A stretch of 64,000 bases of DNA, from the NCBI GenBank assembly GCA_964644965.1, contig CAZXYN010000002.1, positions 3,075-67,074 of the forward strand, written 5' to 3'. This DNA comes from an uncultured Candidatus Saccharibacteria bacterium. GTDB taxonomy: Bacteria; Patescibacteriota; Saccharimonadia; Saccharimonadales; JACDBH01. Within the stretch, counting starts at the first letter, position 1; every line of letters begins with the position of its first letter. A program made the position numbers and the translations under genes. Below, in pieces: positions 1 through 64,000 of this stretch. The notes under the pieces are model-generated. The model was not told the origin of the DNA and searched no databases. It saw nothing but the letters and a program-made list of their open reading frames with translations.

Positions 1-175
1 TAGAACAAGCGCTGGCTAAAGAACATACGCCACCTCGGTAGTTACGCCAGCCCTAACTTTACCGATGCAGCGCTGCATATCATTCCAGCCAACCGCTATA
101 TCTGCTAGGATATCTTCAAGTGGACGGGTTTCAAGTAAGCTTACCCAATCTCCACCAAAAACTCAGCAGGTGACT

Positions 176-628
176 TTAAGCAGAAGGCTCTTCCCAGCGA
201 AAACTTCTGCCGTCTTCGTTTCGGACCAATATACGCTGTCTGCGAATACGTCGGCGCTCGCGCTCGCTCATGCCGCCCCAAATACCAAATTTCTCTCCGT
301 TCGTAAGAGCATACTCTAGACACTCCATACGTACTACGCAGCCTCTGCAAATTTCTTTAGCTGCCTTTGTTGATTCACCTTGAGTAGGGAAGAATAGGTC
401 GGGATCGACACCGTCGCAGTTACCGAAATCATTCCAATTTGTTTTATCAATCAGAACGGGCTTTGCATCTCTTGCTGCATAACTACCGGCAATCCTAGCA
501 GCGTCTTCAGCGCTTTTTCTCTTGGCGTTTTCATCAAATATCTCTCTTTGCTCCTCAAGATATGCCATATGCTCTTGCTGGCTGCTCACAGTGTTAGTAG
601 TAATTATTAGATGATTTTCCGGGCGCAT
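176..628 (-). CDS. WhiB-like (Wbl) Fe-S transcription factor with N-terminal extension
   Basis: C-terminal half shows the Wbl pattern: C-DGVDPDLFFP, C-RG-C-VVRME-C, GIWGG turn and a basic RRRIRRQR tail. An alternative start exists at Met21 (568). Confidence 0.8.
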   Translation of the reverse strand: MRPENHLIITTNTVSSQQEHMAYLEEQREIFDENAKRKSAEDAARIAGSYAARDAKPVLIDKTNWNDFGNCDGVDPDLFFPTQGESTKAAKEICRGCVVRMECLEYALTNGEKFGIWGGMSERERRRIRRQRILVRNEDGRSFRWEEPSA

Positions 629-752
629 AGTCTATATTCCCTTACATTTACTATTAGCCTATGCCTAAATCAGGCAAATTAAAATTGTAATTTTTGCTAT
701 AGTTAGCTAACAAAAGCTTATGTTTGCAAAAAGCGGTATAATAGTTAGGTAA

Positions 753-1196
753 ATGCTAGAAAAAATAAAAAAACTACCAAAAAAGTCATACATAGACTGG
801 CTGAGCGACGTCCGTAACGTCGGTCTGGTGGTGTTTGTAATCGCCTCACTACTGGTGACCTGGAGTGGAATCAGGGTAGTGCAGACCAACTATGATTTGC
901 AAAAGCAGATCTCTGTTATGCGCCAGGAGAATGACCTTAAGAAGCTAGCTAATTCTAACCTATCGCTCAAGAATCAATACCTCGGCACAGATCAATACCT
1001 TGAGCTGACAGCTAGGCGGCAGTACAACAAGGCATTGCCTGGTGAAAAGCTTCTGATTGTACCTAGGGAAGTGGCGTTAGCGCATACCGTAGAGCCAACT
1101 GTACGCAATACCGAAGACGCACCGACTGTTGAGGATGAGGGTCCATGGTATGAGCGGAACTTTAATGCTTGGGTAGACTTCTTGTTTCGCAACTAG
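753..1196 (+). CDS. FtsB/DivIC-like septum formation initiator (single TM plus coiled coil)
   Basis: N-terminal TM segment (LVVFVIASLLVTW) followed by a heptad-like region (YDLQKQISVMRQENDLKKLANSNLSLKNQ). TATAAT lies about 10 nt upstream. Confidence 0.6.
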   Translation: MLEKIKKLPKKSYIDWLSDVRNVGLVVFVIASLLVTWSGIRVVQTNYDLQKQISVMRQENDLKKLANSNLSLKNQYLGTDQYLELTARRQYNKALPGEKLLIVPREVALAHTVEPTVRNTEDAPTVEDEGPWYERNFNAWVDFLFRN

Positions 1197-1261
1197 CCTC
1201 CCCTGCCCCCAAGTAGTACAAAAAGCGAACTGAGTTCAGTCTGGAAGCTGCTGGTTGACAA

Positions 1262-1621
1262 ATGGCTTATGTCGGATTAACATTTAACCATATGGTTGAA
1301 TATACTTCTGAACTAGATACAATCTTCGGCTCGCTAGCAGATCCGACTAGGAGAGATATCATGGCAAGGGTTGCCCGCTGCGAATTGTCTGTCGGTGAGC
1401 TGGTTAGCCAGTACGACTTTAGCTTTGCGGCTATATCTAAGCATCTGAAAATTCTGCAGCAAGCAAACTTAATCACCAAACGAAGGGAGGGCAAAAAACA
1501 GATGATTTCACTGGCTCCAGGCGCGCTCGTGAGTGCCGACGAATATCTGGAGCAGTATCGGCTGATGTGGCAGAGCCGTTTCGATAAGCTAGAGAGTGTA
1601 TTGTCGCAAGATGAGAACTAA
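1262..1621 (+). CDS. ArsR/SmtB-family winged-helix transcriptional regulator
   Basis: LADPTRRDIMARV...LSVGELVSQYDFSFAAISKHLKILQQANLI matches the ArsR HTH pattern. It is paired with a downstream SRPBCC gene, a common operon arrangement. Confidence 0.8.
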   Translation: MAYVGLTFNHMVEYTSELDTIFGSLADPTRRDIMARVARCELSVGELVSQYDFSFAAISKHLKILQQANLITKRREGKKQMISLAPGALVSADEYLEQYRLMWQSRFDKLESVLSQDEN

Positions 1622-1653
1622 CGATAACTAACTGCGCGCATAGAGGAGATCAT

Positions 1654-2160
1654 ATGGCAGAAGTAAAAGTAACTAAAGATCTAGACAACAAAACACTCGT
1701 TATCGAGTATTTAGCAGACGGACCGAAGGAAAAGGTCTGGCGGGCTTATACTGATAAGGAATGGTTTGAAAAATGGTGGGGACCAGAGGGCTGGCAGACA
1801 ACTACCAAGGAATTTGACTTCCGTGAGGGTGGACGAATCCATTACGACATGCACTGCGTCGACAAAAACCAGGGCGAATGGTTTGACCAGCACTCCTGGG
1901 GCTTGATGGAGGTTCAAAACATAGATGAGGGCAATAGCTTTGTGTACAAAGACTCCTTCTCTGACGAGACAGGAACAGTTAATCAAGAAATGCCCTCAAT
2001 GGTAGTAACGAACGAATTTACAGAGGAAAACGGCAAGACAAGGATTGTCAGCCGCAGCGTCGCCGACAGTGTAGAACAAATAGAAGAGCTCATCAAAATG
2101 GGCATAGAAGAGGGCTACTCAAGCCAACTCAATCGCCTGGAGTTGCTGCTGCGAGCTTAG
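1654..2160 (+). CDS. SRPBCC / AHSA1 (Aha1-like) domain protein
   Basis: VWRAYTDKEWFEKWWGPEGW...FREGGRIHYDM is typical of AHSA1/SRPBCC proteins encoded next to ArsR regulators. Confidence 0.7.
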   Translation: MAEVKVTKDLDNKTLVIEYLADGPKEKVWRAYTDKEWFEKWWGPEGWQTTTKEFDFREGGRIHYDMHCVDKNQGEWFDQHSWGLMEVQNIDEGNSFVYKDSFSDETGTVNQEMPSMVVTNEFTEENGKTRIVSRSVADSVEQIEELIKMGIEEGYSSQLNRLELLLRA

Positions 2161-3371
2161 TGAGTAACGAACGTCAGGGCGTAGCCGACTTGACCGGCAC
2201 GTCCAGCACGTCCAATACGGTGGATGTAATCATCGTACTGCTGTGGAATCGAGTAGTTAATCACATGGGTGATATCAGACACGTCAATACCGCGGGCAGC
2301 AACGTCGGTTGCAACCAGGATGGTAATCTCGTTTTTCTTGAACTTGTTTAGAGCGCGTTGGCGTTGACCCTGGGTCTTGCCACCGTGGATTGCGTCGGCT
2401 ACAAAACCTCGGGCAATCAGCTCGTTGCTCAGACGTTCTACACTTCGTTGGGTCTCATCAAACAATATGACTTTGGCGACTTCTTCTTTGTTGAGAATGT
2501 CGTGGAGTTTCTCCATCTTGTCAGTATTGGTCTGGTAGCGGACTACGTCCTGGTGGACACTGTCGCTGGTTGTGCTTGGCTTGAGTGAAACAGTAAAAGG
2601 GTCGCTACTGAAATTGTCAATAAGCTTGCGGATGCGGGCATCCATAGTAGCAGAGAAGAATAGTGACTGACGGTTCTCATTAACATGGCTTAGTATGGTC
2701 GTGACATCATCAACAAAGCCCATATCTAGCATGCGATCGACTTCATCAAGCGCAATCATGTTAAAGTTTTCCAGCCTAAGCGAGCCGCGCTCGATATGGT
2801 CTTTGATGCGTCCTGGTGTACCGATAACTATACGTGGACGATGCTTAAGGTCGCGCAGTTGGTTGGTCATGCTTGTGCCGCCGATAAGTACAGCGCCAAA
2901 TACGCCACTGCCCTTGCCAAGCTGTCTGCACTCGGCTTCGATTTGCTGAGCCAGCTCGCGGGTAGGTGCTACGACTAAAGCCGCAGAATTTGCATCTGCC
3001 ATCAAACGTTCTAGCATAGGTAGGGCAAAAGCAGCTGTCTTACCAGTACCAGTGCTGGCAATACCAATAACATCCTGGCCAGCAAGTGCTGCAGGGATAG
3101 CCTGGTCCTGAATTGGGGATGGCGTGACGAAGCCCTTGGCCATCAGGTTAGCTTGCAGGGTTGGATTTAAGGCAAAATCAGTGAAGGCGTGCTGAGGTGT
3201 GTAGACCTCTGCCTCTGCCACAGATGCTTTTTGTACAAAACGGCTCGGGTCAATATATTGGCCTCGGCGTTGTTTGTTGCGGGGTTGGCTGCTTCGGCGC
3301 TGTCCCGTATTTGTACGGGCATAACGGCTAGCAACAGAGGAGCTACGGCTCCCACGATAAGAATAAGACAT
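2157..3371 (-). CDS. DEAD-box ATP-dependent RNA helicase
   Basis: Q motif (FTDF...PSPIQ), Walker A STGTGKTAAF, DEVD box, SAT, and HRIGRAGRAG motif VI. The N-terminus is R/S-rich. Confidence 0.95.
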   Translation of the reverse strand: MSYSYRGSRSSSVASRYARTNTGQRRSSQPRNKQRRGQYIDPSRFVQKASVAEAEVYTPQHAFTDFALNPTLQANLMAKGFVTPSPIQDQAIPAALAGQDVIGIASTGTGKTAAFALPMLERLMADANSAALVVAPTRELAQQIEAECRQLGKGSGVFGAVLIGGTSMTNQLRDLKHRPRIVIGTPGRIKDHIERGSLRLENFNMIALDEVDRMLDMGFVDDVTTILSHVNENRQSLFFSATMDARIRKLIDNFSSDPFTVSLKPSTTSDSVHQDVVRYQTNTDKMEKLHDILNKEEVAKVILFDETQRSVERLSNELIARGFVADAIHGGKTQGQRQRALNKFKKNEITILVATDVAARGIDVSDITHVINYSIPQQYDDYIHRIGRAGRAGQVGYALTFVTH

Positions 3372-3788
3372 AAAAATAGATCCTTGTAGTTATAGATTTA
3401 CGAATCCTGCATCGGCAAACCTGCTATCCAGCAAAGCTGGCTACCTGCTTGCCTCTTGGCTGTTTTTGGCTTGAATCTTTACGGTACGCGGCAACAGTAT
3501 TTAAATACAGTTAGCCTTGCGTTCCGCAGATTCGCACCAAAACTAGCTCAAGTGCAGAATCCGTTTATTACTTTGGCTTCTTGTGTAGTGAAGCCTTAGT
3601 AGTTCGCCTAACAAAACCAGGATCCAATAAACAATTAGCTACATATTAGCATGGTTTTTGCAAATAGTCAATAGCTAGCTTAGAAAATGGTTGCCTCTAC
3701 TTCTGCCTGAAAACGTGTAGCCAGCAGTGTTTCGTAGTATGATTCTTGCAGCATAGTAAAATCATCATTCCAAGTTCAAGGAGAGAAA

Positions 3789-4757
3789 ATGTGGACCAAA
3801 AATATTAGCTGGAACTGGCGTTATGCTGGTTTTGGTGCGGTTATGGCGCTACTGGCGCTTATCTTGATTATTAAAGGTGAAGTTCTGACTGGTACTTCTT
3901 TGTTGATCGGATCAATTCCAGCGGCAATAGTCGGTTTGCCACCCAAACGCAAGGAAAGAAAAGCGGTTTTAGTTGTCGGACTGCTTTTTAGTGCTTCTAT
4001 ACTTGTTGGCTCGATTCTGGCGGTTTGGCCGCCTCTGGCTGTTGTGGGGATGTTCCTTATGTCCTACATATCAGTACAAGTGGCAGCAGAGAAGCCACTC
4101 GGGGTTCTGGCTCTGAGTGTCATTATGCCGCTCACCGCAATTGGTCTGACTTATGTCGGTATCGGTGAGTCAGCAAAAATTGCCGGGCTGTTTGCCCTTA
4201 GCTCGATCGGTTCCTACATCTGGGCTCTTGTTTTGCCTGAGTACAAGGGCAAGATTGTTCGCAAAGGTTGGCTAACCAAAGACCAGGCAAAACAGTATGG
4301 TCTGACGCTCGGTATCGCGGCTGCAGTGTCTACGGCAGTGGGATTTGCACTGGACGTGCAGTTCGTTGGCTGGCTGGTTGGATCTACTTTATTGGTCATG
4401 CGGCCTAATTGGGATGCACTCAAATTAAGAAGTGCTGGCCGTGCTATTTCGGTTTTCGTGGGTGCTACCTCGTCTGCCTTGTTACTGCTTCTTGACCCAT
4501 CTTATGTGACGATTGCCATTGTTCTATGGCTGGTGCTTGTGATGATGGCTGCAACTTCAGAGAGCCGTTGGTACACAACGCCAATATTTACATCTTTCCT
4601 CATACTGTGGGCGTTACTCTACGGCGAGTCCACACGTAATAACGTAGCTTTTCACTTTAGCGAACGAGTTATTGATACGCTGATTGGCGTTAGCATCGCC
4701 TTTGTTGTTGGAGCTGTAGTACCAAGAATTCTTGCTCGCAGAAATGCTCAAAGGTGA
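3789..4757 (+). CDS. Polytopic membrane protein (FUSC/ArAE-like, weak)
   Basis: About 9 hydrophobic segments and a C-terminal ...RVIDTLIGVSIAFVVG motif reminiscent of FUSC_2. A strong AAGGAGAG RBS precedes it. Confidence 0.4.
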   Translation: MWTKNISWNWRYAGFGAVMALLALILIIKGEVLTGTSLLIGSIPAAIVGLPPKRKERKAVLVVGLLFSASILVGSILAVWPPLAVVGMFLMSYISVQVAAEKPLGVLALSVIMPLTAIGLTYVGIGESAKIAGLFALSSIGSYIWALVLPEYKGKIVRKGWLTKDQAKQYGLTLGIAAAVSTAVGFALDVQFVGWLVGSTLLVMRPNWDALKLRSAGRAISVFVGATSSALLLLLDPSYVTIAIVLWLVLVMMAATSESRWYTTPIFTSFLILWALLYGESTRNNVAFHFSERVIDTLIGVSIAFVVGAVVPRILARRNAQR

Positions 4758-4932
4758 TAGTCATCCTTCCCGAAGTATTGCAATTTTCATTAACGTATTG
4801 TATAGTTATATAACATACATTTTCCTCTTACGTAAAAAAGACGTTTAGGTCTGGTATCACAAAAACCATAGTAACCGAAGCTCACTTGCTTCTTATGAGC
4901 AGCGCTCCTTGATGCTGAGAAAGACCTAAATT

Positions 4933-6015
4933 ATGAAAATTTCCTCCATTACGGGCCGGCTTGTCCGTCCGTCCGGTTTCAAAAAAACGCGCGCTTATAT
5001 CGAAATCGTCGGATCTACTAACCCACGATTGAACGCTATGGCAGAAGATTCAAGACTCAGCATACTCGCTACTTTGCGCAAGCGATATACCAAAGTCCGC
5101 ATTACGATTGTCAATGACATGGCTGATCTAGATCGTTTGGTTGCCAAGAATCCAGATCTGGTGATACTCGGCATGAAGCTCGTCCTGACCGAGCCCGAGA
5201 AAGGCTATGAGGATAGTCAGAAGGTATGGCTTTCGGATTATCTTGAGCAGCATGACATCAGCTTCACTGGCTCCGGAACAGAAGCGCTAACGCTTGAATT
5301 TGACAAACAAGATGCAAAACAGCAGGTAACTGAGGCTGGACTAGAGAGTTCAGCATATTTCATATCACCTCTAGATCGTCCTCGATTCCAGCATTCACTG
5401 ACATTCCCCCTGTTTGTAAAGCCAAGCAACCGTGGTGACAGTAAGGGGATCGACGAATTCTCGGTTGTCTCCACGAGCTCTGAACTGAATGCAAAGATAC
5501 GTTCTATACACCGCGATTGCGGATCGGACGCACTTATAGAGGAATATCTGCCTGGGCGGGAATTCAGTGTTGCAGTTATAAGACAGTCCGGATCGGGCGA
5601 ACTCCTTGCAATGCCGGTCGAAATACTGGCTGAAGCCGATCGGAAGGGTAACCGGTTCTTGAGCGCGGCAATAAAAGAGGCAGATTCTGAGCGGGTCTTG
5701 CCTGTCCATGACCAAGAGTTAAAAAACAATCTAAATGAGCTTGCAGTGGGCGTCTTCACTGCTCTAGGATCACGTGATTATGGCAGAATTGATTTGCGTT
5801 TGAATAGCTCGGGCAAGCCCAGCTTTATTGAAGCCAATCTTATGCCCGGTCTTTCCAATCATGGCTATCTGTCAAAGTGTTTTGCCTTAAATAAGGGCAT
5901 TGGTTATGAGGATATGATTTCTGCAATTACTTCTTTGGGGTTTGGGCGGGTCGTCATGCGCAAAGAACTAGCGCAGACTCTAGAAGACCCTATTCACGGA
6001 ACCGTTGGCGTCTAA
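4933..6015 (+). CDS. ATP-grasp ligase, D-Ala-D-Ala-ligase-like family
   Basis: FPLFVKPSNRGDSKGI, EEYLPGREFSVAV and DYGRIDLRL..FIEANLMPGL match Ddl-type ATP-grasp blocks. The N-terminal region is atypical. Confidence 0.7.
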   Translation: MKISSITGRLVRPSGFKKTRAYIEIVGSTNPRLNAMAEDSRLSILATLRKRYTKVRITIVNDMADLDRLVAKNPDLVILGMKLVLTEPEKGYEDSQKVWLSDYLEQHDISFTGSGTEALTLEFDKQDAKQQVTEAGLESSAYFISPLDRPRFQHSLTFPLFVKPSNRGDSKGIDEFSVVSTSSELNAKIRSIHRDCGSDALIEEYLPGREFSVAVIRQSGSGELLAMPVEILAEADRKGNRFLSAAIKEADSERVLPVHDQELKNNLNELAVGVFTALGSRDYGRIDLRLNSSGKPSFIEANLMPGLSNHGYLSKCFALNKGIGYEDMISAITSLGFGRVVMRKELAQTLEDPIHGTVGV

Positions 6016-6086
6016 GCAATTCAATTTGTCATGCAAAAACTTTGAATCTGCTTATGTGCAATAGAAATACCCCACCGAAAAATGGG

Positions 6087-6103
6087 GTAGGGGCAGGACT
6101 TGA
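6087..6103. repeat. tRNA 3'-end-like direct repeat, copy 1 (gtaggggcaggact...)
   Basis: The reverse complement GGTCAAGTCCTGCCCCTACC resembles the T-arm/acceptor 3' end of tRNA-Met at 7129-7203. It shares 14 identical nt with 6890-6903. Confidence 0.6.
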
Positions 6104-6176
6104 CCTAATTGCTCGCGGAAAGCTGGTCTAACAGTAGGTATTGTAAAATATTATAAAAAGTGCATAATACTAAATT

Positions 6177-6839
6177 ATGGATTTATTCGGAAGAGCACAA
6201 ACTGAGCGCAGAGAGCGTCTGGAAAGAGAAGCCATACCTGACGCTACCCAATTGGGAATAGACACTCTATCTAAAAGATTTGCTAGCCTACATCCGAATA
6301 TACAAGAAGTACGAAATAGGCTAGTAGCCAAAGGAATAGAACCTCCGGTCACAGTGACAGAATGGCAAAGTACGCCAAAGCTTTTTAACAAACATGCAGG
6401 AAAGTATATGCCCATAGCTAAGGGTTGGAGAATCTTTAGCACTAAGTACACTAGTCATTCAGAGCCTAGCTACGGATCTTTTGGTTCGTCAACTATATCT
6501 CACTTTAGTATAATTATGTTAGAAAATGGTGAGCTAGTTCAAAGCGATGGCTATGGAGAGATTGAAGATACTAAGGCATCGAATGGTCCTGTATGGAATA
6601 TAAGAGCTGGTGAACTTCCACAGCTCGTATGTACCTCTCCAACTGCCGCGATTGAGTTTAGTATTCTGTACAAGTACAATCGTGCTGACGAAGCTATGGC
6701 AAGCATGTTGCCACACCAAAACCACAGAGGTCATTTCTCTGATTCAGTGTTGCGTACCGCAGCCTTCACACAATACTTTGAGCAGCAACTTGTCGATTTT
6801 ATCCAAGAAAATAGACTTATTGACACTACTACTAGGTAA
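6177..6839 (+). CDS. Hypothetical protein (orphan, AT-richer than neighbours)
   Basis: Long ORF with no recognisable motif. It is bracketed by the direct repeats at 6087 and 6890. Confidence 0.5.
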   Translation: MDLFGRAQTERRERLEREAIPDATQLGIDTLSKRFASLHPNIQEVRNRLVAKGIEPPVTVTEWQSTPKLFNKHAGKYMPIAKGWRIFSTKYTSHSEPSYGSFGSSTISHFSIIMLENGELVQSDGYGEIEDTKASNGPVWNIRAGELPQLVCTSPTAAIEFSILYKYNRADEAMASMLPHQNHRGHFSDSVLRTAAFTQYFEQQLVDFIQENRLIDTTTR

Positions 6840-6889
6840 TTTTGCATACTCAAGGGCACCCCACGGGTTATAAGTTCGCTCAGTGTTTA

Positions 6890-7057
6890 GTAGGGGCAGG
6901 ACTCTCCCACCGATATTTTTCCTGACGGAAAAATTCGTCGGGCCCTCCTCGCCGTCTTCGCCTTTCGCTTTGCTCAAACTCAGACAAGGCTCCGGCCTTG
7001 CGAGCCTACAAAAGTGAAGCAATTCACTTTTGCTTTACGGCTCTCACCTGCGACCTC
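6890..7057 (-). pseudogene. Interrupted tRNA-fMet-like relic
   Basis: 7046-7057 (acctgcgacctc) is identical to 7151-7162 of the intact tRNA. 6890-6903 matches its T-stem/acceptor 3' part. The two pieces are collinear but separated by ~140 nt containing three perfect hairpins. Confidence 0.5.
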
Positions 7058-7090
7058 TTTAGCGTCACAAATTCAAATCTGACTCAGTAC

Positions 7091-7119
7091 CAAAACAAAA
7101 ACCCCATCTTTCGATGAGG
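7091..7119 (-). terminator. Rho-independent terminator of tRNA-Met(CAU)
   Basis: On the minus strand: CCUCAUC-GAAA-GAUGGGG stem-loop followed by UUUUUGUUUUG. Confidence 0.75.
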
Positions 7120-7128
7120 TTCTTATTT

Positions 7129-7203
7129 TGGTAGCGGGGGCAGGACTTGAACCTGCGACCTCGTGGTTATGAGCCACGCGAGCTGCCACTGCTCCACCCC
7201 GCG
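7129..7203 (-). tRNA. tRNA-Met (anticodon CAU), initiator-like
   Basis: 75-nt cloverleaf CGCGGGG..GAGC AGTGGCA GCTC..CGTGG CTCATAA CCACG AGGTC GCAGG TTCAAGT CCTGC CCCCGCT A CCA. It has a C1-U72 mismatch and A11:U24 (initiator hallmarks), and CCA is encoded. Confidence 0.9.
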
Positions 7204-7306
7204 TCATCAAAGTGTAAGGCTTGGATTGCCAAACTGCAGACTGTGCGAATGCAGGTTTTATACTAACCTAAGAAGTAAAACTTGTCAATGCTGCTATCAT
7301 GCATGT

Positions 7307-7912
7307 ATGAATTACAATCTCGAGGCTGCAGAGAAACATCTTGCACAAGTTGACCCGGTTTTGGGTGAGCTAATCTCTAACCAAAAACTAATCCGCCGTG
7401 AACCTCGAACAGATTATTTTGTTTCGCTTTGTCGCAGTATTATTGGTCAGCAAGTGTCAGTAGCAGCTGCTACGGCTATTTTTGCCCGATTTGAAGCAGC
7501 AACAAGACTCGAGCCAAAAGGAGTGCTTGAGTTGAGTAACGAGGAAATTCGCGCTGTTGGTTTGTCTCGCCAGAAGACTGGCTATATTCGTGATATCGCT
7601 GCTCACTTTGTTGAGGATCCAGCCGTTTATAATCATCTGGATCAGCAGGCAGACGAGCAGGTAATCCAGGAGCTGGTAGAAATAAAGGGCATTGGTGTCT
7701 GGACGGCACAGATGTTTTTGATGTTCACACTAGGTCGCCCTGATGTGTTTGCACCAGATGATGTAGGCTTGCAGCGTGCCATGATGAATCTCTATGGTTG
7801 GGAAGTATTGCCGCCAAAGAAAGAACTAGAAGTATTGGCGGCCAAATGGTCGCCTTATCGCACTGTAGCCAGTCTGCACCTGTGGCAGTCCCTCAACAAC
7901 TCTCCAGTTTAA
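7307..7912 (+). CDS. HhH-GPD DNA glycosylase (AlkA / 3-methyladenine glycosylase II-like)
   Basis: SIIGQQVSVAAATAI, a helix-hairpin-helix (IKGIGVWTAQMFLMF), PDVFAPDD..L and WSPYRTVASLHLW. The start is moved to Met49 because the track ORF start (7163) overlaps the tRNA. Confidence 0.8.
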   Translation: MNYNLEAAEKHLAQVDPVLGELISNQKLIRREPRTDYFVSLCRSIIGQQVSVAAATAIFARFEAATRLEPKGVLELSNEEIRAVGLSRQKTGYIRDIAAHFVEDPAVYNHLDQQADEQVIQELVEIKGIGVWTAQMFLMFTLGRPDVFAPDDVGLQRAMMNLYGWEVLPPKKELEVLAAKWSPYRTVASLHLWQSLNNSPV

Positions 7913-7926
7913 AACTCCTAATAAAA

Positions 7927-7951
7927 TCACCCCGCTTGTATCGCGGGGTGA
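7927..7951 (-). terminator. Rho-independent terminator (minus strand; hairpin also follows the plus-strand glycosylase gene)
   Basis: TCACCCCGC / GCGGGGTGA 9-bp stem. On the minus strand it is followed by UUUUAUU. Confidence 0.7.
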
Positions 7952-7960
7952 ATCAGTGGC

Positions 7961-8014
7961 TTACTTGTCTTTTTTGGGTTTTTTAACTTCTTTGCGACCA
8001 CGATCTTTTGACAT
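7961..8014 (-). CDS. 17-aa highly basic micro-ORF (MSKDRGRKEVKKPKKDK)
   Basis: ATG preceded by GAAAGGTAGG 7 nt upstream, with a TATACT box further upstream. The stop is followed directly by the terminator at 7927-7951. It is too short for the ORF track. Confidence 0.4.
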   Translation of the reverse strand: MSKDRGRKEVKKPKKDK

Positions 8015-8123
8015 ACAGACCTACCTTTCTTGTTCTGTCTTAACTAGCTATGGATACTAGATAGTCTTCATCGGTCTGGTCTCCTTGGACGCTTATGTTT
8101 GTACTTCTAGTATACACCTAAAC

Positions 8124-10679
8124 TCAGGCGGCTTTTTTGTCGAGCTTGAGCCGTCTAATGCGCAATCTTTCAGATATGATTTTGTGCATATCGCTGACTA
8201 CTAGAGCTACTGCTGCTGGGAAGAATATTGCCAGCAGCGCATCGGTACTTTCTAGGACTTCTAGGCCAAAGAACTTGCGGATTGGTGTATTGAACACGAC
8301 GATGTTGATAGCGATAGAAATACCAATCGCCAGCATCAGTTTGTAGTTAGGGCGAATGAAGTTATGTACCCATGATTTGAACTCAAAGTTCATGTTTAGA
8401 GCATTTGCCCATTGGACGACAATTAAGCCTAAGAAAGCAGCTGTTTGGGCATAGGCCTCGCCCTTACTGAGGTTGAGCTTGAATATGAGCAGGGTACAAG
8501 CGGCGATAGCGACTGCTAGCAGTACGGCGCGGCTCAACAGCACATTGTCTAGTAGCGGAGCTCGTGGATGTCTAGGTGGCTGCTGCATATGATGTGACTC
8601 GGCCGGGCTGAGTCCTAGCGGGATGACAGAAATACCATCTGTTACTAAGTTTACCCATAGAACCATCACAGCAGTAATTGGCAGCGGGATTCCTAGTATT
8701 AGAGCGACCAGCATAGTCAGCACTTCACCACCGCTGGTTGCTAGCAGGTATACAACCATTTTTCTGATGTTGGCCAGCACCGTTCGGCCGGCACGCACGG
8801 CGCTTACGATAGTGTGGAAGTTGCTGTTTGTCAGCACAATATCACTGGCGTCTTTAGCGGCATCGGTACCAGAGCCCATAGCTAAACCAGCATCAGCTTC
8901 GACAAGCGCCGGAATGTCATTGACACCATCGCCTGTCATGGCGGTAATTTCATGACCCTTTACGGCTTTGAGCAGGGCGTATTTATGCTTTGGTAGTACG
9001 CGGCCAAATACCTTGATATTCTCGAGTGATTTCCAGATTTTTTCTGGATTCTTGCTATCTAGAATTGAGCTGTCCGATATTTCTGAGCTCTGACTGGCAA
9101 TACCTACCTGAGAAGCAATATAGCCAGCCGTTTGGACATGATCGCCGGTCAACATGACTACCTTGATGCCGGCTGCTTGAGCCTCGGCGATAGATTGCTT
9201 GACCTTTGGTCGCAGCTGATCGCTGAGCCCAACAAAGCCATTGAATGTCATCTTGCTTAGCACTGTGTGGTCGAGCCGAGTCGGTTCTTTGTCTAGGTGT
9301 TTTTGGGCAAAAGCGATGGTACGGTAGCCCTTGGTTGTGAATTTTTCTAGATGATCTTTGGCTCTCCTGAGGGTTTCCTTAGTTTCGCTGCCAGAGTGGA
9401 ACATTATCTGTTCTGGCGCTCCTTTAATATGCAAAAAATACCCACTAGGGTGTTTCCACAGAATTCCGCTGAGTCGCAACTGTTGGTTGAACGGGAACTC
9501 TTTTACCTTTTTCCAGTTTTTGGGCACTGGAATATGTTCGACTGCTTTGAATAGAATCTGGTCTAGTGGATCGTCGGAGTGTTCGCCGTCGCCATTCAGG
9601 GTGGCGCGCATGCCCTCGTGGAAGATCCGCGTCTCTTCGTGGGCGCTGTAAGTATCGGCGATAGACAGCTTGTTCTTGGTAATCGTGCCGGTTTTGTCGG
9701 TGGCAATCATAGTAATCGCACCCATAGTTTCCATGGCAGATATTTTGCGCACCAGGGCCTTTTGTTTGGCCATCTTACGGGCACTAATTAGCAAGACCAA
9801 AGTCATGGCTACCGGCAGGCCCTCTGGTACTGCTGACACAGCTAAGGCAATTGTGAACTTCAATGCATCGGCAATTTCTAGCCCGCGGTAGATAGCTAGT
9901 CCAAATACCACAACTGTCACTGAGCCAATACCAATTAGAAGCTTCTTGGTCAGGTCATCAATCTTGCGCTGAATTGGTGTTTTGCCGGTGTCGGCTTCTG
10001 AGGCCATGGTGTTGATGGCACCGAGCTGAGTTTCGTTACCGGTATGTGACAAAACCATCAATCCACTGCCGCCGTGCACATATGTACCTTTGAACAGCAT
10101 ATTTTCTTGATCATAAATCTGCTTGGTGCCGCTTATTGCTGCAGCATGTTTATGTACCGGCAATGATTCGCCAGTCAGCATCGATTCGTCAATCTGTATA
10201 TGATTGGCGTCGATTACGCGGCCATCGGCTGGAATCTTCATGCCCTCATGCACTCGCACCACATCACCTGGCACCAGCTCCTCTATATATACAAGGTCAT
10301 CTTTGCCTTTTGGACGTAGTACCGAAACCTTCTGCCTGTCCTGTGACATTAGTGCTTTGACAGCTCGGCTAGCGGAGATCTGCTGGAAGTAGTAAATCAG
10401 CGCGTTGATAACAACTATAATGCTGATAATAATTGCTTCGAACCATTCTTTTTTGAACAAGCTCAATATGGCTGCAAATATAATGACAATCACAAAATAG
10501 CTGGTAAATGGTTCGATTAGGCGCTTGAACAGAGAAGTCTTCTGGACAGACAGCTCGTTGCGGCCATGAATTTTGAGCCGTTTTACAGATTCCGCATCGC
10601 TAATACCCTCGTGATGAGAGCCTAGTCTCAGCAGAGTATCTTCTACTTCTAAGTTGTATATGTGTTTTTGATTGCCCAC
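8124..10679 (-). CDS. P-type (P2-like) cation-transporting ATPase, probably Ca2+/Mg2+ type
   Basis: DKTGTIT phosphorylation site, TGES, PEGLPV in TM4, MLTGDH, TGDGVNDIPAL, and ~10 TM segments. Confidence 0.9.
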   Translation of the reverse strand: MGNQKHIYNLEVEDTLLRLGSHHEGISDAESVKRLKIHGRNELSVQKTSLFKRLIEPFTSYFVIVIIFAAILSLFKKEWFEAIIISIIVVINALIYYFQQISASRAVKALMSQDRQKVSVLRPKGKDDLVYIEELVPGDVVRVHEGMKIPADGRVIDANHIQIDESMLTGESLPVHKHAAAISGTKQIYDQENMLFKGTYVHGGSGLMVLSHTGNETQLGAINTMASEADTGKTPIQRKIDDLTKKLLIGIGSVTVVVFGLAIYRGLEIADALKFTIALAVSAVPEGLPVAMTLVLLISARKMAKQKALVRKISAMETMGAITMIATDKTGTITKNKLSIADTYSAHEETRIFHEGMRATLNGDGEHSDDPLDQILFKAVEHIPVPKNWKKVKEFPFNQQLRLSGILWKHPSGYFLHIKGAPEQIMFHSGSETKETLRRAKDHLEKFTTKGYRTIAFAQKHLDKEPTRLDHTVLSKMTFNGFVGLSDQLRPKVKQSIAEAQAAGIKVVMLTGDHVQTAGYIASQVGIASQSSEISDSSILDSKNPEKIWKSLENIKVFGRVLPKHKYALLKAVKGHEITAMTGDGVNDIPALVEADAGLAMGSGTDAAKDASDIVLTNSNFHTIVSAVRAGRTVLANIRKMVVYLLATSGGEVLTMLVALILGIPLPITAVMVLWVNLVTDGISVIPLGLSPAESHHMQQPPRHPRAPLLDNVLLSRAVLLAVAIAACTLLIFKLNLSKGEAYAQTAAFLGLIVVQWANALNMNFEFKSWVHNFIRPNYKLMLAIGISIAINIVVFNTPIRKFFGLEVLESTDALLAIFFPAAVALVVSDMHKIISERLRIRRLKLDKKAA

Positions 10680-10740
10680 CGCTGTCCTGACGTTACGCTT
10701 TTATTACCTACAAGTTTAACATATGCGGTATTTGGGTATA

Positions 10741-10771
10741 AAAAAACACCCCTGATTAGAGGGGTGTTTTA
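10741..10771 (-). terminator. Bidirectional-type intrinsic terminator downstream of the RRM protein gene
   Basis: ACACCCCT / AGGGGTGT stem flanked by an A-tract and a T-tract. Confidence 0.75.
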
Positions 10772-10787
10772 GGCTTTTGGTAATAAA

Positions 10788-11090
10788 TTACCAGCTGCGG
10801 TTGCCGCCACCACCGCCACCATTGAAATCGCGGCGAGGGCGCTCTTCGCGTGGACGAGCTTCGTTCACGGTAATTGAGCGACCACCGAGGTCAGAGCCGT
10901 TTAGGGCCTTCTCGGCAGCTTTGCCTTCGTCGTCACTTTCGAACTCGACGAAGCCAAAACCTTTGCTGCGACCAGTGTCGCGGTCTTTGACGACGATTGC
11001 TGATGCAACGTTACCGTGAGCAGCGAATACATCGCGAAGCTCATCTTCGGTAGTTGAAAAAGGCAAACCGCCTACAAATAATTTGTACAT
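10788..11090 (-). CDS. RRM-type RNA-binding protein with Gly/Arg-rich tail
   Basis: RNP2 KLFVGGL and RNP1 KGFGFVEF. The C-terminus is RPRRDFNGGGGGGNRSW. The start is set at the MYKLFVGG Met, with the coordinate derived from the ORF-track frame. Confidence 0.9.
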   Translation of the reverse strand: MYKLFVGGLPFSTTEDELRDVFAAHGNVASAIVVKDRDTGRSKGFGFVEFESDDEGKAAEKALNGSDLGGRSITVNEARPREERPRRDFNGGGGGGNRSW

Positions 11091-11310
11091 TTGAATCCTT
11101 GTAGGATTTTGGGTTGTTAAACGCAAGTTTTCGACCTATCTTCTCCGTCTTGCTAGTCGCTTGCCGAACTCTTCCTGCGTTTAAAAACTGAGGCGAACAT
11201 TCATTGATCTACTAGTTAAACAGATTTACCTGCAACTAAAGTAAAGCATGCATTGCAATAAATAGCAAGTAAATTAACAGAGGCGAAGGGCAGATTAAGC
11301 ATAAACATTA

Positions 11311-11339
11311 TTGACAAAATTGCAAAACTACGCTACAAT
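11311..11339 (+). promoter_or_regulatory. Near-consensus sigma-70 promoter
   Basis: TTGACA (11311-11316), a 17-nt spacer, then TACAAT (11334-11339). Confidence 0.7.
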
Positions 11340-11386
11340 GTAGCTATTGACTGACAAACAAACACTAAAAACAAAAGGACAAAACA

Positions 11387-11467
11387 ATGAAAAGTTTCGA
11401 CTACGAACTTCTTCCTACCAGCGACGCAAGTCTACTTGCACTCGATGTTGAGCTAAGAAGTCTTTAA
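11387..11467 (+). CDS. 26-aa small ORF (MKSFDYELLPTSDASLLALDVELRSL)
   Basis: AAGGA lies 9 nt upstream of the ATG. The ORF sits between the consensus promoter and a strong terminator, opposite in orientation to both neighbours. Confidence 0.45.
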   Translation: MKSFDYELLPTSDASLLALDVELRSL

Positions 11468-11481
11468 TATTTACAAAGCAT

Positions 11482-11540
11482 ATCGGTGCCCTGCGACATC
11501 TGAACTTTGGTTTAGATATTCTAAGAGGCACCGATTTTTT
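11482..11540 (+). terminator. Extended hairpin terminator
   Basis: ATCGGTGCC / GGCACCGAT outer stem enclosing an inner ATCTGAAC/GTTTAGAT hairpin, followed by TTTTTT. Confidence 0.65.
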
Positions 11541-12594
11541 ATAGACCGAGAATTTGTTTTTTCTTAGCGTCGAATTCTTCTTGGCTAAGGATTCCCTTGT
11601 CGTAGAGCTTGGCAAGTTTTTCGATTTCGTCGACACCGTCGCCGAATTTTTCTAGTTCATCAATACGAACTGTCTTGGTATCTTTGAATTTGCCTTTTTT
11701 AGGCTGCATTGCTTGTACTTTGAGGATTGCATCGGCAAAGGCTAGGCGATCTGCTTGTTTTACCACCATGACCACTCGTTTGCCTTCAACAGTTTCGATG
11801 ATAACTCCAGTTCCGCCGTAGCGAAGCTTGACCCAAGCGATTTTCTCGATAGGAAGAACATTTTTACCGAAGCTACCACTGTATTCAACCCGGTTAACAA
11901 ACACTCGTGATTTGAAGTTCATGTGGGTTGCGACATAGAGTGGCACGGTGCCGTTGAGCTTGCGCTGAGAGGCAAGGGCGGTTAGTGCGGCGCGCTCACG
12001 AGCATAGATGGCTTTCTTGGTAGGATCAATAAATTTCCCTGGAGCGACATCTACGATTCCAATTGGCTTGCCTGCAACAGGCGACTTATCGGATTTTTTC
12101 TCTGTAGCTTTTTCGTCCCCTGATTTTTTGGAACTTTCGTCCTTGGCTTTTGTATTTGCGGTCTTCTCGGAGTCTTTTTTGTAAGAGGGTACATATGACT
12201 TGGCCAGGCGTTCCTTGGCGGCCTGCTTGGCTTTGGCTTGTCGCTTCTCTTTTTCGGCCTTTTCGTGATCGGCCTTTGAAACCTCTGTGACCTTTGATTT
12301 GCGAGTGCTTGGTTTGACCTCTTCTTTTGCTTCTGGTTCAGCGGGGGCATCCTCTAGTGGAGGAGTCTCTTCTGTAGACCCGTCAATAAAGGCTGGTTCT
12401 TCTAGAGCTACTTCGGTAGTTTCTTCAGTAGCTGGAGCGACTGTTGCTTCGTTTGCGGTCGTTGTATCTGTTGTCTCATCTGTAGGCGTGACGAACTGCT
12501 GAGACTGATAGTCTTCGTCATATTCACGCGTCGACTCAAGAGCCTTCATACTTAGGTCCCGAGCGTTGTCCTTGATTTTGTCAAACAGTCCCAT
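11539..12594 (-). CDS. SHOCT-domain protein with acidic/lysine-rich disordered N-terminal half
   Basis: C-terminal IEKLAKLYDKGILSQEEFDAKKKQIL matches the SHOCT motif. The central part looks like a PH-like beta region and the N-terminal ~170 aa are low complexity. Confidence 0.65.
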   Translation of the reverse strand: MGLFDKIKDNARDLSMKALESTREYDEDYQSQQFVTPTDETTDTTTANEATVAPATEETTEVALEEPAFIDGSTEETPPLEDAPAEPEAKEEVKPSTRKSKVTEVSKADHEKAEKEKRQAKAKQAAKERLAKSYVPSYKKDSEKTANTKAKDESSKKSGDEKATEKKSDKSPVAGKPIGIVDVAPGKFIDPTKKAIYARERAALTALASQRKLNGTVPLYVATHMNFKSRVFVNRVEYSGSFGKNVLPIEKIAWVKLRYGGTGVIIETVEGKRVVMVVKQADRLAFADAILKVQAMQPKKGKFKDTKTVRIDELEKFGDGVDEIEKLAKLYDKGILSQEEFDAKKKQILGL

Positions 12595-12753
12595 GGTTTG
12601 CTTAAATTCCCTCTGGTAGGTGCGGTTATTCTGAATGAACCACTCTCTTATCTAGATGTACTGTACTTGATTATAGAAGGTCTACGCAACATTTTAAAGT
12701 ATTTTTGTCTACAATAAGCTCAAAATACGAACGCTACCCCTTATACTAGACTC

Positions 12754-13287
12754 ATGCCACATATACATTCCGAGCCCGGACAACACGATTTGACAATAGG
12801 TGCGTATGTATTCCGTACGGATTTTGATCAGCCAAAACTGCTCATGCATATGCACAAAAAACTGAACAAGTGGCTGCAGTTTGGTGGACATGTCGAGCTG
12901 GACGAGACACCATGGCAAGCGGTTTCGCACGAATTAACAGAGGAGTCTGGCTATGAGCTATCGCAGTTAAAGCTGTTGCAGCCTAGCGACAGAATGCAGA
13001 AGGTTACACTAGCAAACCTGCACCCGCAGCCTGTGAATGTGAATACGCATCCTTTTAATGACAAGCATTTCCATACGGTGTTGGAATATGCATTTGTGAC
13101 CACTCAGGAGCCAAACCAGGCGATTGGCGAAGGCGAATCACAGCAGCTACAATTATTTACCAGAGAAGAAATCTTAAGATTGCCCGATAACGAAATCTAC
13201 CCCGGCACAAAAGATATCTGTTTGTATATGTTTGATACCTGCCTACCAAACTGGGAGCGGGTCAATCCACTGGACTACCAGCTATAG
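12754..13287 (+). CDS. NUDIX hydrolase
   Basis: Nudix box GGHVELDETPWQAVSHELTEESGY. TATACT lies 6 nt upstream of the ATG. Confidence 0.85.
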   Translation: MPHIHSEPGQHDLTIGAYVFRTDFDQPKLLMHMHKKLNKWLQFGGHVELDETPWQAVSHELTEESGYELSQLKLLQPSDRMQKVTLANLHPQPVNVNTHPFNDKHFHTVLEYAFVTTQEPNQAIGEGESQQLQLFTREEILRLPDNEIYPGTKDICLYMFDTCLPNWERVNPLDYQL

Positions 13288-13322
13288 CTGCACTAGCCGA
13301 ATAGTTTATAATATAGAGTCCT

Positions 13323-14003
13323 ATGTCAGAAGCCTTTCAAGCTACTCAGCCAGAAAATCCAGAAGACGACCAAATTGACCGGTTGGTGCAACAGGTTCGT
13401 GAATACTGGATCGCCGAGCAATCTGCAATAGAGGTAAACGAGGGCAATGAATCCTCTTTGAGTCAAAGCTATCGTGATGACGCTAGAAAGACTTTTGATA
13501 ATCTGGTAGAGCTGACGTACAAGGACGTGTACACGCTCGCCTACCGGATGACTGGTAGAGAGCACGATGCTGAGGATGTCACCCAAGAAGCCTATCGTCG
13601 TGCGTGGGGCGGCCTGTCAAAATTCAAGGGTGATGCACAGTTTACAACCTGGATGCACCGCATCGTTGTCAATGCCTCGAACACCCATATGGGGCGCCGC
13701 AAGCGTCACGAGCACGCGGATTATGAGGATATTCCTGAGAGATCATTAGTAGTGTCTGGTGGACAGGAAGAATCAGCTGCCAACAGGGAACTCAGCCAGG
13801 AATTACAACGGGTGCTTGGAAGTCTGCCAACCAAACTCCGGGCTGTTATAGTTCTGCGCGATATTTATGACCTGCCGCACGCCGAAATCGCCGAACAGCT
13901 TGGAATATCAGAAACCGCAGCCAAAGTACGCCTGCACCGCGCCCGCAGAAAGCTCCGCGAAGAACTCTATCTCCGCAGTGACGAGCTATATCCAAAGCAG
14001 TAG
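13323..14003 (+). CDS. Sigma-70 family (ECF-like) RNA polymerase sigma factor
   Basis: Region 2 (DAEDVTQEAYRRAW...FTTWMHRIVVNA) and region 4 HTH (LPHAEIAEQLGISETAAKVRLHRARRKLRE). Confidence 0.9.
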   Translation: MSEAFQATQPENPEDDQIDRLVQQVREYWIAEQSAIEVNEGNESSLSQSYRDDARKTFDNLVELTYKDVYTLAYRMTGREHDAEDVTQEAYRRAWGGLSKFKGDAQFTTWMHRIVVNASNTHMGRRKRHEHADYEDIPERSLVVSGGQEESAANRELSQELQRVLGSLPTKLRAVIVLRDIYDLPHAEIAEQLGISETAAKVRLHRARRKLREELYLRSDELYPKQ

Positions 14004-14007
14004 GCAA

Positions 14008-14041
14008 AATAAAAACCCGGAGTATATCCGGGTACTTATTT
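14008..14041. terminator. Bidirectional intrinsic terminator
   Basis: ACCCGGA-GTATA-TCCGGGT hairpin (14015-14033) between A- and T-tracts. It ends both the sigma gene (+) and the tRNA array (-). Confidence 0.75.
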
Positions 14042-14074
14042 TGGTAGCAAGGGCGGGACTTGAACCCGCGACCC
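14042..14074 (-). pseudogene. 3' half of a split/disrupted tRNA-like gene (variable loop, T-arm, acceptor 3' strand, CCA)
   Basis: Minus strand reads GGGTC GCGGG TTCAAGT CCCGC CCTTGCT A CCA. No D-arm or anticodon arm lies immediately upstream. Confidence 0.7.
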
Positions 14075-14289
14075 GAAGAAGCTCGGGGAGCTTCTGAGTT
14101 CACGCTAGATGTGCGTCTCCGACTGTTTAGTGATTTGTGGTTGCAAAAGCTTTTCTGATTGTATAGCGCTGAGCGCCGAAGGCGCGACAGGCTTATATAG
14201 CTTCACGCCAGGGAATCTATTTCTTTTCCAAGGAAGGATTCCTTGGGTTCGGCATATATTCTCGCTAATCGCTCGAATATGAGTCTTGC
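14075..14289 (-). other. Hairpin-rich 215-nt spacer inside the tRNA transcription unit
   Basis: Perfect hairpins AGAAGCTC-CCC-GAGCTTCT, CCAAGGAA-TCC-TTCCTTGG and GCGCC-TTC-GGCGC, plus a degenerate CAU anticodon-arm-like piece (AAGACTCATATTCG). No ORF is present. Confidence 0.4.
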
Positions 14290-14306
14290 TTGAAAATTTA
14301 TTTTGG
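14290..14306. repeat. 17-nt inverted repeat, arm 1 (includes the CCA end of tRNA-Met)
   Basis: ttgaaaatttattttgg is the exact reverse complement of 14382-14398. Confidence 0.9.
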
Positions 14307-14380
14307 TAGCGGCGACTGGACTTGAACCAGTGACCCCAGGCTTATGAGTCCTGTGCTCTAACCAACTGAGCTACGCCGCC
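14304..14380 (-). tRNA. tRNA with CAU anticodon: elongator Met or Ile2 (lysidine)
   Basis: 77-nt cloverleaf GGCGGCG TA GCTC AGTTGGTTA GAGC A CAGGA CTCATAA GCCTG GGGTC ACTGG TTCAAGT CCAGT CGCCGCT A CCA. C11:G24 is the elongator type. tilS is present in the window. Confidence 0.9.
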
Positions 14381-14381
14381 C

Positions 14382-14398
14382 CCAAAATAAATTTTCAA
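14382..14398. repeat. 17-nt inverted repeat, arm 2 (5' leader of tRNA-Met)
   Basis: ccaaaataaattttcaa is the reverse complement of 14290-14306. Confidence 0.9.
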
Positions 14399-14400
14399 AT

Positions 14401-14432
14401 CACTGTGCTCTAACCAACTGAGCTACCTTGCC
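14401..14432 (-). pseudogene. 5' half of a split/disrupted tRNA-like gene (acceptor 5' strand, D-arm, anticodon-stem 5' strand)
   Basis: Minus strand reads GGCAAGG TA GCTC AGTTGGTTA GAGC A CAGTG. The acceptor strand is complementary (G-U plus 6 Watson-Crick pairs) to CCTTGCT at 14046-14052. No 3' anticodon strand follows. Confidence 0.7.
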
Positions 14433-14483
14433 TCGTCGAAGTGTAAGAGTAGTAGAGTTCTTACAGATAAAGCGACAGGGGTG

Positions 14484-14512
14484 AGTATAACATCTTTGAC
14501 TATCTTTGACCA
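14484..14512 (-). promoter_or_regulatory. Putative promoter of the tRNA array
   Basis: Minus strand reads TGGTCA-17 nt-TATACT, followed by the discriminator-like ACCCCTGT also seen after the tRNA-Lys promoter. Confidence 0.5.
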
Positions 14513-14516
14513 GAGT

Positions 14517-14876
14517 CTAACAATCCTCGTGGTAGTATTTGTGGGCCCAATTTTTGAGCTCTGTCAGGGCTCTTTTGAGGTCATGTGCCTTCTGGGTGGG
14601 GCTGTAGACAGTGCGTGGCGGGAATTCGTTGAACTTTTGGCGGGTGATGAGTCCGGCTTCCTCGAGCGTTCTGAGACGCTTGGACAGGGTGCGTGGATTT
14701 AGCTTGGGTAGAGATTTCTCGATATCTTTGAATCGGCTGTCGCCATTGAACAGGCAAATCAGTATCAGGCTAGACCAACGATCACCAATAATTTTGAGTG
14801 CACTTTTCATCTCCAGAAAAGGGCCTGGTTCGGCTTGGAGTTTGTCTAATATTTCTTGGGGATTATGCATATTCAT
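14517..14876 (-). CDS. HxlR-family winged-helix transcriptional regulator
   Basis: IIGDRWSSLILICLFNGDSRFKDIEKSLPKLNPRTLSKRLRTLEEAGLITR. It is divergent from an MFS efflux gene. Confidence 0.85.
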   Translation of the reverse strand: MNMHNPQEILDKLQAEPGPFLEMKSALKIIGDRWSSLILICLFNGDSRFKDIEKSLPKLNPRTLSKRLRTLEEAGLITRQKFNEFPPRTVYSPTQKAHDLKRALTELKNWAHKYYHEDC

Positions 14877-14975
14877 ACTTTACTTTGTATAGCATAGTGT
14901 GTAATACTTGAATACATCAATACTATACTAAATATAGTATAACACAAGAATATCTCTTATAAAAGAAAGGCAAAC

Positions 14976-16571
14976 ATGGAATTTCTACGTTCAAAATTAA
15001 AGATGGTCAAGCGCCGTGACTATATACCGGAGAAAGTATATGCTCGTCGCTGGTACACGCTTGGTGTACTCTGTCTGTCACTGATAGTGGTGATGGTGGG
15101 GAACACGGCGCTCAATGTTGCGTTGCCGGTACTTGCGCGTGATTTGTCGGCGACCAACTCGCAGTTGCAGTGGATGGTGGATTCCTATTCGTTGGTGTTT
15201 GCGGGCTTTTTGTTCACGGCCGGCGCCATAGGCGACCGTTTTGGGCGCAAGGGAATACTGCAGGCAGGACTGGTTCTGTTTGGCGCGGCTTCGCTCTATG
15301 CTGGGACTCTGGCAGAAACAGCTACGGCGCTAATTGTGGCAAGGGCTTTCATGGGTCTAGCTGGCGCTATGATTATGCCGGCTACGCTGTCTATTCTGAC
15401 AAATATTTTCCCTACGAAAGAACGTGCCCGAGCTGTTGGTATTTGGGCGGGTGTTAGTGGCGCCGGTGTGGCGCTGGGACCACTGCTAACAGGCTTCGTT
15501 TTAGAGCACTTCAGCTGGCACGCAGTGTTCCTGATAAATATTCCACTGATTGTAATCACGCTGCTGACCGGTGTATTTCTGGTGCCGCGGACAGCTGATC
15601 CTGAACATACGCATCTGGATCCAGTCGGGGCCGGGCTGTCTATTGTCGGACTAGTGTCACTGGTTTACGCAATTATCGAAGGTCCGCATCACGGCTGGAC
15701 ATCGGCGATGACGCTAGGAATCGGTGCGCTTGGTCTGCTGGCGCTTGGCCTGTTTGTTCTGTGGGAACTTCACCACAAGAATCCGATGCTCGATGTACGG
15801 CTATTCAAAATACCGGCCTTTGGTATCAGCTCGTTGACGTTGACATTAGTGTTCTTTGCGCTGATGGGCATTTTCTTCAATATGAGCCAGCTGTTGCAGC
15901 TGGTGTTTGGCTATTCGCCGCTTGAATCCGCCGTACGCATGTTGCCAGTGGCCTTTACGATCATGATTGCTGCGCCATTGTCACCTAGGCTGGTTGAAAA
16001 GTTCGGCAAAAGAAGAGTAGTAGCGGCTGGTATGTTGCTGGTGGCAATCGGCACCTTCAGTTTGTCTCTGATTGGTCTGGATTCGCCGTTCATCGCACTA
16101 GCTGGCTGTATGGTACTGGTGGCCATGGGTATGGGTACAGCAATGTCGCCAACGACTGATCTGCTGATGTCGGCTGTGCCAAAAAACCGCGCCGGTATGG
16201 GTTCTGCTATGAACGATACTACACGCGAACTGGGGGGAGCGTTAGGTATCGCTGTGCTCGGGAGTATTCTCGCGTCACAGTATTCGAACAGAATTGCGCC
16301 AGTTGTGGCTCAGGTTCCTGAATCTGCCAAATCTTTCGTGGAACAATCTCTAGCCGGTGCGTTGGCTGTTGCCGAGCAAGCTGGTGCTGCTGGCGAACCA
16401 CTGGTTCGGGCTTCTAAAGAAGCTTGGTTGGGTGGCTATCGCTACTCACTAATTATTGGTGCGATAATGATTGCCATTGCTGCCATCATTGCCTACAGAG
16501 GTCTACCTGATTCGGCCGCCGACGAAGAAATCCCAGAAGAGGGTAATTTCGAAGCCTCAGAGCTGAAGTAG
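14976..16571 (+). CDS. MFS transporter, DHA2 (EmrB/QacA-like, 14-TMS) drug:H+ antiporter
   Basis: Motif A-like GAIGDRFGRKG, ~14 hydrophobic segments, and length typical of DHA2. Confidence 0.85.
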   Translation: MEFLRSKLKMVKRRDYIPEKVYARRWYTLGVLCLSLIVVMVGNTALNVALPVLARDLSATNSQLQWMVDSYSLVFAGFLFTAGAIGDRFGRKGILQAGLVLFGAASLYAGTLAETATALIVARAFMGLAGAMIMPATLSILTNIFPTKERARAVGIWAGVSGAGVALGPLLTGFVLEHFSWHAVFLINIPLIVITLLTGVFLVPRTADPEHTHLDPVGAGLSIVGLVSLVYAIIEGPHHGWTSAMTLGIGALGLLALGLFVLWELHHKNPMLDVRLFKIPAFGISSLTLTLVFFALMGIFFNMSQLLQLVFGYSPLESAVRMLPVAFTIMIAAPLSPRLVEKFGKRRVVAAGMLLVAIGTFSLSLIGLDSPFIALAGCMVLVAMGMGTAMSPTTDLLMSAVPKNRAGMGSAMNDTTRELGGALGIAVLGSILASQYSNRIAPVVAQVPESAKSFVEQSLAGALAVAEQAGAAGEPLVRASKEAWLGGYRYSLIIGAIMIAIAAIIAYRGLPDSAADEEIPEEGNFEASELK

Positions 16572-16630
16572 CTGATCTATAAATCTAAAACATAAGCCTA
16601 ATCTTAGGGTTTTGGATTATGATGTAAGTA

Positions 16631-17554
16631 ATGAATATTGAGAAAATAATTAGACTTGAGCCTGGTCACTACGTGATTGCTGTTAGTGGTGGCGTCGATT
16701 CGATGGTGCTGATGCACCTACTGGCTCAAAAACACAATGACAAATCCAGCGGGCTGCGGTTCACGGCGGCGCATTTTGACCATGGAATCCGTGATGATTC
16801 GCACATGGATAGGCAGCTGGTTAGCGAGATTGCTCATAATCTAGGATTGCCATTTGTTTATGAAGAAGGCGGGTTGGGCGTTGATGCCAGCGAAGACTCA
16901 GCTCGTCAGGCGCGCTATGAGTTCTTGCACAAAGTACAGGCAAGTAGCGGGGCAAAGGCGGTTGTGACGGCGCATCATCATGATGACGTCGTAGAGACGG
17001 CGATTTTGAATCTGCTTCGCGGCACTGGCCGCAAGGGCATGTCATCGCTCAAATCTCGTGACGGCGTGGTTCGACCATTACTGCATGTACCAAAGAAACA
17101 CATCAGGTCTTACGCCGAAGCCAATGGGCTTACTTGGCACGAGGACAGTACCAACACCGACCAAAAATATCGTCGTAATTACATCCGCCATAGTGTGATT
17201 AAAAGAGCCAAGCAGAAATCACCGCGTGATTATCACCAGCTGATAACCTTGCTTCGCCGCCAGCGCGAGCTCAACGCGGCAATTGATCAGCAACTAGAAA
17301 CCGTTCTGCACGTGCAGCCAAAACGTACGCAACTACGGCGGAGTGATGTGGTGCATCTGCCTTACAAAGTAGCCACCGAATTGGTGGCCGAGTGGCTTCG
17401 TAGTAATGGCAAACGCGGCTTTAACCGCTGGCTGGTAGATAGATTAACGGTTGCAATCCGTACGGCTCAACCGCAGACCGAACTTCTGCTGGATTCAAGC
17501 TCTAAGGTTAAATTCAGCAAAAACAACGTAGAATTCATCAAGATTACACAGTAG
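16631..17554 (+). CDS. tilS: tRNA(Ile)-lysidine synthase
   Basis: PP-loop VAVSGGVDSMVL and AHHHDDVVET. It lies immediately upstream of ftsH, a conserved synteny. Confidence 0.9.
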   Translation: MNIEKIIRLEPGHYVIAVSGGVDSMVLMHLLAQKHNDKSSGLRFTAAHFDHGIRDDSHMDRQLVSEIAHNLGLPFVYEEGGLGVDASEDSARQARYEFLHKVQASSGAKAVVTAHHHDDVVETAILNLLRGTGRKGMSSLKSRDGVVRPLLHVPKKHIRSYAEANGLTWHEDSTNTDQKYRRNYIRHSVIKRAKQKSPRDYHQLITLLRRQRELNAAIDQQLETVLHVQPKRTQLRRSDVVHLPYKVATELVAEWLRSNGKRGFNRWLVDRLTVAIRTAQPQTELLLDSSSKVKFSKNNVEFIKITQ

Positions 17555-17588
17555 TCACGAACCAATTACATCTGTATAATGGAGCCAT

Positions 17589-19463
17589 ATGGAGAAAAAA
17601 CCGTTTAGTCCTAAAAATAATTCTAGTGGAGGAAATAACAAACGAAGCCTAAAGAATGCTGGCTTTATTGCCATGCTAGTTCTTATCGCCGCCGTGGTAT
17701 TTGCTGCTTATAATCAACCAACCAAACTAGAGGAAAAGCCTTATAGTCAGGTTGTCTCAGAGGCCAACGAAGGCAAGTACGAAAAGCTAACTATCTCTGG
17801 TAGTCAGGTAGAAGTCACTGAAAAGGGCGAGGAAGAGGCAACAATTATCTCGCAGAAGGATCCGAACTCAACTATCGCTGATGATGGTATCGATACCGAA
17901 AAGGTGCAGGTAGAGTACGAAAAACCAGATGACGGTGGCGGAATGCTGGCTCAGCTTGGTATCGCGCTGTTACCAGTCATCTTAATTGGTTTCATCCTAT
18001 TCTATATGCTGCGTAGCGCTCAGGGGCAAGGCAACCAGGCAATGAGTTTCGGCAAAAGCCGGGCAAAACTCTATGGCAATGAAAAGAACAAGGTATTATT
18101 CAAGGACATTGCTGGTTCTGAAGAGCCAAAGCAAGACCTAGAAGAGATTGTAGAATTCCTGAAATACCCTAAGAAATTCGAAGGCGTTGGTGCCAAGATT
18201 CCAAAAGGTGTCTTGCTAGTAGGGCCTCCTGGTACTGGTAAAACAATGTTGGCGCGAGCAGTCGCTGGCGAGGCAAATACGCCGTTCTTTAGTATCAGTG
18301 GTTCCGAATTCGTAGAAATGTTTGTAGGTGTTGGTGCAAGTCGTGTTCGTGATTTGTTTGCTAAAGCAAAAAAGAATGCTCCTTGCATTATATTCGTCGA
18401 CGAAATCGATGCTGTTGGCCGCCGTCGTGGCTCTGGTATGGGTGGTGGTCATGATGAGCGCGAACAGACCCTCAATCAGATTTTGGTAGAAATGGATGGA
18501 TTCGAACAAGGCGCTAACGTGATTGTGCTAGCTGCAACCAACCGTGCCGATGTGCTTGATCCTGCCCTGCTTCGTCCTGGACGTTTTGACCGGCGCGTAA
18601 ATATAGGACTACCTGACCGCAAAGACCGCGAAGCTATTCTAAAGATTCACTTCAACAAAAAGCCACTCGGCAAAAAAGTTGATCTAGACGCACTAGCCGC
18701 CAAGACAGCTGGTAGTAGCGGTGCTGACCTAGGAAACATCGCCAACGAAGCAGCAATTCTAGCGGCACGCGATAACCGCAAAGAAATCACTCAGGCCGAT
18801 GTAACTGGCGCTTTTGAGAGGGTCGCAATTGGGCCAGAGCGCAAGAGCAAGATTATGTCAGACAAGGACAAGGAAATGACAGCCTATCACGAGGCTGGAC
18901 ACGCGATTGTTGGCCATGTGCTACCAGACAGTGACATGGTACACAAAGTCACCATAATTCCGCGTGGTGGCACTGGCGGTGTGACGTGGTTTATTCCACC
19001 AGAGGACAAGAGCTACCACAGTATTATTGAATATAAAGATATATTGGCCCGCATGCTCGGTGGGCGTATTGCAGAAGAAGTCATCTACGGGTCAGACCGC
19101 GTGACAACTGGTGCTGGTTCTGACCTGCAGAAGGCGGCTGAACTTGCCCGCGAGATGGTTGTGAACCAGGGTATGGGTAGCGGCAAGCTGCGCAACCAAG
19201 TCTTCCATGTCGAAGAAGGCATGATGATGGAGCGCATGGTGCACGAAAAGCAATTCTCTGAAGATACTGCCAAGCTGATTGATGACGAGGTAGAAACTCT
19301 GATTACCGAGGCAGCCACGCGTGCCCGCCAGGTCATTGAATCAAATCCTAAGGAACTAGAAGCTCTCAAGGATGCTCTGATTAAGAAAGAAACTGTCGAA
19401 GCCGAAGAAGTCATTGAGATTCTAAAAGACAGCAAGATGCCAAAAACCGCTGCGCTTTACTAA
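17589..19463 (+). CDS. ftsH: ATP-dependent zinc metalloprotease FtsH
   Basis: GPPGTGKT Walker A, IIFVDEID Walker B, SRH region, HEAGHA zinc site, and N-terminal TM segments. Confidence 0.97.
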
Positions 19464-19892
19464 TACTCTTAACTTCTTCGGATGAAGAAGCAAATCGTTA
19501 CCTTTTTGTGTCGACAAAAAGGTAACCCAAAAAACTCGGCCAAAAATGTCTCTTGGCTTAGCCAGTTGTCAAAAGACACAACGCCTCGGACGACTCCTTA
19601 CAGTCGACCCAGCAAGTTTCATAGTTGAGTTGCTGGGCTAAGTCCTCGGCAATTGTTGTGCTTTTGAGCAACGCCTAAACCAGGAGCCATTTTCATGGCC
19701 AATAAGCCCAAGGACAATCCGCTGTACAGCGGATGACCACAAGAACATAAGCATAACTCCAAAAAAGATAAACGAGTTATCTGCTTTGGAGAGCGCGGGA
19801 GTCGGGGTTTTGTACTGGGGTTGTTTTGATGAACAGCGTGAGCCGTTCCAACCTGTTCCAAAGTCCCCTCTCCCGCTTGTTGCTCTCTGCTT

Positions 19893-20279
19893 CTACATGA
19901 AGTCTCCTGGGTACAGCGATGCTGCTTCGCGAGCAAGCTCGTCATTGCCGAAGTGCCGACGGGCGCGATTGTACACCTCGGTCGTCGAAAGGTAGTCATC
20001 CTCCTCATCGAAGTCGTCGTAGTCGGCCTCAGCCTTCTTGGGATCGCACTGGAAGCAGGACTTGAAGGGTCTCGTCGAAACGGCGACTCCGTGGCAGGTG
20101 CTGCAGCGATGCAGAACACCTCGGCGGATGAGCTCGTCGTAGAAGAGCTGCATCTGCTCGGGCTTGACGTCAATGCCGGTGCCGTAGAGGCTTGTGCTCT
20201 GGCGGGAAGTGCTGAAATGCCGAACGAAGTGCTCGACGATTTCGGACTCTTCTTGAGTGAGTTCAGTAGCGGTGGTCAT
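19893..20279 (-). CDS. Hypothetical 128-aa CxxC...CxxC (zinc-ribbon-like) protein on a GC-rich island
   Basis: ATG preceded by AAGGAG 6 nt upstream. Motifs are C-ST-C and C-FQ-C with an acidic DYDDFDEEDDY stretch. Codons are strongly G/C-ending, unlike neighbouring genes. Confidence 0.6.
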   Translation of the reverse strand: MTTATELTQEESEIVEHFVRHFSTSRQSTSLYGTGIDVKPEQMQLFYDELIRRGVLHRCSTCHGVAVSTRPFKSCFQCDPKKAEADYDDFDEEDDYLSTTEVYNRARRHFGNDELAREAASLYPGDFM

Positions 20280-20510
20280 GGATTGCTCCTTGGGTTGTGA
20301 TCTTTTGATCGGGTGAGTCCCAGAGTTCGTAACTGGAGTAGAGACCACGATTATTCGTGAGCTTTATTCCAGCTACAAATAGGAAGCAACAGGGAGCAAT
20401 GCCTCTATATCTTTACAGATACAGGGGTCTGACAGAGAGCTTTTAAGTTTCGTGCTAAGGGTAAACCTTGGCACAATACACATTGTAGCATAAGCTTGAT
20501 AAAAAGTCAA

Positions 20511-20593
20511 CCTCGTAGTGAGCTTTCTAGACTCCGCCCTTGGTGGACTAGGGCTGCCCTTGAGGGCAGCCAACTCGAAAGTCTACTACGGGG
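20511..20593 (+). repeat. Family-2 structured hairpin element, copy X (83 nt)
   Basis: Basal stem CCTCGTAGTGAGCTTTC / GAAAGTCTACTACGGGG with a central G-U/A-C/G-U. Apical hairpins are CCGCC-CTT-GGTGG and GGCTGCCC-TTGA-GGGCAGCC. It is flanked by GTCAA on both sides. Confidence 0.7.
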
Positions 20594-20773
20594 TCAATAT
20601 GTTGGCTACTCTTCTATCATCTTGTGCTGGCAATCATGGCAACGGTCAGCCATAATAGTAGTGAATGAATCCCGTAAGTAAGCAACAGATCGGTACTGTA
20701 TATTATGCGCATGAATATGCGGTAAGTGTTAGTGCGTCTCATTTATGTTGGCTAGAAGGTAACTACTAACGGT

Positions 20774-22405
20774 ATGAAAAGCCGTATTCTTAGCCGTGCC
20801 AATAAGAAAGTGTCCTTTGGTGGCGCAGCTACATTATTAGTTGTAACTGCCATGATTGGCCAGGTCTTAGGGTTTTTGCGTGTAAAGTTCATCAATGCCA
20901 ACTTTGATGCGCTTGGTCCGCACAGTACCGACGCTTTTTTTGCGGCCTTTAAGATTCCTGATTTCTTCTTCTATACAGTTGCTGCCGGTGCACTTGGTGT
21001 TGCCTTTATCCCTGTTCTGGCCGATCGGCTAGAAGAAAAAGATCGCAAGGGTGCCTGGGAATTATCTTCTAGCCTATTGAACTTGCTAGCTATAGTAATG
21101 TCGGTAGTAGGTGTGCTGCTATTTGTGTTTGCCGAACCGCTGATTCACTACGTCGTTGCGCCAGACATGAGCCCTCAGCAGTTGCACAACGCGGTGTTGA
21201 TTATGCGGCTGATTTCATTCAACCCACTGCTGTTCACGATTGGTGGTATTTTGACGGCGGCTCAACAGACTATGGGGCGGTTCTTTTATTTTGCGGTGGC
21301 TCCCTTGTTCTACAACATCAGTATTATTATTTCGGCAATTGTATTTAGTAATGTTGGGTCGAATGACGGTGGGCCGAACAATCTAGGACTAGTTGGTCTA
21401 GGAGTTGGTGCGCTGATTGGTGCGATTTTGCAGCTGGTGGTCATAATTGTTGGTATGGGTGGACTGAAGTATCGTTGGCACCCAAAGATAAACTTCCGGT
21501 CCAGGCACTTCCTGATGGTGCTGCGTCAGCTGCCGGCACGTTCGATTGACCAAGGTATTGATTCGATCAACTCAATTGTAGAGACCAACTTTGCTCGTAG
21601 ACTTGGCACAGGCTATCTGAGTTACTACGAAAATGCCTACACGCTGCATACAGCACCGATTTTGCTTATTGGTTCGGCAATATCAACAGCTGCTTTTCCA
21701 CGTATGAGCGAGCGGTTGGCGCAAGGGCGGCGTGATCTTTTCCGTAAGGAATTCTTACAAATACTGCGAATTATGATCTGGATTACGGTGCCAGTAGTAG
21801 TGGTGTCATTCTTTGCACGAGGCTATCTGGCGCGCGTTATCTTTAGTCGTGACGCGCCGGAGATTGCGGCTATTTTTGGCTTTTTGTGTGCGGCAATATT
21901 CTTCCGAGTCATTTACTCAATTGTGTCGCGCTATTTCTACGCCCAGAAGGACACCTTGACACCACTATTCGTGTCTATATTTGCTATTGGATTGAACATT
22001 TTCCTGGCCTGGCATTTATCAAGGCCATGGAATTATGGCGTGGCTGGGCTGGCGATGGCACAATCTATTGTTGCAGCTGCGGAAGTATTTATCCTGTCGG
22101 CAATCATGGTTTATTACGATCACAAGCTATTTGATAAGGAGTTCTGGAGTGGTATTTGGCGAATTATGTCAGTAACTGGCTTTAGCGTCGTAGCAGCTTA
22201 TACGATGGTGCAAATATTCCCACTGCAATCAGGAGATGTTGGATTTGTGACGCTTGGCTTTAAGCTCATGCTGATTACAATCGTTACCGGCGTCACCCAT
22301 GTTGGACTGTCTTATCTATTTGGGCTAGAAGAAGCCGAACCGGTCATTCGCAAGCTCAAGCAATTGATGCGCATTGTCCTAAGGCCAGTACACATCGACT
22401 GGTAA
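20774..22405 (+). CDS. murJ: Lipid II flippase MurJ/MviN
   Basis: 543 aa with ~14 TM segments. The N-terminal region (SRxLGFxRxxxIA-like: GQVLGFLRVKFINANFD) and overall architecture match MurJ. Confidence 0.85.
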   Translation: MKSRILSRANKKVSFGGAATLLVVTAMIGQVLGFLRVKFINANFDALGPHSTDAFFAAFKIPDFFFYTVAAGALGVAFIPVLADRLEEKDRKGAWELSSSLLNLLAIVMSVVGVLLFVFAEPLIHYVVAPDMSPQQLHNAVLIMRLISFNPLLFTIGGILTAAQQTMGRFFYFAVAPLFYNISIIISAIVFSNVGSNDGGPNNLGLVGLGVGALIGAILQLVVIIVGMGGLKYRWHPKINFRSRHFLMVLRQLPARSIDQGIDSINSIVETNFARRLGTGYLSYYENAYTLHTAPILLIGSAISTAAFPRMSERLAQGRRDLFRKEFLQILRIMIWITVPVVVVSFFARGYLARVIFSRDAPEIAAIFGFLCAAIFFRVIYSIVSRYFYAQKDTLTPLFVSIFAIGLNIFLAWHLSRPWNYGVAGLAMAQSIVAAAEVFILSAIMVYYDHKLFDKEFWSGIWRIMSVTGFSVVAAYTMVQIFPLQSGDVGFVTLGFKLMLITIVTGVTHVGLSYLFGLEEAEPVIRKLKQLMRIVLRPVHIDW

Positions 22406-22437
22406 CAGAGGTAGAAATCTGTTAGACTTGTGGATAA

Positions 22438-22560
22438 ATGAAACAGGACCACATCCGGAACTTCTGCAAACTTGAGACACCCATTCTGGGTTTCTCAACG
22501 CGCCAGCAAAATGGAATACATTTTGTCGGGCTGTTCTTCCCAGCTGGTGGTAAGTCGTGA
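22438..22560 (+). CDS. 40-codon leader ORF: relic lepA N-terminus read through repeat copy B
   Basis: ATG AAA CAG GAC CAC ATC CGG AAC TTC TGC (MKQDHIRNFC) parallels the lepA start VNQSHIRNFC. The frame stays open through the repeat and ends at a TGA overlapping the lepA GTG (GTGA). Confidence 0.4.
   Translation: MKQDHIRNFCKLETPILGFSTRQQNGIHFVGLFFPAGGKS
22471..22541 (-). repeat. Family-1 two-hairpin repeat, copy B (inverted orientation)
   Basis: Reverse complement reads GGGAAGAACAGCC CGACAAAATG TATTC CATTTTGCTG GCGC GTTGAGAAACCCAGAATGGGTGTCTCAAG. Confidence 0.8.
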
Positions 22561-24338
22561 ATCAGTCGCATATCCGGAACTTCTGTATTATTGCGCATAT
22601 AGATCACGGCAAATCTACGCTAGCTGATCGCTTGCTGGAACTAACCGATACCGTGCAGAAGCGAGACATGAAAGCGCAGCTGCTGGACAAGATGGACCTA
22701 GAGCGCGAAAAGGGAATTACTATCAAGCTGACCCCTGTTCAGATGGAATACAAGGGCTATCAGCTAAATCTAATCGATACACCAGGGCATGTCGACTTTA
22801 GCTACGAAGTATCGCGTAGTCTTGAGGCTTGCGAAGGCGCAATCTTAGTCGTAGATGCCAGTCAGGGCATTCAGGCGCAGACACTCGCCAATGTCTACTT
22901 GGCAATGGCAGCCGATCTGAAAATTATTCCAGTATTGAATAAGATTGATTTACCGGCGGCTGACGTGCCTAGAGTATCGGCAGAGGTTGTTAGTCTACTT
23001 GGTTGTGACGAAAGTGAAATACTCCACATCTCTGCCAAGACCGGCGAAGGTGTGCCGGCGGTGTTAGATGCTGTAGTAGAACAAATTGACTCGCCAAAAG
23101 GAAGTGGTGATACAGAAACACGGGCTCTAATATTCGATAGTTACTACGATGATTACCGAGGGGTTGTACTATATGTCCGCATTGTAGACGGTGAAATTAC
23201 CAAAGCCTCTGACATCACCATGATGGGAACACAGAGTCACGGTTTGGCTTTAGAAGTTGGAAAACTTAGTCCTGGTATGACACCAACCTCATCACTCAGA
23301 ACAGGAGAGATTGGCTACATTGTGACCAATCTCAAATCTACCCGCGAGGCAAAAGTTGGTGATACGGTGACGCTCAGTAAATCCCAAGCAGCCGAGGCAC
23401 TACCCGGCTACAAAGAAGTGAAGCCGTTTGTTTATGCCGGTATATTTCCAGAAAGCAATGAGTACTACAATGAGCTCAAAGAAGCTGTCGAAAAGCTGTC
23501 GCTCAGTGATTCAGCGTTGCAGTACGAGCCAGAAAATTCACCAGTTCTAGGATTTGGTGTGCGGGTTGGCTTCTTGGGGCTACTGCACATGGAGATTGTC
23601 CGCGAGCGTCTGGAACGTGAATACTCTTTGAGCTTAATTATTACTAATCCAAGCACCGACTATCACGTCAAACTTCTGAACGGCGAGCAAGTGGACATAA
23701 AATCTGCTAGCAGCTTGCCCGATCCTGCTAAGATTGCATCTATTGCCGAGCCGTGGATAAAAGGCGAAATCGTCGTGCCGAAGGAATATGTAGGTGCGGT
23801 CATTCAGCTAATATCGCAAAAGCGTGGACTACAAAAAGGGCTAAGCTTTGTCGATGCACAGTTGGCTCTAGTTAACTTCGAAGCACCACTAGCTAACTTA
23901 CTAACAGACTTTTATGATCAGCTCAAAAGCGTGACCAGTGGCTACGGATCGTTCAATTACGAACTGGGCGAATACCGCGAGGAAGATTTGGTGCGCGTAG
24001 ATTTCTATGTTGCCAGCGAGATTGTCGGTGCGCTTTCTGTGATGGCTCACAAAACAGAAGCTGATGCACTTGGGCGCGAGACCGTTGCCAAGCTTAAGGA
24101 AGTCATACCACGGCAGAACTTCAAGGTAGCCTTGCAGGCAGCAATCGGCGGTAGATTTATTGCCCGCGAAGATATTTCGGCTTATCGCAAGGACGTAACT
24201 AGTGGGCTCTACGGTGGTGATGTATCACGTAAGAAGAAGGTGCTAGCCAAGCAAAAGAAGGGCAAGGAACGTCTAAAACGCTTTGGCAAGGTAGATATCC
24301 CAGCCGAAGCCTTCACAGTAATGCTGAAACGAGATTAA
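22557..24338 (+). CDS. lepA: Elongation factor 4 (LepA)
   Basis: IRNFCIIAHIDHGKSTLADR G1 motif, DTPGHVDF, NKIDL, and the LepA-specific C-terminal domain. GTG start. Confidence 0.97.
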   Translation: MNQSHIRNFCIIAHIDHGKSTLADRLLELTDTVQKRDMKAQLLDKMDLEREKGITIKLTPVQMEYKGYQLNLIDTPGHVDFSYEVSRSLEACEGAILVVDASQGIQAQTLANVYLAMAADLKIIPVLNKIDLPAADVPRVSAEVVSLLGCDESEILHISAKTGEGVPAVLDAVVEQIDSPKGSGDTETRALIFDSYYDDYRGVVLYVRIVDGEITKASDITMMGTQSHGLALEVGKLSPGMTPTSSLRTGEIGYIVTNLKSTREAKVGDTVTLSKSQAAEALPGYKEVKPFVYAGIFPESNEYYNELKEAVEKLSLSDSALQYEPENSPVLGFGVRVGFLGLLHMEIVRERLEREYSLSLIITNPSTDYHVKLLNGEQVDIKSASSLPDPAKIASIAEPWIKGEIVVPKEYVGAVIQLISQKRGLQKGLSFVDAQLALVNFEAPLANLLTDFYDQLKSVTSGYGSFNYELGEYREEDLVRVDFYVASEIVGALSVMAHKTEADALGRETVAKLKEVIPRQNFKVALQAAIGGRFIAREDISAYRKDVTSGLYGGDVSRKKKVLAKQKKGKERLKRFGKVDIPAEAFTVMLKRD

Positions 24339-24345
24339 TCTCCTC

Positions 24346-24418
24346 GGGAAGAGCAGCCAGAGCACCAGGCTTTGCCTGTGCCCTGCGTGATGAGAAACCC
24401 CGAAGGGGTGTCTCATTA
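24346..24418 (+). repeat. Family-1 two-hairpin repeat, copy A
   Basis: GGGAAGAGCAGCC AGAGCACCAGG CTTTG CCTGTGCCCT GCGT GATGAGAAACCCCGAAGGGGTGTCTCATTA, beginning 7 nt after the lepA stop. Confidence 0.8.
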
Positions 24419-24424
24419 GGTCCC

Positions 24425-24457
24425 AAGCCTTCACAGTAATGCTGAAACGAGATTAAT
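24425..24457 (+). repeat. Exact 33-nt duplicate of the lepA 3' end
   Basis: aagccttcacagtaatgctgaaacgagattaat is identical to 24307-24339 (last 10 codons plus stop). The two copies flank an 85-nt segment containing repeat copy A. Confidence 0.9.
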
Positions 24458-24582
24458 ACAGGGCACATTGCGGCGATTTCAGATGTGCTCCGCGTCAACA
24501 GTATTCAGATACAGTTGACTTGCGGTGCTCCTGTAAATCACCACACTGCACTCCTGTATTACTCTCGATTTCGAGCAGACCT

Positions 24583-24635
24583 CGGAAGATCAGCCGAGTG
24601 CCCCGGCTTTACAAGAACCTCGAGGGGGGTCTCAT
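24583..24635 (+). repeat. Family-1 repeat, degenerate/truncated copy A'
   Basis: CGGAAGATCAGCC GAGTGCCCCGGCTTTACAAG AACCTCGAGGGGGGTCTCAT parallels the 5' box and terminal hairpin of copies A and C. Confidence 0.5.
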
Positions 24636-24700
24636 CCTCATCGGACTAAAACCTCCATCGTCGCCTAACCCCTGTAAAATAAAAACTTGTAAAAATCACC

Positions 24701-24733
24701 CCTGTAAAAGGCCTGGCCTTTTACAGGTTGTTC
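24701..24733 (+). terminator. Strong hairpin plus T-rich tract (likely terminator of the lepA unit)
   Basis: CCTGTAAAAGGCC-T-GGCCTTTTACAGG 13-bp stem followed by TTGTTCTTT. Confidence 0.6.
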
Positions 24734-24814
24734 TTTGACAATTTTGTAAGCATAACTGACTTATCCCTAGATTGCTTATGTTTTTTTGTCTGTCCTGCTA
24801 CAATTATTCTAGAT

Positions 24815-25501
24815 ATGGACAAACAGACAGCAATCGCTCGCGTTGAGGGGCTTCAAGCCAATTATCAAGCAAACGACCAAGTACAGGGGCAGCTATCGCA
24901 TGTGAACTTGATTGCGGTTGTCGGTCCAACTGGTGCTGGCAAGTCTACAGTTGTTCGTCAATCTGGTCTGCCATTTGTAATCGGCGATACTACTCGCCCG
25001 CCTCGTGAGGGCGAAATCCAGGGCAGGGATTATAATTTTCGATCAGATTTTAACAATGTTGTAGAAGAGATTGAAAGAGGTGAATTTGTGCAATTCGTCG
25101 TACAGCGTGCCAGCGAGATTTACGGCACCAAAGCGAGCTCTTTTCCGTCTAGTGGTGCCTGCGCAATGTCGATTCTTGCTAGTGCCTTGCCTAGTTTCAG
25201 AAAGCTTGGATTCGCCAGTGTTGTGCCAGTATATATCGTGCCGCCAAATCATACCGAATGGATGCACCGAATCAGTGCTCATCGTGACAAAGACCTAGAA
25301 TCTCGACTGCTAGAAGCCAAAGAATCTCTCCGGGTAGCATTGAGCGATCCGACATATGTTTTTGTGCTAAATGATCAGCTAGATGCTGCGGTAGAATCAC
25401 TGCGGGCAGTGGTACGCGGAACGGTAGACCAGACGGCTTCAGCTCGAGCTCGCTCGTCCGCAAATACGTTGTACGAGCACATACAACGCGTGATTCGCTA
25501 G
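24815..25501 (+). CDS. Guanylate-kinase-like P-loop kinase
   Basis: VGPTGAGKST P-loop and GDTTRPPREGEIQGRDYNF (Gmk signature TTR.PR.GE..G.DY.F). The start is moved to the MDKQT Met, with TACAAT 10 nt upstream. Confidence 0.7.
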   Translation: MDKQTAIARVEGLQANYQANDQVQGQLSHVNLIAVVGPTGAGKSTVVRQSGLPFVIGDTTRPPREGEIQGRDYNFRSDFNNVVEEIERGEFVQFVVQRASEIYGTKASSFPSSGACAMSILASALPSFRKLGFASVVPVYIVPPNHTEWMHRISAHRDKDLESRLLEAKESLRVALSDPTYVFVLNDQLDAAVESLRAVVRGTVDQTASARARSSANTLYEHIQRVIR

Positions 25502-26115
25502 CTTAAGTCAGCGAATGCGTGAATTTTTTCAATTATGTCACGGGTGACTTGTAGCTCTGGCTGCATACTATCAATCTCAATAAGTAGATCTTTGTCACGC
25601 CAGTAATCTATGACCGGAGATGTTTTTTTGTCAAATTCAGAGAAACGAGTCTCTAGTATCTTATGATCAGTATCATCTTCGCGACCACGCTCAGCAAGTT
25701 GCCAGCGCCTATGGGCTTCTTCTAATGTAACATTCAGAAACAATACGCATTTTATTGGGTGACCCGATTCTCGGGCTCCAGCTTCAATCGCCTCTTCCTC
25801 GCCATGCCAACGACCGACACTGCTGAGTACCAAAGGATGGCCAGCAAACATGTCCTGGCTAAGATAAGGAAGAATCAGCGCCAGATATTTGTCAGTTGGT
25901 GCTAAGAAACCGGCTGCAATGGTGTCTTTGACCTCTTGGTTGCCTTGGCTATTTCGTATAATATCGCCACCACCGATGAGCGGTGCGTCAAAAAAACGTG
26001 ATAATTCTTTGCCGTGGGTGTCCTTGCCGGCGAACGGCAGTCCAAAAATATTTATCGAACCCGAGCCTAGCCAGCTACCAATCTCTTCAAGCTTTTTCTC
26101 TAACTCTGCATCCAT
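25498..26115 (-). CDS. Adenylate-kinase-family nucleoside monophosphate kinase-like protein
   Basis: P-loop-like FGLPFAGKDTHGKEL, GGGDIIRN and FLAPTDKYLALIL resemble Adk blocks. The start is set at MDAELEKK. Confidence 0.55.
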   Translation of the reverse strand: MDAELEKKLEEIGSWLGSGSINIFGLPFAGKDTHGKELSRFFDAPLIGGGDIIRNSQGNQEVKDTIAAGFLAPTDKYLALILPYLSQDMFAGHPLVLSSVGRWHGEEEAIEAGARESGHPIKCVLFLNVTLEEAHRRWQLAERGREDDTDHKILETRFSEFDKKTSPVIDYWRDKDLLIEIDSMQPELQVTRDIIEKIHAFADLS

Positions 26116-26222
26116 GTGTTTAAGTATACGATAGACACCGATTAAGCACTCCATCGATATTCGCTATAGTTAGGAAATGATTGCAGGCAATAATTTTGCT
26201 TGGCTCATAGTACAATAGGCTT

Positions 26223-26552
26223 ATGGCAATACTAAACCGCGGCAATAAAACACGCCGCGATAAACACAAGCCAGCTGTCATAACTGGCGAGTTCGAACTC
26301 CATTACGAAGATGTTATTAACAAAAATCGCTACACGCTGGTAGCGCTATTTGCTAGTGGCCTTGTGTTGCTGGCAGTCTTTGTGCCTTCGGCTGTTTATG
26401 AATCAATGGCCGGGAGTGAAAGGGTATCGATAGAGGCCGAGAGCGGCCTGATAGTAAATCCCGAACTTGTAACAAAAGTGCAGGGTGATGCTTCGGCAAG
26501 CGAGGGTAGTTTTATAGAGTTTAGCTTGCAGCCAGCCCAAGGAGAAAATTAG
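26223..26552 (+). CDS. Small membrane-anchored protein consisting of a TM segment plus the shared LEAE-G module
   Basis: TM segment LVALFASGLVLLAVFVPSAV followed by SIEAESGLIV...GDASASEGSFIEF. Confidence 0.55.
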   Translation: MAILNRGNKTRRDKHKPAVITGEFELHYEDVINKNRYTLVALFASGLVLLAVFVPSAVYESMAGSERVSIEAESGLIVNPELVTKVQGDASASEGSFIEFSLQPAQGEN

Positions 26553-27328
26553 TGACAAAATCAAACCAAAAACTAAGTACATTGTTGATCCTGATGATTG
26601 TTACGGCAGCTTTATTCGCGGGTGTAGTTTTTGCTGCCCCTGAACTATCACTCGAGGCAGAGGATGGCTCAATAACAGGTAATGCTCGTGTGATTTCTAA
26701 TGCCCAAGCATCGAGAGGCTCAGCTATTGCCTATGGCTCTGGTGTAACCAATCCAAACCCAACCTATGCTAACGACAAATGGCTATTTATAGGTGATTCC
26801 ATAACCGTCATGTCGGTATCTGCAACAACTCTTGAAAATCTAGTAAAAGCAGATGACTCATCGCGAAATCCAGATGTTACCAATATTGCCATCGGTGGAA
26901 GCTCCGCCGGAAGTTGGGGCGATTCAAACCCAGCGCTGGGTGATATAAACACGGCACTTGCCTCGACAGATGCCGAATTTGTGCCACTAGCACTTGGTAC
27001 AAATGACTACCATGTAACGTTTGAGCAAAACTACGAGGTTCTCGTTCAACGGGTGATTGCAGCCGGAAAAACTCCCGTACTACCTTACATTCCATGGACA
27101 AATAACTGGCCAGCAGGACATGCCGAGAATTACATTAACCCCGCCATCGAGAGAATACTCGCCAAATATCCAGAGGCACTGCGTGGACCTAATTTATTTG
27201 CGATTACTGAGAATCGACCCAATCTGTTTAAAGGATCACAAGATGTGCATCCAAACGATGCTGGTCAGGCTCTGCTTCGGCAGGCTTGGGCTAATATGAT
27301 GTTGACTGTTGGCCCTGGTTTACCATAA
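26552..27328 (+). CDS. Secreted/anchored SGNH (GDSL) hydrolase
   Basis: Block I FIGDSIT, block III LGTNDY and block V DVHPND. The N-terminus has a signal anchor plus the LEAE-G module. Its start overlaps the previous stop (TAGTG). Confidence 0.8.
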   Translation: MTKSNQKLSTLLILMIVTAALFAGVVFAAPELSLEAEDGSITGNARVISNAQASRGSAIAYGSGVTNPNPTYANDKWLFIGDSITVMSVSATTLENLVKADDSSRNPDVTNIAIGGSSAGSWGDSNPALGDINTALASTDAEFVPLALGTNDYHVTFEQNYEVLVQRVIAAGKTPVLPYIPWTNNWPAGHAENYINPAIERILAKYPEALRGPNLFAITENRPNLFKGSQDVHPNDAGQALLRQAWANMMLTVGPGLP

Positions 27329-27375
27329 GCTATAAGGTATACGAGCTTTCTAAAAGTAGGGGATTTAGAATATTT

Positions 27376-28560
27376 ATGACAATGAAACTCAAGAAGCCTT
27401 TGGTTTTACCAGCCGTGGTTATTTTGCTTTCTGTACTAACTCTTGGTGTTATTGCTCAAGGAACAGCAGCTGACAGGTCACTAGAAGCGGAAGCCGGCAC
27501 ACTTAGTGGCTCGGTAGAGAGATTTAGTAGTGCACAAGCTTCCGGTGGAAATGCAGTTAGATTTGGCACCGTGCCTACTGGCGGTGGACCAAATCTCAAT
27601 AATGGTGCATTACCGAATGTTGCATCGGGTGTGAATCAATCAAGTTGGATTCATACGCCAAATTGGCTTGTCTGGCCACGTGCTTCAGAAAATTATCCAG
27701 CTTTCCGTACGTTCTGTGAGTTCTCACACCTAGCGTGGGACGACCCAATTGTCTACCCAGGTCAGACAAATGCCGCTCACCTTCACGTTTTCTTTGGTAA
27801 CACTATCATAGACGAGAATTCAACCTACCAGTCCCTCCGTACCACAGGTAACTCTACCTGTGAGGGTGGCCCACTGAACAGGACAGCCTACTGGATGCCT
27901 GCACTGTTCGATGGTGCTGGTAATGTAGTAGCCCCGAGCGACATTGAGCTTTATTACAAAGCAGAGAATCTTCAGAGCCCAGGGCGTAGTATTACAGAGG
28001 TACAAGAATTTCCGAACGGACTTCGTATGATTGCCGGTGCAAGTGGCACAACGACTGCTGGCTCTGGCTTAACGTGGGGGTGGAACTGTGACGGTGGCTC
28101 GAATAGTTCAACAATACCTAATTGCAATAATGCATCAAGGTTAGAGGCCTGGGTGCGTTTTCCGTACTGCTGGGATGGGGTAAATCTTGATAGTCCAGAT
28201 CACCGTTCGCACATGGCATATGGTACGAATAACACATGGGGCACATGTCCGTCGTCACACCCTGTTCATGTACCGGAGATTACTGAGAAATTTCACTGGT
28301 ATAACACCGGTGATTCTAGTAGCTGGTATATATCTTCAGATCGGGCTGGACGCGAGAGCAATCCTGCACCTGACGGTTCAACACTTCATGCCGACTGGTT
28401 TGGAGCTTGGGAAGATTCTATAGAAACGACCTGGGTGAGCCAATGTCTTAGAAAAGGATACAGTGTTTCTCTCGGCGACTTATGTAATGGAACTATGCTT
28501 AAGCCAATACCAAATTACACTGGTTCACGGCTAATACCTGGTTGGACACCAAGTCCATAG
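27376..28560 (+). CDS. Secreted DUF1996-like protein
   Basis: Signal anchor, LEAE-G module, then AHLHVFFGN and multiple conserved Cys/Trp in the DUF1996 style. Confidence 0.6.
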   Translation: MTMKLKKPLVLPAVVILLSVLTLGVIAQGTAADRSLEAEAGTLSGSVERFSSAQASGGNAVRFGTVPTGGGPNLNNGALPNVASGVNQSSWIHTPNWLVWPRASENYPAFRTFCEFSHLAWDDPIVYPGQTNAAHLHVFFGNTIIDENSTYQSLRTTGNSTCEGGPLNRTAYWMPALFDGAGNVVAPSDIELYYKAENLQSPGRSITEVQEFPNGLRMIAGASGTTTAGSGLTWGWNCDGGSNSSTIPNCNNASRLEAWVRFPYCWDGVNLDSPDHRSHMAYGTNNTWGTCPSSHPVHVPEITEKFHWYNTGDSSSWYISSDRAGRESNPAPDGSTLHADWFGAWEDSIETTWVSQCLRKGYSVSLGDLCNGTMLKPIPNYTGSRLIPGWTPSP

Positions 28561-28567
28561 GTTGTAC

Positions 28568-28594
28568 TTGGCAGTCTTGCCTTTTGAGTGCCAG
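28568..28594 (+). promoter_or_regulatory. CIRCE-like operator upstream of hrcA
   Basis: TTGGCAGTC-N9-GAGTGCCAG (consensus TTAGCACTC-N9-GAGTGCTAA). TACAAT follows at 28600-28605. Confidence 0.65.
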
Positions 28595-28611
28595 AAGCGT
28601 ACAATTAGATC

Positions 28612-29313
28612 ATGATTTCAGAGCGGCAACAGACTATCTTGCTAGCCATTGTGGAGCAATACGCTGAAGTAGCCAGCCCGGTTGGTAGTAGCCTCATGGC
28701 CAAGGTTTTTGGTGTATCTAGCGCAACGATTCGTGCCGAGATGGCCGAGTTAGAGCGACTGGGCTATATCAAGCAGCCACATACCAGCGCCGGCCGTGTT
28801 CCTACCGACAAAGGCTATAGGTTCTACGTAAATAATTTGAGTGAACAAGAGGGACCAGTGGCGATTGCACGTGGTGAAAAAGCCATGGCTACTCGTATTC
28901 AGCATGGTGGTATGCCAGAGCGTACTATTCGTAATGCTGTAGATACGCTCGTAGAGCTGACCCACAACTTAGGCTTAGCTACAATCGGCGATCAGCTTTA
29001 CATGAGCGGTCTGTCTAATTTATTCGGTCAGCCAGAGTTCATGCACCCAGGCCAGGTGCAAGAGGTAGCAAGACTGCTAGATAACCTCGAGCCTTGGTTA
29101 CGCGAAGCAGCACCAAATGATCCGCTGAGTGTTTATATTGGCCGAGAGAACCCAATTGGTCGTGGTGCTGGCTGTTCACTAATTATTAGTCGATTCCGCA
29201 GCCCGTATTCTGATCGCAGCTATATTGGTGTGCTTGGTCCAACCCGGCAGAGTTATCGCGATGTTACTAGCCTAGTGGCTCGCGCTGGCCGCGCGCTAGA
29301 GGAGGCACTCTAA
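28612..29313 (+). CDS. hrcA: Heat-inducible transcription repressor HrcA (short form, 233 aa)
   Basis: N-terminal winged helix ERQQTILLAIVEQY...VGS..L......SSATIR.EMAELE.LGY...PHTSAGRVPTDKGYRFYV. It heads the hrcA-grpE-dnaK order. Confidence 0.9.
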   Translation: MISERQQTILLAIVEQYAEVASPVGSSLMAKVFGVSSATIRAEMAELERLGYIKQPHTSAGRVPTDKGYRFYVNNLSEQEGPVAIARGEKAMATRIQHGGMPERTIRNAVDTLVELTHNLGLATIGDQLYMSGLSNLFGQPEFMHPGQVQEVARLLDNLEPWLREAAPNDPLSVYIGRENPIGRGAGCSLIISRFRSPYSDRSYIGVLGPTRQSYRDVTSLVARAGRALEEAL

Positions 29314-29774
29314 TGGCAAAAAAGCCAAAAGCAGAAGAATTCGAGCAACAGATTGCCGAATTAACAGAAGCACTGCAACGCGAACGTGCCGATGCTATGA
29401 ATGTCCGCCGGCGCTCGGAAGAAGAGCGAGCTAAGCTCGGTTCATTCTATAAGGCAAACGTAGTTCGCGATTTACTACCTGTTATTGATAACTTTGAGCG
29501 CGCTCTCAAGCATGTACCCAAGGATTTAGATAGAAATGACTTTGTGAAAGGAGTTAAATCTGTTGTACAGCAGTTCGATGACACTCTCAAAAAACTTGGT
29601 GTAGAGCGTATTAAAACCGTCGGCGAAGTCTTTGATCCTAACTTGCACGAAGCGATCAGTATGGAAGAAGGCGAAGGTAGTAAAGAAGTTGTCAGCGAAG
29701 AGCTTCAATCCGGTTACTCTTTGGGTGATGAAGTAATCCGCCACGCCATGGTGAAAGTAAAGACCGAGAAATAA
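29313..29774 (+). CDS. grpE: Nucleotide exchange factor GrpE
   Basis: LLPVIDNFERAL, FDPNLHEAI, and its position between hrcA and dnaK. Confidence 0.93.
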   Translation: MAKKPKAEEFEQQIAELTEALQRERADAMNVRRRSEEERAKLGSFYKANVVRDLLPVIDNFERALKHVPKDLDRNDFVKGVKSVVQQFDDTLKKLGVERIKTVGEVFDPNLHEAISMEEGEGSKEVVSEELQSGYSLGDEVIRHAMVKVKTEK

Positions 29775-29776
29775 AA

Positions 29777-29803
29777 TTAGCACTCTAAGTACTTGAGTGC
29801 CAA
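29777..29803 (+). promoter_or_regulatory. CIRCE operator upstream of dnaK
   Basis: TTAGCACTC-taagtactt-GAGTGCCAA. Confidence 0.85.
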
Positions 29804-29825
29804 AATATTTTATGCTACCATATTT

Positions 29826-29852
29826 CTAGCACTCGTATTAGCTGGTTGCTAA
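29826..29852 (+). promoter_or_regulatory. Second, degenerate CIRCE-like element upstream of dnaK
   Basis: CTAGCACTC-gtattagct-GGTTGCTAA. Confidence 0.5.
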
Positions 29853-29891
29853 TAGCTAAAGACTAATCTAAGAAAGGGTATCTTTAAGACA

Positions 29892-31823
29892 ATGGGAAAG
29901 ATAATCGGAATTGACCTCGGAACTACTAACTCAGCTATGGCTGCGATGCAGTCAGGCAAGGCTGAGATTATTACAAACTCAGAGGGTGGACGTACAACCC
30001 CATCTGTTGTTGCTGTTAATAAAAACGGCGAACGGCTGGTCGGACAACTAGCCCGCCGCCAGCAGGTCACCAATCCAAAAAACACGATCTACGAAGTAAA
30101 GCGCCTGATTGGCCGCAAGTTTAGTGATAAAGAGGTCCAGCGTGATCTCAAGCTCATGGGTTACGAAATCGTCAAGAGCGGTAACGCTGTAAAGGTAAAG
30201 ATGGGCGACAAAGACTACAGTCCAGAAGAAGTCAGCGCTATGATTTTATCTAAGCTCAAGGCCGACGCCGAAAGCTACCTTGGCCAGCCAGTGACAGAAG
30301 CAGTCATCACTGTGCCTGCCTATTTTGACGACAGTCAACGTCAGGCAACCAAAGACGCTGGTAAGATCGCCGGGTTGGAAGTAAAGCGCATTATCAACGA
30401 ACCAACTGCAGCTGCACTAGCCTACGGACTAGATAAAGGCCAAAAGACAGATGAGAAAATCGCTGTCTACGACCTAGGTGGTGGTACGTTTGACGTATCT
30501 ATTCTAGAGCTCGGCGACGGTGTATTCGAGGTTAAGGCAACCAATGGCGATACGCACCTTGGTGGTGCGGATTTTGACCGAGTTGTCGTCAATTATTTTG
30601 CTGATGAGTTCAGACGAGAAAACGGTCTGGATATCAGCGATGACCGGGCAGCAATGCAGCGATTGCGTGACGAAGCTGAGAAGGCCAAGATTGAGCTTTC
30701 TACTGCTAACGAAGTCAATATCAACCTGCCATTCCTGACAGCTGATGCAGATGGTCCAAAGCACTTTGAACATAAGCTAACCCGCGCCAAACTAGAGAGT
30801 CTGGTCGGTGATCTTATCGTTAAGACTGGCGATCCTTGTGAGAAGGCTCTAAAAGACGCTGGCCTCAAGGCTAGTGATATCGACGCGGTCGTTCTAGTCG
30901 GTGGTATGACCCGTATGCCAGCCGTGCAGGAACAGGTCAAGAAAATCTTTGGCAAGGACCCGATGAAGGGTGTTAATCCTGATGAAGTTGTTGCTATTGG
31001 TGCTGCCATCCAAGGTGGTGTACTCCAAGGTGATGTCAAAGACGTACTGCTGCTAGACGTAACTCCACTATCCTTGGGTATTGAAACCATGGGTTCTGTC
31101 AGCACCAAACTGATTGAGCGAAACACCACTATTCCTACAAGCAAGTCAGAGGTATTCTCTACCGCGGCAGACAACCAAAATCAGGTAGAAATTCATGTAT
31201 TGCAGGGCGAGCGCGAGTTTGCCCAGGACAACAAATCACTCGGTCGTTTTGTGCTTGATGGTATTCCACCAGCTCCACGCGGTGTGCCGCAGATCGAGGT
31301 GACATTTAACATCGACGCCAACGGTATCTTGAATGTGACTGCCAAGGACAAAGGTTCTGGCAAAGAGCAAAGTATTACAATCCAGGGCTCATCAGGTCTA
31401 TCTAAAGACGAAGTTGAGAAGATGGCCAAAGACGCCGAAGCTCACGCCGAGGAAGACAAGAAACGTCGTGAATCAGTCGACGCCCGCAACGGTTTAGACA
31501 GCGCAATTTACAGTGCCGAAAAACTCAAGAGTGACAATGCTGACAAGATTAGCGATGACGACAAGAAGACACTCGACGAAGCACTCGAAGAAGCCAAGAA
31601 GGTTGCTGCTGACGACAAAGCCGACAAAGACACCCTGGAAGCAGCTGGCAAAGCGTTGAGTGACAAAATCATGCCAATCGGCGCCAAGCTGTATGAGTCG
31701 GCCGCTGCCGACGAGTCGAAAGACGAAAAAGACGAAAGTGAAAAGTCGGAAAGTGAAGACAAAAAGAAAGCCAAAGACGAACCTGTAGAAGGCGAAGTCG
31801 TCGACGAAGACAAGGAAAAATAG
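29892..31823 (+). CDS. dnaK: Chaperone DnaK (Hsp70)
   Basis: [27 protein letters not shown], and a Lys/Glu/Asp-rich tail. Confidence 0.98.
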
Positions 31824-31831
31824 TGGAAAAG

Positions 31832-31957
31832 ATGACAGGCGAGCAGCTAGAGCAGTATTTGCGGCAAGCCGAAGAGCGTCCGACAGACGATGAAACAGCT
31901 CGCCCGTCACCATTGCCACCCGACTTAGACGATGCTCCAGAAGAGGAGACAAAGTAG
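31832..31957 (+). CDS. 41-aa acidic small ORF
   Basis: The ATG lies 9 nt after the dnaK stop. Its TAG overlaps the GTG of the next ORF (TAGTG). The RBS is weak. Confidence 0.3.
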   Translation: MTGEQLEQYLRQAEERPTDDETARPSPLPPDLDDAPEEETK

Positions 31958-32295
31958 TGTCACAGGAACGGTTCGACGAACTTTGGCATCACGCAGTTCG
32001 TTCGCTTGATTTGCACCCGGAAGATGTTGATGCCCATCCAGTCAGACTACATGTTGATAATATTATCGATGAACCAGCAGATTTAATTGATGCAATTGAC
32101 TGCAATCAGGCTAGACGGCAGATAACAGCAGAGGAAGCTGAAAGAGCGAGAGAAATTTTTGGCGTCATATACAAAGTAGATAATCTCAGATTTACCAATG
32201 CTTTTATCGCTGAGCTACCTTATGAAGAGGGAAGCGAAGGCTTGGAATTAGTCATGCGCTTACCCCCGAGTGATGATTCTCGTTCTGAGGACTAG
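31957..32295 (+). CDS. Hypothetical acidic protein (112 aa)
   Basis: ORF with a GTG start coupled to the preceding small ORF. No motif recognised. Confidence 0.45.
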   Translation: MSQERFDELWHHAVRSLDLHPEDVDAHPVRLHVDNIIDEPADLIDAIDCNQARRQITAEEAERAREIFGVIYKVDNLRFTNAFIAELPYEEGSEGLELVMRLPPSDDSRSED

Positions 32296-32891
32296 TTTTC
32301 TGGGGAGTAGACCAGGGCGTCGATAGTCTTTTGGCGGTCAGAGAAGTAAACACTGTAATGTTCGACAAGGCTTGGAATTAGCTCTGGCTGCTCTGAACCA
32401 ATGTAGGAATGAGCCTCGTTATAGTAGTCATTTCCGGTGAATGATTTGAACTTTTCGTATAAATCGTCCGAAATTAGGTCGATTTGCTCGTCTAAGGCAG
32501 TTTTTAGCCCTTCTAGCTGGCTTTCTTCCAAACGACTGTAGGACACATGTAGCATTTCATGAGAGGCTGTAACGATAGAACGGTTGTACTGTCTAGGTGT
32601 AAAATCATTCAGAATATAGATATTGCGACCTACCGTGCAGCCCAATGCATCAGACCCACACTCTTCATTAATAGTTTTTCTATCAACAAACTGTGGGTCT
32701 AGCCGGTAGAACAGCTTGCGACCGTAGTCGCTCATTCCGGCATCAGTCGCAATCTGGGAGACTTCCTCAGATGGCTGGTAACTCCTAAAAAACCACCAGT
32801 CACCAATCGCTGTAGCATTTTGAACAGCAAAAAACCCAAGTATCAGTACGGCTACCAGGAGGATCAAATCTATAATAGTGCGTTTCTTCAT
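32292..32891 (-). CDS. Membrane-anchored putative zinc metallopeptidase (HExxH)
   Basis: N-terminal TM segment and an HEMLH motif. No family recognised otherwise. Confidence 0.45.
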   Translation of the reverse strand: MKKRTIIDLILLVAVLILGFFAVQNATAIGDWWFFRSYQPSEEVSQIATDAGMSDYGRKLFYRLDPQFVDRKTINEECGSDALGCTVGRNIYILNDFTPRQYNRSIVTASHEMLHVSYSRLEESQLEGLKTALDEQIDLISDDLYEKFKSFTGNDYYNEAHSYIGSEQPELIPSLVEHYSVYFSDRQKTIDALVYSPEN

Positions 32892-32930
32892 AAGCGATTA
32901 GATTAATAATAACAGACACCTCAGAAGGGA

Positions 32931-32958
32931 CTAGCACTCTAGGGGTACAGAGTGCTAA
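32931..32958 (+). promoter_or_regulatory. CIRCE operator upstream of dnaJ
   Basis: CTAGCACTC-N10-GAGTGCTAA, with arms TAGCACTCT/AGAGTGCTA. It overlaps a TAAAAT box. Confidence 0.8.
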
Positions 32959-32972
32959 AATACGGGTAGAAT

Positions 32973-34097
32973 ATGAGCGATAAGAGAGATTATTACGAAG
33001 TACTCGGTGTTAACAAAGGCGCCAGTGACGATGAGATAAAAAAAGCCTTCCGCAAAAAGGCTATTGAGTTTCATCCAGACAAAGCTGGTGGTGACGAAAG
33101 CAAGTTCAAAGAAGTAAACGAAGCTTACGAAGTGCTCAAGGACGAGCGTAAACGTCAGCGCTATGACCAGTTTGGCCATGCCGGTGTTGGCGGTGCGTCT
33201 GGCGGCGGCGATCCATTCGGTGGATTTGGTGGTGCAGGCGGAGCGCAGAACATCAACTTTGATTTCGGCGATTTAGGCCTTGGTGATATCTTTGGTAGTT
33301 TCTTTGGCGGCGCTTCTGGTCAGCATGAAAGACGCGCCAAGCGCGGCCGAGATGTTGAGACAGATGTGGTTATAAGTTTTGAACAAGCAGTCTTTGGCAC
33401 AGAGGTAGAGCTCAATCTTGTCATGGAAGACGTCTGCGAACATTGCAAAGGCACCACAGCCGAGCCTGGTCATGACTTAAAAACCTGTCCAGACTGTAAA
33501 GGTTCAGGGCAGGTGGTCAGCGTCACCCGCACGATATTTGGGAATATTCAGCAGGCAACTGTCTGCCCAACCTGTCATGGCAGCGGCAAAATCCCAGAGA
33601 AAACCTGCAGTGTCTGTAAGGGTAAGGGGACTAAGAGCAAGAATCAAGAAATCAAGCTTAAGATTCCAGCCGGTATCGATGACGGTGCAACTATTCGCTT
33701 GCGCGAGCATGGTGAGGCTATGGCTTTCGCTGGACAGCGAAGCCCACGCGGTGATCTGTATGTAAATTTGCGGGTCAAAGCTCACAAACATTTCACGCGT
33801 GAAGGTGACCTGATTTTGTCAGAAGAATCGGTATCAATGATAGACGCGGCACTTGGTGCTGAGGTAGAGGTAGAGACCGTAGATGGCCCAATAAATATGA
33901 AAGTCCCAGCTGGCACTCAGAGCGGCACAGACTTCAAGCTATCTGGCCATGGTGTGCCACACTTGCGCGGCAGTTCGCGCGGTGCCCACATCGTAACCGT
34001 ACTAGTGGAGACACCTCAAAACTTGTCAAAAACACAGAAAGAACTACTAGAACAATTCAAATCTGCATCCAAGGGCAAAAAAGGCTTTTTCAAGTAA
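32973..34097 (+). CDS. dnaJ: Co-chaperone DnaJ
   Basis: J domain with HPD (EFHPDK), G/F-rich linker, and four CxxCxGxG zinc-finger repeats. Confidence 0.97.
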
Positions 34098-34136
34098 GTT
34101 TTATTTCTTATGCTTATCTGGCATAATGAAGGAAAT

Positions 34137-34253
34137 ATGAACAAAAAAGATCAAGACCAAAATGGCTTCATCACGATGATTGTCGTGATGATAATTATAA
34201 TTGTCTCTATCATAGTACTGGCCTACATGAGAGTCTCTAGCGTAGCCAAATAG
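34137..34253 (+). CDS. 38-aa small membrane protein (MNKKDQDQNGFITMIVVMIIIIVSIIVLAYMRVSSVAK)
   Basis: GAAGGA RBS 6 nt upstream and one clear TM helix. It is below the ORF-track length cutoff. Confidence 0.45.
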   Translation: MNKKDQDQNGFITMIVVMIIIIVSIIVLAYMRVSSVAK

Positions 34254-34285
34254 TATTGACAAAGTACTATAAAATGTGCTAAAAT

Positions 34286-35215
34286 ATGTACATGAACACT
34301 AAAAAACCCCGTATACTTATACTTTCGTCTGCAGAAGATATCAATGAAAGCATTCCTCTCAATGATCATTTTGTTGCTGAGCTAAAAAAGCGTATTGGTA
34401 ACGAAGTCTCGATTGAGTGGCATAACTATCACAATATAAAGATCGAATATAAAAGTGATGAGCTACAGGTATCGCTACTAAGAGAAAACAAATCGCTAAA
34501 GGACTTTGATTTTGTGTATATTAAGTCGTTTTTTAGGTACAGCGAAATAGCTGGGATTATCGCGGAATATTTATATGTAAATAACGTGCGTTTTGTAAGT
34601 AGTGAGCTAAAAGACCATATCGCTGCAACTAAGCTAACTCAGCTTGCACGTCTTGCGATGAATAAACTTCCTATCCCGCAAACAATTTTCATGTTGCCAG
34701 AACAGTTTTCTAAGCGCTACCAAGAAGTTAGTGATGCGCTGGGAGTACCTTTTATTTTTAAATCAATTGATGGTGCCGGTGGTGAAGAAAATTACCTCAT
34801 AAAGAGCGAAGAAAAACTACAAGCGGCACTAAAAGAATTCCCAGAACACAAGTTTATTGCACAGAAATTCATTGAAAACGACAGCGATTATAGGCTGCTA
34901 GTAGTTGATGGCAAAGTCCAGCTTATCATTAAGCGTCAACGCGCTGGGGGTGATACACACCTGAATAACACTTCTCAAGGAGCCCAAGCTACCTTAACCG
35001 CTATCGATAAATTTCCTCATGAATGCATAGATATGTCACTACAGGCGGCAAAAATCATGAAGCGAGAAATCGCTGGTGTTGATCTGCTTTTCGAAACAGG
35101 TACAAATAATCCTTATATTCTTGAGGTCAATGCAAGTCCCCAGATTGCAAGCGGTGCATTCCAGGCAGAAAAAATTGACATATATAGTAAATATTTTAAA
35201 AATATGGTAAAATAG
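34286..35215 (+). CDS. RimK-like ATP-grasp ligase (second paralogue)
   Basis: ATP-grasp blocks FIFKSIDGAGGEENYLI, QKFIENDSDYRLLVV and GVDLLF...ILEVNASP. The promoter is TTGACA-18-TAAAAT, and the likely true start is ATG 34292. Confidence 0.7.
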   Translation: MYMNTKKPRILILSSAEDINESIPLNDHFVAELKKRIGNEVSIEWHNYHNIKIEYKSDELQVSLLRENKSLKDFDFVYIKSFFRYSEIAGIIAEYLYVNNVRFVSSELKDHIAATKLTQLARLAMNKLPIPQTIFMLPEQFSKRYQEVSDALGVPFIFKSIDGAGGEENYLIKSEEKLQAALKEFPEHKFIAQKFIENDSDYRLLVVDGKVQLIIKRQRAGGDTHLNNTSQGAQATLTAIDKFPHECIDMSLQAAKIMKREIAGVDLLFETGTNNPYILEVNASPQIASGAFQAEKIDIYSKYFKNMVK

Positions 35216-35237
35216 CCGCTTCAATAGGCAGTAAGTA

Positions 35238-35660
35238 ATGAAGAAGCAAATCACCACAATCGGGCAGTCAGAATTTGTCGAGTTTCCAGAACTGGGCTTG
35301 CTTAACGTGCCGGCGCGTATTGACACGGGTGCACGAACTTCAACTGTTTGGGCGTCAGGAATAAAAGAGTTGAATGGCGAGCTAAGCTTCGTTCTATTTG
35401 ATAAAACCAGTCCATTTTATAGCGGGGCTAAGCTTACCTTCAAAGACTATGAAATCAGGGAAGTAACAAGCTCCAATGGACACACAGAGGAAAGATACAT
35501 GGTCAGATTGCTAGTGTGTCTCGATGGACGTAAGATACGCGCACGCTTTACACTTGCCAACCGTTCAACGCAAACGTATCCTGTGTTAGTTGGGCGTAAT
35601 GTTCTGCGCGGTAAATTTGTTGTAGACATAAAGCACAACAGAGTGTTACCTAAAAAGTAA
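35238..35660 (+). CDS. RimB-like / 'ATP-dependent zinc protease' (DUF785, retropepsin-like) protein
   Basis: EFVEFPELGL..VPARIDTGARTS and LVGRNVLRG are typical of the small protein encoded next to rimK. Confidence 0.7.
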   Translation: MKKQITTIGQSEFVEFPELGLLNVPARIDTGARTSTVWASGIKELNGELSFVLFDKTSPFYSGAKLTFKDYEIREVTSSNGHTEERYMVRLLVCLDGRKIRARFTLANRSTQTYPVLVGRNVLRGKFVVDIKHNRVLPKK

Positions 35661-35670
35661 TGAGATCAAT

Positions 35671-36582
35671 ATGAAAATAGCTATTTTATCGAACGGTAAT
35701 GCAAACTATTCTACCAAGCGTCTTGTTGAAGAGGCTGTGAAACGTGGTCATGAAGTCAATGTGATAAAGTACAAGCACTGTCACGCTGCTATTGAACAGA
35801 GCAACCCGGTTGTACGTTACAGGGGCAAGGTACTGACTGGCTACGACGCAGTCATTCCGAGAATCGCCACAAATATGACGCGTTATGGTACGGCTATTGT
35901 CCGCCAATTCGAGATGCAAGGCGTCTACACTACGACCAGCTCAATCTCGATTGTGCGATCTCGTGACAAGCTACGCTCTATTCAGCTTTTAGCCCGCTCT
36001 GGGGTGGGTATTCCTAAGACTGTTTTTACCCGTTCTATCAACGATATTGATGACCAAATTGACGACATGGGTGGCTACCCAGTGATTATCAAGCTGGCTC
36101 GTGGCACACACGGCAACGGCGTCGTGTTGGCCGAAACTAAGAAGGCTGCCAAGTCCGTTATGCAGGCATTTTATGTCATGGATGATGATGGTACCAACAT
36201 CTTGCTGCAAGAGTTTGTTAAGGAATCGGCCGGCGAAGACATCCGCGCTTTTGTGGTTGGCGGCAAGGTAGTCGCTAGCATGAAGCGCCAGAGTCTAGAC
36301 GATGATTTTCGTTCTAATATTCACCAGGGTGGCGAAGGTACAGTTGTAAAGTTATCTGACGAAGAGAGGAAGACTGTTCAAAAGGCTGCCAAAGCCATGG
36401 GGCTTAGTATCTGTGGTGTCGATATTATGCGATCTGCTCGTGGACCATTAGTGCTAGAAGTAAACAGTAGCCCGGGTTTTGCCATAGAGACTGTGACTGG
36501 CCGAAACGTTGCCGAAAAAATTATCGAATATGTCGAGCAAAATGCCAAACGGCAGCCCCGCAAAGATCGTGTTGGTGCGTAA
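35671..36582 (+). CDS. rimK: Ribosomal protein S6 / alpha-L-glutamate ligase RimK
   Basis: MKIAILS..., RSRDKLRSIQLLAR.G...P.T, VIIKL..GT.G.GV.L, EDIRAFVVGGKVV, and GVDI......GPLVLEVNSSPG. Confidence 0.88.
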   Translation: MKIAILSNGNANYSTKRLVEEAVKRGHEVNVIKYKHCHAAIEQSNPVVRYRGKVLTGYDAVIPRIATNMTRYGTAIVRQFEMQGVYTTTSSISIVRSRDKLRSIQLLARSGVGIPKTVFTRSINDIDDQIDDMGGYPVIIKLARGTHGNGVVLAETKKAAKSVMQAFYVMDDDGTNILLQEFVKESAGEDIRAFVVGGKVVASMKRQSLDDDFRSNIHQGGEGTVVKLSDEERKTVQKAAKAMGLSICGVDIMRSARGPLVLEVNSSPGFAIETVTGRNVAEKIIEYVEQNAKRQPRKDRVGA

Positions 36583-37063
36583 GCTATTATTTGTAGTAAC
36601 GATTTTTGTAATTGGGTTTGCTGCTTTCTGGCTGTTTGTTAGACCAGATAGCGGGGAAAGTTCTTTTGGTCAAGAAACCCAGGCTAGTTGCTACACAAAC
36701 TACGACCTCGAAACAATTACGCTGAGTACCGACAACAAAAATATCTCGGCAGAAGTGGCCTCTGACGGAGATGACAAGGTTCTGGGACTATCAGGTCGCG
36801 ACTGCCTAAATCCTGATAGCGGTATGTTGTTTGCCTATGAACTGACGGGTGACTACTGCTTTTGGATGAAGGACATGAACTTCCCGATTGATATGATCTG
36901 GCTGGATGACGAAAAAAAGGTAGTTACTATCGAATCAGATGTCCGACCAGACAGCTACCCTCAGACCTTTTGCCCTACTAAGCCTGCCCAATATATTCTA
37001 GAAGTAGATACTGGTTACGCCGAAGACGTTGGCTGGCAAATCGGCACCGAATTCTCTTGGTAG
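36509..37063 (+). CDS. DUF192 domain protein with N-terminal TM segment
   Basis: GLSGR..L....GMLF.......FWMKDMNFPIDMIWLD matches DUF192. The true start is probably an internal GTG near 36567, because the 5' part overlaps rimK. Confidence 0.7.
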   Translation: MPKKLSNMSSKMPNGSPAKIVLVRKLLFVVTIFVIGFAAFWLFVRPDSGESSFGQETQASCYTNYDLETITLSTDNKNISAEVASDGDDKVLGLSGRDCLNPDSGMLFAYELTGDYCFWMKDMNFPIDMIWLDDEKKVVTIESDVRPDSYPQTFCPTKPAQYILEVDTGYAEDVGWQIGTEFSW

Positions 37064-37097
37064 CAAGCTCCTTACGGTTTTAGGCTATAATGACCTC

Positions 37098-37589
37098 ATG
37101 GTCGAATTTATGCCGCTGATTGTCGCGGCTGTACTTGCAGTACTAATTTTGTTCTTGCGCACTAATGTTGCGGTCTGTTTCTTGGCGCTTTGCGCGGGTA
37201 GCGTGCTGGTAGAATTTTCTGGTACAAATGTTGGGTTGATTGCTTCATCAGTCACCAGTGGTGCGGATTGGGCGCCGTATGTTGCTAAGATTGTTTTGCT
37301 ACTGACTCCGCTAGTTGTCTGTATATTTATGCTTAGAGGCCAAACACCAAAATCACATCTGTTACTGAATCTAATTCCGGCAATTGCAACCGCGTTGCTA
37401 GCGGTACTTTTTATCGTGCCGCTACTACCAGAAGCGCAGTACGAATCGATAACCAGTACAGAATCATGGACGGTACTGAGTCAGTATGAGGAGTTTATTG
37501 TGGGTGTCGGTGTAGTGATGTCGATAGTTTCTCTGATGTTCTTGTCAAAACGAGCGCATAGTGGTCACAAGAAGGGCCGGCACAAATAA
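37098..37589 (+). CDS. Hypothetical polytopic membrane protein
   Basis: About 5 hydrophobic segments and a basic tail HSGHKKGRHK. The start is set at MVEFMPLIV. Confidence 0.5.
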   Translation: MVEFMPLIVAAVLAVLILFLRTNVAVCFLALCAGSVLVEFSGTNVGLIASSVTSGADWAPYVAKIVLLLTPLVVCIFMLRGQTPKSHLLLNLIPAIATALLAVLFIVPLLPEAQYESITSTESWTVLSQYEEFIVGVGVVMSIVSLMFLSKRAHSGHKKGRHK

Positions 37590-37635
37590 CTCAAAATTTG
37601 CTACACTAGATATAAATAACAAATAGGAGGACCCA

Positions 37636-38061
37636 ATGAACCAGCAAAATAAAGTAGAGGTACCACCATATCTGAAGGTTTCGAAATGGGTGGTGTGGGC
37701 ACTGTACTTCTTTGTCGTTATTGGGATTATTTCATTGGTTCTAAGGGTGCTATTGCTGCTTTTTAACGCCAATTTGTCGGCTGGATTTGCACAGTTTATT
37801 GCGAACGTATCAAATGATTACATGCAGCCATTCCGTGGCCTTTTCCCTTCAAAAGAGTTCCCAAGTGGATCATACCTTGATGTATCAGCGATGTTTGCGA
37901 TAGTTGTGTATCTGTTTGTTCTCTGGGGTGTTTATAGCCTTATTAGCTATGTACAGAACAAAATTGATATATCTGTGGCTGAGCAAGAAAAGCAAATCGC
38001 AGAAATCAAGCGCCAGAAACAACTCGCAGCAGCAAAAACACAGCCAGCCCGAAAGGTTTAG
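37636..38061 (+). CDS. Hypothetical membrane protein with C-terminal coiled coil
   Basis: Two or three TM segments, a GGAGG RBS upstream, and no family recognised. Confidence 0.5.
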   Translation: MNQQNKVEVPPYLKVSKWVVWALYFFVVIGIISLVLRVLLLLFNANLSAGFAQFIANVSNDYMQPFRGLFPSKEFPSGSYLDVSAMFAIVVYLFVLWGVYSLISYVQNKIDISVAEQEKQIAEIKRQKQLAAAKTQPARKV

Positions 38062-38075
38062 GTAGCTAGAACCAG

Positions 38076-38104
38076 TTGACTTTTATCTGTAAATAACAGA
38101 TAAT
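38076..38104 (+). promoter_or_regulatory. Promoter of the tRNA-Lys unit
   Basis: TTGACT-17 nt-GATAAT followed by AACCCCTGTA. Confidence 0.65.
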
Positions 38105-38264
38105 AACCCCTGTATTTTGCTCCTGGTCTTAACCAAAATACCAAACCAGGCAACTTGTTTGCCGTTTGGGATTTTGAGAGGAGGCGGCTTGGTCTAATGA
38201 CTGAGCTTGTCGGGCAAATTCATTTTGCCGGCGGGCTAGTCATTAGACTATTACACGCCGACGA

Positions 38265-38341
38265 GGGCCCATAGCTCAGCCGGTTAGAGCATCTGCCTTT
38301 TAAGCAGAGTGTCGTGGGTTCGAGTCCCACTGGGCCCTCCA
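38265..38341 (+). tRNA. tRNA-Lys (anticodon UUU)
   Basis: GGGCCCA TA GCTC AGCCGGTTA GAGC A TCTGC CTTTTAA GCAGA GTGTC GTGGG TTCGAGT CCCAC TGGGCCC T CCA. Confidence 0.95.
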
Positions 38342-38350
38342 TACAAAATG

Positions 38351-38373
38351 CCTCAGCAAAGCTGGGGCTTTTT
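38351..38373 (+). terminator. Intrinsic terminator after tRNA-Lys
   Basis: CCTCAGC-AAA-GCTGGGG followed by CTTTTT. Confidence 0.7.
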
Positions 38374-38497
38374 GTATGGCAGGATTCAATGGAATTGAAT
38401 CCACGGCGCAGATTTGCTTTAGCAAAGATGCATGTCGTGAGGTTCGGTCATTAGTCTGTTGCCCGAGTTCTACTCGGCGCACAGATTAATGTGCGCT

Positions 38498-38515
38498 GTC
38501 CCACTGGGCCCTCCA
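38498..38515 (+). repeat. Direct repeat of the last 18 nt of tRNA-Lys (att-like)
   Basis: gtcccactgggccctcca is identical to 38324-38341. Confidence 0.85.
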
Positions 38516-38524
38516 AATTCAGTA

Positions 38525-38544
38525 CCCCTCGAAAGAGGGGTTTT
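38525..38544 (+). terminator. Terminator-like hairpin
   Basis: CCCCTC-GAAA-GAGGGG followed by TTTT. Confidence 0.6.
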
Positions 38545-38690
38545 GAATTTGGAAGATGTAGCGGACTCGAACCTGTGAGGGCGAGGGTGTCCGGTGGACA
38601 CCCGAGTTTTCCTTGCTTGGCCGCCTTGCGCGCTGCTTGCAGCTTGCGCAGGCGCAGAATAACTCGAGTCCCACCAGGTCAGCTAGGGAG

Positions 38691-38705
38691 GCGCTGTCCC
38701 ACTGG
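38691..38705 (+). repeat. Third, partial copy of the tRNA-Lys 3'-end repeat
   Basis: gcgctgtcccactgg is identical to 38493-38507. In addition, cgagtcccac at 38665-38674 equals 38321-38330 of the tRNA. Confidence 0.7.
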
Positions 38706-38805
38706 CCAACGAGCAAAGAGCTGTCTGCTGACCATCAGGGCAAAACCTCCGTTTACTCAACATTAGATTAGTGCTATAAGTATAAGCATAGTAACCTAGG
38801 TAATT

Positions 38806-39390
38806 TTGTCTATGTCGAAAAAATCAAAACCAACTAAGAAATCAGCCTCCACCTCTTTGTTTGATAAAAAAATACTCGGTATCTCTGTCGTATTGCTAAT
38901 CGTTACGGCTCTGGTAGTTGTCGGAGTTGGAGCATACTATTTCGTAGACAAGGAAAACAACACTAGTAGCAGTGAGACTAATAGCGAGTTAGTGCGTATG
39001 TACATGGCACCGGCTACTCCAGAAGTCTCTGATGGTAGTGTGTTCACACTAGAAATCTTGATTGATACGCAAGACCAGTCAATTAACGCAGCTCAAGCCA
39101 ATATCATTTATGATAATAACAGTCTAGAATTTGTCGGTATAGATTCTACTAACGGTGTGCTTGATATGAAGCTGATCGAGAAGGAAGAAGATGGCCAAAT
39201 AGAGATAGTACATGGTACAGCGCAGAGTTTTGGGGGAGAGGGTTTGCTCGCAAGGATTTCATTCCGAGCCAAAGCTGGATCAGGTAGCAGCGTAGTGTCA
39301 TTCTCGAACGGCACTGGTATGGCAAGTTCAGATACAAACGAAGACATCCTGCAGCAAAGTTTTGGTGCGACAATCAGTCTTAGCAAGTAA
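38806..39390 (+). CDS. Membrane-anchored cohesin-like domain protein
   Basis: N-terminal TM segment. The block VFTLEILIDTQDQSINAAQANIIYDNNSLEFVGID resembles cohesin-domain beta strands, but the match is weak. Confidence 0.4.
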   Translation: MSMSKKSKPTKKSASTSLFDKKILGISVVLLIVTALVVVGVGAYYFVDKENNTSSSETNSELVRMYMAPATPEVSDGSVFTLEILIDTQDQSINAAQANIIYDNNSLEFVGIDSTNGVLDMKLIEKEEDGQIEIVHGTAQSFGGEGLLARISFRAKAGSGSSVVSFSNGTGMASSDTNEDILQQSFGATISLSK

Positions 39391-39442
39391 AATCTAGCTG
39401 CTTGTGCTTGCAAATAGCTAAAACAGTCGTATAGTTCGAGTT

Positions 39443-40894
39443 ATGGAGAGGCGTACAGTCTATCGCCGCACCACACGCTACATACTGTGCGGTGCGGCTA
39501 TTCTTGTAGGGCTTGCTTGGGCGCGGTTTGGTGGTGAGATCAGTGGCTGGTGGCCAATTGTACTTGGATTCTTGGCGCTTACAAGTTTTCGACGGGGCAG
39601 GTTACTGTCGGTATATGCGGTTGTATTCTTTGGGTTCTCGCTTGGCTGGTGGCGTGGTGGAATCTACATGAACGAAGTCAACTTCTTGCAAACTATTAGC
39701 AAACAGAAGGTGACTCTGGTGGGACGTGTACTGAACGATAGCTTGTATGATGATCGTGGCGCTGTTTCGTTCGACATGGGATCTTTGCAGTTAGAATCGC
39801 CTGACGGAAATCAGAAGGTAATTGGCAAGGTAGGTGTGTCTGGCTATGGAGAGAGAATGATTTACAGAGGTGACGAAGTACGAGTTACCGGCAAATTTTA
39901 TCCAGGCAGAGGCTCCTACGTCGCCTGGCTTAGTTACGCAGAATTGCAGGTGGTTAGCCGGTCTCAGTCAGCTGTTTTTGGAGTTACACGCAATTTTGCA
40001 GCTGGGATACAAACAGCTCTTCCAGAGCCTCAAGCATCTTTTGGATTAGGGCTACTAATTGGTCAGCGGAATACCCTACCCGAAAGCACCAGTGAAATTC
40101 TAGCTATGGTCGGCTTGACACACATCATTGCGGTGTCTGGTTATAACCTGACAATACTTGTACGAGCAACTCGTCGCATGTTCTCTAAGCGTTCAAAATT
40201 CCAGGCTATGTTTGCGGCATGTTTGCTGATATTTTCATTCTTGCTAGTGACTGGTGCGCAACCATCTATTGTCCGAGCTTCTATTATTAGTATTTTGTCG
40301 CTTGGCGCCTGGTACTTCGGCAGAACGATTCGCCCGATGACGATACTACTCATTACAGCGGCAGCTACGGCACTCTGGAACCCGCTGTATTTGTGGTCTG
40401 ACATTGGCTGGTATTTGTCATTCCTGGCGTTCTTTGGCGTATTAATGGTGGCGCCGGTTGTCAAAAAACGTCTTTATAAAGACAGAAAACCAAGAGTCAT
40501 GGGCGAACTAATGATAGAAAGCTTCTCTGCTCAGCTGATGACGCTGCCACTTATCTTGTATATATTCAACGAATCAAGCTATATGGTTCTGCTTGCCAAC
40601 TTGCTTGTTGTGCCGCTAATTCCATTGGCTATGATAGCTACGTTTGTTGCCGGTCTTGCTGGGATGTTCATACCGGTTATTGCTGGTTGGTTTGCCTGGC
40701 CAGCTAAATTAATCCTGACATATATGCTCGATGTAGCCGGGCTTGTGGCACGGATACCAAATATGCAGTTTACTGTTTCGCTAAGCGCTGGCACGATGGT
40801 ATTTATGTACGCCGCAATCCTACTGATTACGGTTATATGGTGGCAGAAGCTGCCAGAAAATGCTAAGATAACAGATACAAACTATTTGGAGTAG
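39443..40894 (+). CDS. comEC: DNA internalisation competence protein ComEC/Rec2 (no beta-lactamase domain)
   Basis: N-terminal DUF4131-like OB region followed by the competence domain LLIGQRNTLPES...GLTHIIAVSGYNLTIL and many TM segments. Confidence 0.85.
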   Translation: MERRTVYRRTTRYILCGAAILVGLAWARFGGEISGWWPIVLGFLALTSFRRGRLLSVYAVVFFGFSLGWWRGGIYMNEVNFLQTISKQKVTLVGRVLNDSLYDDRGAVSFDMGSLQLESPDGNQKVIGKVGVSGYGERMIYRGDEVRVTGKFYPGRGSYVAWLSYAELQVVSRSQSAVFGVTRNFAAGIQTALPEPQASFGLGLLIGQRNTLPESTSEILAMVGLTHIIAVSGYNLTILVRATRRMFSKRSKFQAMFAACLLIFSFLLVTGAQPSIVRASIISILSLGAWYFGRTIRPMTILLITAAATALWNPLYLWSDIGWYLSFLAFFGVLMVAPVVKKRLYKDRKPRVMGELMIESFSAQLMTLPLILYIFNESSYMVLLANLLVVPLIPLAMIATFVAGLAGMFIPVIAGWFAWPAKLILTYMLDVAGLVARIPNMQFTVSLSAGTMVFMYAAILLITVIWWQKLPENAKITDTNYLE

Positions 40895-40916
40895 AACTGT
40901 ACATAATCATTGTAAA

Positions 40917-41038
40917 GCAGCTTTTTTGAGCCAAGCGTCAGTTGCGGCAAGGCGAGGCATTCATTTCGGAGATGTATAGCATATACGGCGAAGAAATGTC
41001 CTCGATTTGGTGGAAGTGACGACTCTCAAAAAAACTGC
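40917..41038. repeat. 122-nt long imperfect palindrome upstream of yebC
   Basis: Nested complementary blocks: GCAGCTTTTTTGAG/CTCAAAAAAACTGC, CGTCA/TGACG, and GAGGCATTCATTTCG/CGAAGAAATGTCCTC (imperfect). Confidence 0.5.
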
Positions 41039-41055
41039 GCGCATCAAGGAGTAAT

Positions 41056-41769
41056 ATGGCGGGTCATAATAAATGGAGCAAAATCAAACGCGGTAAAGCT
41101 GTAGAAGACGCTAAGCGCGGTGCCGTATTTACCAAAATCGGCAACCAAATTGCCATAGCAGCACGCTCTGGTTCTGATCCTAATATGAACCCATCACTAG
41201 CTATGGCAATCGAAAAAGCCAAATCTGCCAACATGCCGCTGAGTAACATTGAGCGCGCCATTGCCCGCGTGTCTGACAAGTCTGCTGCGCAGTTGCAGGA
41301 GGTCATGTACGAAGGTTATGGTCCGGGTGGTGTAGCGACACTTGTCGAATGCGCTACAGATAACGTCAATCGTACCTACCCAGAAGTTAAGAATGCTTTT
41401 AACAAGCACGGTGGCAGTATTGCCGAAAAGGGCGCTGTGGCGTTTCAGTTTACGCGCAAGGGCGTGATTGTTGCCGAGGGTGGCGGTGATGATCTCATGA
41501 TGGCGGCACTTGATGCTGGCGCAGAAGATGTTCAGGAAGAAGACGGCGAGACAATTATTTACACAGCTCAGACAGATCTAGCCAAAGTTAGAGACGCACT
41601 CAAAGCAGCTAGTATTGAAATCAAGGAAGCTGAATTATCTTATGAACCAAACAACACAATTATAATTGAAGACGAAACTACGGCTGGCAAAATAATGCGT
41701 CTGATGGACGCGCTCGATGAGCTTGATGATGTTAGCAACACCTATACCAACTTTGATATCAAGGATTAA
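41056..41769 (+). CDS. yebC: YebC/PmpR-family transcriptional regulator
   Basis: MAGHNKWSKIKRGKA..D.KRG..F.K, and its position upstream of ruvC. Confidence 0.93.
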   Translation: MAGHNKWSKIKRGKAVEDAKRGAVFTKIGNQIAIAARSGSDPNMNPSLAMAIEKAKSANMPLSNIERAIARVSDKSAAQLQEVMYEGYGPGGVATLVECATDNVNRTYPEVKNAFNKHGGSIAEKGAVAFQFTRKGVIVAEGGGDDLMMAALDAGAEDVQEEDGETIIYTAQTDLAKVRDALKAASIEIKEAELSYEPNNTIIIEDETTAGKIMRLMDALDELDDVSNTYTNFDIKD

Positions 41770-41772
41770 TCA

Positions 41773-42246
41773 ATGAGAATCATAGGCATTGATCCGGGCA
41801 CCGGAATACTTGGTTTTGGTATCATTGAAGTCACTAAGGGCAAGCCGCAACTGGTTGACGGTGGGATAATACGCACTCCTATCAAAGAAGACGATGCCAT
41901 TAGGCTGCTTACAATTTATGAGGAATTAACAGATATTATTGCTGCTACAAAGCCGCAGGAAATGGCTGTGGAGAAGCTTTTCTTTGCCAAAAACGTTACT
42001 ACAGCTATGACTGTAGCGCAGGCTAGGGGAGTGGTGTTACTAACGGGCATGCAGGCGGAGCTCAAGATTAGCGAATACACACCAATGCAAATAAAACAGG
42101 CTGTAACAGGTTACGGCCGAGCCGAAAAGAAGCAGATTCAGGAAATGGTTAGAGTAATATTGAACCTTAAGGAAGTGCCGCGGCCGGATGATTGTGCTGA
42201 TGCGCTTGCCTGCGCCATTACTCATGCCCAAACTATCAGGGTCTGA
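41773..42246 (+). CDS. ruvC: Holliday junction resolvase RuvC
   Basis: MRIIGIDPG...GFGII, EKLFF, and DDCADALACAITH. Confidence 0.93.
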   Translation: MRIIGIDPGTGILGFGIIEVTKGKPQLVDGGIIRTPIKEDDAIRLLTIYEELTDIIAATKPQEMAVEKLFFAKNVTTAMTVAQARGVVLLTGMQAELKISEYTPMQIKQAVTGYGRAEKKQIQEMVRVILNLKEVPRPDDCADALACAITHAQTIRV

Positions 42247-42277
42247 ATATTTTTTGGTCGGTCGCTAGTATGAGATA

Positions 42278-42868
42278 ATGGAACCAATGATTGCAACACT
42301 TTCTGGGACTCTAAGCGAAAAACTGTCGGATGTAGTAGTTCTAGAAGTTGCTGGAGTTGGCTATGGACTGTATATAACAGTCGAAGATTATAGCTCGATT
42401 CACATTGGCGAAGATATAAAGTTCTATGTTTACGAACACATTCGTGAGCAAGCCCATGACCTGTTCGGTTTCTCGAATCTTGATGGCAAAAAACTCTTTG
42501 AGCAACTGCTCGGTGTCAAAAACGTTGGTCCAAAGGTAGCCATGGCAGTGCTTGATATTGGTACGACAGATACTGTTCGATCGGCAATTGCAAACGGCGA
42601 TGTGAAGATGTTGCAAGCTGCAAAGGGCGTTGGAAAACGAGCAGCCGAACAGATTGTGGTTGAGCTTCGCGACAAGGTCGGCATATCAGCATCCGAATCA
42701 GCCGAAGATATCGTTAATCGTCCAGGCATGAACGGACAAGACGAAGCAACAGAAGCTTTGGTTGCGCTTGGCTACAGCCCACAGGATGCAAGCTTGGCTC
42801 TGAAGCGAGTAGACAAGGCCCTACCTGTCGAAGAACGTGTTAGGCAGGCGCTGAAGGGTAGTTTCTAG
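42278..42868 (+). CDS. ruvA: Holliday junction DNA helicase RuvA
   Basis: MIATLSG.L, L.GV.GVGPK.A..L, and a C-terminal domain III. Confidence 0.92.
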
Positions 42869-42870
42869 CC

Positions 42871-43908
42871 ATGGCGGTTGAGCGAATAGTACATACAGTT
42901 GCTGGCGATGATGATCAGCAAGAAGTCGAATTAGAAATTACATTACGGCCTAAGGATTTTGCGAACTACATCGGTCAGGAGAGGCTTAAGAAAAACCTAC
43001 AGCTTGCGATTGACGCTGCCAAGAAGCGTGGTGAACCACTTGATCATATTTTGTTATATGGCCCCCCGGGACTCGGTAAGACCACCATGGCTAGCGTTAT
43101 TGCTAAAGAGATGGGTGCGCAGATTCGCGTTACAAGTGGTCCGGCAATTGAGCGCGCTGGTGATTTGGCAAGCCTGCTCACCAATCTACAAGACGGCGAC
43201 ATTCTGTTTATTGATGAAATTCACCGTTTGCACCGAAGTGTTGAAGAGGTGCTCTACAGTGCCATGGAAGATTACAAGATAGATATCATGCTCGGCAAAG
43301 GTCCAAGTGCACGCAGTATGCGTCTGGATGTGCCTAAATTTACGCTAATTGGCGCGACTACTAGGACTGGAGCCCTGGCTGCTCCACTACGTGATAGGTT
43401 TGGTATTATTCACAGGCTCGAATTTTATTCACCAGATGAAATTGCCCAGATTATTATACGTGCAGCCGATATCTTAGATAGCAATATTAAGCCAGAGTCT
43501 GCAGCGTTACTATCTACTCGATCAAGACTGACTCCGCGTATTGCCAACAGGCTGCTAAAGCGAGTCCGAGATTACGCCGATGTCAACGGTGATGGGATCA
43601 TTGACACAGAGATTACTCATGCTGCGTTAGGATTACTCGAGATTGATGAGCTTGGCCTAGACCCAGCAGATAGGCATTTGCTGGAGAGAATTATTGAAAA
43701 CTATGGTGATAGCCCAGTAGGCTTAAATACGCTTGCTGCGTTAACAGGTGACGAGGCTACCACTATCGAAGATTTTTATGAGCCTTATCTCATGCAGATT
43801 GGACTGCTCGAACGGACACCGAGGGGTAGAAAAGTTACCGTCAAGGCTTACGCTCATCTTGGCGGAGATCAGAAAAGAAAACCATCAGATCAGGCAAAGC
43901 TACTCTAA
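42871..43908 (+). CDS. ruvB: Holliday junction DNA helicase RuvB
   Basis: [29 protein letters not shown], and GATTR.G.L..PLRDRFG. Confidence 0.97.
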
Positions 43909-43949
43909 TCTAGAGCAGAACTAAGCAAAAAGGTATACTAAAGAAGAAT

Positions 43950-44564
43950 ATGAACGAATCAGAAAAAGACATCCATCACAGGCGGCAGACCGAAACTAGA
44001 TTGTCTACCGAAGGTCGTAAATACTTTAGATACATAGAGTTTGATGCTGACGAAGAGCTTGTCACCGAAATTAGAAAGCATCCTGTAGGTCTAGCTATCA
44101 TCATACTAACTGGTGGGTTTGTTATGCTGGCACTAGCTATAGTTGGTATCTTTGCTTCTGTTACTGACTTCGTAGGTATAACTGGGGCTCAAGAAACATC
44201 TCAAGTCGGGGCATTAATAACCATAGTCTGCATATTGCTAATTATAGGTGCGGCAGTCATGACCTTTATTGCGGCGTTCTTATACAACAGTAACGTAATA
44301 TTCGTTACTAGTGAAAAGATTGCCCAAGTTGTTTATAAGAGTCTATTCAATAGAAAGATATCTCAGCTTTCAATTGGTGATGTGCAAGATACGACTGTTA
44401 CTCAAAAGGGCGTAATTGCTCACATGTTCAACTATGGAACTCTGGTGATTGAGACAGCCGGTGAACAGCAGAACTATACATTCACCTACGTCCCCGATCC
44501 ATATCAAGTATCAAAAATGATTGTTGGATCACACGAACGGAACCTAAAGGATTTTGGCAACTAG
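43950..44564 (+). CDS. bPH_2 (DUF304, YdbS/YdbT-like) membrane protein
   Basis: Two TM segments followed by a PH-like region (IFVTSEKIAQVVYKSLFNRKISQLSIGDVQD...GTLVIETAG). Confidence 0.7.
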   Translation: MNESEKDIHHRRQTETRLSTEGRKYFRYIEFDADEELVTEIRKHPVGLAIIILTGGFVMLALAIVGIFASVTDFVGITGAQETSQVGALITIVCILLIIGAAVMTFIAAFLYNSNVIFVTSEKIAQVVYKSLFNRKISQLSIGDVQDTTVTQKGVIAHMFNYGTLVIETAGEQQNYTFTYVPDPYQVSKMIVGSHERNLKDFGN

Positions 44565-45145
44565 TAACTCTCCGCTGGGGCAGTCAGTGGGTCGTCGCAA
44601 CTAAGACAATAGCCCGGGTAGGTTGCTGGTTGGTGTGGATGAGCCTGGCAGGGACCCTCTAAACAGAAATAAACACTACTATTGATGCCAAAATCTTCTG
44701 CCCAATCAGTCCTAGGGAACTTACAAGTTTCAGGTTGTCCAATTTCACAGTATCGAATACTAATCTGAAAAGCCCATTCGCTACCAACCTGGAAGGCATC
44801 ATAATCATAGACACTTCCGGGCCACGGTGCATGCGGCCATGCGTCAGAATCATTGCCCTGTACAAACTCCTCGATGCCGGGTGGAATGTTTCTATCAACA
44901 TCCGCTGGGTAGTCACCGTATTTCAAGATAAATAGGTTTATTGCTGAGCGCATTGTGTTCATCTCGGCTCCGGCTCGAGCAAGATAGGCGCGCTCTCGGC
45001 CGCTAAAAAGATTCGGTATGGTAATGGCCGCTAAAATACCTAGGATCACCATAACGACGAGCACTTCAATAATCGTAAAACCCTGTTCGCTCAGTGGGCT
45101 GATTTTAAGTTTTGACAAGAGTCTCCTCACTCGAGCGTCAGGCAT
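44561..45145 (-). CDS. Type IV pilin-like protein with Cys-rich C-terminal domain
   Basis: Prepilin motif EQG-FTIIEVLVVMVILGILAAI after a 21-aa leader. The globular part has 8 Cys. Confidence 0.75.
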   Translation of the reverse strand: MPDARVRRLLSKLKISPLSEQGFTIIEVLVVMVILGILAAITIPNLFSGRERAYLARAGAEMNTMRSAINLFILKYGDYPADVDRNIPPGIEEFVQGNDSDAWPHAPWPGSVYDYDAFQVGSEWAFQISIRYCEIGQPETCKFPRTDWAEDFGINSSVYFCLEGPCQAHPHQPATYPGYCLSCDDPLTAPAESY

Positions 45146-45153
45146 ATTATGAC

Positions 45154-45444
45154 CTACTCCGTGAAAGGATTATTTCGCGACTCTTCGAACAATGCCTTAA
45201 CTTCAATATTTTGGTCTTCAAGTTCTAGTAGTGTTCGAGCTGCATCCTCATCTAGATTGGGTCTTTCTGTACTACTGACTTGGTCAAGTACGCTTCCCTT
45301 TGATGGCTCGCGTAGTACCTGCTGACTGCTGGTCCAGAGTATTACTCCGCACAGACCTGCAAAAATAGCGACAGCAATTACAAATCTGTATTTTTGTAAT
45401 TTTTCAATCAGTAGTCTGGATTGTTTTTTTAAATCATTCATCAT
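45154..45444 (-). CDS. Small TM protein in the pilus cluster
   Basis: One TM segment. It is translationally coupled (ATGA overlap) to the upstream pilO-like gene. Confidence 0.5.
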   Translation of the reverse strand: MMNDLKKQSRLLIEKLQKYRFVIAVAIFAGLCGVILWTSSQQVLREPSKGSVLDQVSSTERPNLDEDAARTLLELEDQNIEVKALFEESRNNPFTE

Positions 45445-46079
45445 GGTTTCACAAAACTTTTTAGATTAAGGCTAAAGGAAACGTAGTCAGGATTTCCTAC
45501 GTTTGGAGTGATTGATATATTGCTCACCTGAGCCGTTCTACGGTTATTCTCAAGTCGTCGCAAGTAGTCTAGTAGCTGGTCATAGGTAATATTTTGTTCA
45601 GGGTCTGCGGTGATAGTTATAGTCATTTCGTAGACGCCCTTCAGGCCTTCTACTTCTGTTAGCTGAGTTAGGCCTGAGGTGCTGGACGACCCTCCTCTTG
45701 CAAGACTAGGACCAGAAGAAGCCTTTGATTTCTTTGTTACTTGACCTAGTTCGGATGCCGGAAACTGAACACTCTGGATGTTTATACCTGATTTCTTGGC
45801 AAGCTCCACAATTTCCAAAACGGTTTTTGCTTGATCTTTTTCCTGGGGCACTATTGCTTTTGTGATGAGTTCGAGATCTTTATACTCAGCTATGTCTTTT
45901 ATCGCCTGATCCAGTAATTTTTGCTTTTCATCTGCTACTTTGGACTCGAGCTTGGCTTTTTCTAACTCATCACCTTGTTTAATAACCATCTTGTAACCAC
46001 CATAAGTTACACCTAAGCCAAGTATAACAAGCAGGCTCACAACTCCAACCATACCTAGAAATGCTTTCTTGGCGTTCAT
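45441..46079 (-). CDS. pilO: PilO-like pilus assembly protein
   Basis: N-terminal TM segment plus coiled coil, its position after pilN, and overlapping stop/start codons. Confidence 0.6.
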   Translation of the reverse strand: MNAKKAFLGMVGVVSLLVILGLGVTYGGYKMVIKQGDELEKAKLESKVADEKQKLLDQAIKDIAEYKDLELITKAIVPQEKDQAKTVLEIVELAKKSGINIQSVQFPASELGQVTKKSKASSGPSLARGGSSSTSGLTQLTEVEGLKGVYEMTITITADPEQNITYDQLLDYLRRLENNRRTAQVSNISITPNVGNPDYVSFSLNLKSFVKP

Positions 46080-46675
46080 CCTTCCGGCTCCTTATACAAT
46101 TTTAAGAATGAGTCATTGTCTTCGGCAAAAAGGGCACGAATTGAAGATGTGCAAGGGTATGTCGAGTTAGAATCGGTTCCCGCGCACTTAACTTCGCCAA
46201 TATCTGCTTTGTCGAATATTCGGTCTTCACCGGTAGTAAGATTGACCTGGGCTTTTACACCAGACTCATAGTCCACCGACAAGATAGTGAGATCAAGCGC
46301 ACCGGTAAGATCACTGTTTAGAGAAAGTGACGTTAGAACGGTGTCTGGCGGCATGACCTTGCCGATTTCGGTAAGAAGCTTCGAGAAAAGCACTTCATTT
46401 GATAGAACATCGAGCGTAAGTTTTAGATTGCCGCTTAGTTCGTTTACTCGCGCAATTACTTCTTCTTGGTTGCGTTCCTCTAGCGATTGGTTCATCTTAT
46501 CGGCTGCACTTACGTGTTGGTTTGTGTCTTGTTTGAGATAAAATAAACTTCCGCCAGTAAACACCATAAGTCCCAAGACAGCGATACCTACCCCAATAAC
46601 CCAACCAATAAGTTGGCTATTGAGCCTTGAATAAGAAATTGATTTCTTATTGGTGTCTGGCATCAAGTTGATCAT
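46076..46675 (-). CDS. pilN: PilN-like pilus assembly protein
   Basis: MINLMPD (INLLP-type) N-terminus, a TM segment, and its position after pilM. Confidence 0.7.
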   Translation of the reverse strand: MINLMPDTNKKSISYSRLNSQLIGWVIGVGIAVLGLMVFTGGSLFYLKQDTNQHVSAADKMNQSLEERNQEEVIARVNELSGNLKLTLDVLSNEVLFSKLLTEIGKVMPPDTVLTSLSLNSDLTGALDLTILSVDYESGVKAQVNLTTGEDRIFDKADIGEVKCAGTDSNSTYPCTSSIRALFAEDNDSFLKLYKEPEG

Positions 46676-47751
46676 TTCCAGATCTCCTCAGGCTTTGTGA
46701 TCGCCGTGCCGGCTACGGTGACATAAAGGGACTTTTCGGCCTCTGATGGAGGCTGTAAATCATCAGTTTGAAAGCTGCTCCAGAAATTGCACATGCGAGT
46801 TGCTATACGTAGATTGTCGGTCATGTAGTCAACAAGCCCTGGCATATTAGAGCCGCCACCCATAGTTATAATCTGACCAATGGTTGACTTACCATCGGTA
46901 CGCTCTTCGTAGTAGCGGACAACACGGCGGATTTCTTTGACGAGCGAATCAAGCTGTGGCTTGAGGGCCTCTCTGATTTCTGTCTGGTGCTTACTAACGC
47001 CTAGACCGTATTTCGTCTTAATGCTGTTGGCTTCAGCCTTGCTGACGCCGAGCTTTTCAGAGATTCGATTGGAAAAATCATCACCACCACCTGGAATTGT
47101 TCCATTGACCACTAGGTTTTTGTCAAACACGGTCAAGTCAACGGATAATGAACCAAGGTCAATCAGAATGGTTGGAGTATCCTGGCTGTTCTCGACTTTT
47201 GAGATGATACGGCTGGCTGCAGAGATGGTTGTTTCGAGCGCACAGACTTCTAGGCCAATCAGCTCGAAAAACTTCATGTAGGAGTCCACAATCGTTCTAG
47301 GAGCACCTACGATCAGTACTTCTACTTGGTCGTCATGCCGATTTACGATTTCGTGATCCAAGTAGAGCTCTTCTATAGGGATTGGAATGTACTGGGCGGC
47401 TTCAAGTTTGACGGCTTCATCGAGCTCTTTCTTTTTGAGCTTGGCGGGCAAGGTTATGACTCGAGAGTAGGCCTTGGATGCTGGCACTGTAGCAACTACG
47501 CGTCTAGTAGTAATGTTGCCAATGACATTTTTCTTAAATAACTCGGTAGCTGATTTTGCGATTGACTCGTAGTCTACAATTACACCGTCTTTTATGGCTT
47601 TTTCGTCAAACTTGGAAACGCCGTAGCCGATAACAGTAGTAGATTTTTTGTCGTCCTCAAGCTGCATGACTTTAATCGTGTTAAAGCCAATATCAAGCCC
47701 GAAAAGTGGCTTGTCCTTGTAAAAAAGTGTTTGGGAGTTATTTGTGCCCAC
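46672..47751 (-). CDS. pilM: Type IV pilus assembly ATPase-like protein PilM
   Basis: Actin-like fold blocks FGLDIG...IKV and IDLGS..VDLTVF. Confidence 0.85.
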   Translation of the reverse strand: MGTNNSQTLFYKDKPLFGLDIGFNTIKVMQLEDDKKSTTVIGYGVSKFDEKAIKDGVIVDYESIAKSATELFKKNVIGNITTRRVVATVPASKAYSRVITLPAKLKKKELDEAVKLEAAQYIPIPIEELYLDHEIVNRHDDQVEVLIVGAPRTIVDSYMKFFELIGLEVCALETTISAASRIISKVENSQDTPTILIDLGSLSVDLTVFDKNLVVNGTIPGGGDDFSNRISEKLGVSKAEANSIKTKYGLGVSKHQTEIREALKPQLDSLVKEIRRVVRYYEERTDGKSTIGQIITMGGGSNMPGLVDYMTDNLRIATRMCNFWSSFQTDDLQPPSEAEKSLYVTVAGTAITKPEEIWK

Positions 47752-47820
47752 GATAATCCAGCGGTGCCCTCGGTTTTCTTTAACCTTTAGTATATCAAAC
47801 TGCTTACGCTTCGAACAGGG

Positions 47821-49278
47821 CTATTCGAAGTCATACTGGTAGCTTCGTATGCTCCAGCCTGAACTTCCAGTGGCGAGTCCAGTGCCAAAATTAATCGTTC
47901 CGCTTCCACTCATACGTACACTTTGCCCAAGGGCAGATCCTACATTTCCAGAACCAGTAATGTGAACTCGTCCCCAGTACGATTGGAATATCGCAGAGTT
48001 TAGATTACCTGAGCTACCGCCGATGGTTACCGTTTCAAAGCTTTGCGAGCTGCTAAGCTGAGATCCCGTCAAAGTCGTACAATTTGGATTGCAAGCCGCA
48101 TTAGATCTGAAGCTTATAAATCTAACCCCTGTTCCACTTGAATTGGGTATGACTGTAGATGAGTTAGTTGTTATAGCGCCATCGACTAACACGATTGGCG
48201 CTGTCGTGCCTACAGAATCTGAAACTCTGATTCTGCCTGACGCGGCAAAGCTAAAATTACCGGTTATGTAGACATTGCCATTTATAGTTAAATCACAGTT
48301 GTTTGAATTGAAATTGCCATCTAGTCTTATATTTGCTGGCCATGTTCGGACAAAGCCATGTGGATTTTGCCACTGGCTGCAATCGTAGGTAATATTGTTG
48401 CTTGCGGTGGTAGTTGTCATGGAGGCAATATGAGCGACTCGGTCATAGGTAGGCATTGTAGTTACAGGTGCGACACAGCCAGGAACCAATCCTGCACCAG
48501 TGCTCCCGCCTGTAATTTGGGTATTTGCTCCACCAATCGGAAACTTGGTCTGGGTTTGATGCGTCGCGCAAATGGTGCCAACTATCATGTTATTACCGCC
48601 ATTGTTCGTAATTGTGATAGCTTCTCCTGAGGTACATTGCGTTGGATAAGCGTTGCCAGTACCACAGTTGGCATTTGCGACCGATATATTAAGCGGTTGT
48701 GCAACCGTGCCAATTCCAACACTTCCGGAGTTGGACATAGTAATCTTTCCATTTACATGCACATTTGCCGCGTTGAGGATTCTTCCATTATCCATTATTA
48801 GACCACCCGGTCCTGCATGTACAGCATATCCAGGTGATGAGGTAGGTACGATAGTTACTCTTACTCGGCGTTCTTTTTCAAGGCTCCCTGATTTATTATA
48901 TGCACGTCCAATTGAGATGATGACTTTTTCGTTAGGCCCTGTACCATCTTCGACAATAGTCTCGTACGTGCCACGCCCCTGATCGGCATTGTCATAAAAT
49001 TCCCCATCTTCTTCTGGGTAACCAAGAAATGTACTGTCGGAAGTTATTGCCTTGACCGACCTCTCAATACCGGCCTCAGCAGTAAGTAATGCATTGCTAA
49101 CATAAACGTTTTGAGTAGTACGTCGAAGTTGCACAATCGCTACTTGTGCTATGGATATACCCACAAAAGTAAGAAGCAATCCAGCGAGTAATACGGTAAT
49201 GAAGACAATGCCTTTTTGGTTTTTATGAAGCTTATAATTTGCAAATGTTGGAAAGTATTTGCGTAGAATCTTACTCAT
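47821..49278 (-). CDS. Large (485 aa) pilus-cluster protein, N-terminal hydrophobic anchor, Gly/Thr/Asn-rich repetitive body
   Basis: The N-terminal segment IVFITVLLAGLLLTFVGISIAQVAIVQL is PilX-like but has no G-F-T-x-x-E site. The rest looks like beta-rich repeats with conserved Cys. Confidence 0.55.
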   Translation of the reverse strand: MSKILRKYFPTFANYKLHKNQKGIVFITVLLAGLLLTFVGISIAQVAIVQLRRTTQNVYVSNALLTAEAGIERSVKAITSDSTFLGYPEEDGEFYDNADQGRGTYETIVEDGTGPNEKVIISIGRAYNKSGSLEKERRVRVTIVPTSSPGYAVHAGPGGLIMDNGRILNAANVHVNGKITMSNSGSVGIGTVAQPLNISVANANCGTGNAYPTQCTSGEAITITNNGGNNMIVGTICATHQTQTKFPIGGANTQITGGSTGAGLVPGCVAPVTTMPTYDRVAHIASMTTTTASNNITYDCSQWQNPHGFVRTWPANIRLDGNFNSNNCDLTINGNVYITGNFSFAASGRIRVSDSVGTTAPIVLVDGAITTNSSTVIPNSSGTGVRFISFRSNAACNPNCTTLTGSQLSSSQSFETVTIGGSSGNLNSAIFQSYWGRVHITGSGNVGSALGQSVRMSGSGTINFGTGLATGSSGWSIRSYQYDFE

Positions 49279-49960
49279 TTCTAAATACAGTCCTTGTGCT
49301 ATAGTTTACATCTACTTCTCTCCCATATTTTTGGGTACGAAGATTCAGCGATACTTCAACAGCTCTAGCGTTTTCTGGCTCAACTTCATCTCCCAAGCCA
49401 TCATAGTAGCGAAACTGCAGTGAATAGACATTCTTGACGGACAATCTGTCGCTCGGACAATCATCTGTAGCATCTTCAGGGGGGCAAGTGGTATTCGATG
49501 AATTACCAGGAACTTCGTTAGCCAAAGTTCTCTTGTAGAGGGTGCCATTCTCTACATAGTAAATAATATTGTCTTTCTCCGATATGTAGTGAGATGCATC
49601 GGCGAAAATAATTTCATTACTCTCATTAGTCGCCGCAGTATTCAACACTAGCGTGTCGACATCGGATTCCCAGCCATAACCATTGGTTGCAGCAGCGTCT
49701 GGCGAGTAAATATCTTCCACAGAGTTGTTTGCTGCTGATGATGCACTGAGTCGGATATCTTTTACCATGACATCAAGTGACAGTTGGGCTTCGCGCAATA
49801 AATCAGCGCGAGCTGATCTGATACTGTTATTTACAAGCGACGTAACAAGAAAAGTCATTATTCCTATAAATAAAAGTGATGATATTGAAATGGCTACCAG
49901 TAGCTCAATGAGAGTAAATCCTTTCTCGCCTTTATGGGGTGTATATCTTTTCTGAATCAC
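49271..49960 (-). CDS. Minor (PilW-like) pseudopilin
   Basis: EKG-FTLIELLVAISISS prepilin motif. Confidence 0.75.
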   Translation of the reverse strand: MIQKRYTPHKGEKGFTLIELLVAISISSLLFIGIMTFLVTSLVNNSIRSARADLLREAQLSLDVMVKDIRLSASSAANNSVEDIYSPDAAATNGYGWESDVDTLVLNTAATNESNEIIFADASHYISEKDNIIYYVENGTLYKRTLANEVPGNSSNTTCPPEDATDDCPSDRLSVKNVYSLQFRYYDGLGDEVEPENARAVEVSLNLRTQKYGREVDVNYSTRTVFRNE

Positions 49961-50370
49961 TGGCCTATTCCTACCACCCCAATTAATGAGCTTTGTTTTA
50001 CGGTCTTGGTATTACTACCATCTTTGTATGTAATAGTTACATCAACTCTTCTTAAATCGTCTTCTGGCTCAGAAATTGCAACTGTACCAGATCTAGGAGA
50101 GGGAAGCTGTGCTGGCAGGTCGCTTGTAAAATCTAACGTTGTCTCAGGCTCGAGGCTGCCGTACTGGAGGTTGCGCAGTGACTCAATCTGGCTTTCACCG
50201 GCCCGGGTGGCAATCTCTAGATGGTAGCTCCTTCTTTGAGCTTCCTCAATCGCGATGTAGAGATTCACAATGCCAATTATCAACAACCCTGACAGTGCAG
50301 AAGTAACAATTAGTTCGATGAGTGTAAACCCAGACTCGCTTTTTCGCATCATAATCTTTAGCATAAGCAT
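49957..50370 (-). CDS. Minor (PilV-like) pseudopilin
   Basis: ESG-FTLIELIVTSALSG prepilin motif. Confidence 0.75.
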   Translation of the reverse strand: MLMLKIMMRKSESGFTLIELIVTSALSGLLIIGIVNLYIAIEEAQRRSYHLEIATRAGESQIESLRNLQYGSLEPETTLDFTSDLPAQLPSPRSGTVAISEPEDDLRRVDVTITYKDGSNTKTVKQSSLIGVVGIGQ

Positions 50371-50372
50371 AA

Positions 50373-50406
50373 CAAAAACCGGCTACCAGGGGCAACCGGT
50401 TTTTTG
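50373..50406 (-). terminator. Intrinsic terminator/attenuator between pilA and the minor pilin genes
   Basis: AACCGG...CCGGTT stem with a 13-nt loop between A- and T-tracts. Confidence 0.6.
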
Positions 50407-50423
50407 TGGCTCGAAGTGTTGAA

Positions 50424-50822
50424 CTATTGGTTTACGCTCTCTAGGACGTAACGGTGTTGATCACCTTCAGTTACACCGTCTGGATCATTTTCGTTCTCCA
50501 GAACTGCGTAGATTTCGTATGATTCGCCATCGCTGGTGTATACATAGTCATCATTCGCTGCGCCTTTAGGGCCATACATTTCTTCTGCGGTCACATCAGC
50601 ATCATCTAGAGCATCCTCATCAGCTGGGTAGCTACCGTTGTCGTTGAAGTATGTCTCAAGCTTCGTCTGAACGTTCTTGAGTTCGTTCTTGCGGTCTGTA
50701 TCACGGCCACGAGCCTGTGCGCTAAACAAGTTAGGCAAGGTCAGGGCAACCAAGATACCAATAATTACGATTACAACCAACAATTCGATGATGGTGAAAC
50801 CTTTTTGATTCATTTTTCGCAT
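50424..50822 (-). CDS. pilA: Major type IV pilin
   Basis: QKG-FTIIELLVVIVIIGILVAL, small size, and a strong terminator downstream. The likely start is Met4 (MNQKG leader). Confidence 0.85.
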   Translation of the reverse strand: MRKMNQKGFTIIELLVVIVIIGILVALTLPNLFSAQARGRDTDRKNELKNVQTKLETYFNDNGSYPADEDALDDADVTAEEMYGPKGAANDDYVYTSDGESYEIYAVLENENDPDGVTEGDQHRYVLESVNQ

Positions 50823-50930
50823 TTTAAGTCCACTCCTTTAGAATGCATATTTTTTAGTAATATCTTGAGATTATACCGCTTAAGCTAAGATGTCAACAAT
50901 TTGTTTTCTATATTTAGCTAAAAAATGTGT

Positions 50931-52142
50931 CTAAACAGCGCCCTGAATATTCATAATTGGACCCAGCACACTGAGTACGATTAAGCCAACAATACCACCA
51001 AGCCCAACAATAAGTATAGGCTCGATAATAGATGCAATACTGCTGGTAATCTGATTGACTTCTTCTTCGTAGAATTCGGCAACTTTGTCCAGAACTTCGC
51101 CCAGCTGACCGGTCTCCTCACCAACGGCTGTCATCTGGATAATAATTGCCGGCAACACTTGGCTATCCGCCAGCGAATCAGCGATGTTGGCGCCGTTTTT
51201 GATACCCTGTATGGCATCTTGTAAGCCCTTCTGAATGACGACATTGGTCAACGCCTTGCTCGTCACATCTAGGGCATCAATCACCGTCACACCGGCTGAG
51301 AGTAGCGAGCTAAAGGTTCGCGAGAATCTGGCTACATTGACCTTCATAATAATATTTCCAAAGATAGGAAGCCTTAGTAGGAATTTATGGTAAGCGTATT
51401 TACCCTTTGGATTGCCAGTGAATCTCTTGAATGCAAACACCGATAGGATGATAGCGGCAATGATGATGTACCACTGATTGGTCATAAAGTTACTTATACC
51501 TAAGACAATTTTTGTCTGAATCGGAAGCTCACCGCCAGCGCCCTCCAAGATGCTGGCAAGTTTTGGAATCACACCCACCATCAGGAAGCCCACAGCACCA
51601 ATCGCAACTAGCGTTACGACAACCGGGTAAACCATGGCGCTCTTGAATTTACCTTTGATTTCACTGTCCTTTTCGACCTGGTTAGCAAGTCGGTTCATGA
51701 TTTGATCCAAGATACCACCGGCTTCTCCGGCACGAACCATGTTAATGTAGACGCTCGAAAATACCTTGGGGTGCTTGGCTAGTGAATCTGATAATTGCAT
51801 ACCGCCCTCTACGTCGGCGATAACAACAGCAAGAGTTGTCTTAAGTCCTGCAGAATCCGTCTGCTCTTGCAGCGTGGTTAAAGCTCGCAGCATTGGCACA
51901 CCGGCGCTGACCATAGTGCTGAATTGCCTAGTGAAAACAACTAGTGATTTTGGTTTGACCTTATTCCCACCGGGCAGTTTGATGTTCATCTGCATGCCGC
52001 CTTTTTTGGCGGGCTTTACGGTTTGAGGAGTCAAACCTCTTTTGACGAGCATACTGACAGCATCCTCCCGCGTACCAGCGCTGATCGTACCGTTTACAGA
52101 TTTGTCACCTTTGTCTTTGGCGGTGTAGTTAAAATCAGCCAT
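50931..52142 (-). CDS. pilC: Type IV pilus platform protein PilC
   Basis: Two GspF repeats (FTRQFSTMVSAGVPMLRAL and FSRTFSSLLSAGVTVIDAL) and 3 TM segments. Confidence 0.93.
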   Translation of the reverse strand: MADFNYTAKDKGDKSVNGTISAGTREDAVSMLVKRGLTPQTVKPAKKGGMQMNIKLPGGNKVKPKSLVVFTRQFSTMVSAGVPMLRALTTLQEQTDSAGLKTTLAVVIADVEGGMQLSDSLAKHPKVFSSVYINMVRAGEAGGILDQIMNRLANQVEKDSEIKGKFKSAMVYPVVVTLVAIGAVGFLMVGVIPKLASILEGAGGELPIQTKIVLGISNFMTNQWYIIIAAIILSVFAFKRFTGNPKGKYAYHKFLLRLPIFGNIIMKVNVARFSRTFSSLLSAGVTVIDALDVTSKALTNVVIQKGLQDAIQGIKNGANIADSLADSQVLPAIIIQMTAVGEETGQLGEVLDKVAEFYEEEVNQITSSIASIIEPILIVGLGGIVGLIVLSVLGPIMNIQGAV

Positions 52143-52310
52143 TGAGTCTTAATCCCCGTCTTTTTTCTGTTAAGCGAAAGATATTCTGGCAGTACCAGGA
52201 GTTCATTCTTACGATGAAGTATATACGATTATATATTGACGATAAAAATGGAATCATGGCACTGCCAGAATAGCTTGAGGCTGGAAAGAAGGCAGGGATA
52301 AGACTCATAA

Positions 52311-54119
52311 TTAGTCCTCGCTCGTGGCTGTTACGCGCAGTATTTCTTCGATTGTGGACTGGCCACGGAGCGCTTTGATAAATCCATCTAACTGCATGGT
52401 GACCATGCCTTCCTTGATCGCTTGCTGGTTAATGACTTCTGATGTTGAGTTACTAACAATTAGCTTCTGGACAGCGTCTGAATTATGGAGAACTTCGTAT
52501 ATACCGATTCTACCTTTGTAACCGGTCTTATTACAGGCCGGACAGCCACCGGCATGAGCCTTCCAGATACGGTTAATTTTGGTTTCTGTTGTACTGAGCG
52601 AATCACTGGATTGCTTACCTTGATTACTCTTGCCAATACCACCTTCTAGAGCCTTTTGTTCGAGCCCGTGAAGGTATTTCATCATCGGGGTGTCAATATG
52701 AAATGTTTCGGTGATGCGTTTGAGCGTTGGCGCGTCTGGCTCTACTTCTTCGCGGCATTCCGTACAAAGTCTTCGAATCAGCCGTTGGCCAACAACAGCA
52801 CGGACAGTACTGGCAATTAAAAACGGTTCGATACCCATATCGAGCAGACGCGGCAGGCAGGTTGCAGCGTTGTTGGTATGTAGCGTGCTGAATACAAGGT
52901 GACCCGTCAGTGCCGCTTGGACACCAAGACTAGCAGTTTCGCCATCACGAATCTCACCGACCATAATGACATTTGGATCCTGACGCAGCAGGGCTCGCAG
53001 ACCGTTGACGAATGTCATGCCGGCAACAGGGTTAACCTGAGTCTGGTTGGTACCGGGTACCCGGTATTCCACTGGGTCTTCTACTGTAGAAATGTTCACG
53101 GTCGGACTGTTTATCATCGATAGAACACTGAACAAGCTAGTACTCTTACCAGAGCCGGTTGGACCAGTAACTAGTACCATGCCGTGCGGCTGAACAATCG
53201 CGTCCTTGATATCGTTTAGCGATTTGCCCCAGTAACCAAGCTCCTCTAGAGTCAGCGCCTTACTGGATTCATTCAAAATACGCATGACGACCTTTTCGCC
53301 ATCGACAATAGGTAGTGTCGAGACACGCAGAGCATAAATAGCACCATTGGCAGAAATCTTGAATCTTCCATCCTGTGGAGCGCGGCGTTCATCAATCTTT
53401 AGGTTACTAAGGATTTTGATACGAGACACTAGTGCAGACATGACTTTCTTGGGTAACTTGTTGGTCTCCTTTAGAATACCGTCAATACGATAGCGTACAG
53501 ATACAAAGTTCTCGCGCGGCTCGATATGAATATCACTAGCACCAGCTTTGACAGCGTATTCAATCAATAAGTTTACGGTCTGGGCAATCGGTGAATCCTC
53601 GGCCACATCTTCTTCTGAAACATTTTCATCGATGTCTTCGGCCAGTTCTTCTGGTGTCATGACTTTTGTTAGCTCGGTGCCGATTTCGCCTCGATATTGG
53701 TCTAGGCAGGCGGCAATGTTTTGCTTGGTCGCCATGGCTACCCGGATGTCCTCGCCGAGCTGTTTCTTGAGGAAGTTTACGGCCTCAACATCATCAGGGT
53801 TTTCGGTGGCAAGGAGCTTAGCACCTGTCTCGTCAACACCGTACAGTACGACATTGTACTGGTTGGCAATGCGCTCTGGAATGAGCTTAAGAATCTCTAG
53901 TTTGATAGCCTTTGGATCGAGCTCTACAAATGGAACTTCGATTTCATCGGCATACAATTTCGTCAGATCTTTTTCGCTGACCACATTTGATTTGATGACA
54001 ATGTCTTGGAGCGCAGCTTTAGCATTGCCCGATTGTTCTCGAACTGTGGCCAATTGTTCTTCAGTTGCCTTGCCACCTTTTATCAGCAACTCTTTTACTA
54101 ATGCATCAGAAATACGCAT
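52311..54119 (-). CDS. pilB: Type IV pilus extension ATPase PilB (GspE family)
   Basis: GPTGSGKST Walker A, Asp box, IMVGEIRD Walker B, His box, and tetracysteine CTEC...CPAC. Confidence 0.95.
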   Translation of the reverse strand: MRISDALVKELLIKGGKATEEQLATVREQSGNAKAALQDIVIKSNVVSEKDLTKLYADEIEVPFVELDPKAIKLEILKLIPERIANQYNVVLYGVDETGAKLLATENPDDVEAVNFLKKQLGEDIRVAMATKQNIAACLDQYRGEIGTELTKVMTPEELAEDIDENVSEEDVAEDSPIAQTVNLLIEYAVKAGASDIHIEPRENFVSVRYRIDGILKETNKLPKKVMSALVSRIKILSNLKIDERRAPQDGRFKISANGAIYALRVSTLPIVDGEKVVMRILNESSKALTLEELGYWGKSLNDIKDAIVQPHGMVLVTGPTGSGKSTSLFSVLSMINSPTVNISTVEDPVEYRVPGTNQTQVNPVAGMTFVNGLRALLRQDPNVIMVGEIRDGETASLGVQAALTGHLVFSTLHTNNAATCLPRLLDMGIEPFLIASTVRAVVGQRLIRRLCTECREEVEPDAPTLKRITETFHIDTPMMKYLHGLEQKALEGGIGKSNQGKQSSDSLSTTETKINRIWKAHAGGCPACNKTGYKGRIGIYEVLHNSDAVQKLIVSNSTSEVINQQAIKEGMVTMQLDGFIKALRGQSTIEEILRVTATSED

Positions 54120-54223
54120 ATTATTAACGGTTAGTATACCTTAAAAAGCGTAAGCAATATACAGCCACTACAAAAAACTTGACGGCCTTGTATTGGCGCG
54201 GTAAGCTATCGTGTTCATGCTTG

Positions 54224-54307
54224 CCCGGAAGTAGATCTTCGTGCGGCTCGTCATGGACGAGCCAGGCATCCGCTTAGAGCAGATGCACACGAAGGCTCAC
54301 TTCCGGG
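54224..54307 (-). repeat. Family-2 structured hairpin element, copy Y1 (inverted relative to Y2)
   Basis: Arms are CCCGGAAGTAGATCTTCGTG / CACGAAGGCTCACTTCCGGG. The apical region contains two 8-bp hairpins (GGCTCGTC.GACGAGCC and GCATCCGC.GCAGATGC on the plus strand). Confidence 0.7.
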
Positions 54308-54311
54308 CTTG

Positions 54312-54396
54312 CCCAGTAGTGAGCTTTCGTGAACATTTTACAAGGTAAAATGTCTGGTCTCGCTAAGGCGATACCGCACGAAAGTCTACTACTGGG
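54312..54396 (+). repeat. Family-2 structured hairpin element, copy Y2
   Basis: Arms are CCCAGTAGTGAGCTTTCGTG / CACGAAAGTCTACTACTGGG. Apical hairpins are ACATTTTAC-AAG-GTAAAATGT and GGTCTCGC-TAAG-GCGATACC. Confidence 0.7.
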
Positions 54397-54491
54397 CTTG
54401 CACAGACAATTGGAACTCCAATGCGGCTATGCTTGCACTAGTCAAACCAATACAATATAAAGTAAGTACAAAGATAAGAGAGGGAAATACG

Positions 54492-55529
54492 ATGGCAAAA
54501 GCACAGTCTGACACACCAAAAAAAGAATTAGCACCAAAAGAGGTAAAAGAAGATGGCAAGACCAAAGCATTAGGTTTAGCTGTCGATCATATCGAAAAAC
54601 AGTTCGGCAAGGGCACAATCATGCGCCTCGGTGAGAGCACGCACCAGAATGTTGAATGTTACCCAACCGGCAGCGTCTCTCTAGACCTCGCCCTTGGCGG
54701 CGGCATTCCAAAAGGCCGTATTATAGAAGTATACGGGCCAGAAAGCTCTGGTAAGACAACCCTCACTCTCCACGCAATTGCAGAGGTTCAGAGAGCAGGC
54801 GGTGTGGCGGCATTTATCGATGCCGAGCACGCACTCGATCCGCAGTACGCTCAGCGAATCGGTGTAAACCTAGACAATCTACTGGTATCTCAGCCAGACA
54901 ACGGCGAGCAGGCACTAGAGATTGTCGAATCACTGGTACGCAGTAATGCAGTTGACCTGATTGTTGTCGACTCTGTTGCGGCGCTCGTACCACAGGCGGA
55001 AATCGAAGGCGATATGGGTGACAGCCATATGGGTCTGCAGGCTCGTCTGATGAGCCAAGCGCTACGCAAGCTGACGGCAATTATTTCTAAGTCTAAGAGC
55101 ACAGTGATTTTCATCAATCAGCTTCGCATGAAGATCGGCGTTATGTTTGGCAACCCAGAGACAACCACTGGTGGTAACGCGCTCAAATTCTACGCTAGCC
55201 TGCGTATGGACATCCGCCGTACATCACAGATCAAACAGGGTGACCAAGTAATCGGCAACCGCACCCGGGTAAAGGTGGTCAAGAACAAAATCGCACCGCC
55301 ATTCCGCGAGGCCGAGTTTGACATCATGTACAACGAAGGTATTAGCCGCGAGGGCGATGTGCTCGACCTAGCTGTAAATAAAGAGATTGTCGAAAAAGCT
55401 GGCGCCTGGTTCAGCTACGAAGGCGAAAAAATAGGGCAGGGACGTGAGGCATCCAAGTCTTATCTGAAAGAAAATCCAAAAGTCCTCGAAAAAATAGCCA
55501 AGCAAGTCATGGAAGCCAACAAGGTTTAA
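54492..55529 (+). CDS. recA: Recombinase RecA
   Basis: [28 protein letters not shown], and [28 protein letters not shown]. The start is set at MAKAQ with a GAGAGGGA RBS. Confidence 0.97.
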
Positions 55530-55533
55530 ACGC

Positions 55534-55884
55534 ATGCAAGGTCCCAATGAACGTTTCTATAACTGGATGAAAGAAGAAGACGAACTAAAACTTCGCCAGT
55601 CAATTGAAGCATCCAGTAGGGAACAGGCTAAATTTATGGGAGATATATTTAAATACCTGTCAATGGTTTCAGGGGCTTTATCTGTTAACATGCTTGTTTT
55701 AGCTAAACAAGCCGATTTCGATTATAGTTTGGGCGAAACTTCGGTCGTTGAACTGGCAACCCAGAGTCCCGGCGGCTGCCTGGCTTTAGGGTCTTTTGCC
55801 GTAACATCTGCTTTTTTTGTGGAGGGCTTGTCTTTGTATCGCCAAGCACGCAATCGAGAAGCTGAACTTGGCACAGTGGAGTAG
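55534..55884 (+). CDS. Hypothetical membrane protein
   Basis: Two hydrophobic segments and no motif recognised. Confidence 0.45.
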   Translation: MQGPNERFYNWMKEEDELKLRQSIEASSREQAKFMGDIFKYLSMVSGALSVNMLVLAKQADFDYSLGETSVVELATQSPGGCLALGSFAVTSAFFVEGLSLYRQARNREAELGTVE

Positions 55885-55893
55885 AATTTCTCT

Positions 55894-56346
55894 ATGACGG
55901 CAACGAATCACGGGCTAGCAGGGGCGGCAATTGCGATTGTGCTACAAAAGCACCCAGCCATCGCTATTGCCATGTCTCCATTCAGCCACTTTTTGCTAGA
56001 TATGATTCCGCATTATGCAGACAACAATCTAGGCATAAAAGATCGCAAGTTTGTTCGCAATTTGTTTATAGACATGACACTAGCAGTAGCGTCCACGCTA
56101 GCTGTAGCGTGGTTTTGGCCAGATATAGCGCTACTGGTAGTGGCATGTGCATTCCTAGCGGCAAGCCCTGATCTGATGTGGCTGTATTATAGATATCTCA
56201 AACCAACCAAACCAAAGGACTGGAATTGGCTTGCCAGATTTCATAGCCGTATCCAGTGGTCAGAGACCAAACCTGGCATCATCACCGAAGTCCTCTGGTT
56301 CGCCATCCTCTTCCCATCCCTCATCCTAATAAGCACAGGCTCCTAG
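55894..56346 (+). CDS. YdjM/DUF457-like membrane-bound metal-dependent hydrolase
   Basis: TNHGLAGAAIAI, HFLLDMIPH, and 4 TM segments. This family often belongs to DNA-damage regulons. Confidence 0.55.
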   Translation: MTATNHGLAGAAIAIVLQKHPAIAIAMSPFSHFLLDMIPHYADNNLGIKDRKFVRNLFIDMTLAVASTLAVAWFWPDIALLVVACAFLAASPDLMWLYYRYLKPTKPKDWNWLARFHSRIQWSETKPGIITEVLWFAILFPSLILISTGS

Positions 56347-56379
56347 CTTGCAAGGCCAGGCCTTGCAATATGGTGTGAT

Positions 56380-56979
56380 ATGAAAATTACTTCTATAAAA
56401 CAGCAGATAAAGAGTCCGGAGCGGGCGAGTACTTTTATTGACGGCAAGTACTCGTTTTCGCTAAGCCTTAATGAGCTGGTTGCAGAAAGGCTCAAAATTG
56501 GCCAGGAGCTTGATGAACCGGAACTAAAGCGGCTCAAAAAAATGTCAGAGGATGGCAAGCTGCGGGCACGAGCCATGGAATGGGTAATGAACCGGCCACG
56601 AAGCATTCGTGAATTCCGCGACTACATGTACCGAAAAAAGGCTGACCCAGAGATGGTAGACAAACTACTCGATGAGTTCACGGAACGCGGCTACATAAAC
56701 GAAGAATCCTTCACAAACTGGCTGGCAGATATGCGTAGGCGAGGTGGCAAGAGCGAGCGGGCAATCCGTGCAGAGCTCGCCCGCAAGGGCATACCGCGAG
56801 AGACAGTGGACGAAGTGCTGGATGATGATGGCGATGAGATTGTCAGACTGCGCGAGCTGGTGGCCAAAAAGCAGAAACTTCCCCGCTACCGGAGCGATCC
56901 GCAAAAACTAATGGCCTATCTTGCCCGCCAAGGTTTCAATTATGATGACATAAAGACTGTACTGTCGGAGAATACCTAA
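56380..56979 (+). CDS. recX: RecA regulator RecX
   Basis: Three-helix repeat architecture (ARAMEWVMNRPRSIREFRDYMYRK.., ERAIRAELARKGI, LMAYLARQGFNYDDI) close to recA. Confidence 0.8.
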   Translation: MKITSIKQQIKSPERASTFIDGKYSFSLSLNELVAERLKIGQELDEPELKRLKKMSEDGKLRARAMEWVMNRPRSIREFRDYMYRKKADPEMVDKLLDEFTERGYINEESFTNWLADMRRRGGKSERAIRAELARKGIPRETVDEVLDDDGDEIVRLRELVAKKQKLPRYRSDPQKLMAYLARQGFNYDDIKTVLSENT

Positions 56980-57503
56980 GATATTGCCTGCATGATTGCC
57001 GGCAGTGTTTCTTTGACCTTTATATCGGTGTCACGAACGACAATTTTTGTATGAGTAATTTCTATGATCTGTGATCGGTCGATTGTAAGTTGGCCTTCGG
57101 TCAGGCTCTTGTAGACGGGGCGGCTGACATAAAGTTTTTGAACCTTCATAGTCAGCGGATCAAGTGCATAATCACTGACCTTGCCAAGCTTACGGCGGTG
57201 ATTGGTGACTACAGATTTGCCTATGATCTCAAACTTGAGTTCTAGGACTTCTTTGAGCCTTACGAGCTCCTCCGGTTCTGCTAATACCTCGTGATCGTCT
57301 ATCGCAATGCCTTGTGGTACAAAATCACGCACGTCTTGTTTGAGTAAGATTAATTGGGATTTACTAAATTGATCATCACACATCCAGCCCTCTATCTGAA
57401 GGTTGTTTGGATTAATGATTGGTACAGTGGCAGTGGCAACCCTGCCACCAGTACGAAGACTCATGACTGGTAAATCTAGGATGTGCTCGCTTAACTTCAA
57501 CAT
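56976..57503 (-). CDS. PRC-barrel domain protein (two barrels)
   Basis: LDLPVMSLRTGGRVATA and GKSVVTNHRRKLGKVSDYALD are PRC-barrel-like. The start is set at MLKLSEH. Confidence 0.6.
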   Translation of the reverse strand: MLKLSEHILDLPVMSLRTGGRVATATVPIINPNNLQIEGWMCDDQFSKSQLILLKQDVRDFVPQGIAIDDHEVLAEPEELVRLKEVLELKFEIIGKSVVTNHRRKLGKVSDYALDPLTMKVQKLYVSRPVYKSLTEGQLTIDRSQIIEITHTKIVVRDTDIKVKETLPAIMQAIS

Positions 57504-57625
57504 GCTTATATTATACGCCGAAAACCAAGTCCTGGGTCGTCTTAGTATTGTTGTAAAAATTATGTTTTTGTTTTGCTCATGCTTGCTAAGTGCCCACAAG
57601 AAGACAACAATATCGCCCAAAGCTT

Positions 57626-59014
57626 ATGAAACAGGTAAAACTCCAACTCGGAGCGGTGGGATTCATACTAGCCAGTCTGCTAGCCGTGATTTTACCTGTT
57701 ATTAGTGTCACTGCGCAGCCCTTAGCAACACCAGATATTTCTATCAGTCGATTTCGAGTTAGTACAGACGGGCAATTTTTTGAGCTCCACAACAATAGCC
57801 CTAATGAAGTTGAAAAATCGGTGCTCAGCCGGGTACAGCTGGCTTACTACAATCATTACGACATCACTAAAGCTACCAGTAGCAAGTTTGTTTCTCTCGG
57901 TGGTAGCCTGCCTGCCAATGGATATTACTTAATCAACGACAGCAATCTTGCACTCTGCTATCAGATGACAGTGGCCTCGGCATCACTTGGTTTCAGCTCT
58001 ACCAATGGTATGGTCCAACTTTTGCATGTAGAACAGGAATATATTGGAGGTCCTTTTGTGAGCAAGGTGCTCGATAGCGTGGCTTGGTCTAGAACTGCAG
58101 TGACATCATCGCCAGAGGTTCAGATTTTGCCAAAATTGCATGACCAATCTTTCCTACAAAAAGAAGCTAATAGCTGGCGTGAGTACTGGCCAAGTGACGC
58201 AAACCCATGCGAATACGTGTGGGCTGGTGACCCCACAAAGGTGGCAGTCACGGATGTTAGCTACGTTTTCTTGGGTAGTGCCTTTCCGCCAGTGCGTCAT
58301 GTGGCAGCAGTGAGCAAATCGTCAAGCAAAATTAATCGCAATGTTGGCAAGATGGCTCCGGTTGTAAATGAGCTTTTGCCAAATCCAGCTAGTCCGCAGA
58401 CCGATGCTGACGATGAATTTATAGAACTGTATAATCCAAATGATTCTAATTTTGACCTCAGCGGATTCAAGCTTGCGTTTGGTAGTAAAAGTCCTCGCAA
58501 ATATACATTTCCAGAAGGTACAGTACTAAAACCAAAACAATTCAGAGCTTTTACGTCTGGTGATACCAGCATAAGTCTGTCGAATACAGAGGCACAAGTC
58601 TGGCTACTAGATCCAAATGAGCAGGTGATATCGCAGAGCGAACCATATGCCAAGGCCAAGGATGGCCAGGCTTGGGCGCTAGATAACGGTAAATGGGTCT
58701 GGACCAGTAATCCATCACCAAATGAGATGAACACTATAAGTCCTACTGGCGGCAGCACTGGCGATGGTAAATCAGCCGCAGCCGTGCTTGGTATTACAGA
58801 TAGTAAAAGCGGCGGTTCGGGTGGTGGTACAACCGGCACAGGAAGTGCAAATCAGCTCGATGACGCTGCTCCGCTACACCCCTCTGTGCTTGCAGTGGTA
58901 GGCATGGCCGCGGTAGCATATGCCCTGTATGAGTACCGACATGACATTGGAAATCGAATCTTCCAGTTCCGAAGATACCTTCGACACCGCCGAACGCTTG
59001 GGCAAGAACTGTAA
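57626..59014 (+). CDS. Surface protein with two lamin-tail (LTD) domains and a C-terminal TM anchor
   Basis: INELLPNP-type block (VNELLPNPASPQTDADDEFIELYNP), an earlier ISRFRVSTDGQFFELHNN block, a signal peptide, and a Gly-rich linker plus TM segment at the C-terminus. Confidence 0.7.
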   Translation: MKQVKLQLGAVGFILASLLAVILPVISVTAQPLATPDISISRFRVSTDGQFFELHNNSPNEVEKSVLSRVQLAYYNHYDITKATSSKFVSLGGSLPANGYYLINDSNLALCYQMTVASASLGFSSTNGMVQLLHVEQEYIGGPFVSKVLDSVAWSRTAVTSSPEVQILPKLHDQSFLQKEANSWREYWPSDANPCEYVWAGDPTKVAVTDVSYVFLGSAFPPVRHVAAVSKSSSKINRNVGKMAPVVNELLPNPASPQTDADDEFIELYNPNDSNFDLSGFKLAFGSKSPRKYTFPEGTVLKPKQFRAFTSGDTSISLSNTEAQVWLLDPNEQVISQSEPYAKAKDGQAWALDNGKWVWTSNPSPNEMNTISPTGGSTGDGKSAAAVLGITDSKSGGSGGGTTGTGSANQLDDAAPLHPSVLAVVGMAAVAYALYEYRHDIGNRIFQFRRYLRHRRTLGQEL

Positions 59015-59402
59015 AGGTGGCGAGTTCTTTTTGCTGTCGAGTGACCTTGGTGGCGGCAAAACAACCTTTACCAAGGGTCTAGCAAAGGGCTTAGGAAGCA
59101 AAGATATTGTCAACAGTCCAACTTTTACTGTTAGTCGCGTTTATGATTGCCGGGATGGAATCGAGCTTCATCATTTTGATTTTTACCGGTTAAATGAAGG
59201 CGGGATGGTGGCGCATGAGCTTGCGGAAGTGGTTGAAAATCCAAAAGCTATTGTTGTTGTCGAATGGGGCGATGTTGTCAGCGATGTTTTGCCAAAAAAC
59301 CGCATTACTGTTCAGTTTGACAGAGTTGCCTCAGGTGAAGAAAATCGTAGAATAAAAATAACTTATCCTACCGAACTCAAATATATTGCAGGGGTGATCT
59401 AA
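58941..59402 (+). CDS. tsaE: tRNA t6A37 biosynthesis ATPase TsaE
   Basis: LSSDLGGGKTTFTKGLAKGLG, SPTFT, and HFDFYRL. Its 5' end overlaps the LTD gene by ~70 nt and the start is uncertain. Confidence 0.85.
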   Translation: MTLEIESSSSEDTFDTAERLGKNCKGGEFFLLSSDLGGGKTTFTKGLAKGLGSKDIVNSPTFTVSRVYDCRDGIELHHFDFYRLNEGGMVAHELAEVVENPKAIVVVEWGDVVSDVLPKNRITVQFDRVASGEENRRIKITYPTELKYIAGVI

Positions 59403-59798
59403 ATGATGATTCTTACACTGCGTACAGATAAGCCAGAGGCTGAAGTTGGGCTTTATGATGACGACAAACAAATCGCCTACGAGGTCTGGCCAGCGCACAG
59501 GCAGCTAGCCGAAACAATTCATCAGAAGATTGCTGAACTACTCAAGGACAAATCAAAACAATTATCAGATGTACAGGCAATAGTTTGCTACAAAGGTCCG
59601 GGTAGTTTCACGGGTCTAAGAATTGGTCTGAGTGTTGCCAATGCGCTGGCCAGCGGACTAAATGTTCCGATTGTAGGTGTTGAAGGCGAAGAAAACTGGC
59701 TGCAAAAGGGAATAGGATCAATAATGTCAGGCAAGAATGATCAAGCCGTCATGCCGGAGTACGGCGCGCCAGTCCATATAACTCGGCCAAAACACTAA
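59403..59798 (+). CDS. tsaB: TsaB-like protein (short, N-terminal domain only)
   Basis: GPGSFTGLRIGLSVANALA. It is 131 aa versus ~230 aa in typical TsaB. Confidence 0.75.
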   Translation: MMILTLRTDKPEAEVGLYDDDKQIAYEVWPAHRQLAETIHQKIAELLKDKSKQLSDVQAIVCYKGPGSFTGLRIGLSVANALASGLNVPIVGVEGEENWLQKGIGSIMSGKNDQAVMPEYGAPVHITRPKH

Positions 59799-59983
59799 AA
59801 ACTTTATAAAATGTTTCGCAAAAAGTGCTATTCTATTTTCAGGATTATTCGTTCTTGGGAAGTCCTAACAGAGTTTTAAGATATTTTTATTTATTTAGAT
59901 TTCTTGCCTAGAGTTTGTACGGCTAATGAAGTGATAGTGATGCCACTCGCAAACTCGGCGAGGTACAAGAGAAGGAGACAGTT

Positions 59984-61495
59984 ATGTTGCCAGCCATCAT
60001 ACTAGGTTTAATTGGCATAGCTGCTGGATTTGGCGCCAGCACAGTTGTGACAAAGAAAAAGCTAGGTTCTGTAGAGGCAGCCGCCGAAAAAGAACTGAAA
60101 AAAGCCAAAAAAGAAGCCGACGAATCACTACGCAAAGCCCGTGAAGAGGCTGCCGAAATCGCTGACAAAGCTCGCAAAGATGAGCAGCAGCGCCGCAAGG
60201 AAGTAAAAGAGATTGAACTTCGTTTGCGTGACCGCGAAGAGTCACTAGACAAGAAACTCGATACAATCGACAAGCGCGCCGAAGCTCTACGCAAGAGCGA
60301 GGATGAAGTTGAAGCGCTCAAAGATGAGATTCGAGTGATTCGTACCAAGCAACAAGAAAAGCTAGAAAAAGTCGCCAAGCTAAGCAAGGCAGATGCTACC
60401 GAAAAGCTCATGCAGATGACCGAACGTGATATCAAGAACGATCTCACTGGCCTCATCAGTAAGATGCAAAACGAAGCCAAGGAACAAGCCGAGGAACAGG
60501 CTGCACTCATTATTACAACTGCCATGGAACGCATGGCTAGTGAGGTTACCGCTGAGCGAACAGTTACGGCTGTAAAGCTAGAAGACGAGGAAATGAAGGG
60601 TCGAATTATCGGCAAAGAGGGTCGCAACATTCAGGCCTTGCAGCGCGCTACCGGTGTCGACATCATGGTAGATGATACTCCAGGTATGATTATTCTTAGC
60701 AGCTTTGATCCTGTTCGCCGTGAGGTTGCTCGCATCGCTCTAGAATCACTACTCAAGGACGGCCGTGTACATCCAGGTCGTATTGAAGAAGTCGTCGAGA
60801 AAGCTCAGAAGCAAGTTCAGAAAGACGTTATGCACGCTGCCGAGGATGCAGCCCGCGAAGTTGGTGTGATCGGTATTCCAAAAGAAATCATGCAGCTACT
60901 TGGTGAACTCAAATACCGGACTAGCTATGGTCAGAACGTGCTCAAACATTCTACAGAAATGTCTCACATCGCAGGACTTATCGCCGAGCAAGTTGGCGCA
61001 GATGTAAAAACCGCCAAATACGCAGCACTAGTACATGATCTAGGCAAAGCCCTGACTCACAAAATGGAAGGCAAGCACCATCATATTAGTGGTGAAATGC
61101 TCCGAAAATACGGAGCACCAGAAGAAATCGCTCTAGCTGCTGAGCAACATCATGATGATGTCGAAGCCACGACCGTCGAGGCTCTAATTGTCCGTGTAGT
61201 TGACGCAATCAGCGCGTCTCGCCCTGGTGCTAGAAATATCAGTGCAGAAAACTTCGGCGAACGTATGCGCGATCTAGAAAACACGGCTCTCGGATTTAAG
61301 GGTATCGACAAGGCCTACGCAATTAGCGCTGGTCGTGAAGTCCGTGTGTTTGTACAACCACAGCAGGTAGACGACCTTACAGCTATCAAGCTGGCTCGTG
61401 ATATTGCAACCAAGATCGAATCAACCATGCAGTACCCAGGTACAATCAAGGTAAACGTTATTCGCGAAACCCGCGCCGTCGAATTCGCGAAGTAG
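59984..61495 (+). CDS. rny: Ribonuclease Y
   Basis: N-terminal TM segment, Lys/Glu coiled coil, KH domain (GRIIGKEGRNI), and HD domain (LKHS.E...IA..., HD.GKA, HH). Confidence 0.95.
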   Translation: MLPAIILGLIGIAAGFGASTVVTKKKLGSVEAAAEKELKKAKKEADESLRKAREEAAEIADKARKDEQQRRKEVKEIELRLRDREESLDKKLDTIDKRAEALRKSEDEVEALKDEIRVIRTKQQEKLEKVAKLSKADATEKLMQMTERDIKNDLTGLISKMQNEAKEQAEEQAALIITTAMERMASEVTAERTVTAVKLEDEEMKGRIIGKEGRNIQALQRATGVDIMVDDTPGMIILSSFDPVRREVARIALESLLKDGRVHPGRIEEVVEKAQKQVQKDVMHAAEDAAREVGVIGIPKEIMQLLGELKYRTSYGQNVLKHSTEMSHIAGLIAEQVGADVKTAKYAALVHDLGKALTHKMEGKHHHISGEMLRKYGAPEEIALAAEQHHDDVEATTVEALIVRVVDAISASRPGARNISAENFGERMRDLENTALGFKGIDKAYAISAGREVRVFVQPQQVDDLTAIKLARDIATKIESTMQYPGTIKVNVIRETRAVEFAK

Positions 61496-61501
61496 GGTGA
61501 C

Positions 61502-62095
61502 ATGCAGACAGAGATTGAATCAAAATTCCTTGATGTAAACCATGAAGAAATCAGATCTAAGCTTAAAAGCCTAGGTTCTGAGTGTGTTTGCAAGGAACGA
61601 CTTATGCGTCGAAAGAATTTTGATTTCCCAGACAGAAGACTCGAAAATGACAGAAACGGATGGGTACGTGTTCGTGATGAAGGGGATAAAGCAACACTCG
61701 CATACAAGCAGCTAGATAACAGAGACCTAGACGGTACAAAGGAAGTCTCGGTTACTGTGAGTAATTTTGATGATACTTGTAGGCTACTAGAGAGTATAGG
61801 TCTTAAAGTAAAATCTTATCAAGAAACAAAACGAGAGAGCTGGGTTCTTGATGGAGCAGAGATAGAGCTCGATGAATGGCCTTGGGCAAAACCTTTTATA
61901 GAGATAGAAGCAAATACAGAAGAAGTGATGTTTGAGACGATAAAAAAGCTTGGATTAGAGAAATCTGATGCAGTTCACGGAAGTGTTGAGATTGTATATA
62001 CTTCGGAATTCGATGTAACAGATGAAGACGTTGATTCCTGGGAAGAGATAGTATTCGTCAGTATACCAGAATGGCTAGAGAAGCGAAGAAAATGA
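61502..62095 (+). CDS. CYTH-domain (triphosphate tunnel metalloenzyme / CyaB-like) protein
   Basis: N-terminal EIESKF (ExExK) motif, alternating charged beta strands, and length ~190 aa. Confidence 0.7.
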   Translation: MQTEIESKFLDVNHEEIRSKLKSLGSECVCKERLMRRKNFDFPDRRLENDRNGWVRVRDEGDKATLAYKQLDNRDLDGTKEVSVTVSNFDDTCRLLESIGLKVKSYQETKRESWVLDGAEIELDEWPWAKPFIEIEANTEEVMFETIKKLGLEKSDAVHGSVEIVYTSEFDVTDEDVDSWEEIVFVSIPEWLEKRRK

Positions 62096-62883
62096 ACATT
62101 CTATATGTCGGAGACATCATGGGAGAGGTTGGGATTGAGACTGTTGAAAGAGTCTTGCCTGATCTGCTAGCAGAAAAGTCGGTGGACTTAGTAATTGCTC
62201 AGGCCGAGAACGTGAGCGAGGGCAAGGGAATGATGCCGGCTGACATGAAGAGACTACAATCAGTTGGAATTAACTTTTTTTCTGGTGGAAACCACACTCC
62301 AAGCAAATCAGAACTAACACCGCTACTAGAGGATGAGAACGCACCGGTCATTGGCCCGGCAAATTTAGAAGATTGCCCCGGAAGAGGCTGGAAGTATATC
62401 GAAACAGTGAAGGGCAAAGTTCTTGTGATCTCACTTATGGGTGACAAAGTCGGGACACCGATTGAGTTCGGCAATCCGCTAAAAGCTATTGACGAAATTC
62501 TGATCCAAAACCAAAACGTTGATCGGCAAGCGACAATTGTAAATTTCCACGGTGATTTTAGTAGCGAAAAGGTCATTATTGGTCACTATCTGGACGGGCG
62601 AGTAAGTGCGGTAATCGGCGATCACTGGCATGTGCCAACAGCAGATGCGCGTGTTTTGCCAAGTGGGACTGCCCACATGACAGATGTCGGCATGTGTGGC
62701 GTGCTTAATAGTAGCTTGGGTGTCACCTTCGATAGTGTCATTCCGCGTTGGCGTGATGGTATCCAGACCAAAAACGAGCTGGAAACAAAAGGACCACGTC
62801 AGTTTAACGCGGTTCTAATTGATGTTGATGAATCTACCGGCAGGGCAAATTCCATCGAACAGATTCAAATAATAAAAGGCTAA
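62092..62883 (+). CDS. ymdB: YmdB-family metallophosphoesterase (2',3'-cNMP phosphodiesterase)
   Basis: MNILYVGDIMG, AQAENVSEGKG, GNH, and NFHGD. The rny-ymdB neighbourhood is conserved. Confidence 0.88.
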   Translation: MNILYVGDIMGEVGIETVERVLPDLLAEKSVDLVIAQAENVSEGKGMMPADMKRLQSVGINFFSGGNHTPSKSELTPLLEDENAPVIGPANLEDCPGRGWKYIETVKGKVLVISLMGDKVGTPIEFGNPLKAIDEILIQNQNVDRQATIVNFHGDFSSEKVIIGHYLDGRVSAVIGDHWHVPTADARVLPSGTAHMTDVGMCGVLNSSLGVTFDSVIPRWRDGIQTKNELETKGPRQFNAVLIDVDESTGRANSIEQIQIIKG

Positions 62884-62908
62884 ATTCTCTCTTCGTTCTT
62901 CGTTTATC

Positions 62909-62980
62909 GGGAAGAGCAGCCAGACAAAATGTATTCCATTTTGCCTACGCGATGAGAAACCCCGAAGGGGTGTCTCATTA
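62909..62980 (+). repeat. Family-1 two-hairpin repeat, copy C
   Basis: GGGAAGAGCAGCC AGACAAAATG TATTC CATTTTGCCT ACGC GATGAGAAACCCCGAAGGGGTGTCTCATTA. It abuts the stop codon of the convergent small ORF. Confidence 0.8.
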
Positions 62981-63169
62981 CTAAAGCTCGCTCTTGCCAC
63001 GAAAACCAAAACCAGCTATGACTATGCTTGCGATCATATTGACGATCACAATGCTGACTAGCGAAAGCTCTGGGTCAATTGCCAGCAGCGCTGCGCTACC
63101 CAACCATATAATGCCGATGGCACCAGCTGTGTACGGGTATTTGATGAACAGTACAAATTCCTTAAGCAT
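62981..63169 (-). CDS. 62-aa two-TM small membrane protein
   Basis: Two hydrophobic helices. Its start overlaps the upstream ABC1-kinase gene end. Confidence 0.5.
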   Translation of the reverse strand: MLKEFVLFIKYPYTAGAIGIIWLGSAALLAIDPELSLVSIVIVNMIASIVIAGFGFRGKSEL

Positions 63170-64000
63170 CTTCTTCTCCTTCTTTTTCCTCTTCTTTAGT
63201 TAATTCTACTACTTCGGCCGGCTGTGTACGAATTTTATCTGCCAGCTGTCTAAAAAGCATTGGATCACGATCGGCAACACGCTCTAACCAATTAGCAATT
63301 GTTTCGAGTGCAGAGGCGATGTCCATCGAATCTTTGTTGTCGGTCACGACTTCAGGGAAGTTCTGGCGAATGTGCTCGTTTGCCGCAGATAGAGTAGGCG
63401 GCATAACTTTATCATAGAGACCAAGACTGCTGAGTAACATCGTGTAGGTTTGAATAGCACGTAGCATTTCGGTCGCCTCTAGTTTCATGACTAGTCCAAA
63501 GCGGTTACCTTTGTTAACTAGTTTGTTTAAAACAACCAAAATATTGGAATCTTGCTTTGCGTCCATGTTTATAATGTCGCTACCAGTTGCATCAGAGAAG
63601 ATTTTGCCAGCAATTTTGCTGACTTCGTTTACGTAATCCTTGTCACCATTTTTGTCTAGATATTCACTAATTTTTTTGAGTGCGCGGTAGAGGTCACTAA
63701 CAAAAAACTTCAGACCGTGTTCGAACATATCGATTACAGACTGCGACCCCTGCATCATCTTGTCGTAGCTGTCTAGCAAACCGTACAGACCGTGTTTGTC
63801 AGCTGGTGGAGTTGCGCTGATACCAAAGTCGATCAGACCAAGTTTGTTATCACGCATGATTCGCAGGTTGCCAGGATGCGGGTCGCCCTGGATTCGTGGC
63901 ATCTCGAATATTCCAATCAATGACTCGTAGCCGAAAGACTGTAGTACATAGATTAAATCGGTACCAAGCATGTCATTTGTGTACTGAACTGGATCGACGC
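63162..64000 (-). CDS. ABC1/UbiB-family atypical kinase (C-terminal part; the gene continues past the window end)
   Basis: GDPHPGNLRIMRDNKLGLIDFG catalytic/Mg-binding block. The frame stays open upstream of the track Met (63971) to position 64000. Confidence 0.8.
   Translation of the reverse strand, partial: VDPVQYTNDMLGTDLIYVLQSFGYESLIGIFEMPRIQGDPHPGNLRIMRDNKLGLIDFGISATPPADKHGLYGLLDSYDKMMQGSQSVIDMFEHGLKFFVSDLYRALKKISEYLDKNGDKDYVNEVSKIAGKIFSDATGSDIINMDAKQDSNILVVLNKLVNKGNRFGLVMKLEATEMLRAIQTYTMLLSSLGLYDKVMPPTLSAANEHIRQNFPEVVTDNKDSMDIASALETIANWLERVADRDPMLFRQLADKIRTQPAEVVELTKEEEKEGEEDA

Follow-up and report, generated by a model that had tools for sequence, protein, structure and literature searches.

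A complete tRNA-Met gene nested within an interrupted tRNA-Met gene in Saccharibacteria

Introduction

How do two matching halves of a tRNA gene come to lie on either side of another, apparently intact tRNA gene, and does the interrupted gene still have a function? This question is raised by a locus on the minus strand, at 14432-14042, of a 64,000-nucleotide stretch of a Saccharibacteria chromosome (the window). The original prediction was that a promoter is followed by a tRNA 5' half, an intact tRNA with a CAU anticodon, a 215-nt hairpin-rich spacer and a tRNA 3' half with an immediately following terminator, that the two halves belong to each other, and that about 10 nt of the anticodon arm could not be found. 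It was proposed that this was a tRNA gene destroyed by an insertion (a pseudogene), a gene with an unusually large intervening sequence that is removed, or a pair of halves that associate as in the split tRNAs of Nanoarchaeum.

Here we show that the outer gene, which we term the shell, is more complete than was thought, being a tRNA(CAU) gene present in four pieces that are separated by three inserts, the first of which carries a complete, working-looking tRNA-Met gene. The arrangement recurs in many candidate-phyla-radiation (CPR) bacteria, and we found no description of it in the literature that we were able to search.

Anatomy of the nested locus

The features of the locus, all on the minus strand, are as follows.

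14512-14484, promoter-like site: TGGTCA, a 17-nt spacer and TATACT with an extended -10 TG
14483-14433, 5' leader, ending in the 8 nt TTCGACGA
14432-14403, shell piece 1 (tRNA positions 1-29): acceptor 5' strand GGCAAGG, complete D-arm, then A-CAG of the anticodon stem
14402-14286, Insert 1: 5' strand of the X stem (14398-14382), inner tRNA (14380-14304) and 3' strand of the stem, X' (14306-14290, overlapping the inner CCA), with short flanks
14380-14304, inner tRNA(CAU), 77 nt with encoded CCA
14285-14278, shell piece 2 (positions 30-37), GACTCATA: GA of the anticodon stem and CTCATA of the loop, with the anticodon CAT at 14281-14279
14277-14194, Insert 2, at tRNA position 37/38: closing stem ATATTC/GAATAT, a small hairpin and a lineage-specific long hairpin (CCAAGGAATC...GATTCCCTGG)
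14193-14188, shell piece 3 (positions 38-43), AGCCTG: A38 and the anticodon-stem 3' strand GCCTG
14187-14075, Insert 3 (type A, 113 nt), at tRNA position 43/44: begins with hairpin GCGCC-TTC-GGCGC and ends with hairpin GAAGCTC-CCC-GAGCTTC
14074-14042, shell piece 4 (positions 44-76): GGGTC, T-arm GCGGG-TTCAAGT-CCCGC, acceptor 3' strand CCTTGCT, then A and CCA
14033-14015, intrinsic-terminator-like hairpin followed by a T run

The observation therefore stands: the 5' half (14432-14401), the inner tRNA and the 3' half are all present at these positions, as are the promoter-like site, the terminator-like hairpin and the three perfect hairpins with 3-nt loops, and the outer acceptor pairs at 7/7 positions as G1-U72 plus six Watson-Crick pairs. 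However, three corrections are needed. The stretch between the inner tRNA and the 3' half is 229 nt (14303-14075) and not 215 nt. The nucleotides that were thought to be missing are present as shell pieces 2 and 3, so that the outer gene is complete and is cut at three sites, not one. Finally, the inner tRNA is bracketed by a ~17-bp leader/trailer stem that includes its CCA (TTGAAAATTTATTTTGG / CCAAAATAAATTTTCAA), which had not been noted. The boundary between shell piece 1 and Insert 1 is ambiguous by 1-3 nt because of a short CA(G) repeat.

The inner tRNA was called as tRNA-Met(cat) by ARAGORN and scored 67.7 bits with the Rfam tRNA model, against a gathering score of 29. Its helices are 97-100% paired across the family, except for an invariant A.G at 31-39. 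It is a canonical, probably elongator, tRNA-Met and is presumed to be the functional gene; its assignment as elongator Met rather than Ile2 rests on general resemblance and on the existence of a separate third CAU tRNA type in Saccharibacteria contigs. We did consider that shell and inner tRNA might be two different CAU species (elongator Met versus Ile2), as they differ at acceptor pairs 4-6 and the locus is adjacent to tilS, but this was rejected because both share one anticodon arm and D-arm and because of this third type.

The promoter-like site was found in a consensus scan, and its function is inferred. The same layout (TAGCCAACAG...TGNTATATT..CCCCTGT) precedes many nested and un-nested tRNA-Met genes in relatives. 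It can be seen that the terminator-like hairpin directly follows the shell CCA, both here and in relatives, and no terminator-like site lies between the inner tRNA and the shell 3' end. When the full unit was folded, the shell acceptor stem closed it (z = -4.5) and the halves were predicted to pair.

The shell is an interrupted tRNA-Met gene

To determine whether the shell pieces make up one gene, we deleted the inserts in silico (unit positions 31-147, 156-239 and 246-358). This gave a perfect 77-nt cloverleaf (GGCAAGG...GCGGGTTCAAGTCCCGCCCTTGCTACCA), with not one shell base lost or changed. Comparison with related genomes, which had been suggested as a way to find the uninterrupted ancestor and its anticodon, identified such a gene: the rejoined shell is identical at 71/71 comparable positions to an uninterrupted gene at the same syntenic position, convergent to the sigma-factor gene, in L241 (loci and contigs from relatives and from the scans are given L numbers), and at 74/77 to the intact gene in L246. 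Shell piece 4 is identical to the 3' part of the intact genes in L241 and L240-L245. We conclude that the arrangement is not due to chance.

The shell also occupies the place of the resident gene. The last 8 nt of the leader (TTCGACGA) are shared with the leaders of L088, L095, L157 and L237, and similarity between the window and L088, its closest relative, begins 8 nt before shell G1. In relatives with the same promoter or the same leader, a plain tRNA-Met starts exactly where the shell 5' end starts, L157 and L237 being empty sites with the same leader. Thus there is presence/absence polymorphism at one site among relatives, and the empty site in L241 equals the joined flanks. Shell and inner tRNA are redundant, having the same anticodon arm and D-arm and differing only by five compensated base pairs.

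Conservation of the acceptor complementarity in relatives had been named beforehand as a test of the prediction. The outer acceptor was 100% paired in 8/8 family members, and the T stem 95%. Moreover, the shell showed 0/84 differences between the window and L088, equal to the inner tRNA and significantly below the 16/118 differences in the inserts (p = 2.4e-4), although the flanking genes are only 72-75% identical. For this lineage the shell does not therefore show the accumulation of substitutions and loss of pairing at the neutral rate expected of a plain pseudogene. Decay is, however, seen in other lineages: L025 and L127 have degenerate shells, L122 and L224 keep only the stem, L077 has a degenerate T stem, and the anticodon loop of the L059 shell has U33C and an extra base (an 8-nt loop). 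The shells of L079 and L106 have changes at position 32. In five family members the shell and inner tRNA share lineage-specific variants.

The inserts

The X/X' leader/trailer duplex was assessed by duplex energy, since the register of the stem varies by one between loci. It is -20.4 kcal/mol in the window and -12.5 to -30 in nested relatives, compared with -6.2 +/- 3.1 in 113 un-nested genes, and the stem sequence differs between lineages but stays complementary. As full-length MAFFT alignment misaligned the variable 3' inserts, we used a core alignment from which Insert 3 was removed; a covariance model of the unit was not built, because of its length and because eight sequences give little power. 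The consensus fold showed two-sided changes in the closing stem and inner hairpin of Insert 2, and there are compensatory differences in this insert between the window and L088. The strength of the X/X' duplex and the two-sided changes in Insert 2 indicate that the stems are under structural selection. A35, U36 and A37 of the shell are predicted to pair into its closing stem.

Insert 3 is absent from L088 but present at the same site in L011, with similar ends and a compensated terminal hairpin, and it is of two unrelated types within the family. We asked whether the inserts were high-copy MITE-like repeats, but no other copy occurs in the 64-kb window and there were only short matches elsewhere, of Insert 3B in L097 and of the Insert 2 core in L155.

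Nested tRNA genes recur

Seven other Saccharibacteria genomes share the architecture. In a scan of a genome collection, restricted to the TAGCTCAGYTGGYTAGAGC D-arm, 58 of 114 evaluable double-D-arm loci were complete nests, up to four deep and 42 of them with Patescibacteria titles, and the inner tRNA has the shell's anticodon wherever that of the shell is readable. Nesting is nevertheless the exception among related tRNA-Met genes, since of 120 metagenome stretches matching the scan pattern in the first 49 nt of the inner tRNA, 117 were un-nested. In L037 the outermost acceptor differs while the three inner levels are identical, and L088 has an extra orphan 3' half; such layering fits repeated insertion into the intact copy.

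In L018, L027, L028, L034, L057, L069 and L084, from other phyla, the nested cargo is a tRNA plus a GIY-YIG (PF01541) ORF. These nests have a differently built shell, with the anticodon arm replaced by a GC hairpin and with overlapping fragments, and may not be homologous to the ORF-less CPR nests. By contrast, no GIY-YIG hit was found in the window or in any Saccharibacteria tRNA-Met nest, and no nuclease, integrase or transposase gene was linked to the window locus or to any of the eight Saccharibacteria nests. The gene families shared by three or more nested loci include tilS, ftsH and an unannotated protein, none an evident nuclease, although not all clusters were annotated. No target-site duplication or conserved terminal repeat was found. 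An integron attC-like reading of the GTTAAAT...ATTTAAC stems in other CPR nests was not pursued because the motif is not universal.

Comparison with tmRNA, introns and split tRNAs

The size (~390 nt) and order of parts are reminiscent of tmRNA (ssrA), and ARAGORN at an 80% score threshold called 14432-14042 a tmRNA with the tag AEPKESFLGKEIDSLA followed by a stop (14253-14203, within Insert 2). However, ARAGORN called no tmRNA at its default threshold, and the Rfam tmRNA model (RF00023) gave only weak local hits on the T-arm region (16.2 bits in the window, 16-17.5 bits overall) against a gathering score of 47. The acceptor has C3-G70 rather than the G3-U70 alanine identity pair in all 8 family members, and the 5' end has a full D-arm. 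The tag lies in a lineage-specific hairpin and is not conserved: it reads AEPKKSIP (stop) in L088 and the region is absent in six relatives, L095, L011, L077, L079 and L106 among them, while differences there are compensatory for RNA pairing and not for coding.

Rfam searches for intron models had likewise been called for in advance. No group I (RF00028) or other intron hit was found at E <= 10 in the window locus or at E <= 0.5 in eight relatives, and no group II intron, ribozyme or other Rfam family matched the inserts. Removal of the inserts does restore a perfect tRNA, as for an intron, but three separate inserts (at about 29/30, 37/38 and 43/44) must be removed and only one of them is in the anticodon loop, so this feature alone does not speak clearly either way. 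The inserts are too short or too fragmented to hold a catalytic core.

We also inspected the junctions against the predicted folds for the bulge-helix-bulge geometry of archaeal tRNA introns, without a formal search, and saw none. Insert 1 has a 4x4 internal loop next to the X stem, the 5' junction of Insert 2 lies inside a helix while its 3' junction is single-stranded, and the ends of Insert 3 do not pair with each other. By inspection, the junctions also have no common motif.

Interpretation

The original interpretation is partly borne out: the two halves do belong to each other and not to the embedded tRNA, and everything lies in one transcription unit. Of the explanations offered, disruption of a tRNA gene by an insertion is closest to the evidence, since relatives carry the same allele intact at the same position, but a plain pseudogene is too simple because the insertion supplies a redundant copy of the same tRNA species, the arrangement recurs across Patescibacteria and the shell shows no decay in this lineage. 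A large intervening sequence that is removed is not supported, and although the halves are predicted to pair, nothing indicates joining or decoding.

The reading that we favour, with moderate confidence, is that the resident elongator-type tRNA(CAU) gene of this lineage (allele GGCAAGG...CCTTGCT) was invaded by an insertion carrying a complete second allele of the same tRNA (GGCGGCG...CGCCGCT) between self-complementary flanks. Because the insertion would bring a replacement for the gene it destroys, it would need no splicing and would be tolerated in a genome that presumably has few or single tRNA gene copies, as reduced CPR genomes do, although copy number was not examined here. Two more hairpin-rich inserts would later have entered the dead anticodon arm, or travelled with the first. 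In this view the whole unit is transcribed from the resident promoter to the resident terminator, the long leader/trailer stem isolates the inner tRNA so that it folds on its own, the inner tRNA is released by the usual end-processing enzymes (RNase P and 3' trimming, possibly after RNase III cuts the stem), and the shell pieces, which survive as a co-transcribed, tRNA-shaped leader and trailer, fold back into a tRNA-shaped by-product that cannot decode. The anatomy, the intact ancestral allele in relatives, the recurrence of nests, the structural conservation of the stems and the link of similar nests to GIY-YIG genes in other phyla come directly from the sequences examined; that the events were insertion rather than loss, the processing pathway, and the means of mobility (homing-type double-strand-break repair using the tRNA halves as homology arms, with a nuclease acting in trans or since lost) are inferences. 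Mobility is unproven for this family. Moreover, an abandoned pseudogene should not be as well conserved as this shell, so either the insertions are recent or horizontally spread, or the shell RNA is itself constrained, and the variants shared by shell and inner tRNA in five family members need gene conversion or local duplication, not simple import of a foreign allele.

A possible but less likely alternative is that the shell and its inserts form a functional RNA, a tRNA-shaped scaffold with acceptor, D and T arms intact and the anticodon sequestered, kept because it directs or buffers processing of the inner tRNA (as an entry site for RNase P or the CCA enzyme, or by protecting the ends) or acts as a non-decoding tRNA mimic or decoy. 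The absence of shell differences from L088, the paired acceptor and T stems, the compensatory changes in Insert 2 and X/X', the fold of the full unit and the tRNA-shaped shell without an anticodon loop in the GIY-YIG-linked elements would all be consistent with this. Against it, most related tRNA-Met genes are un-nested, close relatives carry the shell allele as an ordinary intact tRNA, shells are lost or decayed in L025, L127, L122 and L224, and Insert 3 varies in presence and type; where the shell equals the inner tRNA, conservation can be explained by gene conversion, and the two-sided changes in the shell helices may predate nesting. We regard it as very unlikely, though not excluded, that the shell is a working gene whose three intervening sequences are removed and whose four exons are ligated by a protein- or RNase P/Z-dependent pathway not yet known in bacteria. 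If so, one transcript would yield two tRNA-Met molecules, the inner one excised from the first intervening sequence, and this would be a bacterial counterpart of archaeal multi-intron or split tRNAs. The perfect rejoined tRNA, the unchanged shell and the resemblance of the insert sites to positions reported for archaeal tRNA introns, which was not checked here, favour it. However, the lack of any ribozyme or bulge-helix-bulge match, the changes in shell anticodon loops of relatives that are incompatible with decoding, the degenerate T stem of L077 and the redundancy of the shell argue against it, and no bacterial protein-based tRNA splicing pathway is known; only 64 kb of the genome and no RNA data were considered, so that neither a splicing endonuclease and ligase, nor a joined product, nor expression of the locus was assessed. 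As far as sequence analysis allows, a tmRNA is refuted, the shell being demonstrably an interrupted tRNA-Met. An assembly artefact caused by the repeated D-arm is equally improbable. Short-read Logan contigs of the same species do break inside the repeat, but the two D-arm copies are only 29 nt apart and bridged by unique sequence, so that single reads would span them, five independent Logan contigs reproduce the window exactly from the inner tRNA or most of it (complete in L251) through the shell 3' half, and the architecture occurs, with compensatory differences, in the seven other independently assembled genomes.

If the favoured reading is right, an insertion can disrupt an essential, low-copy gene by carrying a full replacement of that gene rather than by splicing itself out, resulting in Russian-doll tRNA genes. 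As standard tRNA finders report only the inner gene and short-read assemblies break at the repeat, the phenomenon is systematically under-reported in Patescibacteria genomes. The nests give a sequence-level record of repeated tRNA-allele replacement in reduced genomes, and the tie to tRNA-linked GIY-YIG genes in several phyla suggests a wider class of tRNA-targeting mobile elements. The unexpectedly perfect conservation of the shell raises the question of whether bacteria make stable, non-decoding tRNA-shaped RNAs, or even joined tRNAs, from such loci.

Relationship to known systems

A precedent for mobility is provided by SegB, a free-standing GIY-YIG homing endonuclease of phages T4/T6, which cuts inside tRNA genes and drives recombination-dependent duplication of tRNA segments in phage T6 (PMC13096335). 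In the related loci described above, a GIY-YIG ORF lies directly after the nested tRNA and its 3' end overlaps tRNA-like sequence, although whether these small bacterial proteins are homing enzymes was not tested. SegB, however, is a phage gene and produces tandem amplification rather than a nest, and the Saccharibacteria nests have no nuclease gene within the sequence examined. Homing-endonuclease insertions in organelle genes can also disrupt a host gene but restore function by bringing a copy of the lost part, leaving non-functional host fragments beside it. Those cases involve protein-coding genes and partial duplicates, whereas here a whole tRNA gene is supplied and the host gene is left complete but split around it.

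Group I introns in the anticodon loops of Patescibacteria tRNA genes occur in the same phylum and the same kind of target, and the interrupted genes are likewise missed by standard tRNA finders (PMC13011429). Those introns are ribozymes that self-splice and restore the tRNA, whereas the inserts here match no intron family and contain a tRNA instead. In the archaeal split and multi-intron tRNA genes (Nanoarchaeum split tRNAs, Caldivirga tri-split tRNAs, Thermoproteales intron transposition), tRNA genes are cut at several positions, complementary flanking sequences bring the pieces together and the intervening sequences behave as mobile elements (summarised in PMC10714607), and here the X/X' stem and the shell acceptor stem would likewise hold the pieces together. 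However, archaeal pieces are joined by a splicing endonuclease that recognises bulge-helix-bulge motifs, plus a ligase, a pathway not known in bacteria; the shell is redundant and its anticodon loop drifts in relatives, and we know of no archaeal case with a complete cognate tRNA inside the intervening sequence. Finally, tRNA gene fragments left by integrative elements (attL/attR remnants) resemble the orphan tRNA 3' halves downstream of an intact tRNA that are additionally seen in L088 and L155. Integrase-mediated insertion leaves a 3' fragment at the far end of a large element and no 5' fragment upstream, whereas at this locus, which has no integrase nearby, both halves closely flank a ~120-nt insert.

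Organisation of the locus

Inspection of the minus strand confirmed the four parts that made up the original prediction, and its observation therefore holds. These are a tRNA 5' part, a complete tRNA(CAU), a hairpin-rich stretch and a T-arm/acceptor/CCA part, and they are accompanied by a promoter-like site and a terminator-like hairpin. The features are as follows, all on the minus strand.

14512-14484: promoter-like site
14432-14401: tRNA 5' part of the outer gene (the shell)
14402-14286: Insert 1 (a stem plus the inner tRNA)
14398-14382 with 14306-14290: the two strands of a 17-bp stem formed by the leader and trailer of the inner tRNA, including its CCA
14380-14304: inner tRNA, a canonical tRNA(CAU)
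14285-14278: GACTCATA, anticodon-arm bases of the shell
14277-14194: Insert 2 (tRNA position 37/38)
14193-14188: AGCCTG, anticodon-arm bases of the shell
14187-14075: Insert 3 (tRNA position 43/44)
14074-14042: T-arm/acceptor/CCA part of the shell
14033-14015: terminator-like hairpin

As had been proposed as a check, the locus was analysed with ARAGORN and with Rfam models. The inner tRNA was called by ARAGORN and scored 67.7 bits against the Rfam tRNA model. The outer acceptor strands pair 7/7, and the whole 391-nt unit is predicted to fold with that stem closing it (MFE -138.8 kcal/mol, z = -4.5). Two features had not been recognised previously: the 17-bp stem, and the anticodon-arm bases at 14285-14278 and 14193-14188, which had been supposed to be missing. 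The outer gene is thus complete and is cut at three sites, and deletion of the three inserts in silico gives a perfect 77-nt cloverleaf.

The window is a bacterial chromosome of about 47% GC, with genes that include tilS, ftsH, lepA, hrcA-grpE-dnaK and a WhiB-like gene (assigned by eye from the translations). The locus lies between a gene for an ECF-type sigma factor (13323-14003, convergent) and one for an HxlR-type regulator (14517-14876). The closest homologous locus (L088) and the rest of the family described below are from Candidatus Saccharibacteria MAGs.

The unit is not accounted for by known RNA families

When the ARAGORN threshold was lowered, the unit was called as a tmRNA with the tag AEPKESFLGKEIDSLA*, and the Rfam tmRNA model gave a 16-bit local hit. 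However, several results exclude this reading. The acceptor has C3-G70, the 5' end has a full D-arm, and the 'tag' lies in a hairpin specific to the window/L088 lineage, which reads AEPKKSIP* in L088 and is absent from six relatives. In addition, substitutions in that hairpin are compensatory for pairing. No intron, ribozyme or other Rfam family matched the inserts in the window or in eight relatives at permissive thresholds.

A family of nested tRNA-Met genes

To identify similar loci, we scanned one genome per species for two tRNA D-arms too close together to be tandem genes. The scan returned more than 119 loci, most of them from Patescibacteria. Seven Saccharibacteria loci, L088, L095, L011, L077, L079, L059 and L106, share the architecture of the window. 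Each has, in order, the shell acceptor and D-arm; the stem X, the inner tRNA-Met and the stem X'; CAGGA-CTCATA; Insert 2 followed by TATAA-GCCTG; an optional Insert 3; GGGTC, the T-arm and the acceptor with CCA; and a terminator.

The sequence of the X/X' stem differs between lineages but stays complementary, with duplex energies of -12.5 to -30 kcal/mol, compared with -6.2 +/- 3.1 for 113 un-nested genes. Insert 2 has a conserved closing stem, ATAWWC/GWWTAT, that sequesters A35, U36 and A37 of the shell, along with an inner hairpin, and both show two-sided changes. Loss of acceptor complementarity in relatives would have counted against the original prediction, but on the core alignment the shell acceptor is 100% paired in 8/8, with two-sided changes at 4 of 7 pairs. 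The shell T stem is 95% paired, with two-sided changes at 3 of 5 pairs, although the changes in these two stems may be differences between once-functional alleles and not post-nesting compensation.

Insert 3 comes in two unrelated types, always at 43/44. Type A is in the window and L011, whereas type B is in L059, L079 and L106 and also in the nested tRNA-Ile(GAU) of L097; L088, L095 and L077 have no Insert 3. The L097 nest (L097:3003-3290) lies in the 16S-23S spacer of a Saccharimonadales rRNA operon, and its shell carries the Insert-3B-like module as ..CAAGCAAGGAAAACGTAAA-hairpin-TTTACGGGTC.

The uninterrupted gene in relatives

Comparison with related genomes, to identify an uninterrupted ancestor, had also been suggested in advance. 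Homologues of the neighbouring sigma factor led to syntenic contigs. In contig L241 the sigma factor is 55% identical to that of the window, and a contiguous tRNA lies at the same convergent position; from G7 to CCA it is identical (71/71) to the rejoined shell of the window. In contig L246 the sigma factor is 60% identical, and an intact gene that differs at 3 of 77 positions (one base pair plus one D-loop base) lies between the sigma factor gene and tilS. When 14042-16571 of the window is compared with L246:3693-3912, these two genes are separated in L246 by 218 nt, with only the intact tRNA(CAU), on the opposite strand, between them. The HxlR regulator (14517-14876) and MFS transporter (14976-16571) genes of the window are absent there, and the tRNA locus therefore sits in a variable segment.

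We also scanned metagenomes with the inner tRNA sequence alone, and of 120 stretches 117 were un-nested. Many have the same promoter motif or the same leader ending TTCGACGA, and in those the plain tRNA starts exactly where the shell starts in nested loci. The promoter-like motif, TAGCCAACAG-N10-TGNTATATT-AACCCCTGT, recurs upstream of Saccharibacteria tRNA-Met genes in many of these stretches (L120-L239), and the version in the window (14484-14520) is CTGGTCAAAGATAGTCAAAGATGTTATACTCACCCCTGT. A conserved leader of ~110 nt (GAGAGGAG...CGAAGCTTTTG-hairpin-CAAAACGAG...CGACGA) precedes both nested and un-nested tRNA-Met genes (L088:7140-7251, L095:4400-4515, L157, L237 and L189). It has no Rfam match, and the window keeps only its last 8 nt (TTCGACGA, 14440-14433). 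We conclude that the shell is the resident gene and that the nested state is derived, or at least dispensable.

Logan short-read contigs of the window's species and of the P0002 lineage (L240-L245 and L247-L251) end inside or just beside the tRNA locus, either in the repeated D-arm or at GGGTC|GCGGG. The repeat breaks short-read assemblies, so such loci will be under-represented, although the branch points may also reflect coexisting nested and un-nested variants.

The shell and the inner tRNA have identical D-arms and anticodon arms and differ by five compensated base pairs. Saccharibacteria contigs (L156, L167, L178 and L234) carry three distinct CAU tRNAs, namely the initiator, the GGCGGCG type and a GGGGGY...GTCGGCTCATAACCGAT type. 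The shell and the inner tRNA are therefore redundant alleles of one species and not a Met/Ile2 pair. Which of the latter two types is elongator Met and which is Ile2, the TilS substrate, was not resolved. The GGCGGCG type lies within 0.6-2.4 kb of tilS in all eight nested loci.

Nesting in other tRNA genes

Of 114 evaluable double-D-arm loci, 58 are complete nests. Of these, 42 have Patescibacteria titles, and several others look like mis-binned CPR contigs. The nested tRNAs are Val, Met, Ile, Ala and Lys, a range that is limited by the D-arm pattern used in the search. The inner tRNA has the anticodon of the shell wherever that of the shell can be read, and different host tRNAs share insert-stem classes, CACCCCGTTA.../...TAACGGGGCAAG and CCTGCCCGCC.../...GGCAGGCGGG.

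The Patescibacteria MAG locus L037 (L037:6430-6790) is a four-deep nest of tRNA-Val(GAC), with three successive 5' halves, one intact tRNA and then three 3' halves. Its outermost acceptor (GGGCGGC) differs from the three inner levels, which are identical (GGGTTCG), as expected if the same unit repeatedly enters the intact innermost copy. This is MAG sequence for which we made no independent check; locus L033 is similar but contains a run of N. Decay stages also occur: L025 and L127 have degenerate shells, L122 and L224 keep only the stem, and L088 (7530-7600) and L155 (about 110-260 nt downstream of its tRNA-Met) carry extra orphan tRNA 3' halves downstream of the main gene. In L155 the T-loop of the orphan contains the same ACGCRCAG-hairpin-GAG core that forms Insert 2 of the nested family, which suggests that small modules move between tRNA-like sites.

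Association of similar nests with GIY-YIG genes

Seventeen of the genome loci have a ~75-95-aa GIY-YIG ORF (PF01541, 54-67 bits), almost always next to the duplicated tRNA part. In L018, L027, L028, L034, L057, L069 and L084 the order is shell 5' part, complete cognate tRNA, GIY-YIG ORF, shell 3' part. This is the same nesting, with a nuclease gene as extra cargo, and it occurs in several phyla. The shell in these loci nevertheless differs from that of the window. In these seven loci and in L031 and L075 (for example L028:7378-7860), the ORF directly follows a complete tRNA and is flanked by a truncated 5' copy and a D-loop-to-3'-end copy of a tRNA-like sequence, which equals the inner tRNA except that its anticodon arm is replaced by a GC-rich hairpin. 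The stop codon of the ORF is the TAG of GGTTAGAGC in the D-arm of the 3' copy, and an RNA overlapping the 3' end of the nuclease ORF is a suggestive layout.

The free-standing GIY-YIG homing endonuclease SegB of T-even phages cuts within tRNA genes and also drives recombination-dependent duplication of tRNA segments (PMC13096335). By analogy, we infer that nests arise by double-strand-break repair that uses the tRNA halves as homology arms, in which case the ORF-less CPR nests would be miniature or trans-mobilised forms. In contrast to the anatomy of the loci, this step is inference only. The window and all Saccharibacteria tRNA-Met nests lack any linked nuclease, integrase or transposase. The inserts of the window are single-copy within the 64 kb.

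Conservation and possible role of the shell

To assess whether the shell has been abandoned, we compared the window with L088. Flanking genes are 72-75% identical in DNA, whereas the unit is 94% identical, and similarity stops at shell G1 (-8 nt) and at the shell CCA.

Differences between the window and L088 by position class
Shell: 0/84
Inner tRNA: 0/77
Inserts: 16/118

The shell differs significantly from the inserts (Fisher p = 2.4e-4), and a long-abandoned pseudogene should not look like this. One explanation is that the insertion spread horizontally and recently into a conserved resident gene, in which case insert divergence would reflect the history of the element and not time in place. 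Alternatively, the shell RNA may be constrained, for example as a tRNA-shaped processing scaffold, or the shell may be a working gene whose inserts are removed. This last reading is disfavoured because there is no ribozyme and no common junction motif, because the shell is redundant with the inner tRNA, and because in relatives the shell anticodon loop carries U33C, an extra base, or changes at position 32. The acceptor, D and T arms of those relatives stay intact and are often identical to the inner copy, which suggests gene conversion. Sequence alone did not separate recent horizontal spread from constraint on the shell RNA.

Taken together, the interpretation offered in the original prediction is partly supported: disruption of a tRNA gene by an insertion is right, whereas the absence of about 10 nt, an intron and a Nanoarchaeum-like arrangement are not supported. 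The explanation that we favour, with moderate confidence, is a nested replacement tRNA gene left by a tRNA-carrying insertion, with the shell co-transcribed as a tRNA-shaped leader and trailer. The main rival, that the shell is a functional scaffold, is possible but we consider it unlikely.

Comparison with known systems

Full-text searches found self-splicing group I introns in Patescibacteria tRNA genes (PMC13011429) and archaeal split and multi-intron tRNAs (PMC10714607). No description of a tRNA gene nested within a cognate tRNA gene in bacteria was found in these searches, which covered only part of the literature. The mechanism that we propose is of a type already known, namely homing-type mobile DNA that compensates for the gene it interrupts. 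The architecture, however, appears to be new, and consists of a whole replacement tRNA inside a cleanly sectioned cognate tRNA, nesting up to four deep, and a structurally conserved clamp stem around the inner tRNA.

Follow-up and report, generated by a model that had tools for sequence, protein, structure and literature searches.

An RNA-framed, GC3-rich gene between ftsH and murJ and a candidate cassette family of Saccharibacteria

The unit between ftsH and murJ

In the window, the 64,000-nt (64-kb) stretch of Saccharibacteria DNA that was analysed as a whole, ftsH and murJ are separated by 1310 bp, whereas the same gap spans 24-120 bp in most of 80 relatives. These 80 GTDB species representatives all keep the tilS-ftsH-murJ-lepA synteny, and all lack the cassette at ftsH-murJ. 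The island is an added, self-contained module, with its own promoter and terminator-like hairpins. Its features, in the direction of transcription, are as follows.

20511-20773, no strand assigned: spacer from the cassette promoter to the murJ start, including a hairpin at 20530-20590; fold z=-2.4; BLAST matches itself only
20482-20510, minus: promoter, TTGACT, 17-nt spacer, TGC-TACAAT (extended -10); scan score 10/12 plus the TG extension
20452-20474, minus: hairpin P1, GUGCCAAGG/CCUUAGCAC, located where the transcript is predicted to begin; it forms in the minimum-energy fold
20430-20442, minus: 5' strand of the clamp, AAGCUCUCUGUCA; all 8 core pairs form in the unconstrained fold
20390-20400, minus: anti-Shine-Dalgarno box AUUGCUCCCUG, complementary to positions 20282-20292, which hold the ribosome-binding site (91%, inverted repeat I14)
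20325-20382, minus: long leader hairpin P5, with an inner CACGA/UCGUG stem; RNAalifold over 5 loci, 24 pairs, 12 compensatory
20299-20310, minus: small hairpin P6, GAUC-AAAA-GAUC, just 5' of the ribosome-binding site; conserved or covarying (GAGCU...AGCUC) in L007, L090, L096 and L097
19893-20279, minus: coding sequence of a 128-aa acidic protein, GC3 0.74, its N-terminal helical part carrying C59, C62, C75 and C78
19880-19892, minus: 3' strand of the clamp, AAGCAGAGAGCAA, beginning 1 nt past the stop codon
19795-19876, minus: long 3' hairpin P3, GCGGGAGAGGGG...CCCCGACUCCCGC, with inner arm GGUUGGAACG...CGUUC...AACC
19757-19791, minus: hairpin P4 with A-tract and U-tract, CUCCAAAGCAGAUAA...UUAUCUUUUUUGGAG; inverted repeat I5
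19465-19756, minus: tail B, an extra structured 3' extension of about 290 nt; fold z=-8.0 (19465-19760 against shuffles)
19717-19734, 19538-19700 and 19497-19526, in tail B: an 18-nt palindrome, a branched 163-nt hairpin and a perfect 13-bp hairpin
19473-19490, minus: 8-bp hairpin of tail B, abutting the ftsH stop codon

The same architecture is common to 11 distinct loci, which are the whole of the family sample, several of them on short contigs. Each consists of a promoter of the consensus extended -10 type, a 5'-terminal hairpin, a structured leader of 95-200 nt (close to 200 nt in the window), one to three GC3-rich ORFs and two covarying 3' hairpins, giving predicted full transcripts of 670-1290 nt. 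The motif-bearing ORF is the last in 9/11 loci, with small ORFs following it in L006 and L007. Wherever the hosts are placeable, they are Saccharibacteria-type genomes for all loci. Three related genomes carry the cassette beside ftsH, namely that of the window (WIN), L096 and L097, and one contig of the two sister genomes covers the complete ftsH-murJ site; cassettes related to the window's also occupy other genomic sites. We regard it as an even call whether the island represents a copy of an accessory transcription unit that is so far undescribed, residing in Saccharibacteria genomes in all placeable cases.

At the murJ border, the membership of the spacer (20511-20773) in this unit is not shown: it was matched in no other locus, and its palindrome core is unique in the window. 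The first-pass annotation had recognised the hairpin at 20530-20590 as a "family-2 element", but a second copy was sought in the 64-kb window and none was found.

Protein and codon composition

The minus-strand ORF at 19893-20279 was confirmed, with AAGGAG lying 8 nt 5' of the ATG, and its 128-aa product contains both the HRCSTCH...SCFQC and the DYDDFDEEDDY segments originally read from it. The N-terminal part is followed by an acidic linker, and then by a C-terminal two-helix module ending in YPGDFM. Across the family, the motif ORF likewise ends in an acidic run and a two-helix module, ...HFGNxELAREAxxxYPGDF[IM]-COOH, and the enclosed ORFs encode acidic proteins of 51-357 aa, the smallest members being the tail only. 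An exhaustive HMM search covering 1.8 billion representative proteins recovered only 46 remote relatives that have the C-terminal 40 aa in common, wide conservation being limited to the last 40 residues and the heads being unrelated in sequence. AlphaFold2 modelled residues 100-128 with a pLDDT of 95-97, after a first structure model, from 3 sequences, had been discarded (pLDDT 57). A role of this C-terminal motif as an arrest peptide is not favoured, as the module is confidently modelled as a folded helical hairpin under ordinary protein-level constraint.

The protein had initially been assigned to no nameable family, and this was borne out. Searches of Pfam, PHROGs, NCBIfam and PADLOC returned nothing on the 128-aa protein, and the sole match among the 46 relatives was to a cold-shock domain, in one remote relative's head. 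Neither a PDB sequence-profile search nor Foldseek against PDB gave anything significant, winged-helix-like matches being discarded as weak (probability <=0.4). Acidic words dominated the results of a word-indexed protein search made with the C-terminal profile; with the acidic part masked, it returned short proteins only. The CxxC pair had early on been described as zinc-ribbon-like. As in zinc-ribbon and four-Cys knuckle proteins, the two pairs, C59-x2-C62 ... C75-x2-C78, flank a predicted beta-hairpin (residues 56-67), and the four Cys are retained in close and site-sharing relatives; however, the spacing becomes C-x4-C or C-x5-C ... C-x-C in L097 and L096, and no match was found in Pfam or PDB.

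High GC content gives long open frames on both strands, and the flanks of this gene are heavily structured, as would be the case if the ORF were spurious and the island a GC-rich non-coding RNA gene. Long shadow ORFs do occur on both strands, at 19619-20173 (minus) and 19953-20300 (plus), where the first-pass annotation had noted one such frame; they arise because of the GC3 bias. Nevertheless, substitutions in the gene are codon-periodic, with mismatches of 0.31/0.24/0.51 at codon positions 1/2/3 of the C-terminal motif, and dN/dS is about 0.2 (0.17-0.25, with 0.19-0.25 for the window's gene against L006 and L007). The C-terminal module is moreover conserved as protein across unrelated heads and has a confident predicted structure, and the strong Shine-Dalgarno (SD) sequence is correctly spaced. 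We therefore give the non-coding reading almost no credence.

The codon composition of this gene is a clear outlier. Its GC3 is 0.736, against a mean of 0.451 (sd 0.056, maximum 0.558) for the 64 other ORFs of the window (z=5.1), which upholds the description of a GC-rich island with G/C-ending codons between ftsH and murJ. In 300-nt windows, GC peaks at 0.57-0.60 across 19800-20300, against 0.466 for the whole window, but 15000-15500 also reaches 0.55-0.57, meaning that the GC peak of the island is by itself not unique. This composition had been read as fitting horizontal acquisition, with either a high-GC host among the Actinobacteria or an actinophage as donor; were the import recent, the GC3 excess would be an un-ameliorated donor signature. 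Besides the GC3 outlier itself, the absence of the cassette at ftsH-murJ in 80 relatives and its own promoter and terminator would fit such an arrival.

The family-wide evidence points elsewhere. Firstly, two sister genomes carry divergent homologues (37-44% aa identity) beside ftsH with GC3 of 0.70-0.82, although their own composition is far lower: in L097, at the same site, GC3 is 0.70 for the cassette but 0.18-0.24 for the genes that flank it, and in L096 it is 0.82 against 0.31, one of these two genomes having 36% GC and a flanking GC3 of about 0.2. Hence homologous cassettes keep high GC3 in low-GC3 genomes, and the composition is a stable cassette trait rather than the mark of a recent arrival; the same composition thus recurs in part of the clade. 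Secondly, synonymous differences of the W-to-S and S-to-W types occur in about equal numbers when WIN, L006 and L007 are compared, even at dS of 0.5-0.8, meaning that turnover is not that of a decaying signature. Thirdly, another promoter of the window, at 34256-34285, has the same consensus form as that of the cassette. Fourthly, two protein-pattern scans of IMG/VR found no relative, 50,697 phage records and 72,556 plasmids gave no match, none of the 46 HMM relatives could be tied to Actinobacteria, and the placeable loci are all from Saccharibacteria. Exact 15-17-mer scans of viral contigs returned 39 loci in one case and 21 in the other; the covariance model detected the 3' element in none of them, and these were attributed to chance. 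Of the original proposal, the added module therefore stands, absent as it is from 80 relatives, while the host or actinophage donor is unsupported, and recent import is highly improbable. Family members lacking an RNA frame also exist (L088 and L091); GC3 is 0.59-0.92 in framed ORFs and 0.30-0.38 in unframed members of the family.

The RNA frame and its distribution

Transcription is predicted from the sequence to start at about 20475, and the other 10 cassette loci have the same promoter with a similar spacer. The position of P1 is filled in other loci by a hairpin of different sequence. Downstream of it, the leader segment GCUCUCUGU pairs with ACAGAGAGC, enclosing the entire coding part in a loop; we refer to this pairing as the clamp. 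The 3' segment lies 3-22 nt after the stop codon, which in L006 and L007 is after the extra small ORFs. Across 10 loci, the clamp comprises 13 pairs that are 89% paired, with 6 compensatory, a result equalled by 0/500 shuffles and compared with 35-50% for slid controls. Over the same 10 loci, 7 of its cells are G·U, pairing in the sense RNA only, and the clamp is found in the unconstrained minimum-energy fold of 11/11 full transcripts.

The box at 20390-20400 is paired in the minimum-energy fold of the window, and pairing between leader and SD occurs in such folds in 4/11 loci only (WIN, L006, L090 and L093). Forcing the clamp open in silico left SD pairing unchanged. Hence no simple switch is demonstrated, and a clamp-controlled SD switch was rejected on this unchanged pairing. 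The clamp was also rejected as an RNase III processing stem, since 9-13 bp is too short for a classical site. Structure of the coding region beyond that expected from composition is weak, at z of about -1 per gene against synonymous shuffles, whereas the whole window transcript folds with z=-6.2.

The 3' element covaries too. In P3 and P4, 27/35 pairs are compensatory, and 92% of cells are paired against 38-50% with slid partners; a covariance model of this element from 5 loci recovers 4 further loci outside the model. P4 is probably an intrinsic terminator, and the cassettes of L006, L096 and L097 stop there, tail B being missing from all three. Tail B is 70% identical to positions 1123-1373 of L007, with 18/81 pairs compensatory and 0 broken. 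The structured tail reported initially is present as GCGGGAG.../...CTCCCGC at 19795-19876, ATCCGCTGTACAGCGGAT at 19717-19734 and CCCAGCAA/TTGCTGGG at 19608-19637, and the 13-bp hairpin is also there, albeit 2 nt from its first placement (19497-19526, not 19499-19528). The tail of about 430 nt was described as free of ORFs, and in the ORF list for 19465-19892 none was found, shadow ORFs aside.

Searches of Rfam returned no match at E<=1 over 19300-20900, only sub-threshold chance matches in six related loci, and over the whole window only three tRNAs meeting the gathering score. A strand test comparing sense and antisense fold energies was uninformative, for P3/P4 as well as for the leader. The first-pass annotation had overlooked that the 5' leader is conserved, that the 5' and 3' parts pair, and that wide conservation is confined to the protein's last 40 residues.

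Some aspects of this distribution are those expected of a DNA-level mobile element, with GCTCTCTGT/ACAGAGAGC as terminal inverted repeats or recombination sites, a MITE-like tail B, and hairpins acting as DNA. Cassettes are patchily distributed over unrelated sites, the ftsH-murJ gap being an insertion hot spot, and the window's protein is closer to those of L006 and L007 at other sites (67-70% aa identity) than to those of its ftsH-adjacent sisters (37-44%). In addition, a 52-nt stretch of tail B recurs inverted in L007, upstream of the promoter. Yet the clamp stays paired through its 7 G·U cells, which at the DNA level would be mismatched and would read A·C on the opposite strand, and conservation continues outside both repeats, to the promoter and P1 on one side and P3 and P4 on the other. 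Neither transposase, integrase nor target-site duplication was seen at the examined loci and borders, and the cassette is single-copy, neither the 64-kb window nor about 1 Mb from relatives containing another. A MITE or IS element was rejected on this continued conservation, the single copy and the absence of border duplication. Ordinary homologous recombination would account for the patchiness without any DNA-level sites, and we judge a mobile element unlikely.

Three further classes of element were considered and rejected. Integron cassettes consist of a promoterless ORF and an attC with RYYYAAC/GTTRRRY core sites, whereas this unit has a strong promoter, and the ends of P3 (GCGGGAG/CTCCCGC, CCAGGAG/CTCCTGG), on inspection, misfit those cores. 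In a diversity-generating retroelement target, the C-terminus would be variable and an IMH and hairpin would come after it, together with a neighbouring template repeat and reverse transcriptase, but here it is the most conserved part, and no direct repeat of it was found in the window. A retron was rejected on size and because there is no adjacent reverse transcriptase.

A proposed looped message and its known counterparts

The explanation that best combines these observations is an undescribed cassette family, in which an mRNA looped by conserved 5'-3' pairing encodes variable proteins with a constant 40-residue tail, although our confidence in it is evenly balanced. The frame of 5' hairpin, 5'-3' clamp and 3' hairpins, together with the AU-poor coding region, would make the mRNA compact and nuclease-resistant. 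In some members, including the window's, the upstream complementary box would mask the ribosome-binding site, giving a closed state comparable to the one described for hok mRNA at full length. A terminating ribosome, at 3-22 nt from the clamp, would open the latter. The variable head may bind nucleic acids, through a four-Cys knuckle, a cold-shock-like domain or others, while the constant C-terminal helical hairpin would dock on a conserved Saccharibacterial partner; the constancy of this module suggests a single one. The high GC3 would then be kept in the cassette by RNA selection or by exchange between cassettes, rather than reflecting recent import. From this arrangement we infer the function: the mRNA would be locked and stable, and would deliver a variable protein to which a constant docking tail is attached.

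A more ambitious and rather doubtful extension is that these loci represent a new class of RNA-framed, exchangeable cassettes in Saccharibacteria, which are CPR bacteria, combining a closed-loop, latent mRNA, a frame serving as homology arms and a C-terminal signal. If so, promoter, leader, clamp and 3' hairpins, all of them conserved, would together form a closed-loop mRNA device for storing a message that is stable and latent, and the frame would allow the enclosed ORFs to be swapped from genome to genome among epibionts with natural competence. As cargo there would be fast-diversifying small proteins, sharing a C-terminal export or docking signal for the interaction with the bacterial host.

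Saccharibacteria are reduced epibionts, in which the function of nearly all accessory genes is obscure. The cassette is a definable, searchable unit, through its protein motif and strongly covarying RNA frame, that recurs across Saccharibacteria, with a rate of evolution far above that of the core genome. A gene with GC3 of 0.7-0.9 in genomes of GC3 0.2-0.45, beside the same core gene in related genomes, is also an unusual and clean case, in which mutational bias, horizontal transfer and selection on mRNA composition could be told apart. The partner of the C-terminal module, once identified, would provide a handle on the whole orphan protein set.

Several known systems share parts of this organisation. 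Phage morons, in the definition of Hendrix and Juhala, are reportedly autonomous units of promoter, gene and terminator that deviate in composition and interrupt a series of conserved genes, and the cassette is similarly a single small gene of odd composition, with its own sigma-70-type promoter and terminator hairpins, between conserved genes. Unlike morons, it is chromosomal, flanked by ftsH and murJ outside any prophage, no viral or phage relatives of it were found, and it has a family-wide leader, clamp and 3' hairpins, which morons do not. Effector or substrate families that join variable heads to a constant C-terminal recognition domain are exemplified by the XVIPCD of Xanthomonas T4SS effectors and by SSB-type acidic C-terminal tails. 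The cassette module has no sequence similarity to these, and no linked secretion system or partner, but the cassette proteins share the variable or absent head, the acidic linker and a short, highly conserved module that occupies the very C-terminus.

Among bacterial mRNAs, long-range 5'-3' pairing is, to our knowledge, well documented mainly in hok-type toxins, and the cassette, as a second, unrelated 5'-3'-paired mRNA family, would broaden that principle. That it is itself a hok/sok-like type I toxin-antitoxin, in which a closed mRNA silences a toxic small peptide until processing, is very unlikely, although its long-range stem and SD-masking upstream box resemble the tac/fbi/ucb elements of hok mRNA, and hydrophobic ORFs of 39-61 aa lie within the clamp of L006 and L007. 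A small (<60 aa) hydrophobic ORF of the kind that could encode such a toxin is confined to those two loci, being absent from 19465-20520 of the window, and no hydrophobic small ORF lies within the clamp of the window, L096, L097, L090, L094 or L099; the conserved ORF instead encodes an acidic, soluble protein, as do the enclosed 51-357-aa ORFs in being acidic. A consensus scan of the plus strand over 20280-20480 found no antisense promoter in the leader, and no antisense RNA gene was detected for the window cassette by it. Whereas fbi lies at the extreme 3' end of hok mRNA and is trimmed, the 3' strand of the clamp (19880-19892) is internal, preceding the two stable hairpins P3 and P4 as well as tail B, and is not a processed 3' end; nor does the cassette have sequence or Rfam similarity to hok/sok. 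The likeness of the proposed looped message to hok mRNA, with its tac/fbi stem and an SD masked by an upstream box (PMC9841398), is instead one of architecture: in both, the 5' and 3' untranslated regions pair over a long distance to close the mRNA (PMC9841398), an upstream complementary box can mask the SD, and the long-range stem is kept by covariation across the family (PMC9841398).

The ftsH-murJ insertion site

The window is a segment of a Saccharibacteria (Saccharimonadales) chromosome with 46.6% GC overall, and the best relatives of its FtsH, MurJ, TilS and LepA are held by Saccharibacteria MAGs. Between ftsH and murJ, the first-pass annotation had described a GC-rich, horizontally acquired module. 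The ORF claimed at 19893-20279 (minus strand) is there, as is its AAGGAG ribosome-binding site. Its GC-richness is confirmed at third codon positions, GC3 being 0.736 against a mean of 0.451 (sd 0.056, maximum 0.558) in 64 other window ORFs (z=5.1), whereas the bulk GC of 0.58 is high, yet not peculiar to this part of the window. All four hairpins described in the tail were found, the coordinates of one being off by 2 nt, and the tail is indeed ORF-less, with nothing but shadow frames open.

The interval between ftsH and murJ spans 1310 bp in the window. In 80 species representatives retaining tilS-ftsH-murJ-lepA it measures 24-120 bp for the most part, and in none does it contain a relative of the cassette protein. 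Compared with most of the clade, the cassette has therefore been inserted, and to this extent the first reading of an added module stands. The site is a hot spot, since other insertions of 0.2-4.3 kb occupy it in approximately 25 of the 80. In one of these representatives, L008, the DNA downstream of ftsH includes an amine-oxidase-like and a lipoprotein-like gene. On the murJ side, the 263-nt spacer between cassette promoter and murJ (fold z=-2.4) contains a stable hairpin (20530-20590) built around GGCTGCCCTTGAGGGCAGCC, single in the window and absent from related loci.

Elsewhere in the window, a 36-nt direct repeat (24304-24339 and 24422-24457, 97% identical) duplicates the lepA 3' end and brackets a 37-nt GC-rich hairpin, CCTGCGTGATGAGAAACCCCGAAGGGGTGTCTCATTA (24382-24418), with a 95% identical copy 38.5 kb off (62944-62980); the arrangement resembles the insertion of a small hairpin element accompanied by a target duplication. 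At the 3' end of tRNA-Lys (38265-38341), the stretch 38324-38366 is repeated with 72% identity at 38498-38540, 174 nt downstream, and may be an integration remnant at the tRNA. Similarly, 14036-14086 matches both tRNA-Met genes over their 3' halves with 73% identity and may be a tRNA remnant, with no tRNA called there by ARAGORN or Rfam.

Anatomy of the cassette and its long-range helix

Alignment of the flanks of close relatives demonstrated that the non-coding DNA is conserved as well, and carrying this alignment on to remote family members established that 11 distinct loci share one architecture: the window copy and L006, L007, L090, L093, L094, L095, L096, L097, L099 and L161, on other contigs. 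Its conserved non-coding parts (promoter, leader, clamp, P3 and P4) are here called the frame.

Features of the cassette in the window (coordinates, strand, description)
20510-20482, minus: promoter, of family-wide form TTGACA-N17-TGCTAAAAT; scan score in the window 10/12 plus TG extension
20474-20452, minus: hairpin P1, where the transcript is predicted to begin
20442-20430, minus: conserved leader box TTAACAnGCUCUCUGUU
20400-20390 with 20292-20282, minus: predicted pair masking the Shine-Dalgarno sequence
20382-20325, minus: leader structure P5, compensatory pairs 12/24 (five sequences)
20310-20299, minus: leader structure P6
between leader structure and ORF(s): ribosome-binding site
19893-20279, minus: cassette ORF
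19892-19880, minus: post-stop box AACAGAGAGCUU, 3-22 nt past the stop codon across loci other than L006 and L007
19876-19795, minus: long hairpin P3
19791-19757, minus: hairpin P4, terminator-like, with A-tract and U-tract

Rfam contains no family matching the tail or any other cassette part. A second consensus extended -10 promoter in the window, TTGACAAAGTACTATAAAATGTGCTAAAAT (34256-34285), ends right at the start of a low-GC ORF (34286-35215), which suggests that this mRNA is leaderless or has a very short leader.

Each cassette carries one to three ORFs, that with the C-terminal motif coming last at 9/11 loci; L006 and L007 have small ORFs 3' of it, with the post-stop box placed after them. 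Confined to these two loci are hydrophobic ORFs of 39-61 aa (L006 373-504 and 1083-1268; L007 861-980), inside the clamp and beside the motif gene, with GC3 also raised (0.62-0.70), and one having a lipobox-like LAGC. The framed cassette at L161 (4044-5353; ENA ERZ28655018) has three ORFs of 81, 136 and 67 aa, the last being a minimal tail-only member; a type IV pilus operon, pilB-pilC-pilin, follows the cassette in like orientation at a distance of about 400 nt. At L099 and a further related locus, L100, copies of the repeat CGTCATCTCGACCGGAGCG...GGAGAGATCT flank the cassette on both sides; the repeat appears to be one dispersed through that genome.

The leader and post-stop boxes are reverse complements, and four observations concern their pairing, the clamp. 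Firstly, measured at 10 of the 11 loci, its 13 pairs are kept in 89% of cells and six of them have changed on both sides, values that none of 500 shuffles attains for any measure. Secondly, sliding the partner by 1-3 columns reduces pairing to 35-50%. Thirdly, in seven cells the pair is G·U, the U being on the leader side; the opposite strand would have A·C there and DNA a mismatch, which places the helix in the sense RNA. Fourthly, it is in the unconstrained minimum-energy fold of all 11 full predicted transcripts (670-1290 nt), with 8/8 core pairs at each locus except L097 (7/8).

Trained on five loci, a covariance model for P3 plus P4 recovered the non-training loci L094, L099, L090 and L100 in a first search and L161 later (E 1e-5 to 1e-9), and nothing more in the window or approximately 1 Mb of Saccharibacteria loci. 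Its ten-row alignment, one row being an overlapping antisense hit in L097, has compensatory changes in 27/35 pairs, and 92% of cells pair versus 38-50% when slid.

The last 290 nt of the tail as first annotated (tail B, 19465-19756) fall outside this common frame and are common to the window and L007 only, at 70% identity, with two-sided changes in 18 of the 81 pairs predicted, none broken, and a fold z of -8.0. Tail B comprises an 18-nt palindrome, a 163-nt branched hairpin, a perfect 13-bp hairpin and an 8-bp hairpin touching the ftsH stop codon. In both loci the gene downstream is convergent, so the two terminal hairpins may terminate transcription from either direction. In L007, one arm of the long hairpin recurs as an inverted 52-nt copy upstream of the cassette promoter (67-117), hence tail-B-like sequence is on both sides of that whole cassette.

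Protein family, composition and origin

The protein was first described as having no nameable family, and this is borne out by Pfam, PHROGs, NCBIfam, PADLOC, PDB sequences and PDB folds, none of which gave a match. Close relatives numbered only two among 5.8 billion clustered proteins (70% and 67% identity), both on short Logan contigs with differing genomic contexts. Searched exhaustively with a profile, 1.8 billion representatives yielded 46 relatives, of which almost all have in common only the last ~40 residues: an acidic run, then VSTxEVYxRAxxHFGNxELAREAxxxYPGDF[IM], always at the extreme C-terminus. The heads vary, being four-Cys as in the window, cold-shock-like, of at least three other types, or absent (51-67-aa proteins). 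Using the 46-sequence alignment, AlphaFold2 predicted two helices at residues 100-128 (pLDDT 95-97), with the head at pLDDT 58-85. The ORF is demonstrably coding: mismatch in the motif at codon positions 1, 2 and 3 is 0.31, 0.24 and 0.51 (13 loci), and dN/dS is 0.17-0.25 among the three close relatives. By these sequence measures, the motif is constrained at the protein level. The protein looks like a variable head on a constant, putative docking tail. One unframed 53-aa tail-only member, at L088 (8694-9276; GCA_964560175.1), has a 137-aa ORF without a family (GC3 0.28) 7 nt behind it, the pair being inserted between mnmA and the ATP synthase operon on the opposite strand.

GC3 fails, however, as a mark of recent import. 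L097, a genome of 36% GC (identity to the window: FtsH 86%, MurJ 83%, LepA 88%), has a remote homologue of 122 aa (44% identical over 89 aa) at the identical site, in the same orientation and within the same non-coding frame, with GC3 of 0.70 versus 0.18-0.24 in its neighbours. The L096 variant, abutting the ftsH stop codon on a contig ending short of murJ, has GC3 of 0.82 versus 0.31 in the ftsH fragment. Family-wide, framed ORFs have GC3 of 0.59-0.92, independent of contig composition; in L091 and L092, which are unframed, it is 0.30 and 0.38. Between the window, L006 and L007, GC3 is 0.74-0.76 despite dS of 0.5-0.8, and W-to-S differences at synonymous sites roughly offset those from S to W, demonstrating that composition is held, not decaying. 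Synonymous-codon shuffles detected weak extra coding-region structure (z about -1 each, 9/10 negative); if RNA-level selection is the cause of the high GC3, it would act mainly via composition.

The three ftsH-adjacent cassettes have mutual identities of only 36-44%, and that of the window is 67-70% identical to those of L006 and L007, both sited elsewhere. Together with a gene neighbouring the L007 cassette that matches one in L037, another Saccharibacteria lineage, this points to either exchange between genomes or old allelic lineages. An Actinobacteria host or actinophage source, as originally suggested, is without support, as no relative of the protein (patterns) or RNA element (exact DNA words, then covariance model) was found in IMG/VR, nor of either in 50,697 phage records and 72,556 plasmids, and the placeable loci are all in Saccharibacteria genomes, one on a 1.0-Mb contig.

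Proposed working and comparison with known systems

The frame would produce a compact, long-lived mRNA, to which the 5'-terminal hairpin, the clamp (worth 8-20 kcal/mol in folds), the two 3' hairpins and the AU-poor coding region may each contribute stability. A box lying immediately 3' of the clamp 5' strand is paired with the Shine-Dalgarno sequence in 4/11 folds (window, L006, L090 and L093). Forced in-silico opening of the clamp left this masking unchanged, and a clamp-controlled switch is not demonstrated by the models. As the clamp 3' strand starts 3-22 nt past the stop codon at 9/11 loci, it should be unwound by ribosomes that terminate there.

The integron cassette, MITE, DGR target and retron were all rejected as identities. 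Full-length hok mRNA is closed by the tac/fbi stem with its Shine-Dalgarno sequence masked by ucb (PMC9841398), and the cassette resembles it in its 5'-3' fold-back and, in 4/11 folds, masking by an upstream box. However, the window cassette is without a toxin ORF, no antisense gene was found, and the clamp 3' strand is internal. Like a phage moron, the cassette is an autonomous unit of deviant composition, but without phage context. Hence, lacking some defining features of each system, and with no part covered by curated RNA or protein families, the cassette is rated a unit of a new kind, assembled from ordinary parts, with high confidence in its anatomy and low confidence in its function.

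Follow-up and report, generated by a model that had tools for sequence, protein, structure and literature searches.

Conserved genes of Saccharibacteria can carry, at one end or at both, a short structured repeat followed by a relic of the same gene end. This "gene end - repeat - relic end" architecture is real, unusual and apparently new to description. It brackets lepA in the window, the whole 64-kb stretch of DNA analysed here, and it recurs at lepA in six other species representatives and at several other genes. Judged from sequence comparison, the gene end and its adjoining repeat appear to have been recombined in together, with the two ends of lepA as separable events, since L037 and L052 carry only the 5' unit and L067, L129 and L143 only the 3' unit. 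The units always stand in one orientation, and no known mobile-element mechanism fits them. Saccharibacteria and other Patescibacteria have tiny genomes and few recognisable mobile elements, yet they exchange DNA; the units offer a testable picture of how DNA may enter at the edges of conserved genes without breaking the gene.

The lepA locus

The features of the locus, and two further members of the repeat family in the window, are as follows.

22438..22467, + strand: relic 5' end of lepA, ATG plus nine codons (MKQDHIRNFC), identical to 22557-22586 at 23/30 nt
22438..22560, + strand: leader ORF of 40 codons, opened by the relic ATG and crossing the repeat; the stop TGA (22558-22560) overlaps the lepA GTG as GTGA
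22468..22544, - strand: repeat copy B, covariance-model match of 88.6 bits, GGGAAG end toward lepA
22542..22556, + strand: linker from repeat to lepA start, with Shine-Dalgarno-like GGTGG at 22546-22550, 6 nt 5' of the GTG
22557 (GTG)..24338 (TAA), + strand: intact lepA (EF4), 593 aa, with Pfam domains GTP_EFTU, GTP_EFTU_D2, EFG_C and LepA_C; one database protein matches at 100%, and many Saccharibacteria relatives are 84-93% identical
24304..24339, + strand: working lepA 3' end, the gene's final 35 nt with TAA and one further nt; left-hand copy in the duplication
24343..24420, + strand: repeat copy A, covariance-model match of 82.2 bits, GGGAAG end toward lepA
24422..24457, + strand: relic 3' end of lepA, stop codon included, identical to 24304-24339 at 35/36 nt, continuing straight into the downstream flank
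24580..24639, + strand: degenerate, shortened repeat member, ~120 nt downstream of the 3' relic; weak covariance-model match of 13.8 bits, E = 0.12
62906..62982, + strand: third full repeat copy, covariance-model match of 90.3 bits

All four observations of the earlier note on this locus were confirmed. The lepA gene it described is intact and has its Pfam domains; the second copy of the last 33 nt of lepA is exact and extends to 36 nt with one mismatch; the diverged copy of the lepA start is present and has longer orthologous counterparts at other lepA loci; and the stop-free frame through copy B ends on GTGA. The two repeats are inverted with both GGGAAG ends facing the gene, as the note had also described.

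At the 5' end, the relic MKQDHIRNFC stands in register with the working start VNQSHIRNFC at a spacing of 119 nt. This similarity is weak when taken alone (alignment score of 18 versus 13 for the best shuffle). It is validated by the lepA loci L001, L007, L037, L052 and L079, which have the same architecture and orthologous relics of 30-50 nt; a coincidental alignment of the relics, a doubt that the note had raised, is not supported. The relic occupies the position that the real lepA start has in repeat-less relatives, 7-9 nt 3' of a TGnTATAAT-type -10 box; at the empty site of L002, TATAAT is followed by 9 nt and then ATG. Linkers akin to the window's (GGCCGGAGG, GATTGGAGG) lie at the same position in L007, L052 and L001. 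At the 3' end, the direct repeat has a start-to-start distance of 118 nt, and its exact part is 24307-24339 and 24425-24457. Relic and working copy differ at one position at the 3' end and at seven, without clear bias, at the 5' end. Delimited by eye, copy B spans 22471-22541 and copy A 24346-24418. Fold z-scores for the two strands are -4.2 and -2.8 for copy B and -3.6 and -3.7 for copy A, and the two copies differ strongly in the variable hairpin. The third full copy lies between the stop codons of a YmdB-like gene and a small ORF that converges on it, and its flanks are not duplicated (direct-repeat score of 6.5 versus 12 for the best shuffle).

The repeat family

The repeat is a two-hairpin element of ~75-95 nt that is dispersed and abundant across Saccharibacteria, with at least 125 copies in 120 metagenome contigs in a metagenome scan, in many contexts and in both orientations. 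Its parts, in order, are the purine-rich tail GGGAAGAGCAGCC, a first hairpin, which is variable, the motif GCGCGATGAGAAA, a second hairpin, which is conserved and contains an internal mismatch, and the end TCTCAT(AAGGCGAAGCC). Terminal inverted repeats are absent, as the left end GGGAAGAGCAGCC is not complementary to the right end GGGTGTCTCAT. In an alignment of 116 copies, 98.4% of the pair cells are canonical and 18 of the 23 pairs covary with change on both sides, a level reached by 0/500 shuffles; G-U bias and covariation both favour one strand. Among the matches listed, 22% of the copies lie directly upstream of tRNA genes, as leaders. The covarying pairs, the one-strand G-U bias and the tRNA leaders together make the repeat a strong candidate for a new structured RNA family. 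Rfam yielded nothing for it, whether at the gathering score over the whole window or at E <= 10 over 22400-22620, and viral contigs scanned with the repeat pattern gave 0 matches. Neither the element nor the architecture was found in the literature on Saccharibacteria repeats and lepA, Patescibacteria MITEs, coupling repeats and tRNA-upstream repeats.

The earlier note had considered that other copies of the repeat might never have duplicated flanks. Among the matches listed, ~16/125 copies have flanking repeats, of variable length (21-58 nt), and the rest (~87%), high-scoring copies included, have none detectable. The copies are solitary; the sole array, in L007, is made of two different family members parted by gene-end copies. 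Distance-to-gene-end statistics over all copies give a moderate left-side bias only and are confounded by crude start-codon calls.

Recurrence at lepA and at other genes

Units at the 5' end of lepA were found in the window, L001, L007, L037, L052 and L079, and units at its 3' end in the window, L007 (twice), L129 and L143; L001 and L067 have lepA 3' relics too, but with other spacer elements. Outside lepA, units occur at the 5' end of msrA (L104, L128, L146 and L188) and of tpiA (L185), at the rplC/rplD junction (L157 and L196) and at the 3' ends of a PGI-like gene, a membrane protein gene, a UvrD-like gene and the LeuRS gene. Only one side of lepA is occupied in L037, L052 and L059 (5') and in L067, L129, L143 and L019 (3'), and both sides are occupied at 4/81 loci (the window, L001, L007 and L079) versus ~0.5 expected (Fisher p = 3e-4). 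The relic copy in L007 has itself received a second, different family member, in the same orientation and with the same 49-nt block. The empty sites that the earlier note proposed to look for exist: both insertions are missing from L002 and from most of the 80 species representatives. The supporting loci come from independent NCBI, JGI, ENA and Logan assemblies.

The same duplication is also seen with other cargo. In L019 the cargo is a Phd/YefM-PIN toxin-antitoxin operon with its own promoter, and beyond it stands a 64-nt allelic relic of the lepA end. In the window, tRNA-Lys and tRNA-Met have relic termini beyond inserted DNA, with the native terminators 3' of the relics, and tRNA-Met is bracketed by relics of both its ends. 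The window encodes ComEC, type IV pilus proteins, RecA, RecX and RuvABC, and natural competence has been reported for Saccharibacteria (PMC10633639). No transposase or integrase was matched by Pfam among the window ORFs of >=90 aa, in support of the absence claimed earlier, although several of these ORFs have no match of any kind; nor was a RAYT (Y1 transposase) gene matched within the 64 kb.

Properties of the duplicated blocks

The duplicated blocks are 21-71 nt long, and even at one gene end the length varies, with 35, 42, 49, 56, 61 and 71 nt at the lepA 3' end. Their outer boundary is in every case the start or stop codon plus 0-3 nt, and no duplication among the units found lies wholly within non-functional intergenic DNA. 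The working gene is on the GGGAAG side in 20/20 assignable cases, which represent at least 13 independent founder events (p = 2e-4). An origin of this orientation at 5' sites in a stop-free minus strand was rejected, as 1-2 open frames are typical on both strands. The gene-side linker measures 12-26 nt, with a Shine-Dalgarno-like motif, at 5' ends and 1-12 nt at 3' ends, and is therefore not a fixed part of the element. No microhomology was seen by eye at the repeat/relic junctions.

The differences between relic and gene are distributed over codon positions 1:2:3 as 28:13:76 (chi-square p = 9e-13 versus a uniform spread and p = 2e-5 versus a model of in-situ decay). Even the untranslatable 3' relics are coding-like, with 7 synonymous and 0 non-synonymous codon differences in L067 and 10 and 3, respectively, in L129. 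Relics are 77-100% identical to the working copy, and several units are identical or nearly so (window 3', 35/36; L143, 42/42; L146, 38/38). Since synonymous sites are saturated among the window, L001 and L002 (third-position identity of ~0.48), relics of such identity are young or repeatedly refreshed. The differences are concentrated near the terminus in L037, L052, L067 and L119a, and in their inner parts relic and gene have genome-specific synonymous variants in common. Template and variable repeats of a DGR were rejected as an explanation because the differences are of the synonymous type and not adenine-specific; the pattern is also present at 5' ends, and the window yielded no reverse transcriptase. 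Internal length differences among LepA proteins (597-640 aa), considered as in-frame insertions of the repeat, proved to be low-complexity insertions after residue 65 that are unrelated to it.

Origin of the units

Then, what kind of event leaves a gene end on both sides of a repeat? We tentatively favour, at something short of an even chance, homology-anchored recombination, with incoming DNA as the partner, in a lineage capable of natural transformation. Foreign or sister DNA with a gene end and its adjoining repeat would enter the cell; the first crossover would fall within the conserved gene body and the other junction 20-70 nt inside the resident gene, and the resident gene end, displaced outside the insertion, would persist as the relic. 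Once in existence, a unit would have homology to the conserved gene on both sides and could thus be spread or lost by ordinary homologous recombination, whatever lies beyond the gene. This reading is preferred over a classical target-site duplication because of the third-position bias and because non-repeat cargo has the same duplication. For the window's own lepA the route is proposed by analogy with the wider family, as its two relics carry too few differences. Replacement by an incoming repeat-flanked allele, one of the two origins offered in the earlier note, comes closer to the evidence than the other; what would have come in is a gene end with its repeat, on each side separately, and not a whole lepA. 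No before-and-after pair of near-identical genomes was found, and the first 63 lepA codons of repeat-bearing loci gave no aggregate hitch-hiking signal for the 5' insertion.

What counts against homology-anchored recombination is the strict orientation, which neither homologous nor homology-facilitated illegitimate recombination predicts. The fixed orientation and the second insertion in L007 suggest that the repeat, or its TCTCA end, plays an active, sequence-directed part. Carried further, the repeat may be an active polar recombination element whose TCTCA end is nicked, protected or ligated, and which, with its copy of a conserved gene end, forms a "homology-armed" selfish cassette that spreads between species by natural transformation and RecA alone, with no transposase or integrase and with the target gene unharmed, while the same RNA serves as a processed 5' tRNA leader. 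We regard this elaborate picture as unlikely, if worth stating. The TCTCA end would in that case be, for example, an HUH/relaxase nick site, a Chi-like signal or a hairpin that makes incoming single strands exonuclease-proof. If the orientation does reflect activity of the repeat itself, selfish DNA could spread with nothing but competence and RecA, and the units would suggest how portable integration cassettes might be built for organisms whose genetic manipulation has become possible only lately.

The other origin in the earlier note was an element that duplicates ~30 bp of target. Its present form is a non-autonomous transposable element, for which a trans-acting transposase would cut 20-70 nt apart and so leave long, variable target-site duplications; only insertions that restore the gene end would survive, and relics that look allelic would arise later, by recombination that swaps the working end. 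We judge it an unlikely account. In its favour, fresh duplications would give near-identical copies such as those seen, the repeat is found scattered over many contexts and in either orientation, and two different family members stand in tandem at one lepA end in L007. The earlier claim that duplications of 30-33 bp exceed those of known IS/MITE transposition does not hold, as the IS1634 group of IS4 elements is reported to have direct repeats of tens to hundreds of bp and of variable length; block length alone does not exclude transposition. The boundaries, orientation, synonymous bias and other cargo nevertheless fit poorly. The repeat has no terminal inverted repeats, most listed copies have no flanking duplication even where they score highly, no duplication falls in purely intergenic DNA, the outer boundary is always a gene terminus and the gene-side linker varies. 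No transposase was found in the window and no viral contig matched, and a symmetric duplication would leave the fixed orientation unexplained. The synonymous bias could alternatively stem from a true target-site duplication followed by replacement of the working end by a foreign allele, for which the gene body and the conserved repeat could serve as homology arms.

We find it improbable that the units are miniature integrative cassettes, each made of the repeat and a gene-end copy, whose copy a site-specific recombinase supplied in trans would join to the chromosomal gene end in an att-like reaction, with terminus-bounded direct repeats and tandem arrays as the outcome. Such cassettes would account for the gene terminus as block boundary, the fixed orientation, the array in L007 with the same boundaries twice and the terminus-proximal differences in four loci, as from a replacement end borne by the element; the relics at the tRNA 3' ends of the window also look like classical att duplications. 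However, each of the many unrelated target genes would need its own cassette-borne copy, and block length varies at one gene end. A double-stranded circle of 120-170 bp would make an unlikely substrate, the window yielded no integrase, and the synonymous variants common to inner relic and gene are not expected if the end was imported.

A third alternative, that repeat(-), lepA and repeat(+) arrived together as a single segment and took the place of the interior of the resident gene, which is the second option of the earlier note, we also consider quite doubtful. The co-occurrence of 5' and 3' units at four lepA loci speaks for it, as does the likewise bracketed tRNA-Met, but the co-occurrence may merely reflect repeat-rich lineages. 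One-sided loci are many, and the two copies in the window are strongly unlike in the variable hairpin. Comparison of synonymous divergence between lepA and its neighbours ftsH and murJ is uninformative on a foreign lepA, since synonymous sites are saturated.

That the duplications are artefacts of MAG assembly or chance similarity is scarcely credible: the exact blocks (33-43 nt) are within assembler k-mer range and the source contig is of MAG type, but the same architecture stands at orthologous sites in independent assemblies, many copies are diverged, the leader-ORF reading frame is conserved, and a chimeric assembly path itself presupposes the duplicated block in some real molecule.

Comparison with known systems

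Integrative elements are known to enter gene ends and bring a replacement end with them, as do islands in tRNA 3' ends and SXT in the 5' end of prfC. The units resemble these in the direct repeat bounded by a gene terminus, in the intact working gene with the displaced native end on the far side and in the possibility of tandem accretion at one site; with SXT they further share a translational GTPase gene as target. In contrast, the saccharibacterial cargo is non-coding and only ~80-95 nt long, no tyrosine or serine recombinase was found between the repeat ends or within the window, and there are many unrelated targets with a crossover position that varies at one site. Homology-facilitated illegitimate recombination during natural transformation, described in Acinetobacter and Streptococcus, likewise has one homologous anchor in a conserved gene and a second junction nearby, is independent of cargo and needs competence genes and RecA, both of which are encoded in the window. 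Unlike the units, it usually deletes recipient DNA instead of duplicating 20-70 nt, and it is not known to prefer one cargo orientation. We know of no description of a self-propagating unit with both arms in one gene.

Among short repeats, the MIRUs of mycobacteria and the RPEs of Rickettsia are small repeats that are translated or translationally coupled. The saccharibacterial repeat resembles both in being a small dispersed repeat that is, here by prediction, read through by ribosomes, and it resembles MIRUs in the small ORF that overlaps the flanking stop and start, as at rplC/rplD in L157 and in the leader ORFs at lepA, msrA and tpiA. However, MIRUs are tandem units inside operons and RPEs insert in frame within genes, and neither is known to have duplicated gene ends at its flanks or such a fixed orientation. 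With MITEs, REP/BIME and palindromic elements derived from IS200/IS605, the repeat shares its short, non-coding, hairpin-forming and dispersed nature and a frequent position just 3' of stop codons. It differs from MITEs in the lack of terminal inverted repeats and, at most copies, of a short fixed target duplication. REP/BIME are built on a single imperfect palindrome of 20-40 nt with a conserved 5' tetranucleotide and are usually clustered, whereas the repeat has two different hairpins plus conserved single-stranded segments, ~77-95 nt in all, in solitary copies. Unlike the palindromic elements as a class, it shows one-strand covariation and, among the listed copies, a 22% share of transcribed leaders directly upstream of tRNA genes. 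The IS1634 group is alike in that its flanking direct repeats are tens of bp long and vary in length, but its members are 1.5-2 kb long, have a DDE transposase and inverted repeats and leave duplications that are not known to be tied to gene termini.

Leader ORF and lepA expression

The geometry of translational coupling that the earlier note had pointed out at the window's lepA is supported and generalises to the comparable 5' sites. At 11/11 of these, an ORF that begins with the relic start codon continues across the repeat and terminates on the real start or within a few nt of it, with an NTGA overlap at 8/11. (A/G)TGA termination is found in 5/6 lepA loci; four msrA loci and one tpiA locus are arranged equivalently. 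Composition-shuffled spacers keep the leader ORF open in ~24% of cases, a chance of ~0.24 per site. The conserved geometry is consistent with translational coupling of the leader ORF to the downstream gene, and the units thus show a possible rescue of expression, by way of a leader ORF that terminates at the true start. At lepA in the window, transcription would start at the old promoter and the transcript would probably be leaderless; a sigma-70 promoter scan made no call upstream of the relic ATG in the window, and leaderless initiation is proposed there from the relatives. Ribosomes would begin at the relic ATG, read 40 codons through the repeat, terminate at the UGA within GUGA and re-initiate on the lepA GUG, aided by the Shine-Dalgarno-like GGTGG of the linker. 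At the rplC/rplD junction of L157, a mini-ORF through the repeat keeps TAATG on both sides.

Displaced ends of lepA in the window

The window encodes a 593-aa LepA from GTG 22557 to TAA 24338 with the complete LepA/EF4 Pfam domain set. Each end of the gene adjoins a copy of a dispersed two-hairpin repeat, beyond which lies a stranded copy of the gene end itself, here called a relic; gene end, repeat (or other cargo) and relic together form a 5' or 3' unit. The plus strand of the repeat reads GGGAAG, and its opposite end is TCTCA(T).

22438-22467: relic 5' end, the first 30 nt of lepA copied in register (23/30 identity, spacing 119 nt)
22468-22544, minus: upstream repeat copy, between the relic 5' end and lepA
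24304-24339: lepA 3' block, last 35 nt plus 1 base
24343-24420, plus: downstream repeat copy, between lepA and the relic 3' end
24422-24457: relic 3' end, second copy of the 3' block (1 mismatch, 33 nt exact, start-to-start spacing 118 nt)
24580-24639: degenerate repeat copy
62906-62982: third full repeat copy

The two repeats around lepA are inverted relative to each other, both GGGAAG ends pointing towards the gene, and ATG 22438 opens a frame of 40 codons across the upstream repeat to TGA 22558-22560, within GTGA. The earlier note had described this arrangement from the bare sequence; the same intact ORF, repeat orientation, diverged in-frame start copy and leader frame overlapping the GTG were recovered, and its exact 33-nt second copy of the 3' end lies inside the 36-nt block. 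Further downstream, an 18-nt inverted repeat (24445-24462 with 24553-24570, 89% complementary) has one arm across the junction of the relic lepA stop and the downstream flank and its partner site at a distance of 90 nt. A bidirectional terminator-like hairpin with a perfect 12-bp stem (CCTGTAAAAGGCC...GGCCTTTTACAGG, 24701-24727) directly precedes a guanylate-kinase-like gene; the motif CCCCTGTAAAA occurs twice (24668 and 24698).

The LepA proteins most similar to that of the window carry the names Candidatus Saccharibacteria or Saccharimonadales. Near relatives were taken via exact proteins (locus L001, 92% identity; locus L002, 93%), and the comparison set comprised 80 species-representative lepA loci. 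Both sides of lepA are empty in L002, where 42 nt follow the murJ stop and include a TGTTATAAT box with a gap of 9 nt to the lepA ATG. Most other loci of the set are likewise empty, so that the insertion-free sites which the earlier note had proposed to look for in relatives do exist. Low-complexity insertions of 4-47 aa, unrelated to the repeat, follow residue 65 in the G domain of some Saccharibacteria LepA proteins (P0015, P0079, P0085, P0091, P0092, P0097 and P0106).

Recurrence of units at lepA and other genes

Five loci (L001, L007, L037, L052 and L079) have lepA 5' units laid out as in the window. The relics begin exactly at an ATG 7-9 nt past a -10 box and comprise 30-50 nt of lepA-like sequence, followed by a minus-oriented repeat, a linker of 14-22 nt with a Shine-Dalgarno-like motif in most, and the real lepA start, often GTG. 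At the 3' end, L129 and L143 have one unit each, and L007 has two different family members in series with a gene-end copy of about 49 nt after each, besides an extra partial relic. Relics of 71 nt (L001) and 57-61 nt (L067) lie behind other hairpin-rich spacers. Such spacers (L001:5783-5905; about 86 nt after the lepA stop in L067; L007:6218-6260) open with CTCTTCAG-type motifs and may represent one or more further element families.

Nine repeat copies gave a 77-column consensus with two hairpins, and a covariance model built for the repeat found additional copies, some in lepA loci and some outside them. Across 116 aligned copies, canonical pairs fill 98.4% of pair cells and both sides change in 18 of 23 pairs, with no shuffle or slid control near the observed level. 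One subfamily reads GGGAAGAGCAGCC...GAGAAACCC...GGGTGTCTCA and the other (A)GGGAAAAGAGCAGCC...GAGAAAAACC...GGTTTGTCTCA; the right end is frequently lengthened as TCTCATAAGGCGAAGCCGCC. The repeat has no terminal inverted repeats and no Rfam match, and a viral-contig scan returned 0 matches. A pattern scan located at least 125 copies on at least 120 metagenome contigs. Among the 125 copies listed, only about 4 are adjacent to lepA and about 16 have significant flanking direct repeats of 21-58 nt. The metagenome units are as follows.

5' ends: msrA (four contigs); tpiA
Junction: rplC-stop/rplD-start overlap (two contigs)
3' ends: PGI-like gene, membrane protein, UvrD-like protein, LeuRS
Terminator downstream of an RNA-like gene (two contigs): L103:1300-1520; L189 near 797, minus-oriented strand

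In the last two contigs the 42-48-nt duplication around the repeat includes the complete intrinsic terminator after the RNA-like gene end (...CACCCGCCGCGGGTGGGC). The displaced ends of lepA are real and belong to a pattern that is general in Saccharibacteria and apparently undescribed.

A leader ORF predicted to be coupled to the working start

The native lepA start in relatives lies 7-9 nt past the -10 box, which suggests from sequence that lepA mRNA is leaderless there, and the relic ATG keeps the same position. A simple promoter scan called no sigma-70 site upstream of the relic ATG in the window. The relic ORF is open across the repeat at five of the six lepA loci, where it has 40-48 codons and its TGA lies inside the (A/G)TGA of the real start; the spacings differ (119, 125, 140, 140 and 143 nt), yet each leaves a remainder of 2 when divided by 3. 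In L037 the relic ORF overlaps lepA by 11 nt. The same geometry occurs at msrA (four contigs) and tpiA, in keeping with the translational coupling read from GTGA in the earlier note, and at rplC/rplD a mini-ORF runs through a plus-oriented repeat with the TAATG overlap kept on both sides. The window ORF stays open in 24% of shuffled spacers, yet 11 of 11 sites are open, and chance is therefore not the explanation. We accordingly read the leader ORF as a predicted termination-reinitiation device restoring lepA translation, and hold this more firmly than any origin of the units.

Relics that resemble recently functional gene ends

Differences between relic and working copy fall at codon positions 1:2:3 as 28:13:76, with 63 codons synonymous and 26 non-synonymous. 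The skew departs from a uniform spread (p = 9e-13) and from a model of neutral decay in the relic with synonymous change only in the gene (p = 2e-5). Untranslatable 3' relics also keep a clean frame, with 7 synonymous and 0 non-synonymous changes in L067 and 10 and 3 in L129. The two L119 copies match at 42 of the inner 43 nt, while their last three codons show 7 differences in 10 positions and still encode ELT* vs ELA*. Because of this bias and these clean frames, the relics resemble gene ends from a diverged lineage in which they had still been functional not long ago. Since the window, L001 and L002 have diverged to saturation at synonymous sites (third-position identity about 0.48) and relic-gene identity is high, the units are young or repeatedly refreshed rather than one ancient insertion.

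The outer limit of the duplicated block is always a start or stop codon, within 0-3 nt; the inner limit varies (35, 42, 49, 56, 61 or 71 nt for lepA 3' blocks alone). The working gene lies at the GGGAAG side and the relic at the TCTCA side in 20 of 20 assignable cases (11 5', 9 3'; p = 2e-4 from a conservative 13 independent founder events). In L007 the second element went into the relic copy, its orientation and block matching those of the first, so the orientation cannot be due entirely to selection for an intact gene. The junction is always 4-19 nt past the TCTCAT end. The gene-side linker measures 1-12 nt at 3' ends, whereas at 5' ends it measures 12-26 nt and includes a GGAG-type motif; it is therefore no constant part of the repeat.

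Duplication without the repeat

At L019:5783-6575 an entire Phd/YefM-PIN toxin-antitoxin operon, equipped with a palindromic operator and a promoter of its own, comes after the lepA stop. Beyond the operon is a relic of the lepA 3' end, 64 nt long and diverged synonymously; no repeat copy is involved. Two tRNA genes of the window are similar.

38265-38341: tRNA-Lys, its last 18 nt copied 174 nt downstream at 38498-38515
14304-14380, minus: tRNA-Met, its 5' part copied exactly over 24 nt, 52 nt upstream (14403-14426)
14036-14074, minus: diverged allelic copy of a tRNA 3' part (T arm and acceptor strand), about 215 nt downstream of tRNA-Met and followed by a terminator-like hairpin

The tRNA-Lys order is tRNA, terminator, insert of about 120 nt, 18-nt copy and native-looking terminator. 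A separate terminator-like hairpin follows each 3'-end copy, the relic directly adjoins a GC-rich hairpin (GCGCACAGATTAATGTGCGC), and upstream of the gene (about 38210-38250) there is a left half of the repeat in degenerate form. tRNA-Met is bracketed by relics in the manner of lepA. Given these duplications without the repeat, a cargo-independent process is the more economical explanation.

Origin of the units

The best-supported origin, which we favour tentatively, is that the units were acquired by recombination at the margins of conserved genes. Incoming DNA, made up of a conserved gene's end and whatever came next in the donor, would pair with the resident gene; its heterologous tail would connect to the recipient strand some tens of nt short of the end of homology, and the resident end would thereby be stranded outside the insertion. 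The resulting unit would have homology to the gene at both sides, so that it could move into any genome having that gene by ordinary double-arm recombination, the loop of working end and cargo being carried between gene body and relic arm. It could also be lost through recombination between its two copies. Such an origin accounts for the terminus-bounded blocks, the allelic relics, the patchy phylogenetic distribution, the gradient from inner identity to outer divergence in L037, L052, L067 and L119, and the similar linkers of distant genomes (GGCCGGAGG in L007 and L052). Natural competence and recombination-based genetics have been shown in Saccharibacteria (PMC10633639). The window itself encodes ComEC, RuvC/RuvA/RuvB, a type IV pilus cluster (PilM, pilins, PilC-like, PilB-like), RecA and RecX (together at 39443-40894, 41773-43908, 44561-54119 and 54429-56979), which is the machinery for transformation and homologous recombination.

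Transfer of repeat-lepA-repeat as one unit, which the earlier note had raised as allele replacement, has some support: 5' and 3' occupancy occur together in the window, L001, L007 and L079, against about 0.5 loci expected with both sides among 81 (Fisher p = 3e-4, lineage effects uncorrected). However, one-sided loci are common (L037, L052, L059, L067, L129, L143 and L019). Transposition making long target duplications we consider doubtful. A true duplication followed by allelic replacement of the working end, with gene body and conserved repeat as homology arms, would also produce the synonymous bias; window ORFs of at least 90 aa gave no transposase, integrase or reverse-transcriptase Pfam match, in agreement with the earlier note as to transposase and integrase. 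A miniature att-type cassette is less probable still. The recombination origin leaves the fixed orientation and the 4-19-nt junction position unexplained; both point to an active role of the TCTCAT end, and the strict orientation is the most interesting of the unexplained features.

The repeat beside tRNA, hrcA and dnaK genes

Of about 103 metagenome copies listed, 23 are plus repeats that stop 4-18 nt short of the mature 5' end of a tRNA gene in the same orientation; these genes cover eleven tRNA identities, with 0 in the opposite orientation among the matches listed (L090, L092, L095, L098, L100, L101, L114, L118, L136, L139, L140, L152, L160, L161, L172, L174, L175, L181, L184, L190, L192 and L201). 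Canonical TGnTAnAAT-type -10 boxes lie 17-45 nt upstream of these repeats, which are therefore transcribed as pre-tRNA leaders, from which RNase P would release them. Plus repeats also lie 3-13 nt before start codons, downstream of CIRCE-like inverted-repeat operators and with no flanking duplication:

L031:6631-6709, plus: before hrcA
L076:7533-7611, plus: before hrcA
L001:9572-9652, plus: before dnaK

The repeat is often found directly after stop codons. G-U pairs among the non-Watson-Crick pairs number 35 on the GGGAAG strand and 10 on the other (p = 2e-4), in an alignment fitted to the GGGAAG strand and with a single position supplying 15 of the 35. Taken with this bias, these contexts suggest that the plus strand may act as RNA, for example as an element for processing or stability, or as a small RNA. 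At 14246-14276 (minus strand) of the window, within the insert after tRNA-Met, lies a member of a second small repeat family (TCGAGCGATTAGCGAGAATATATGCCGAACC...CTGGCGTGAAGCTATA), which also occurs at L007:5923-5953, nested within a copy of the main repeat.
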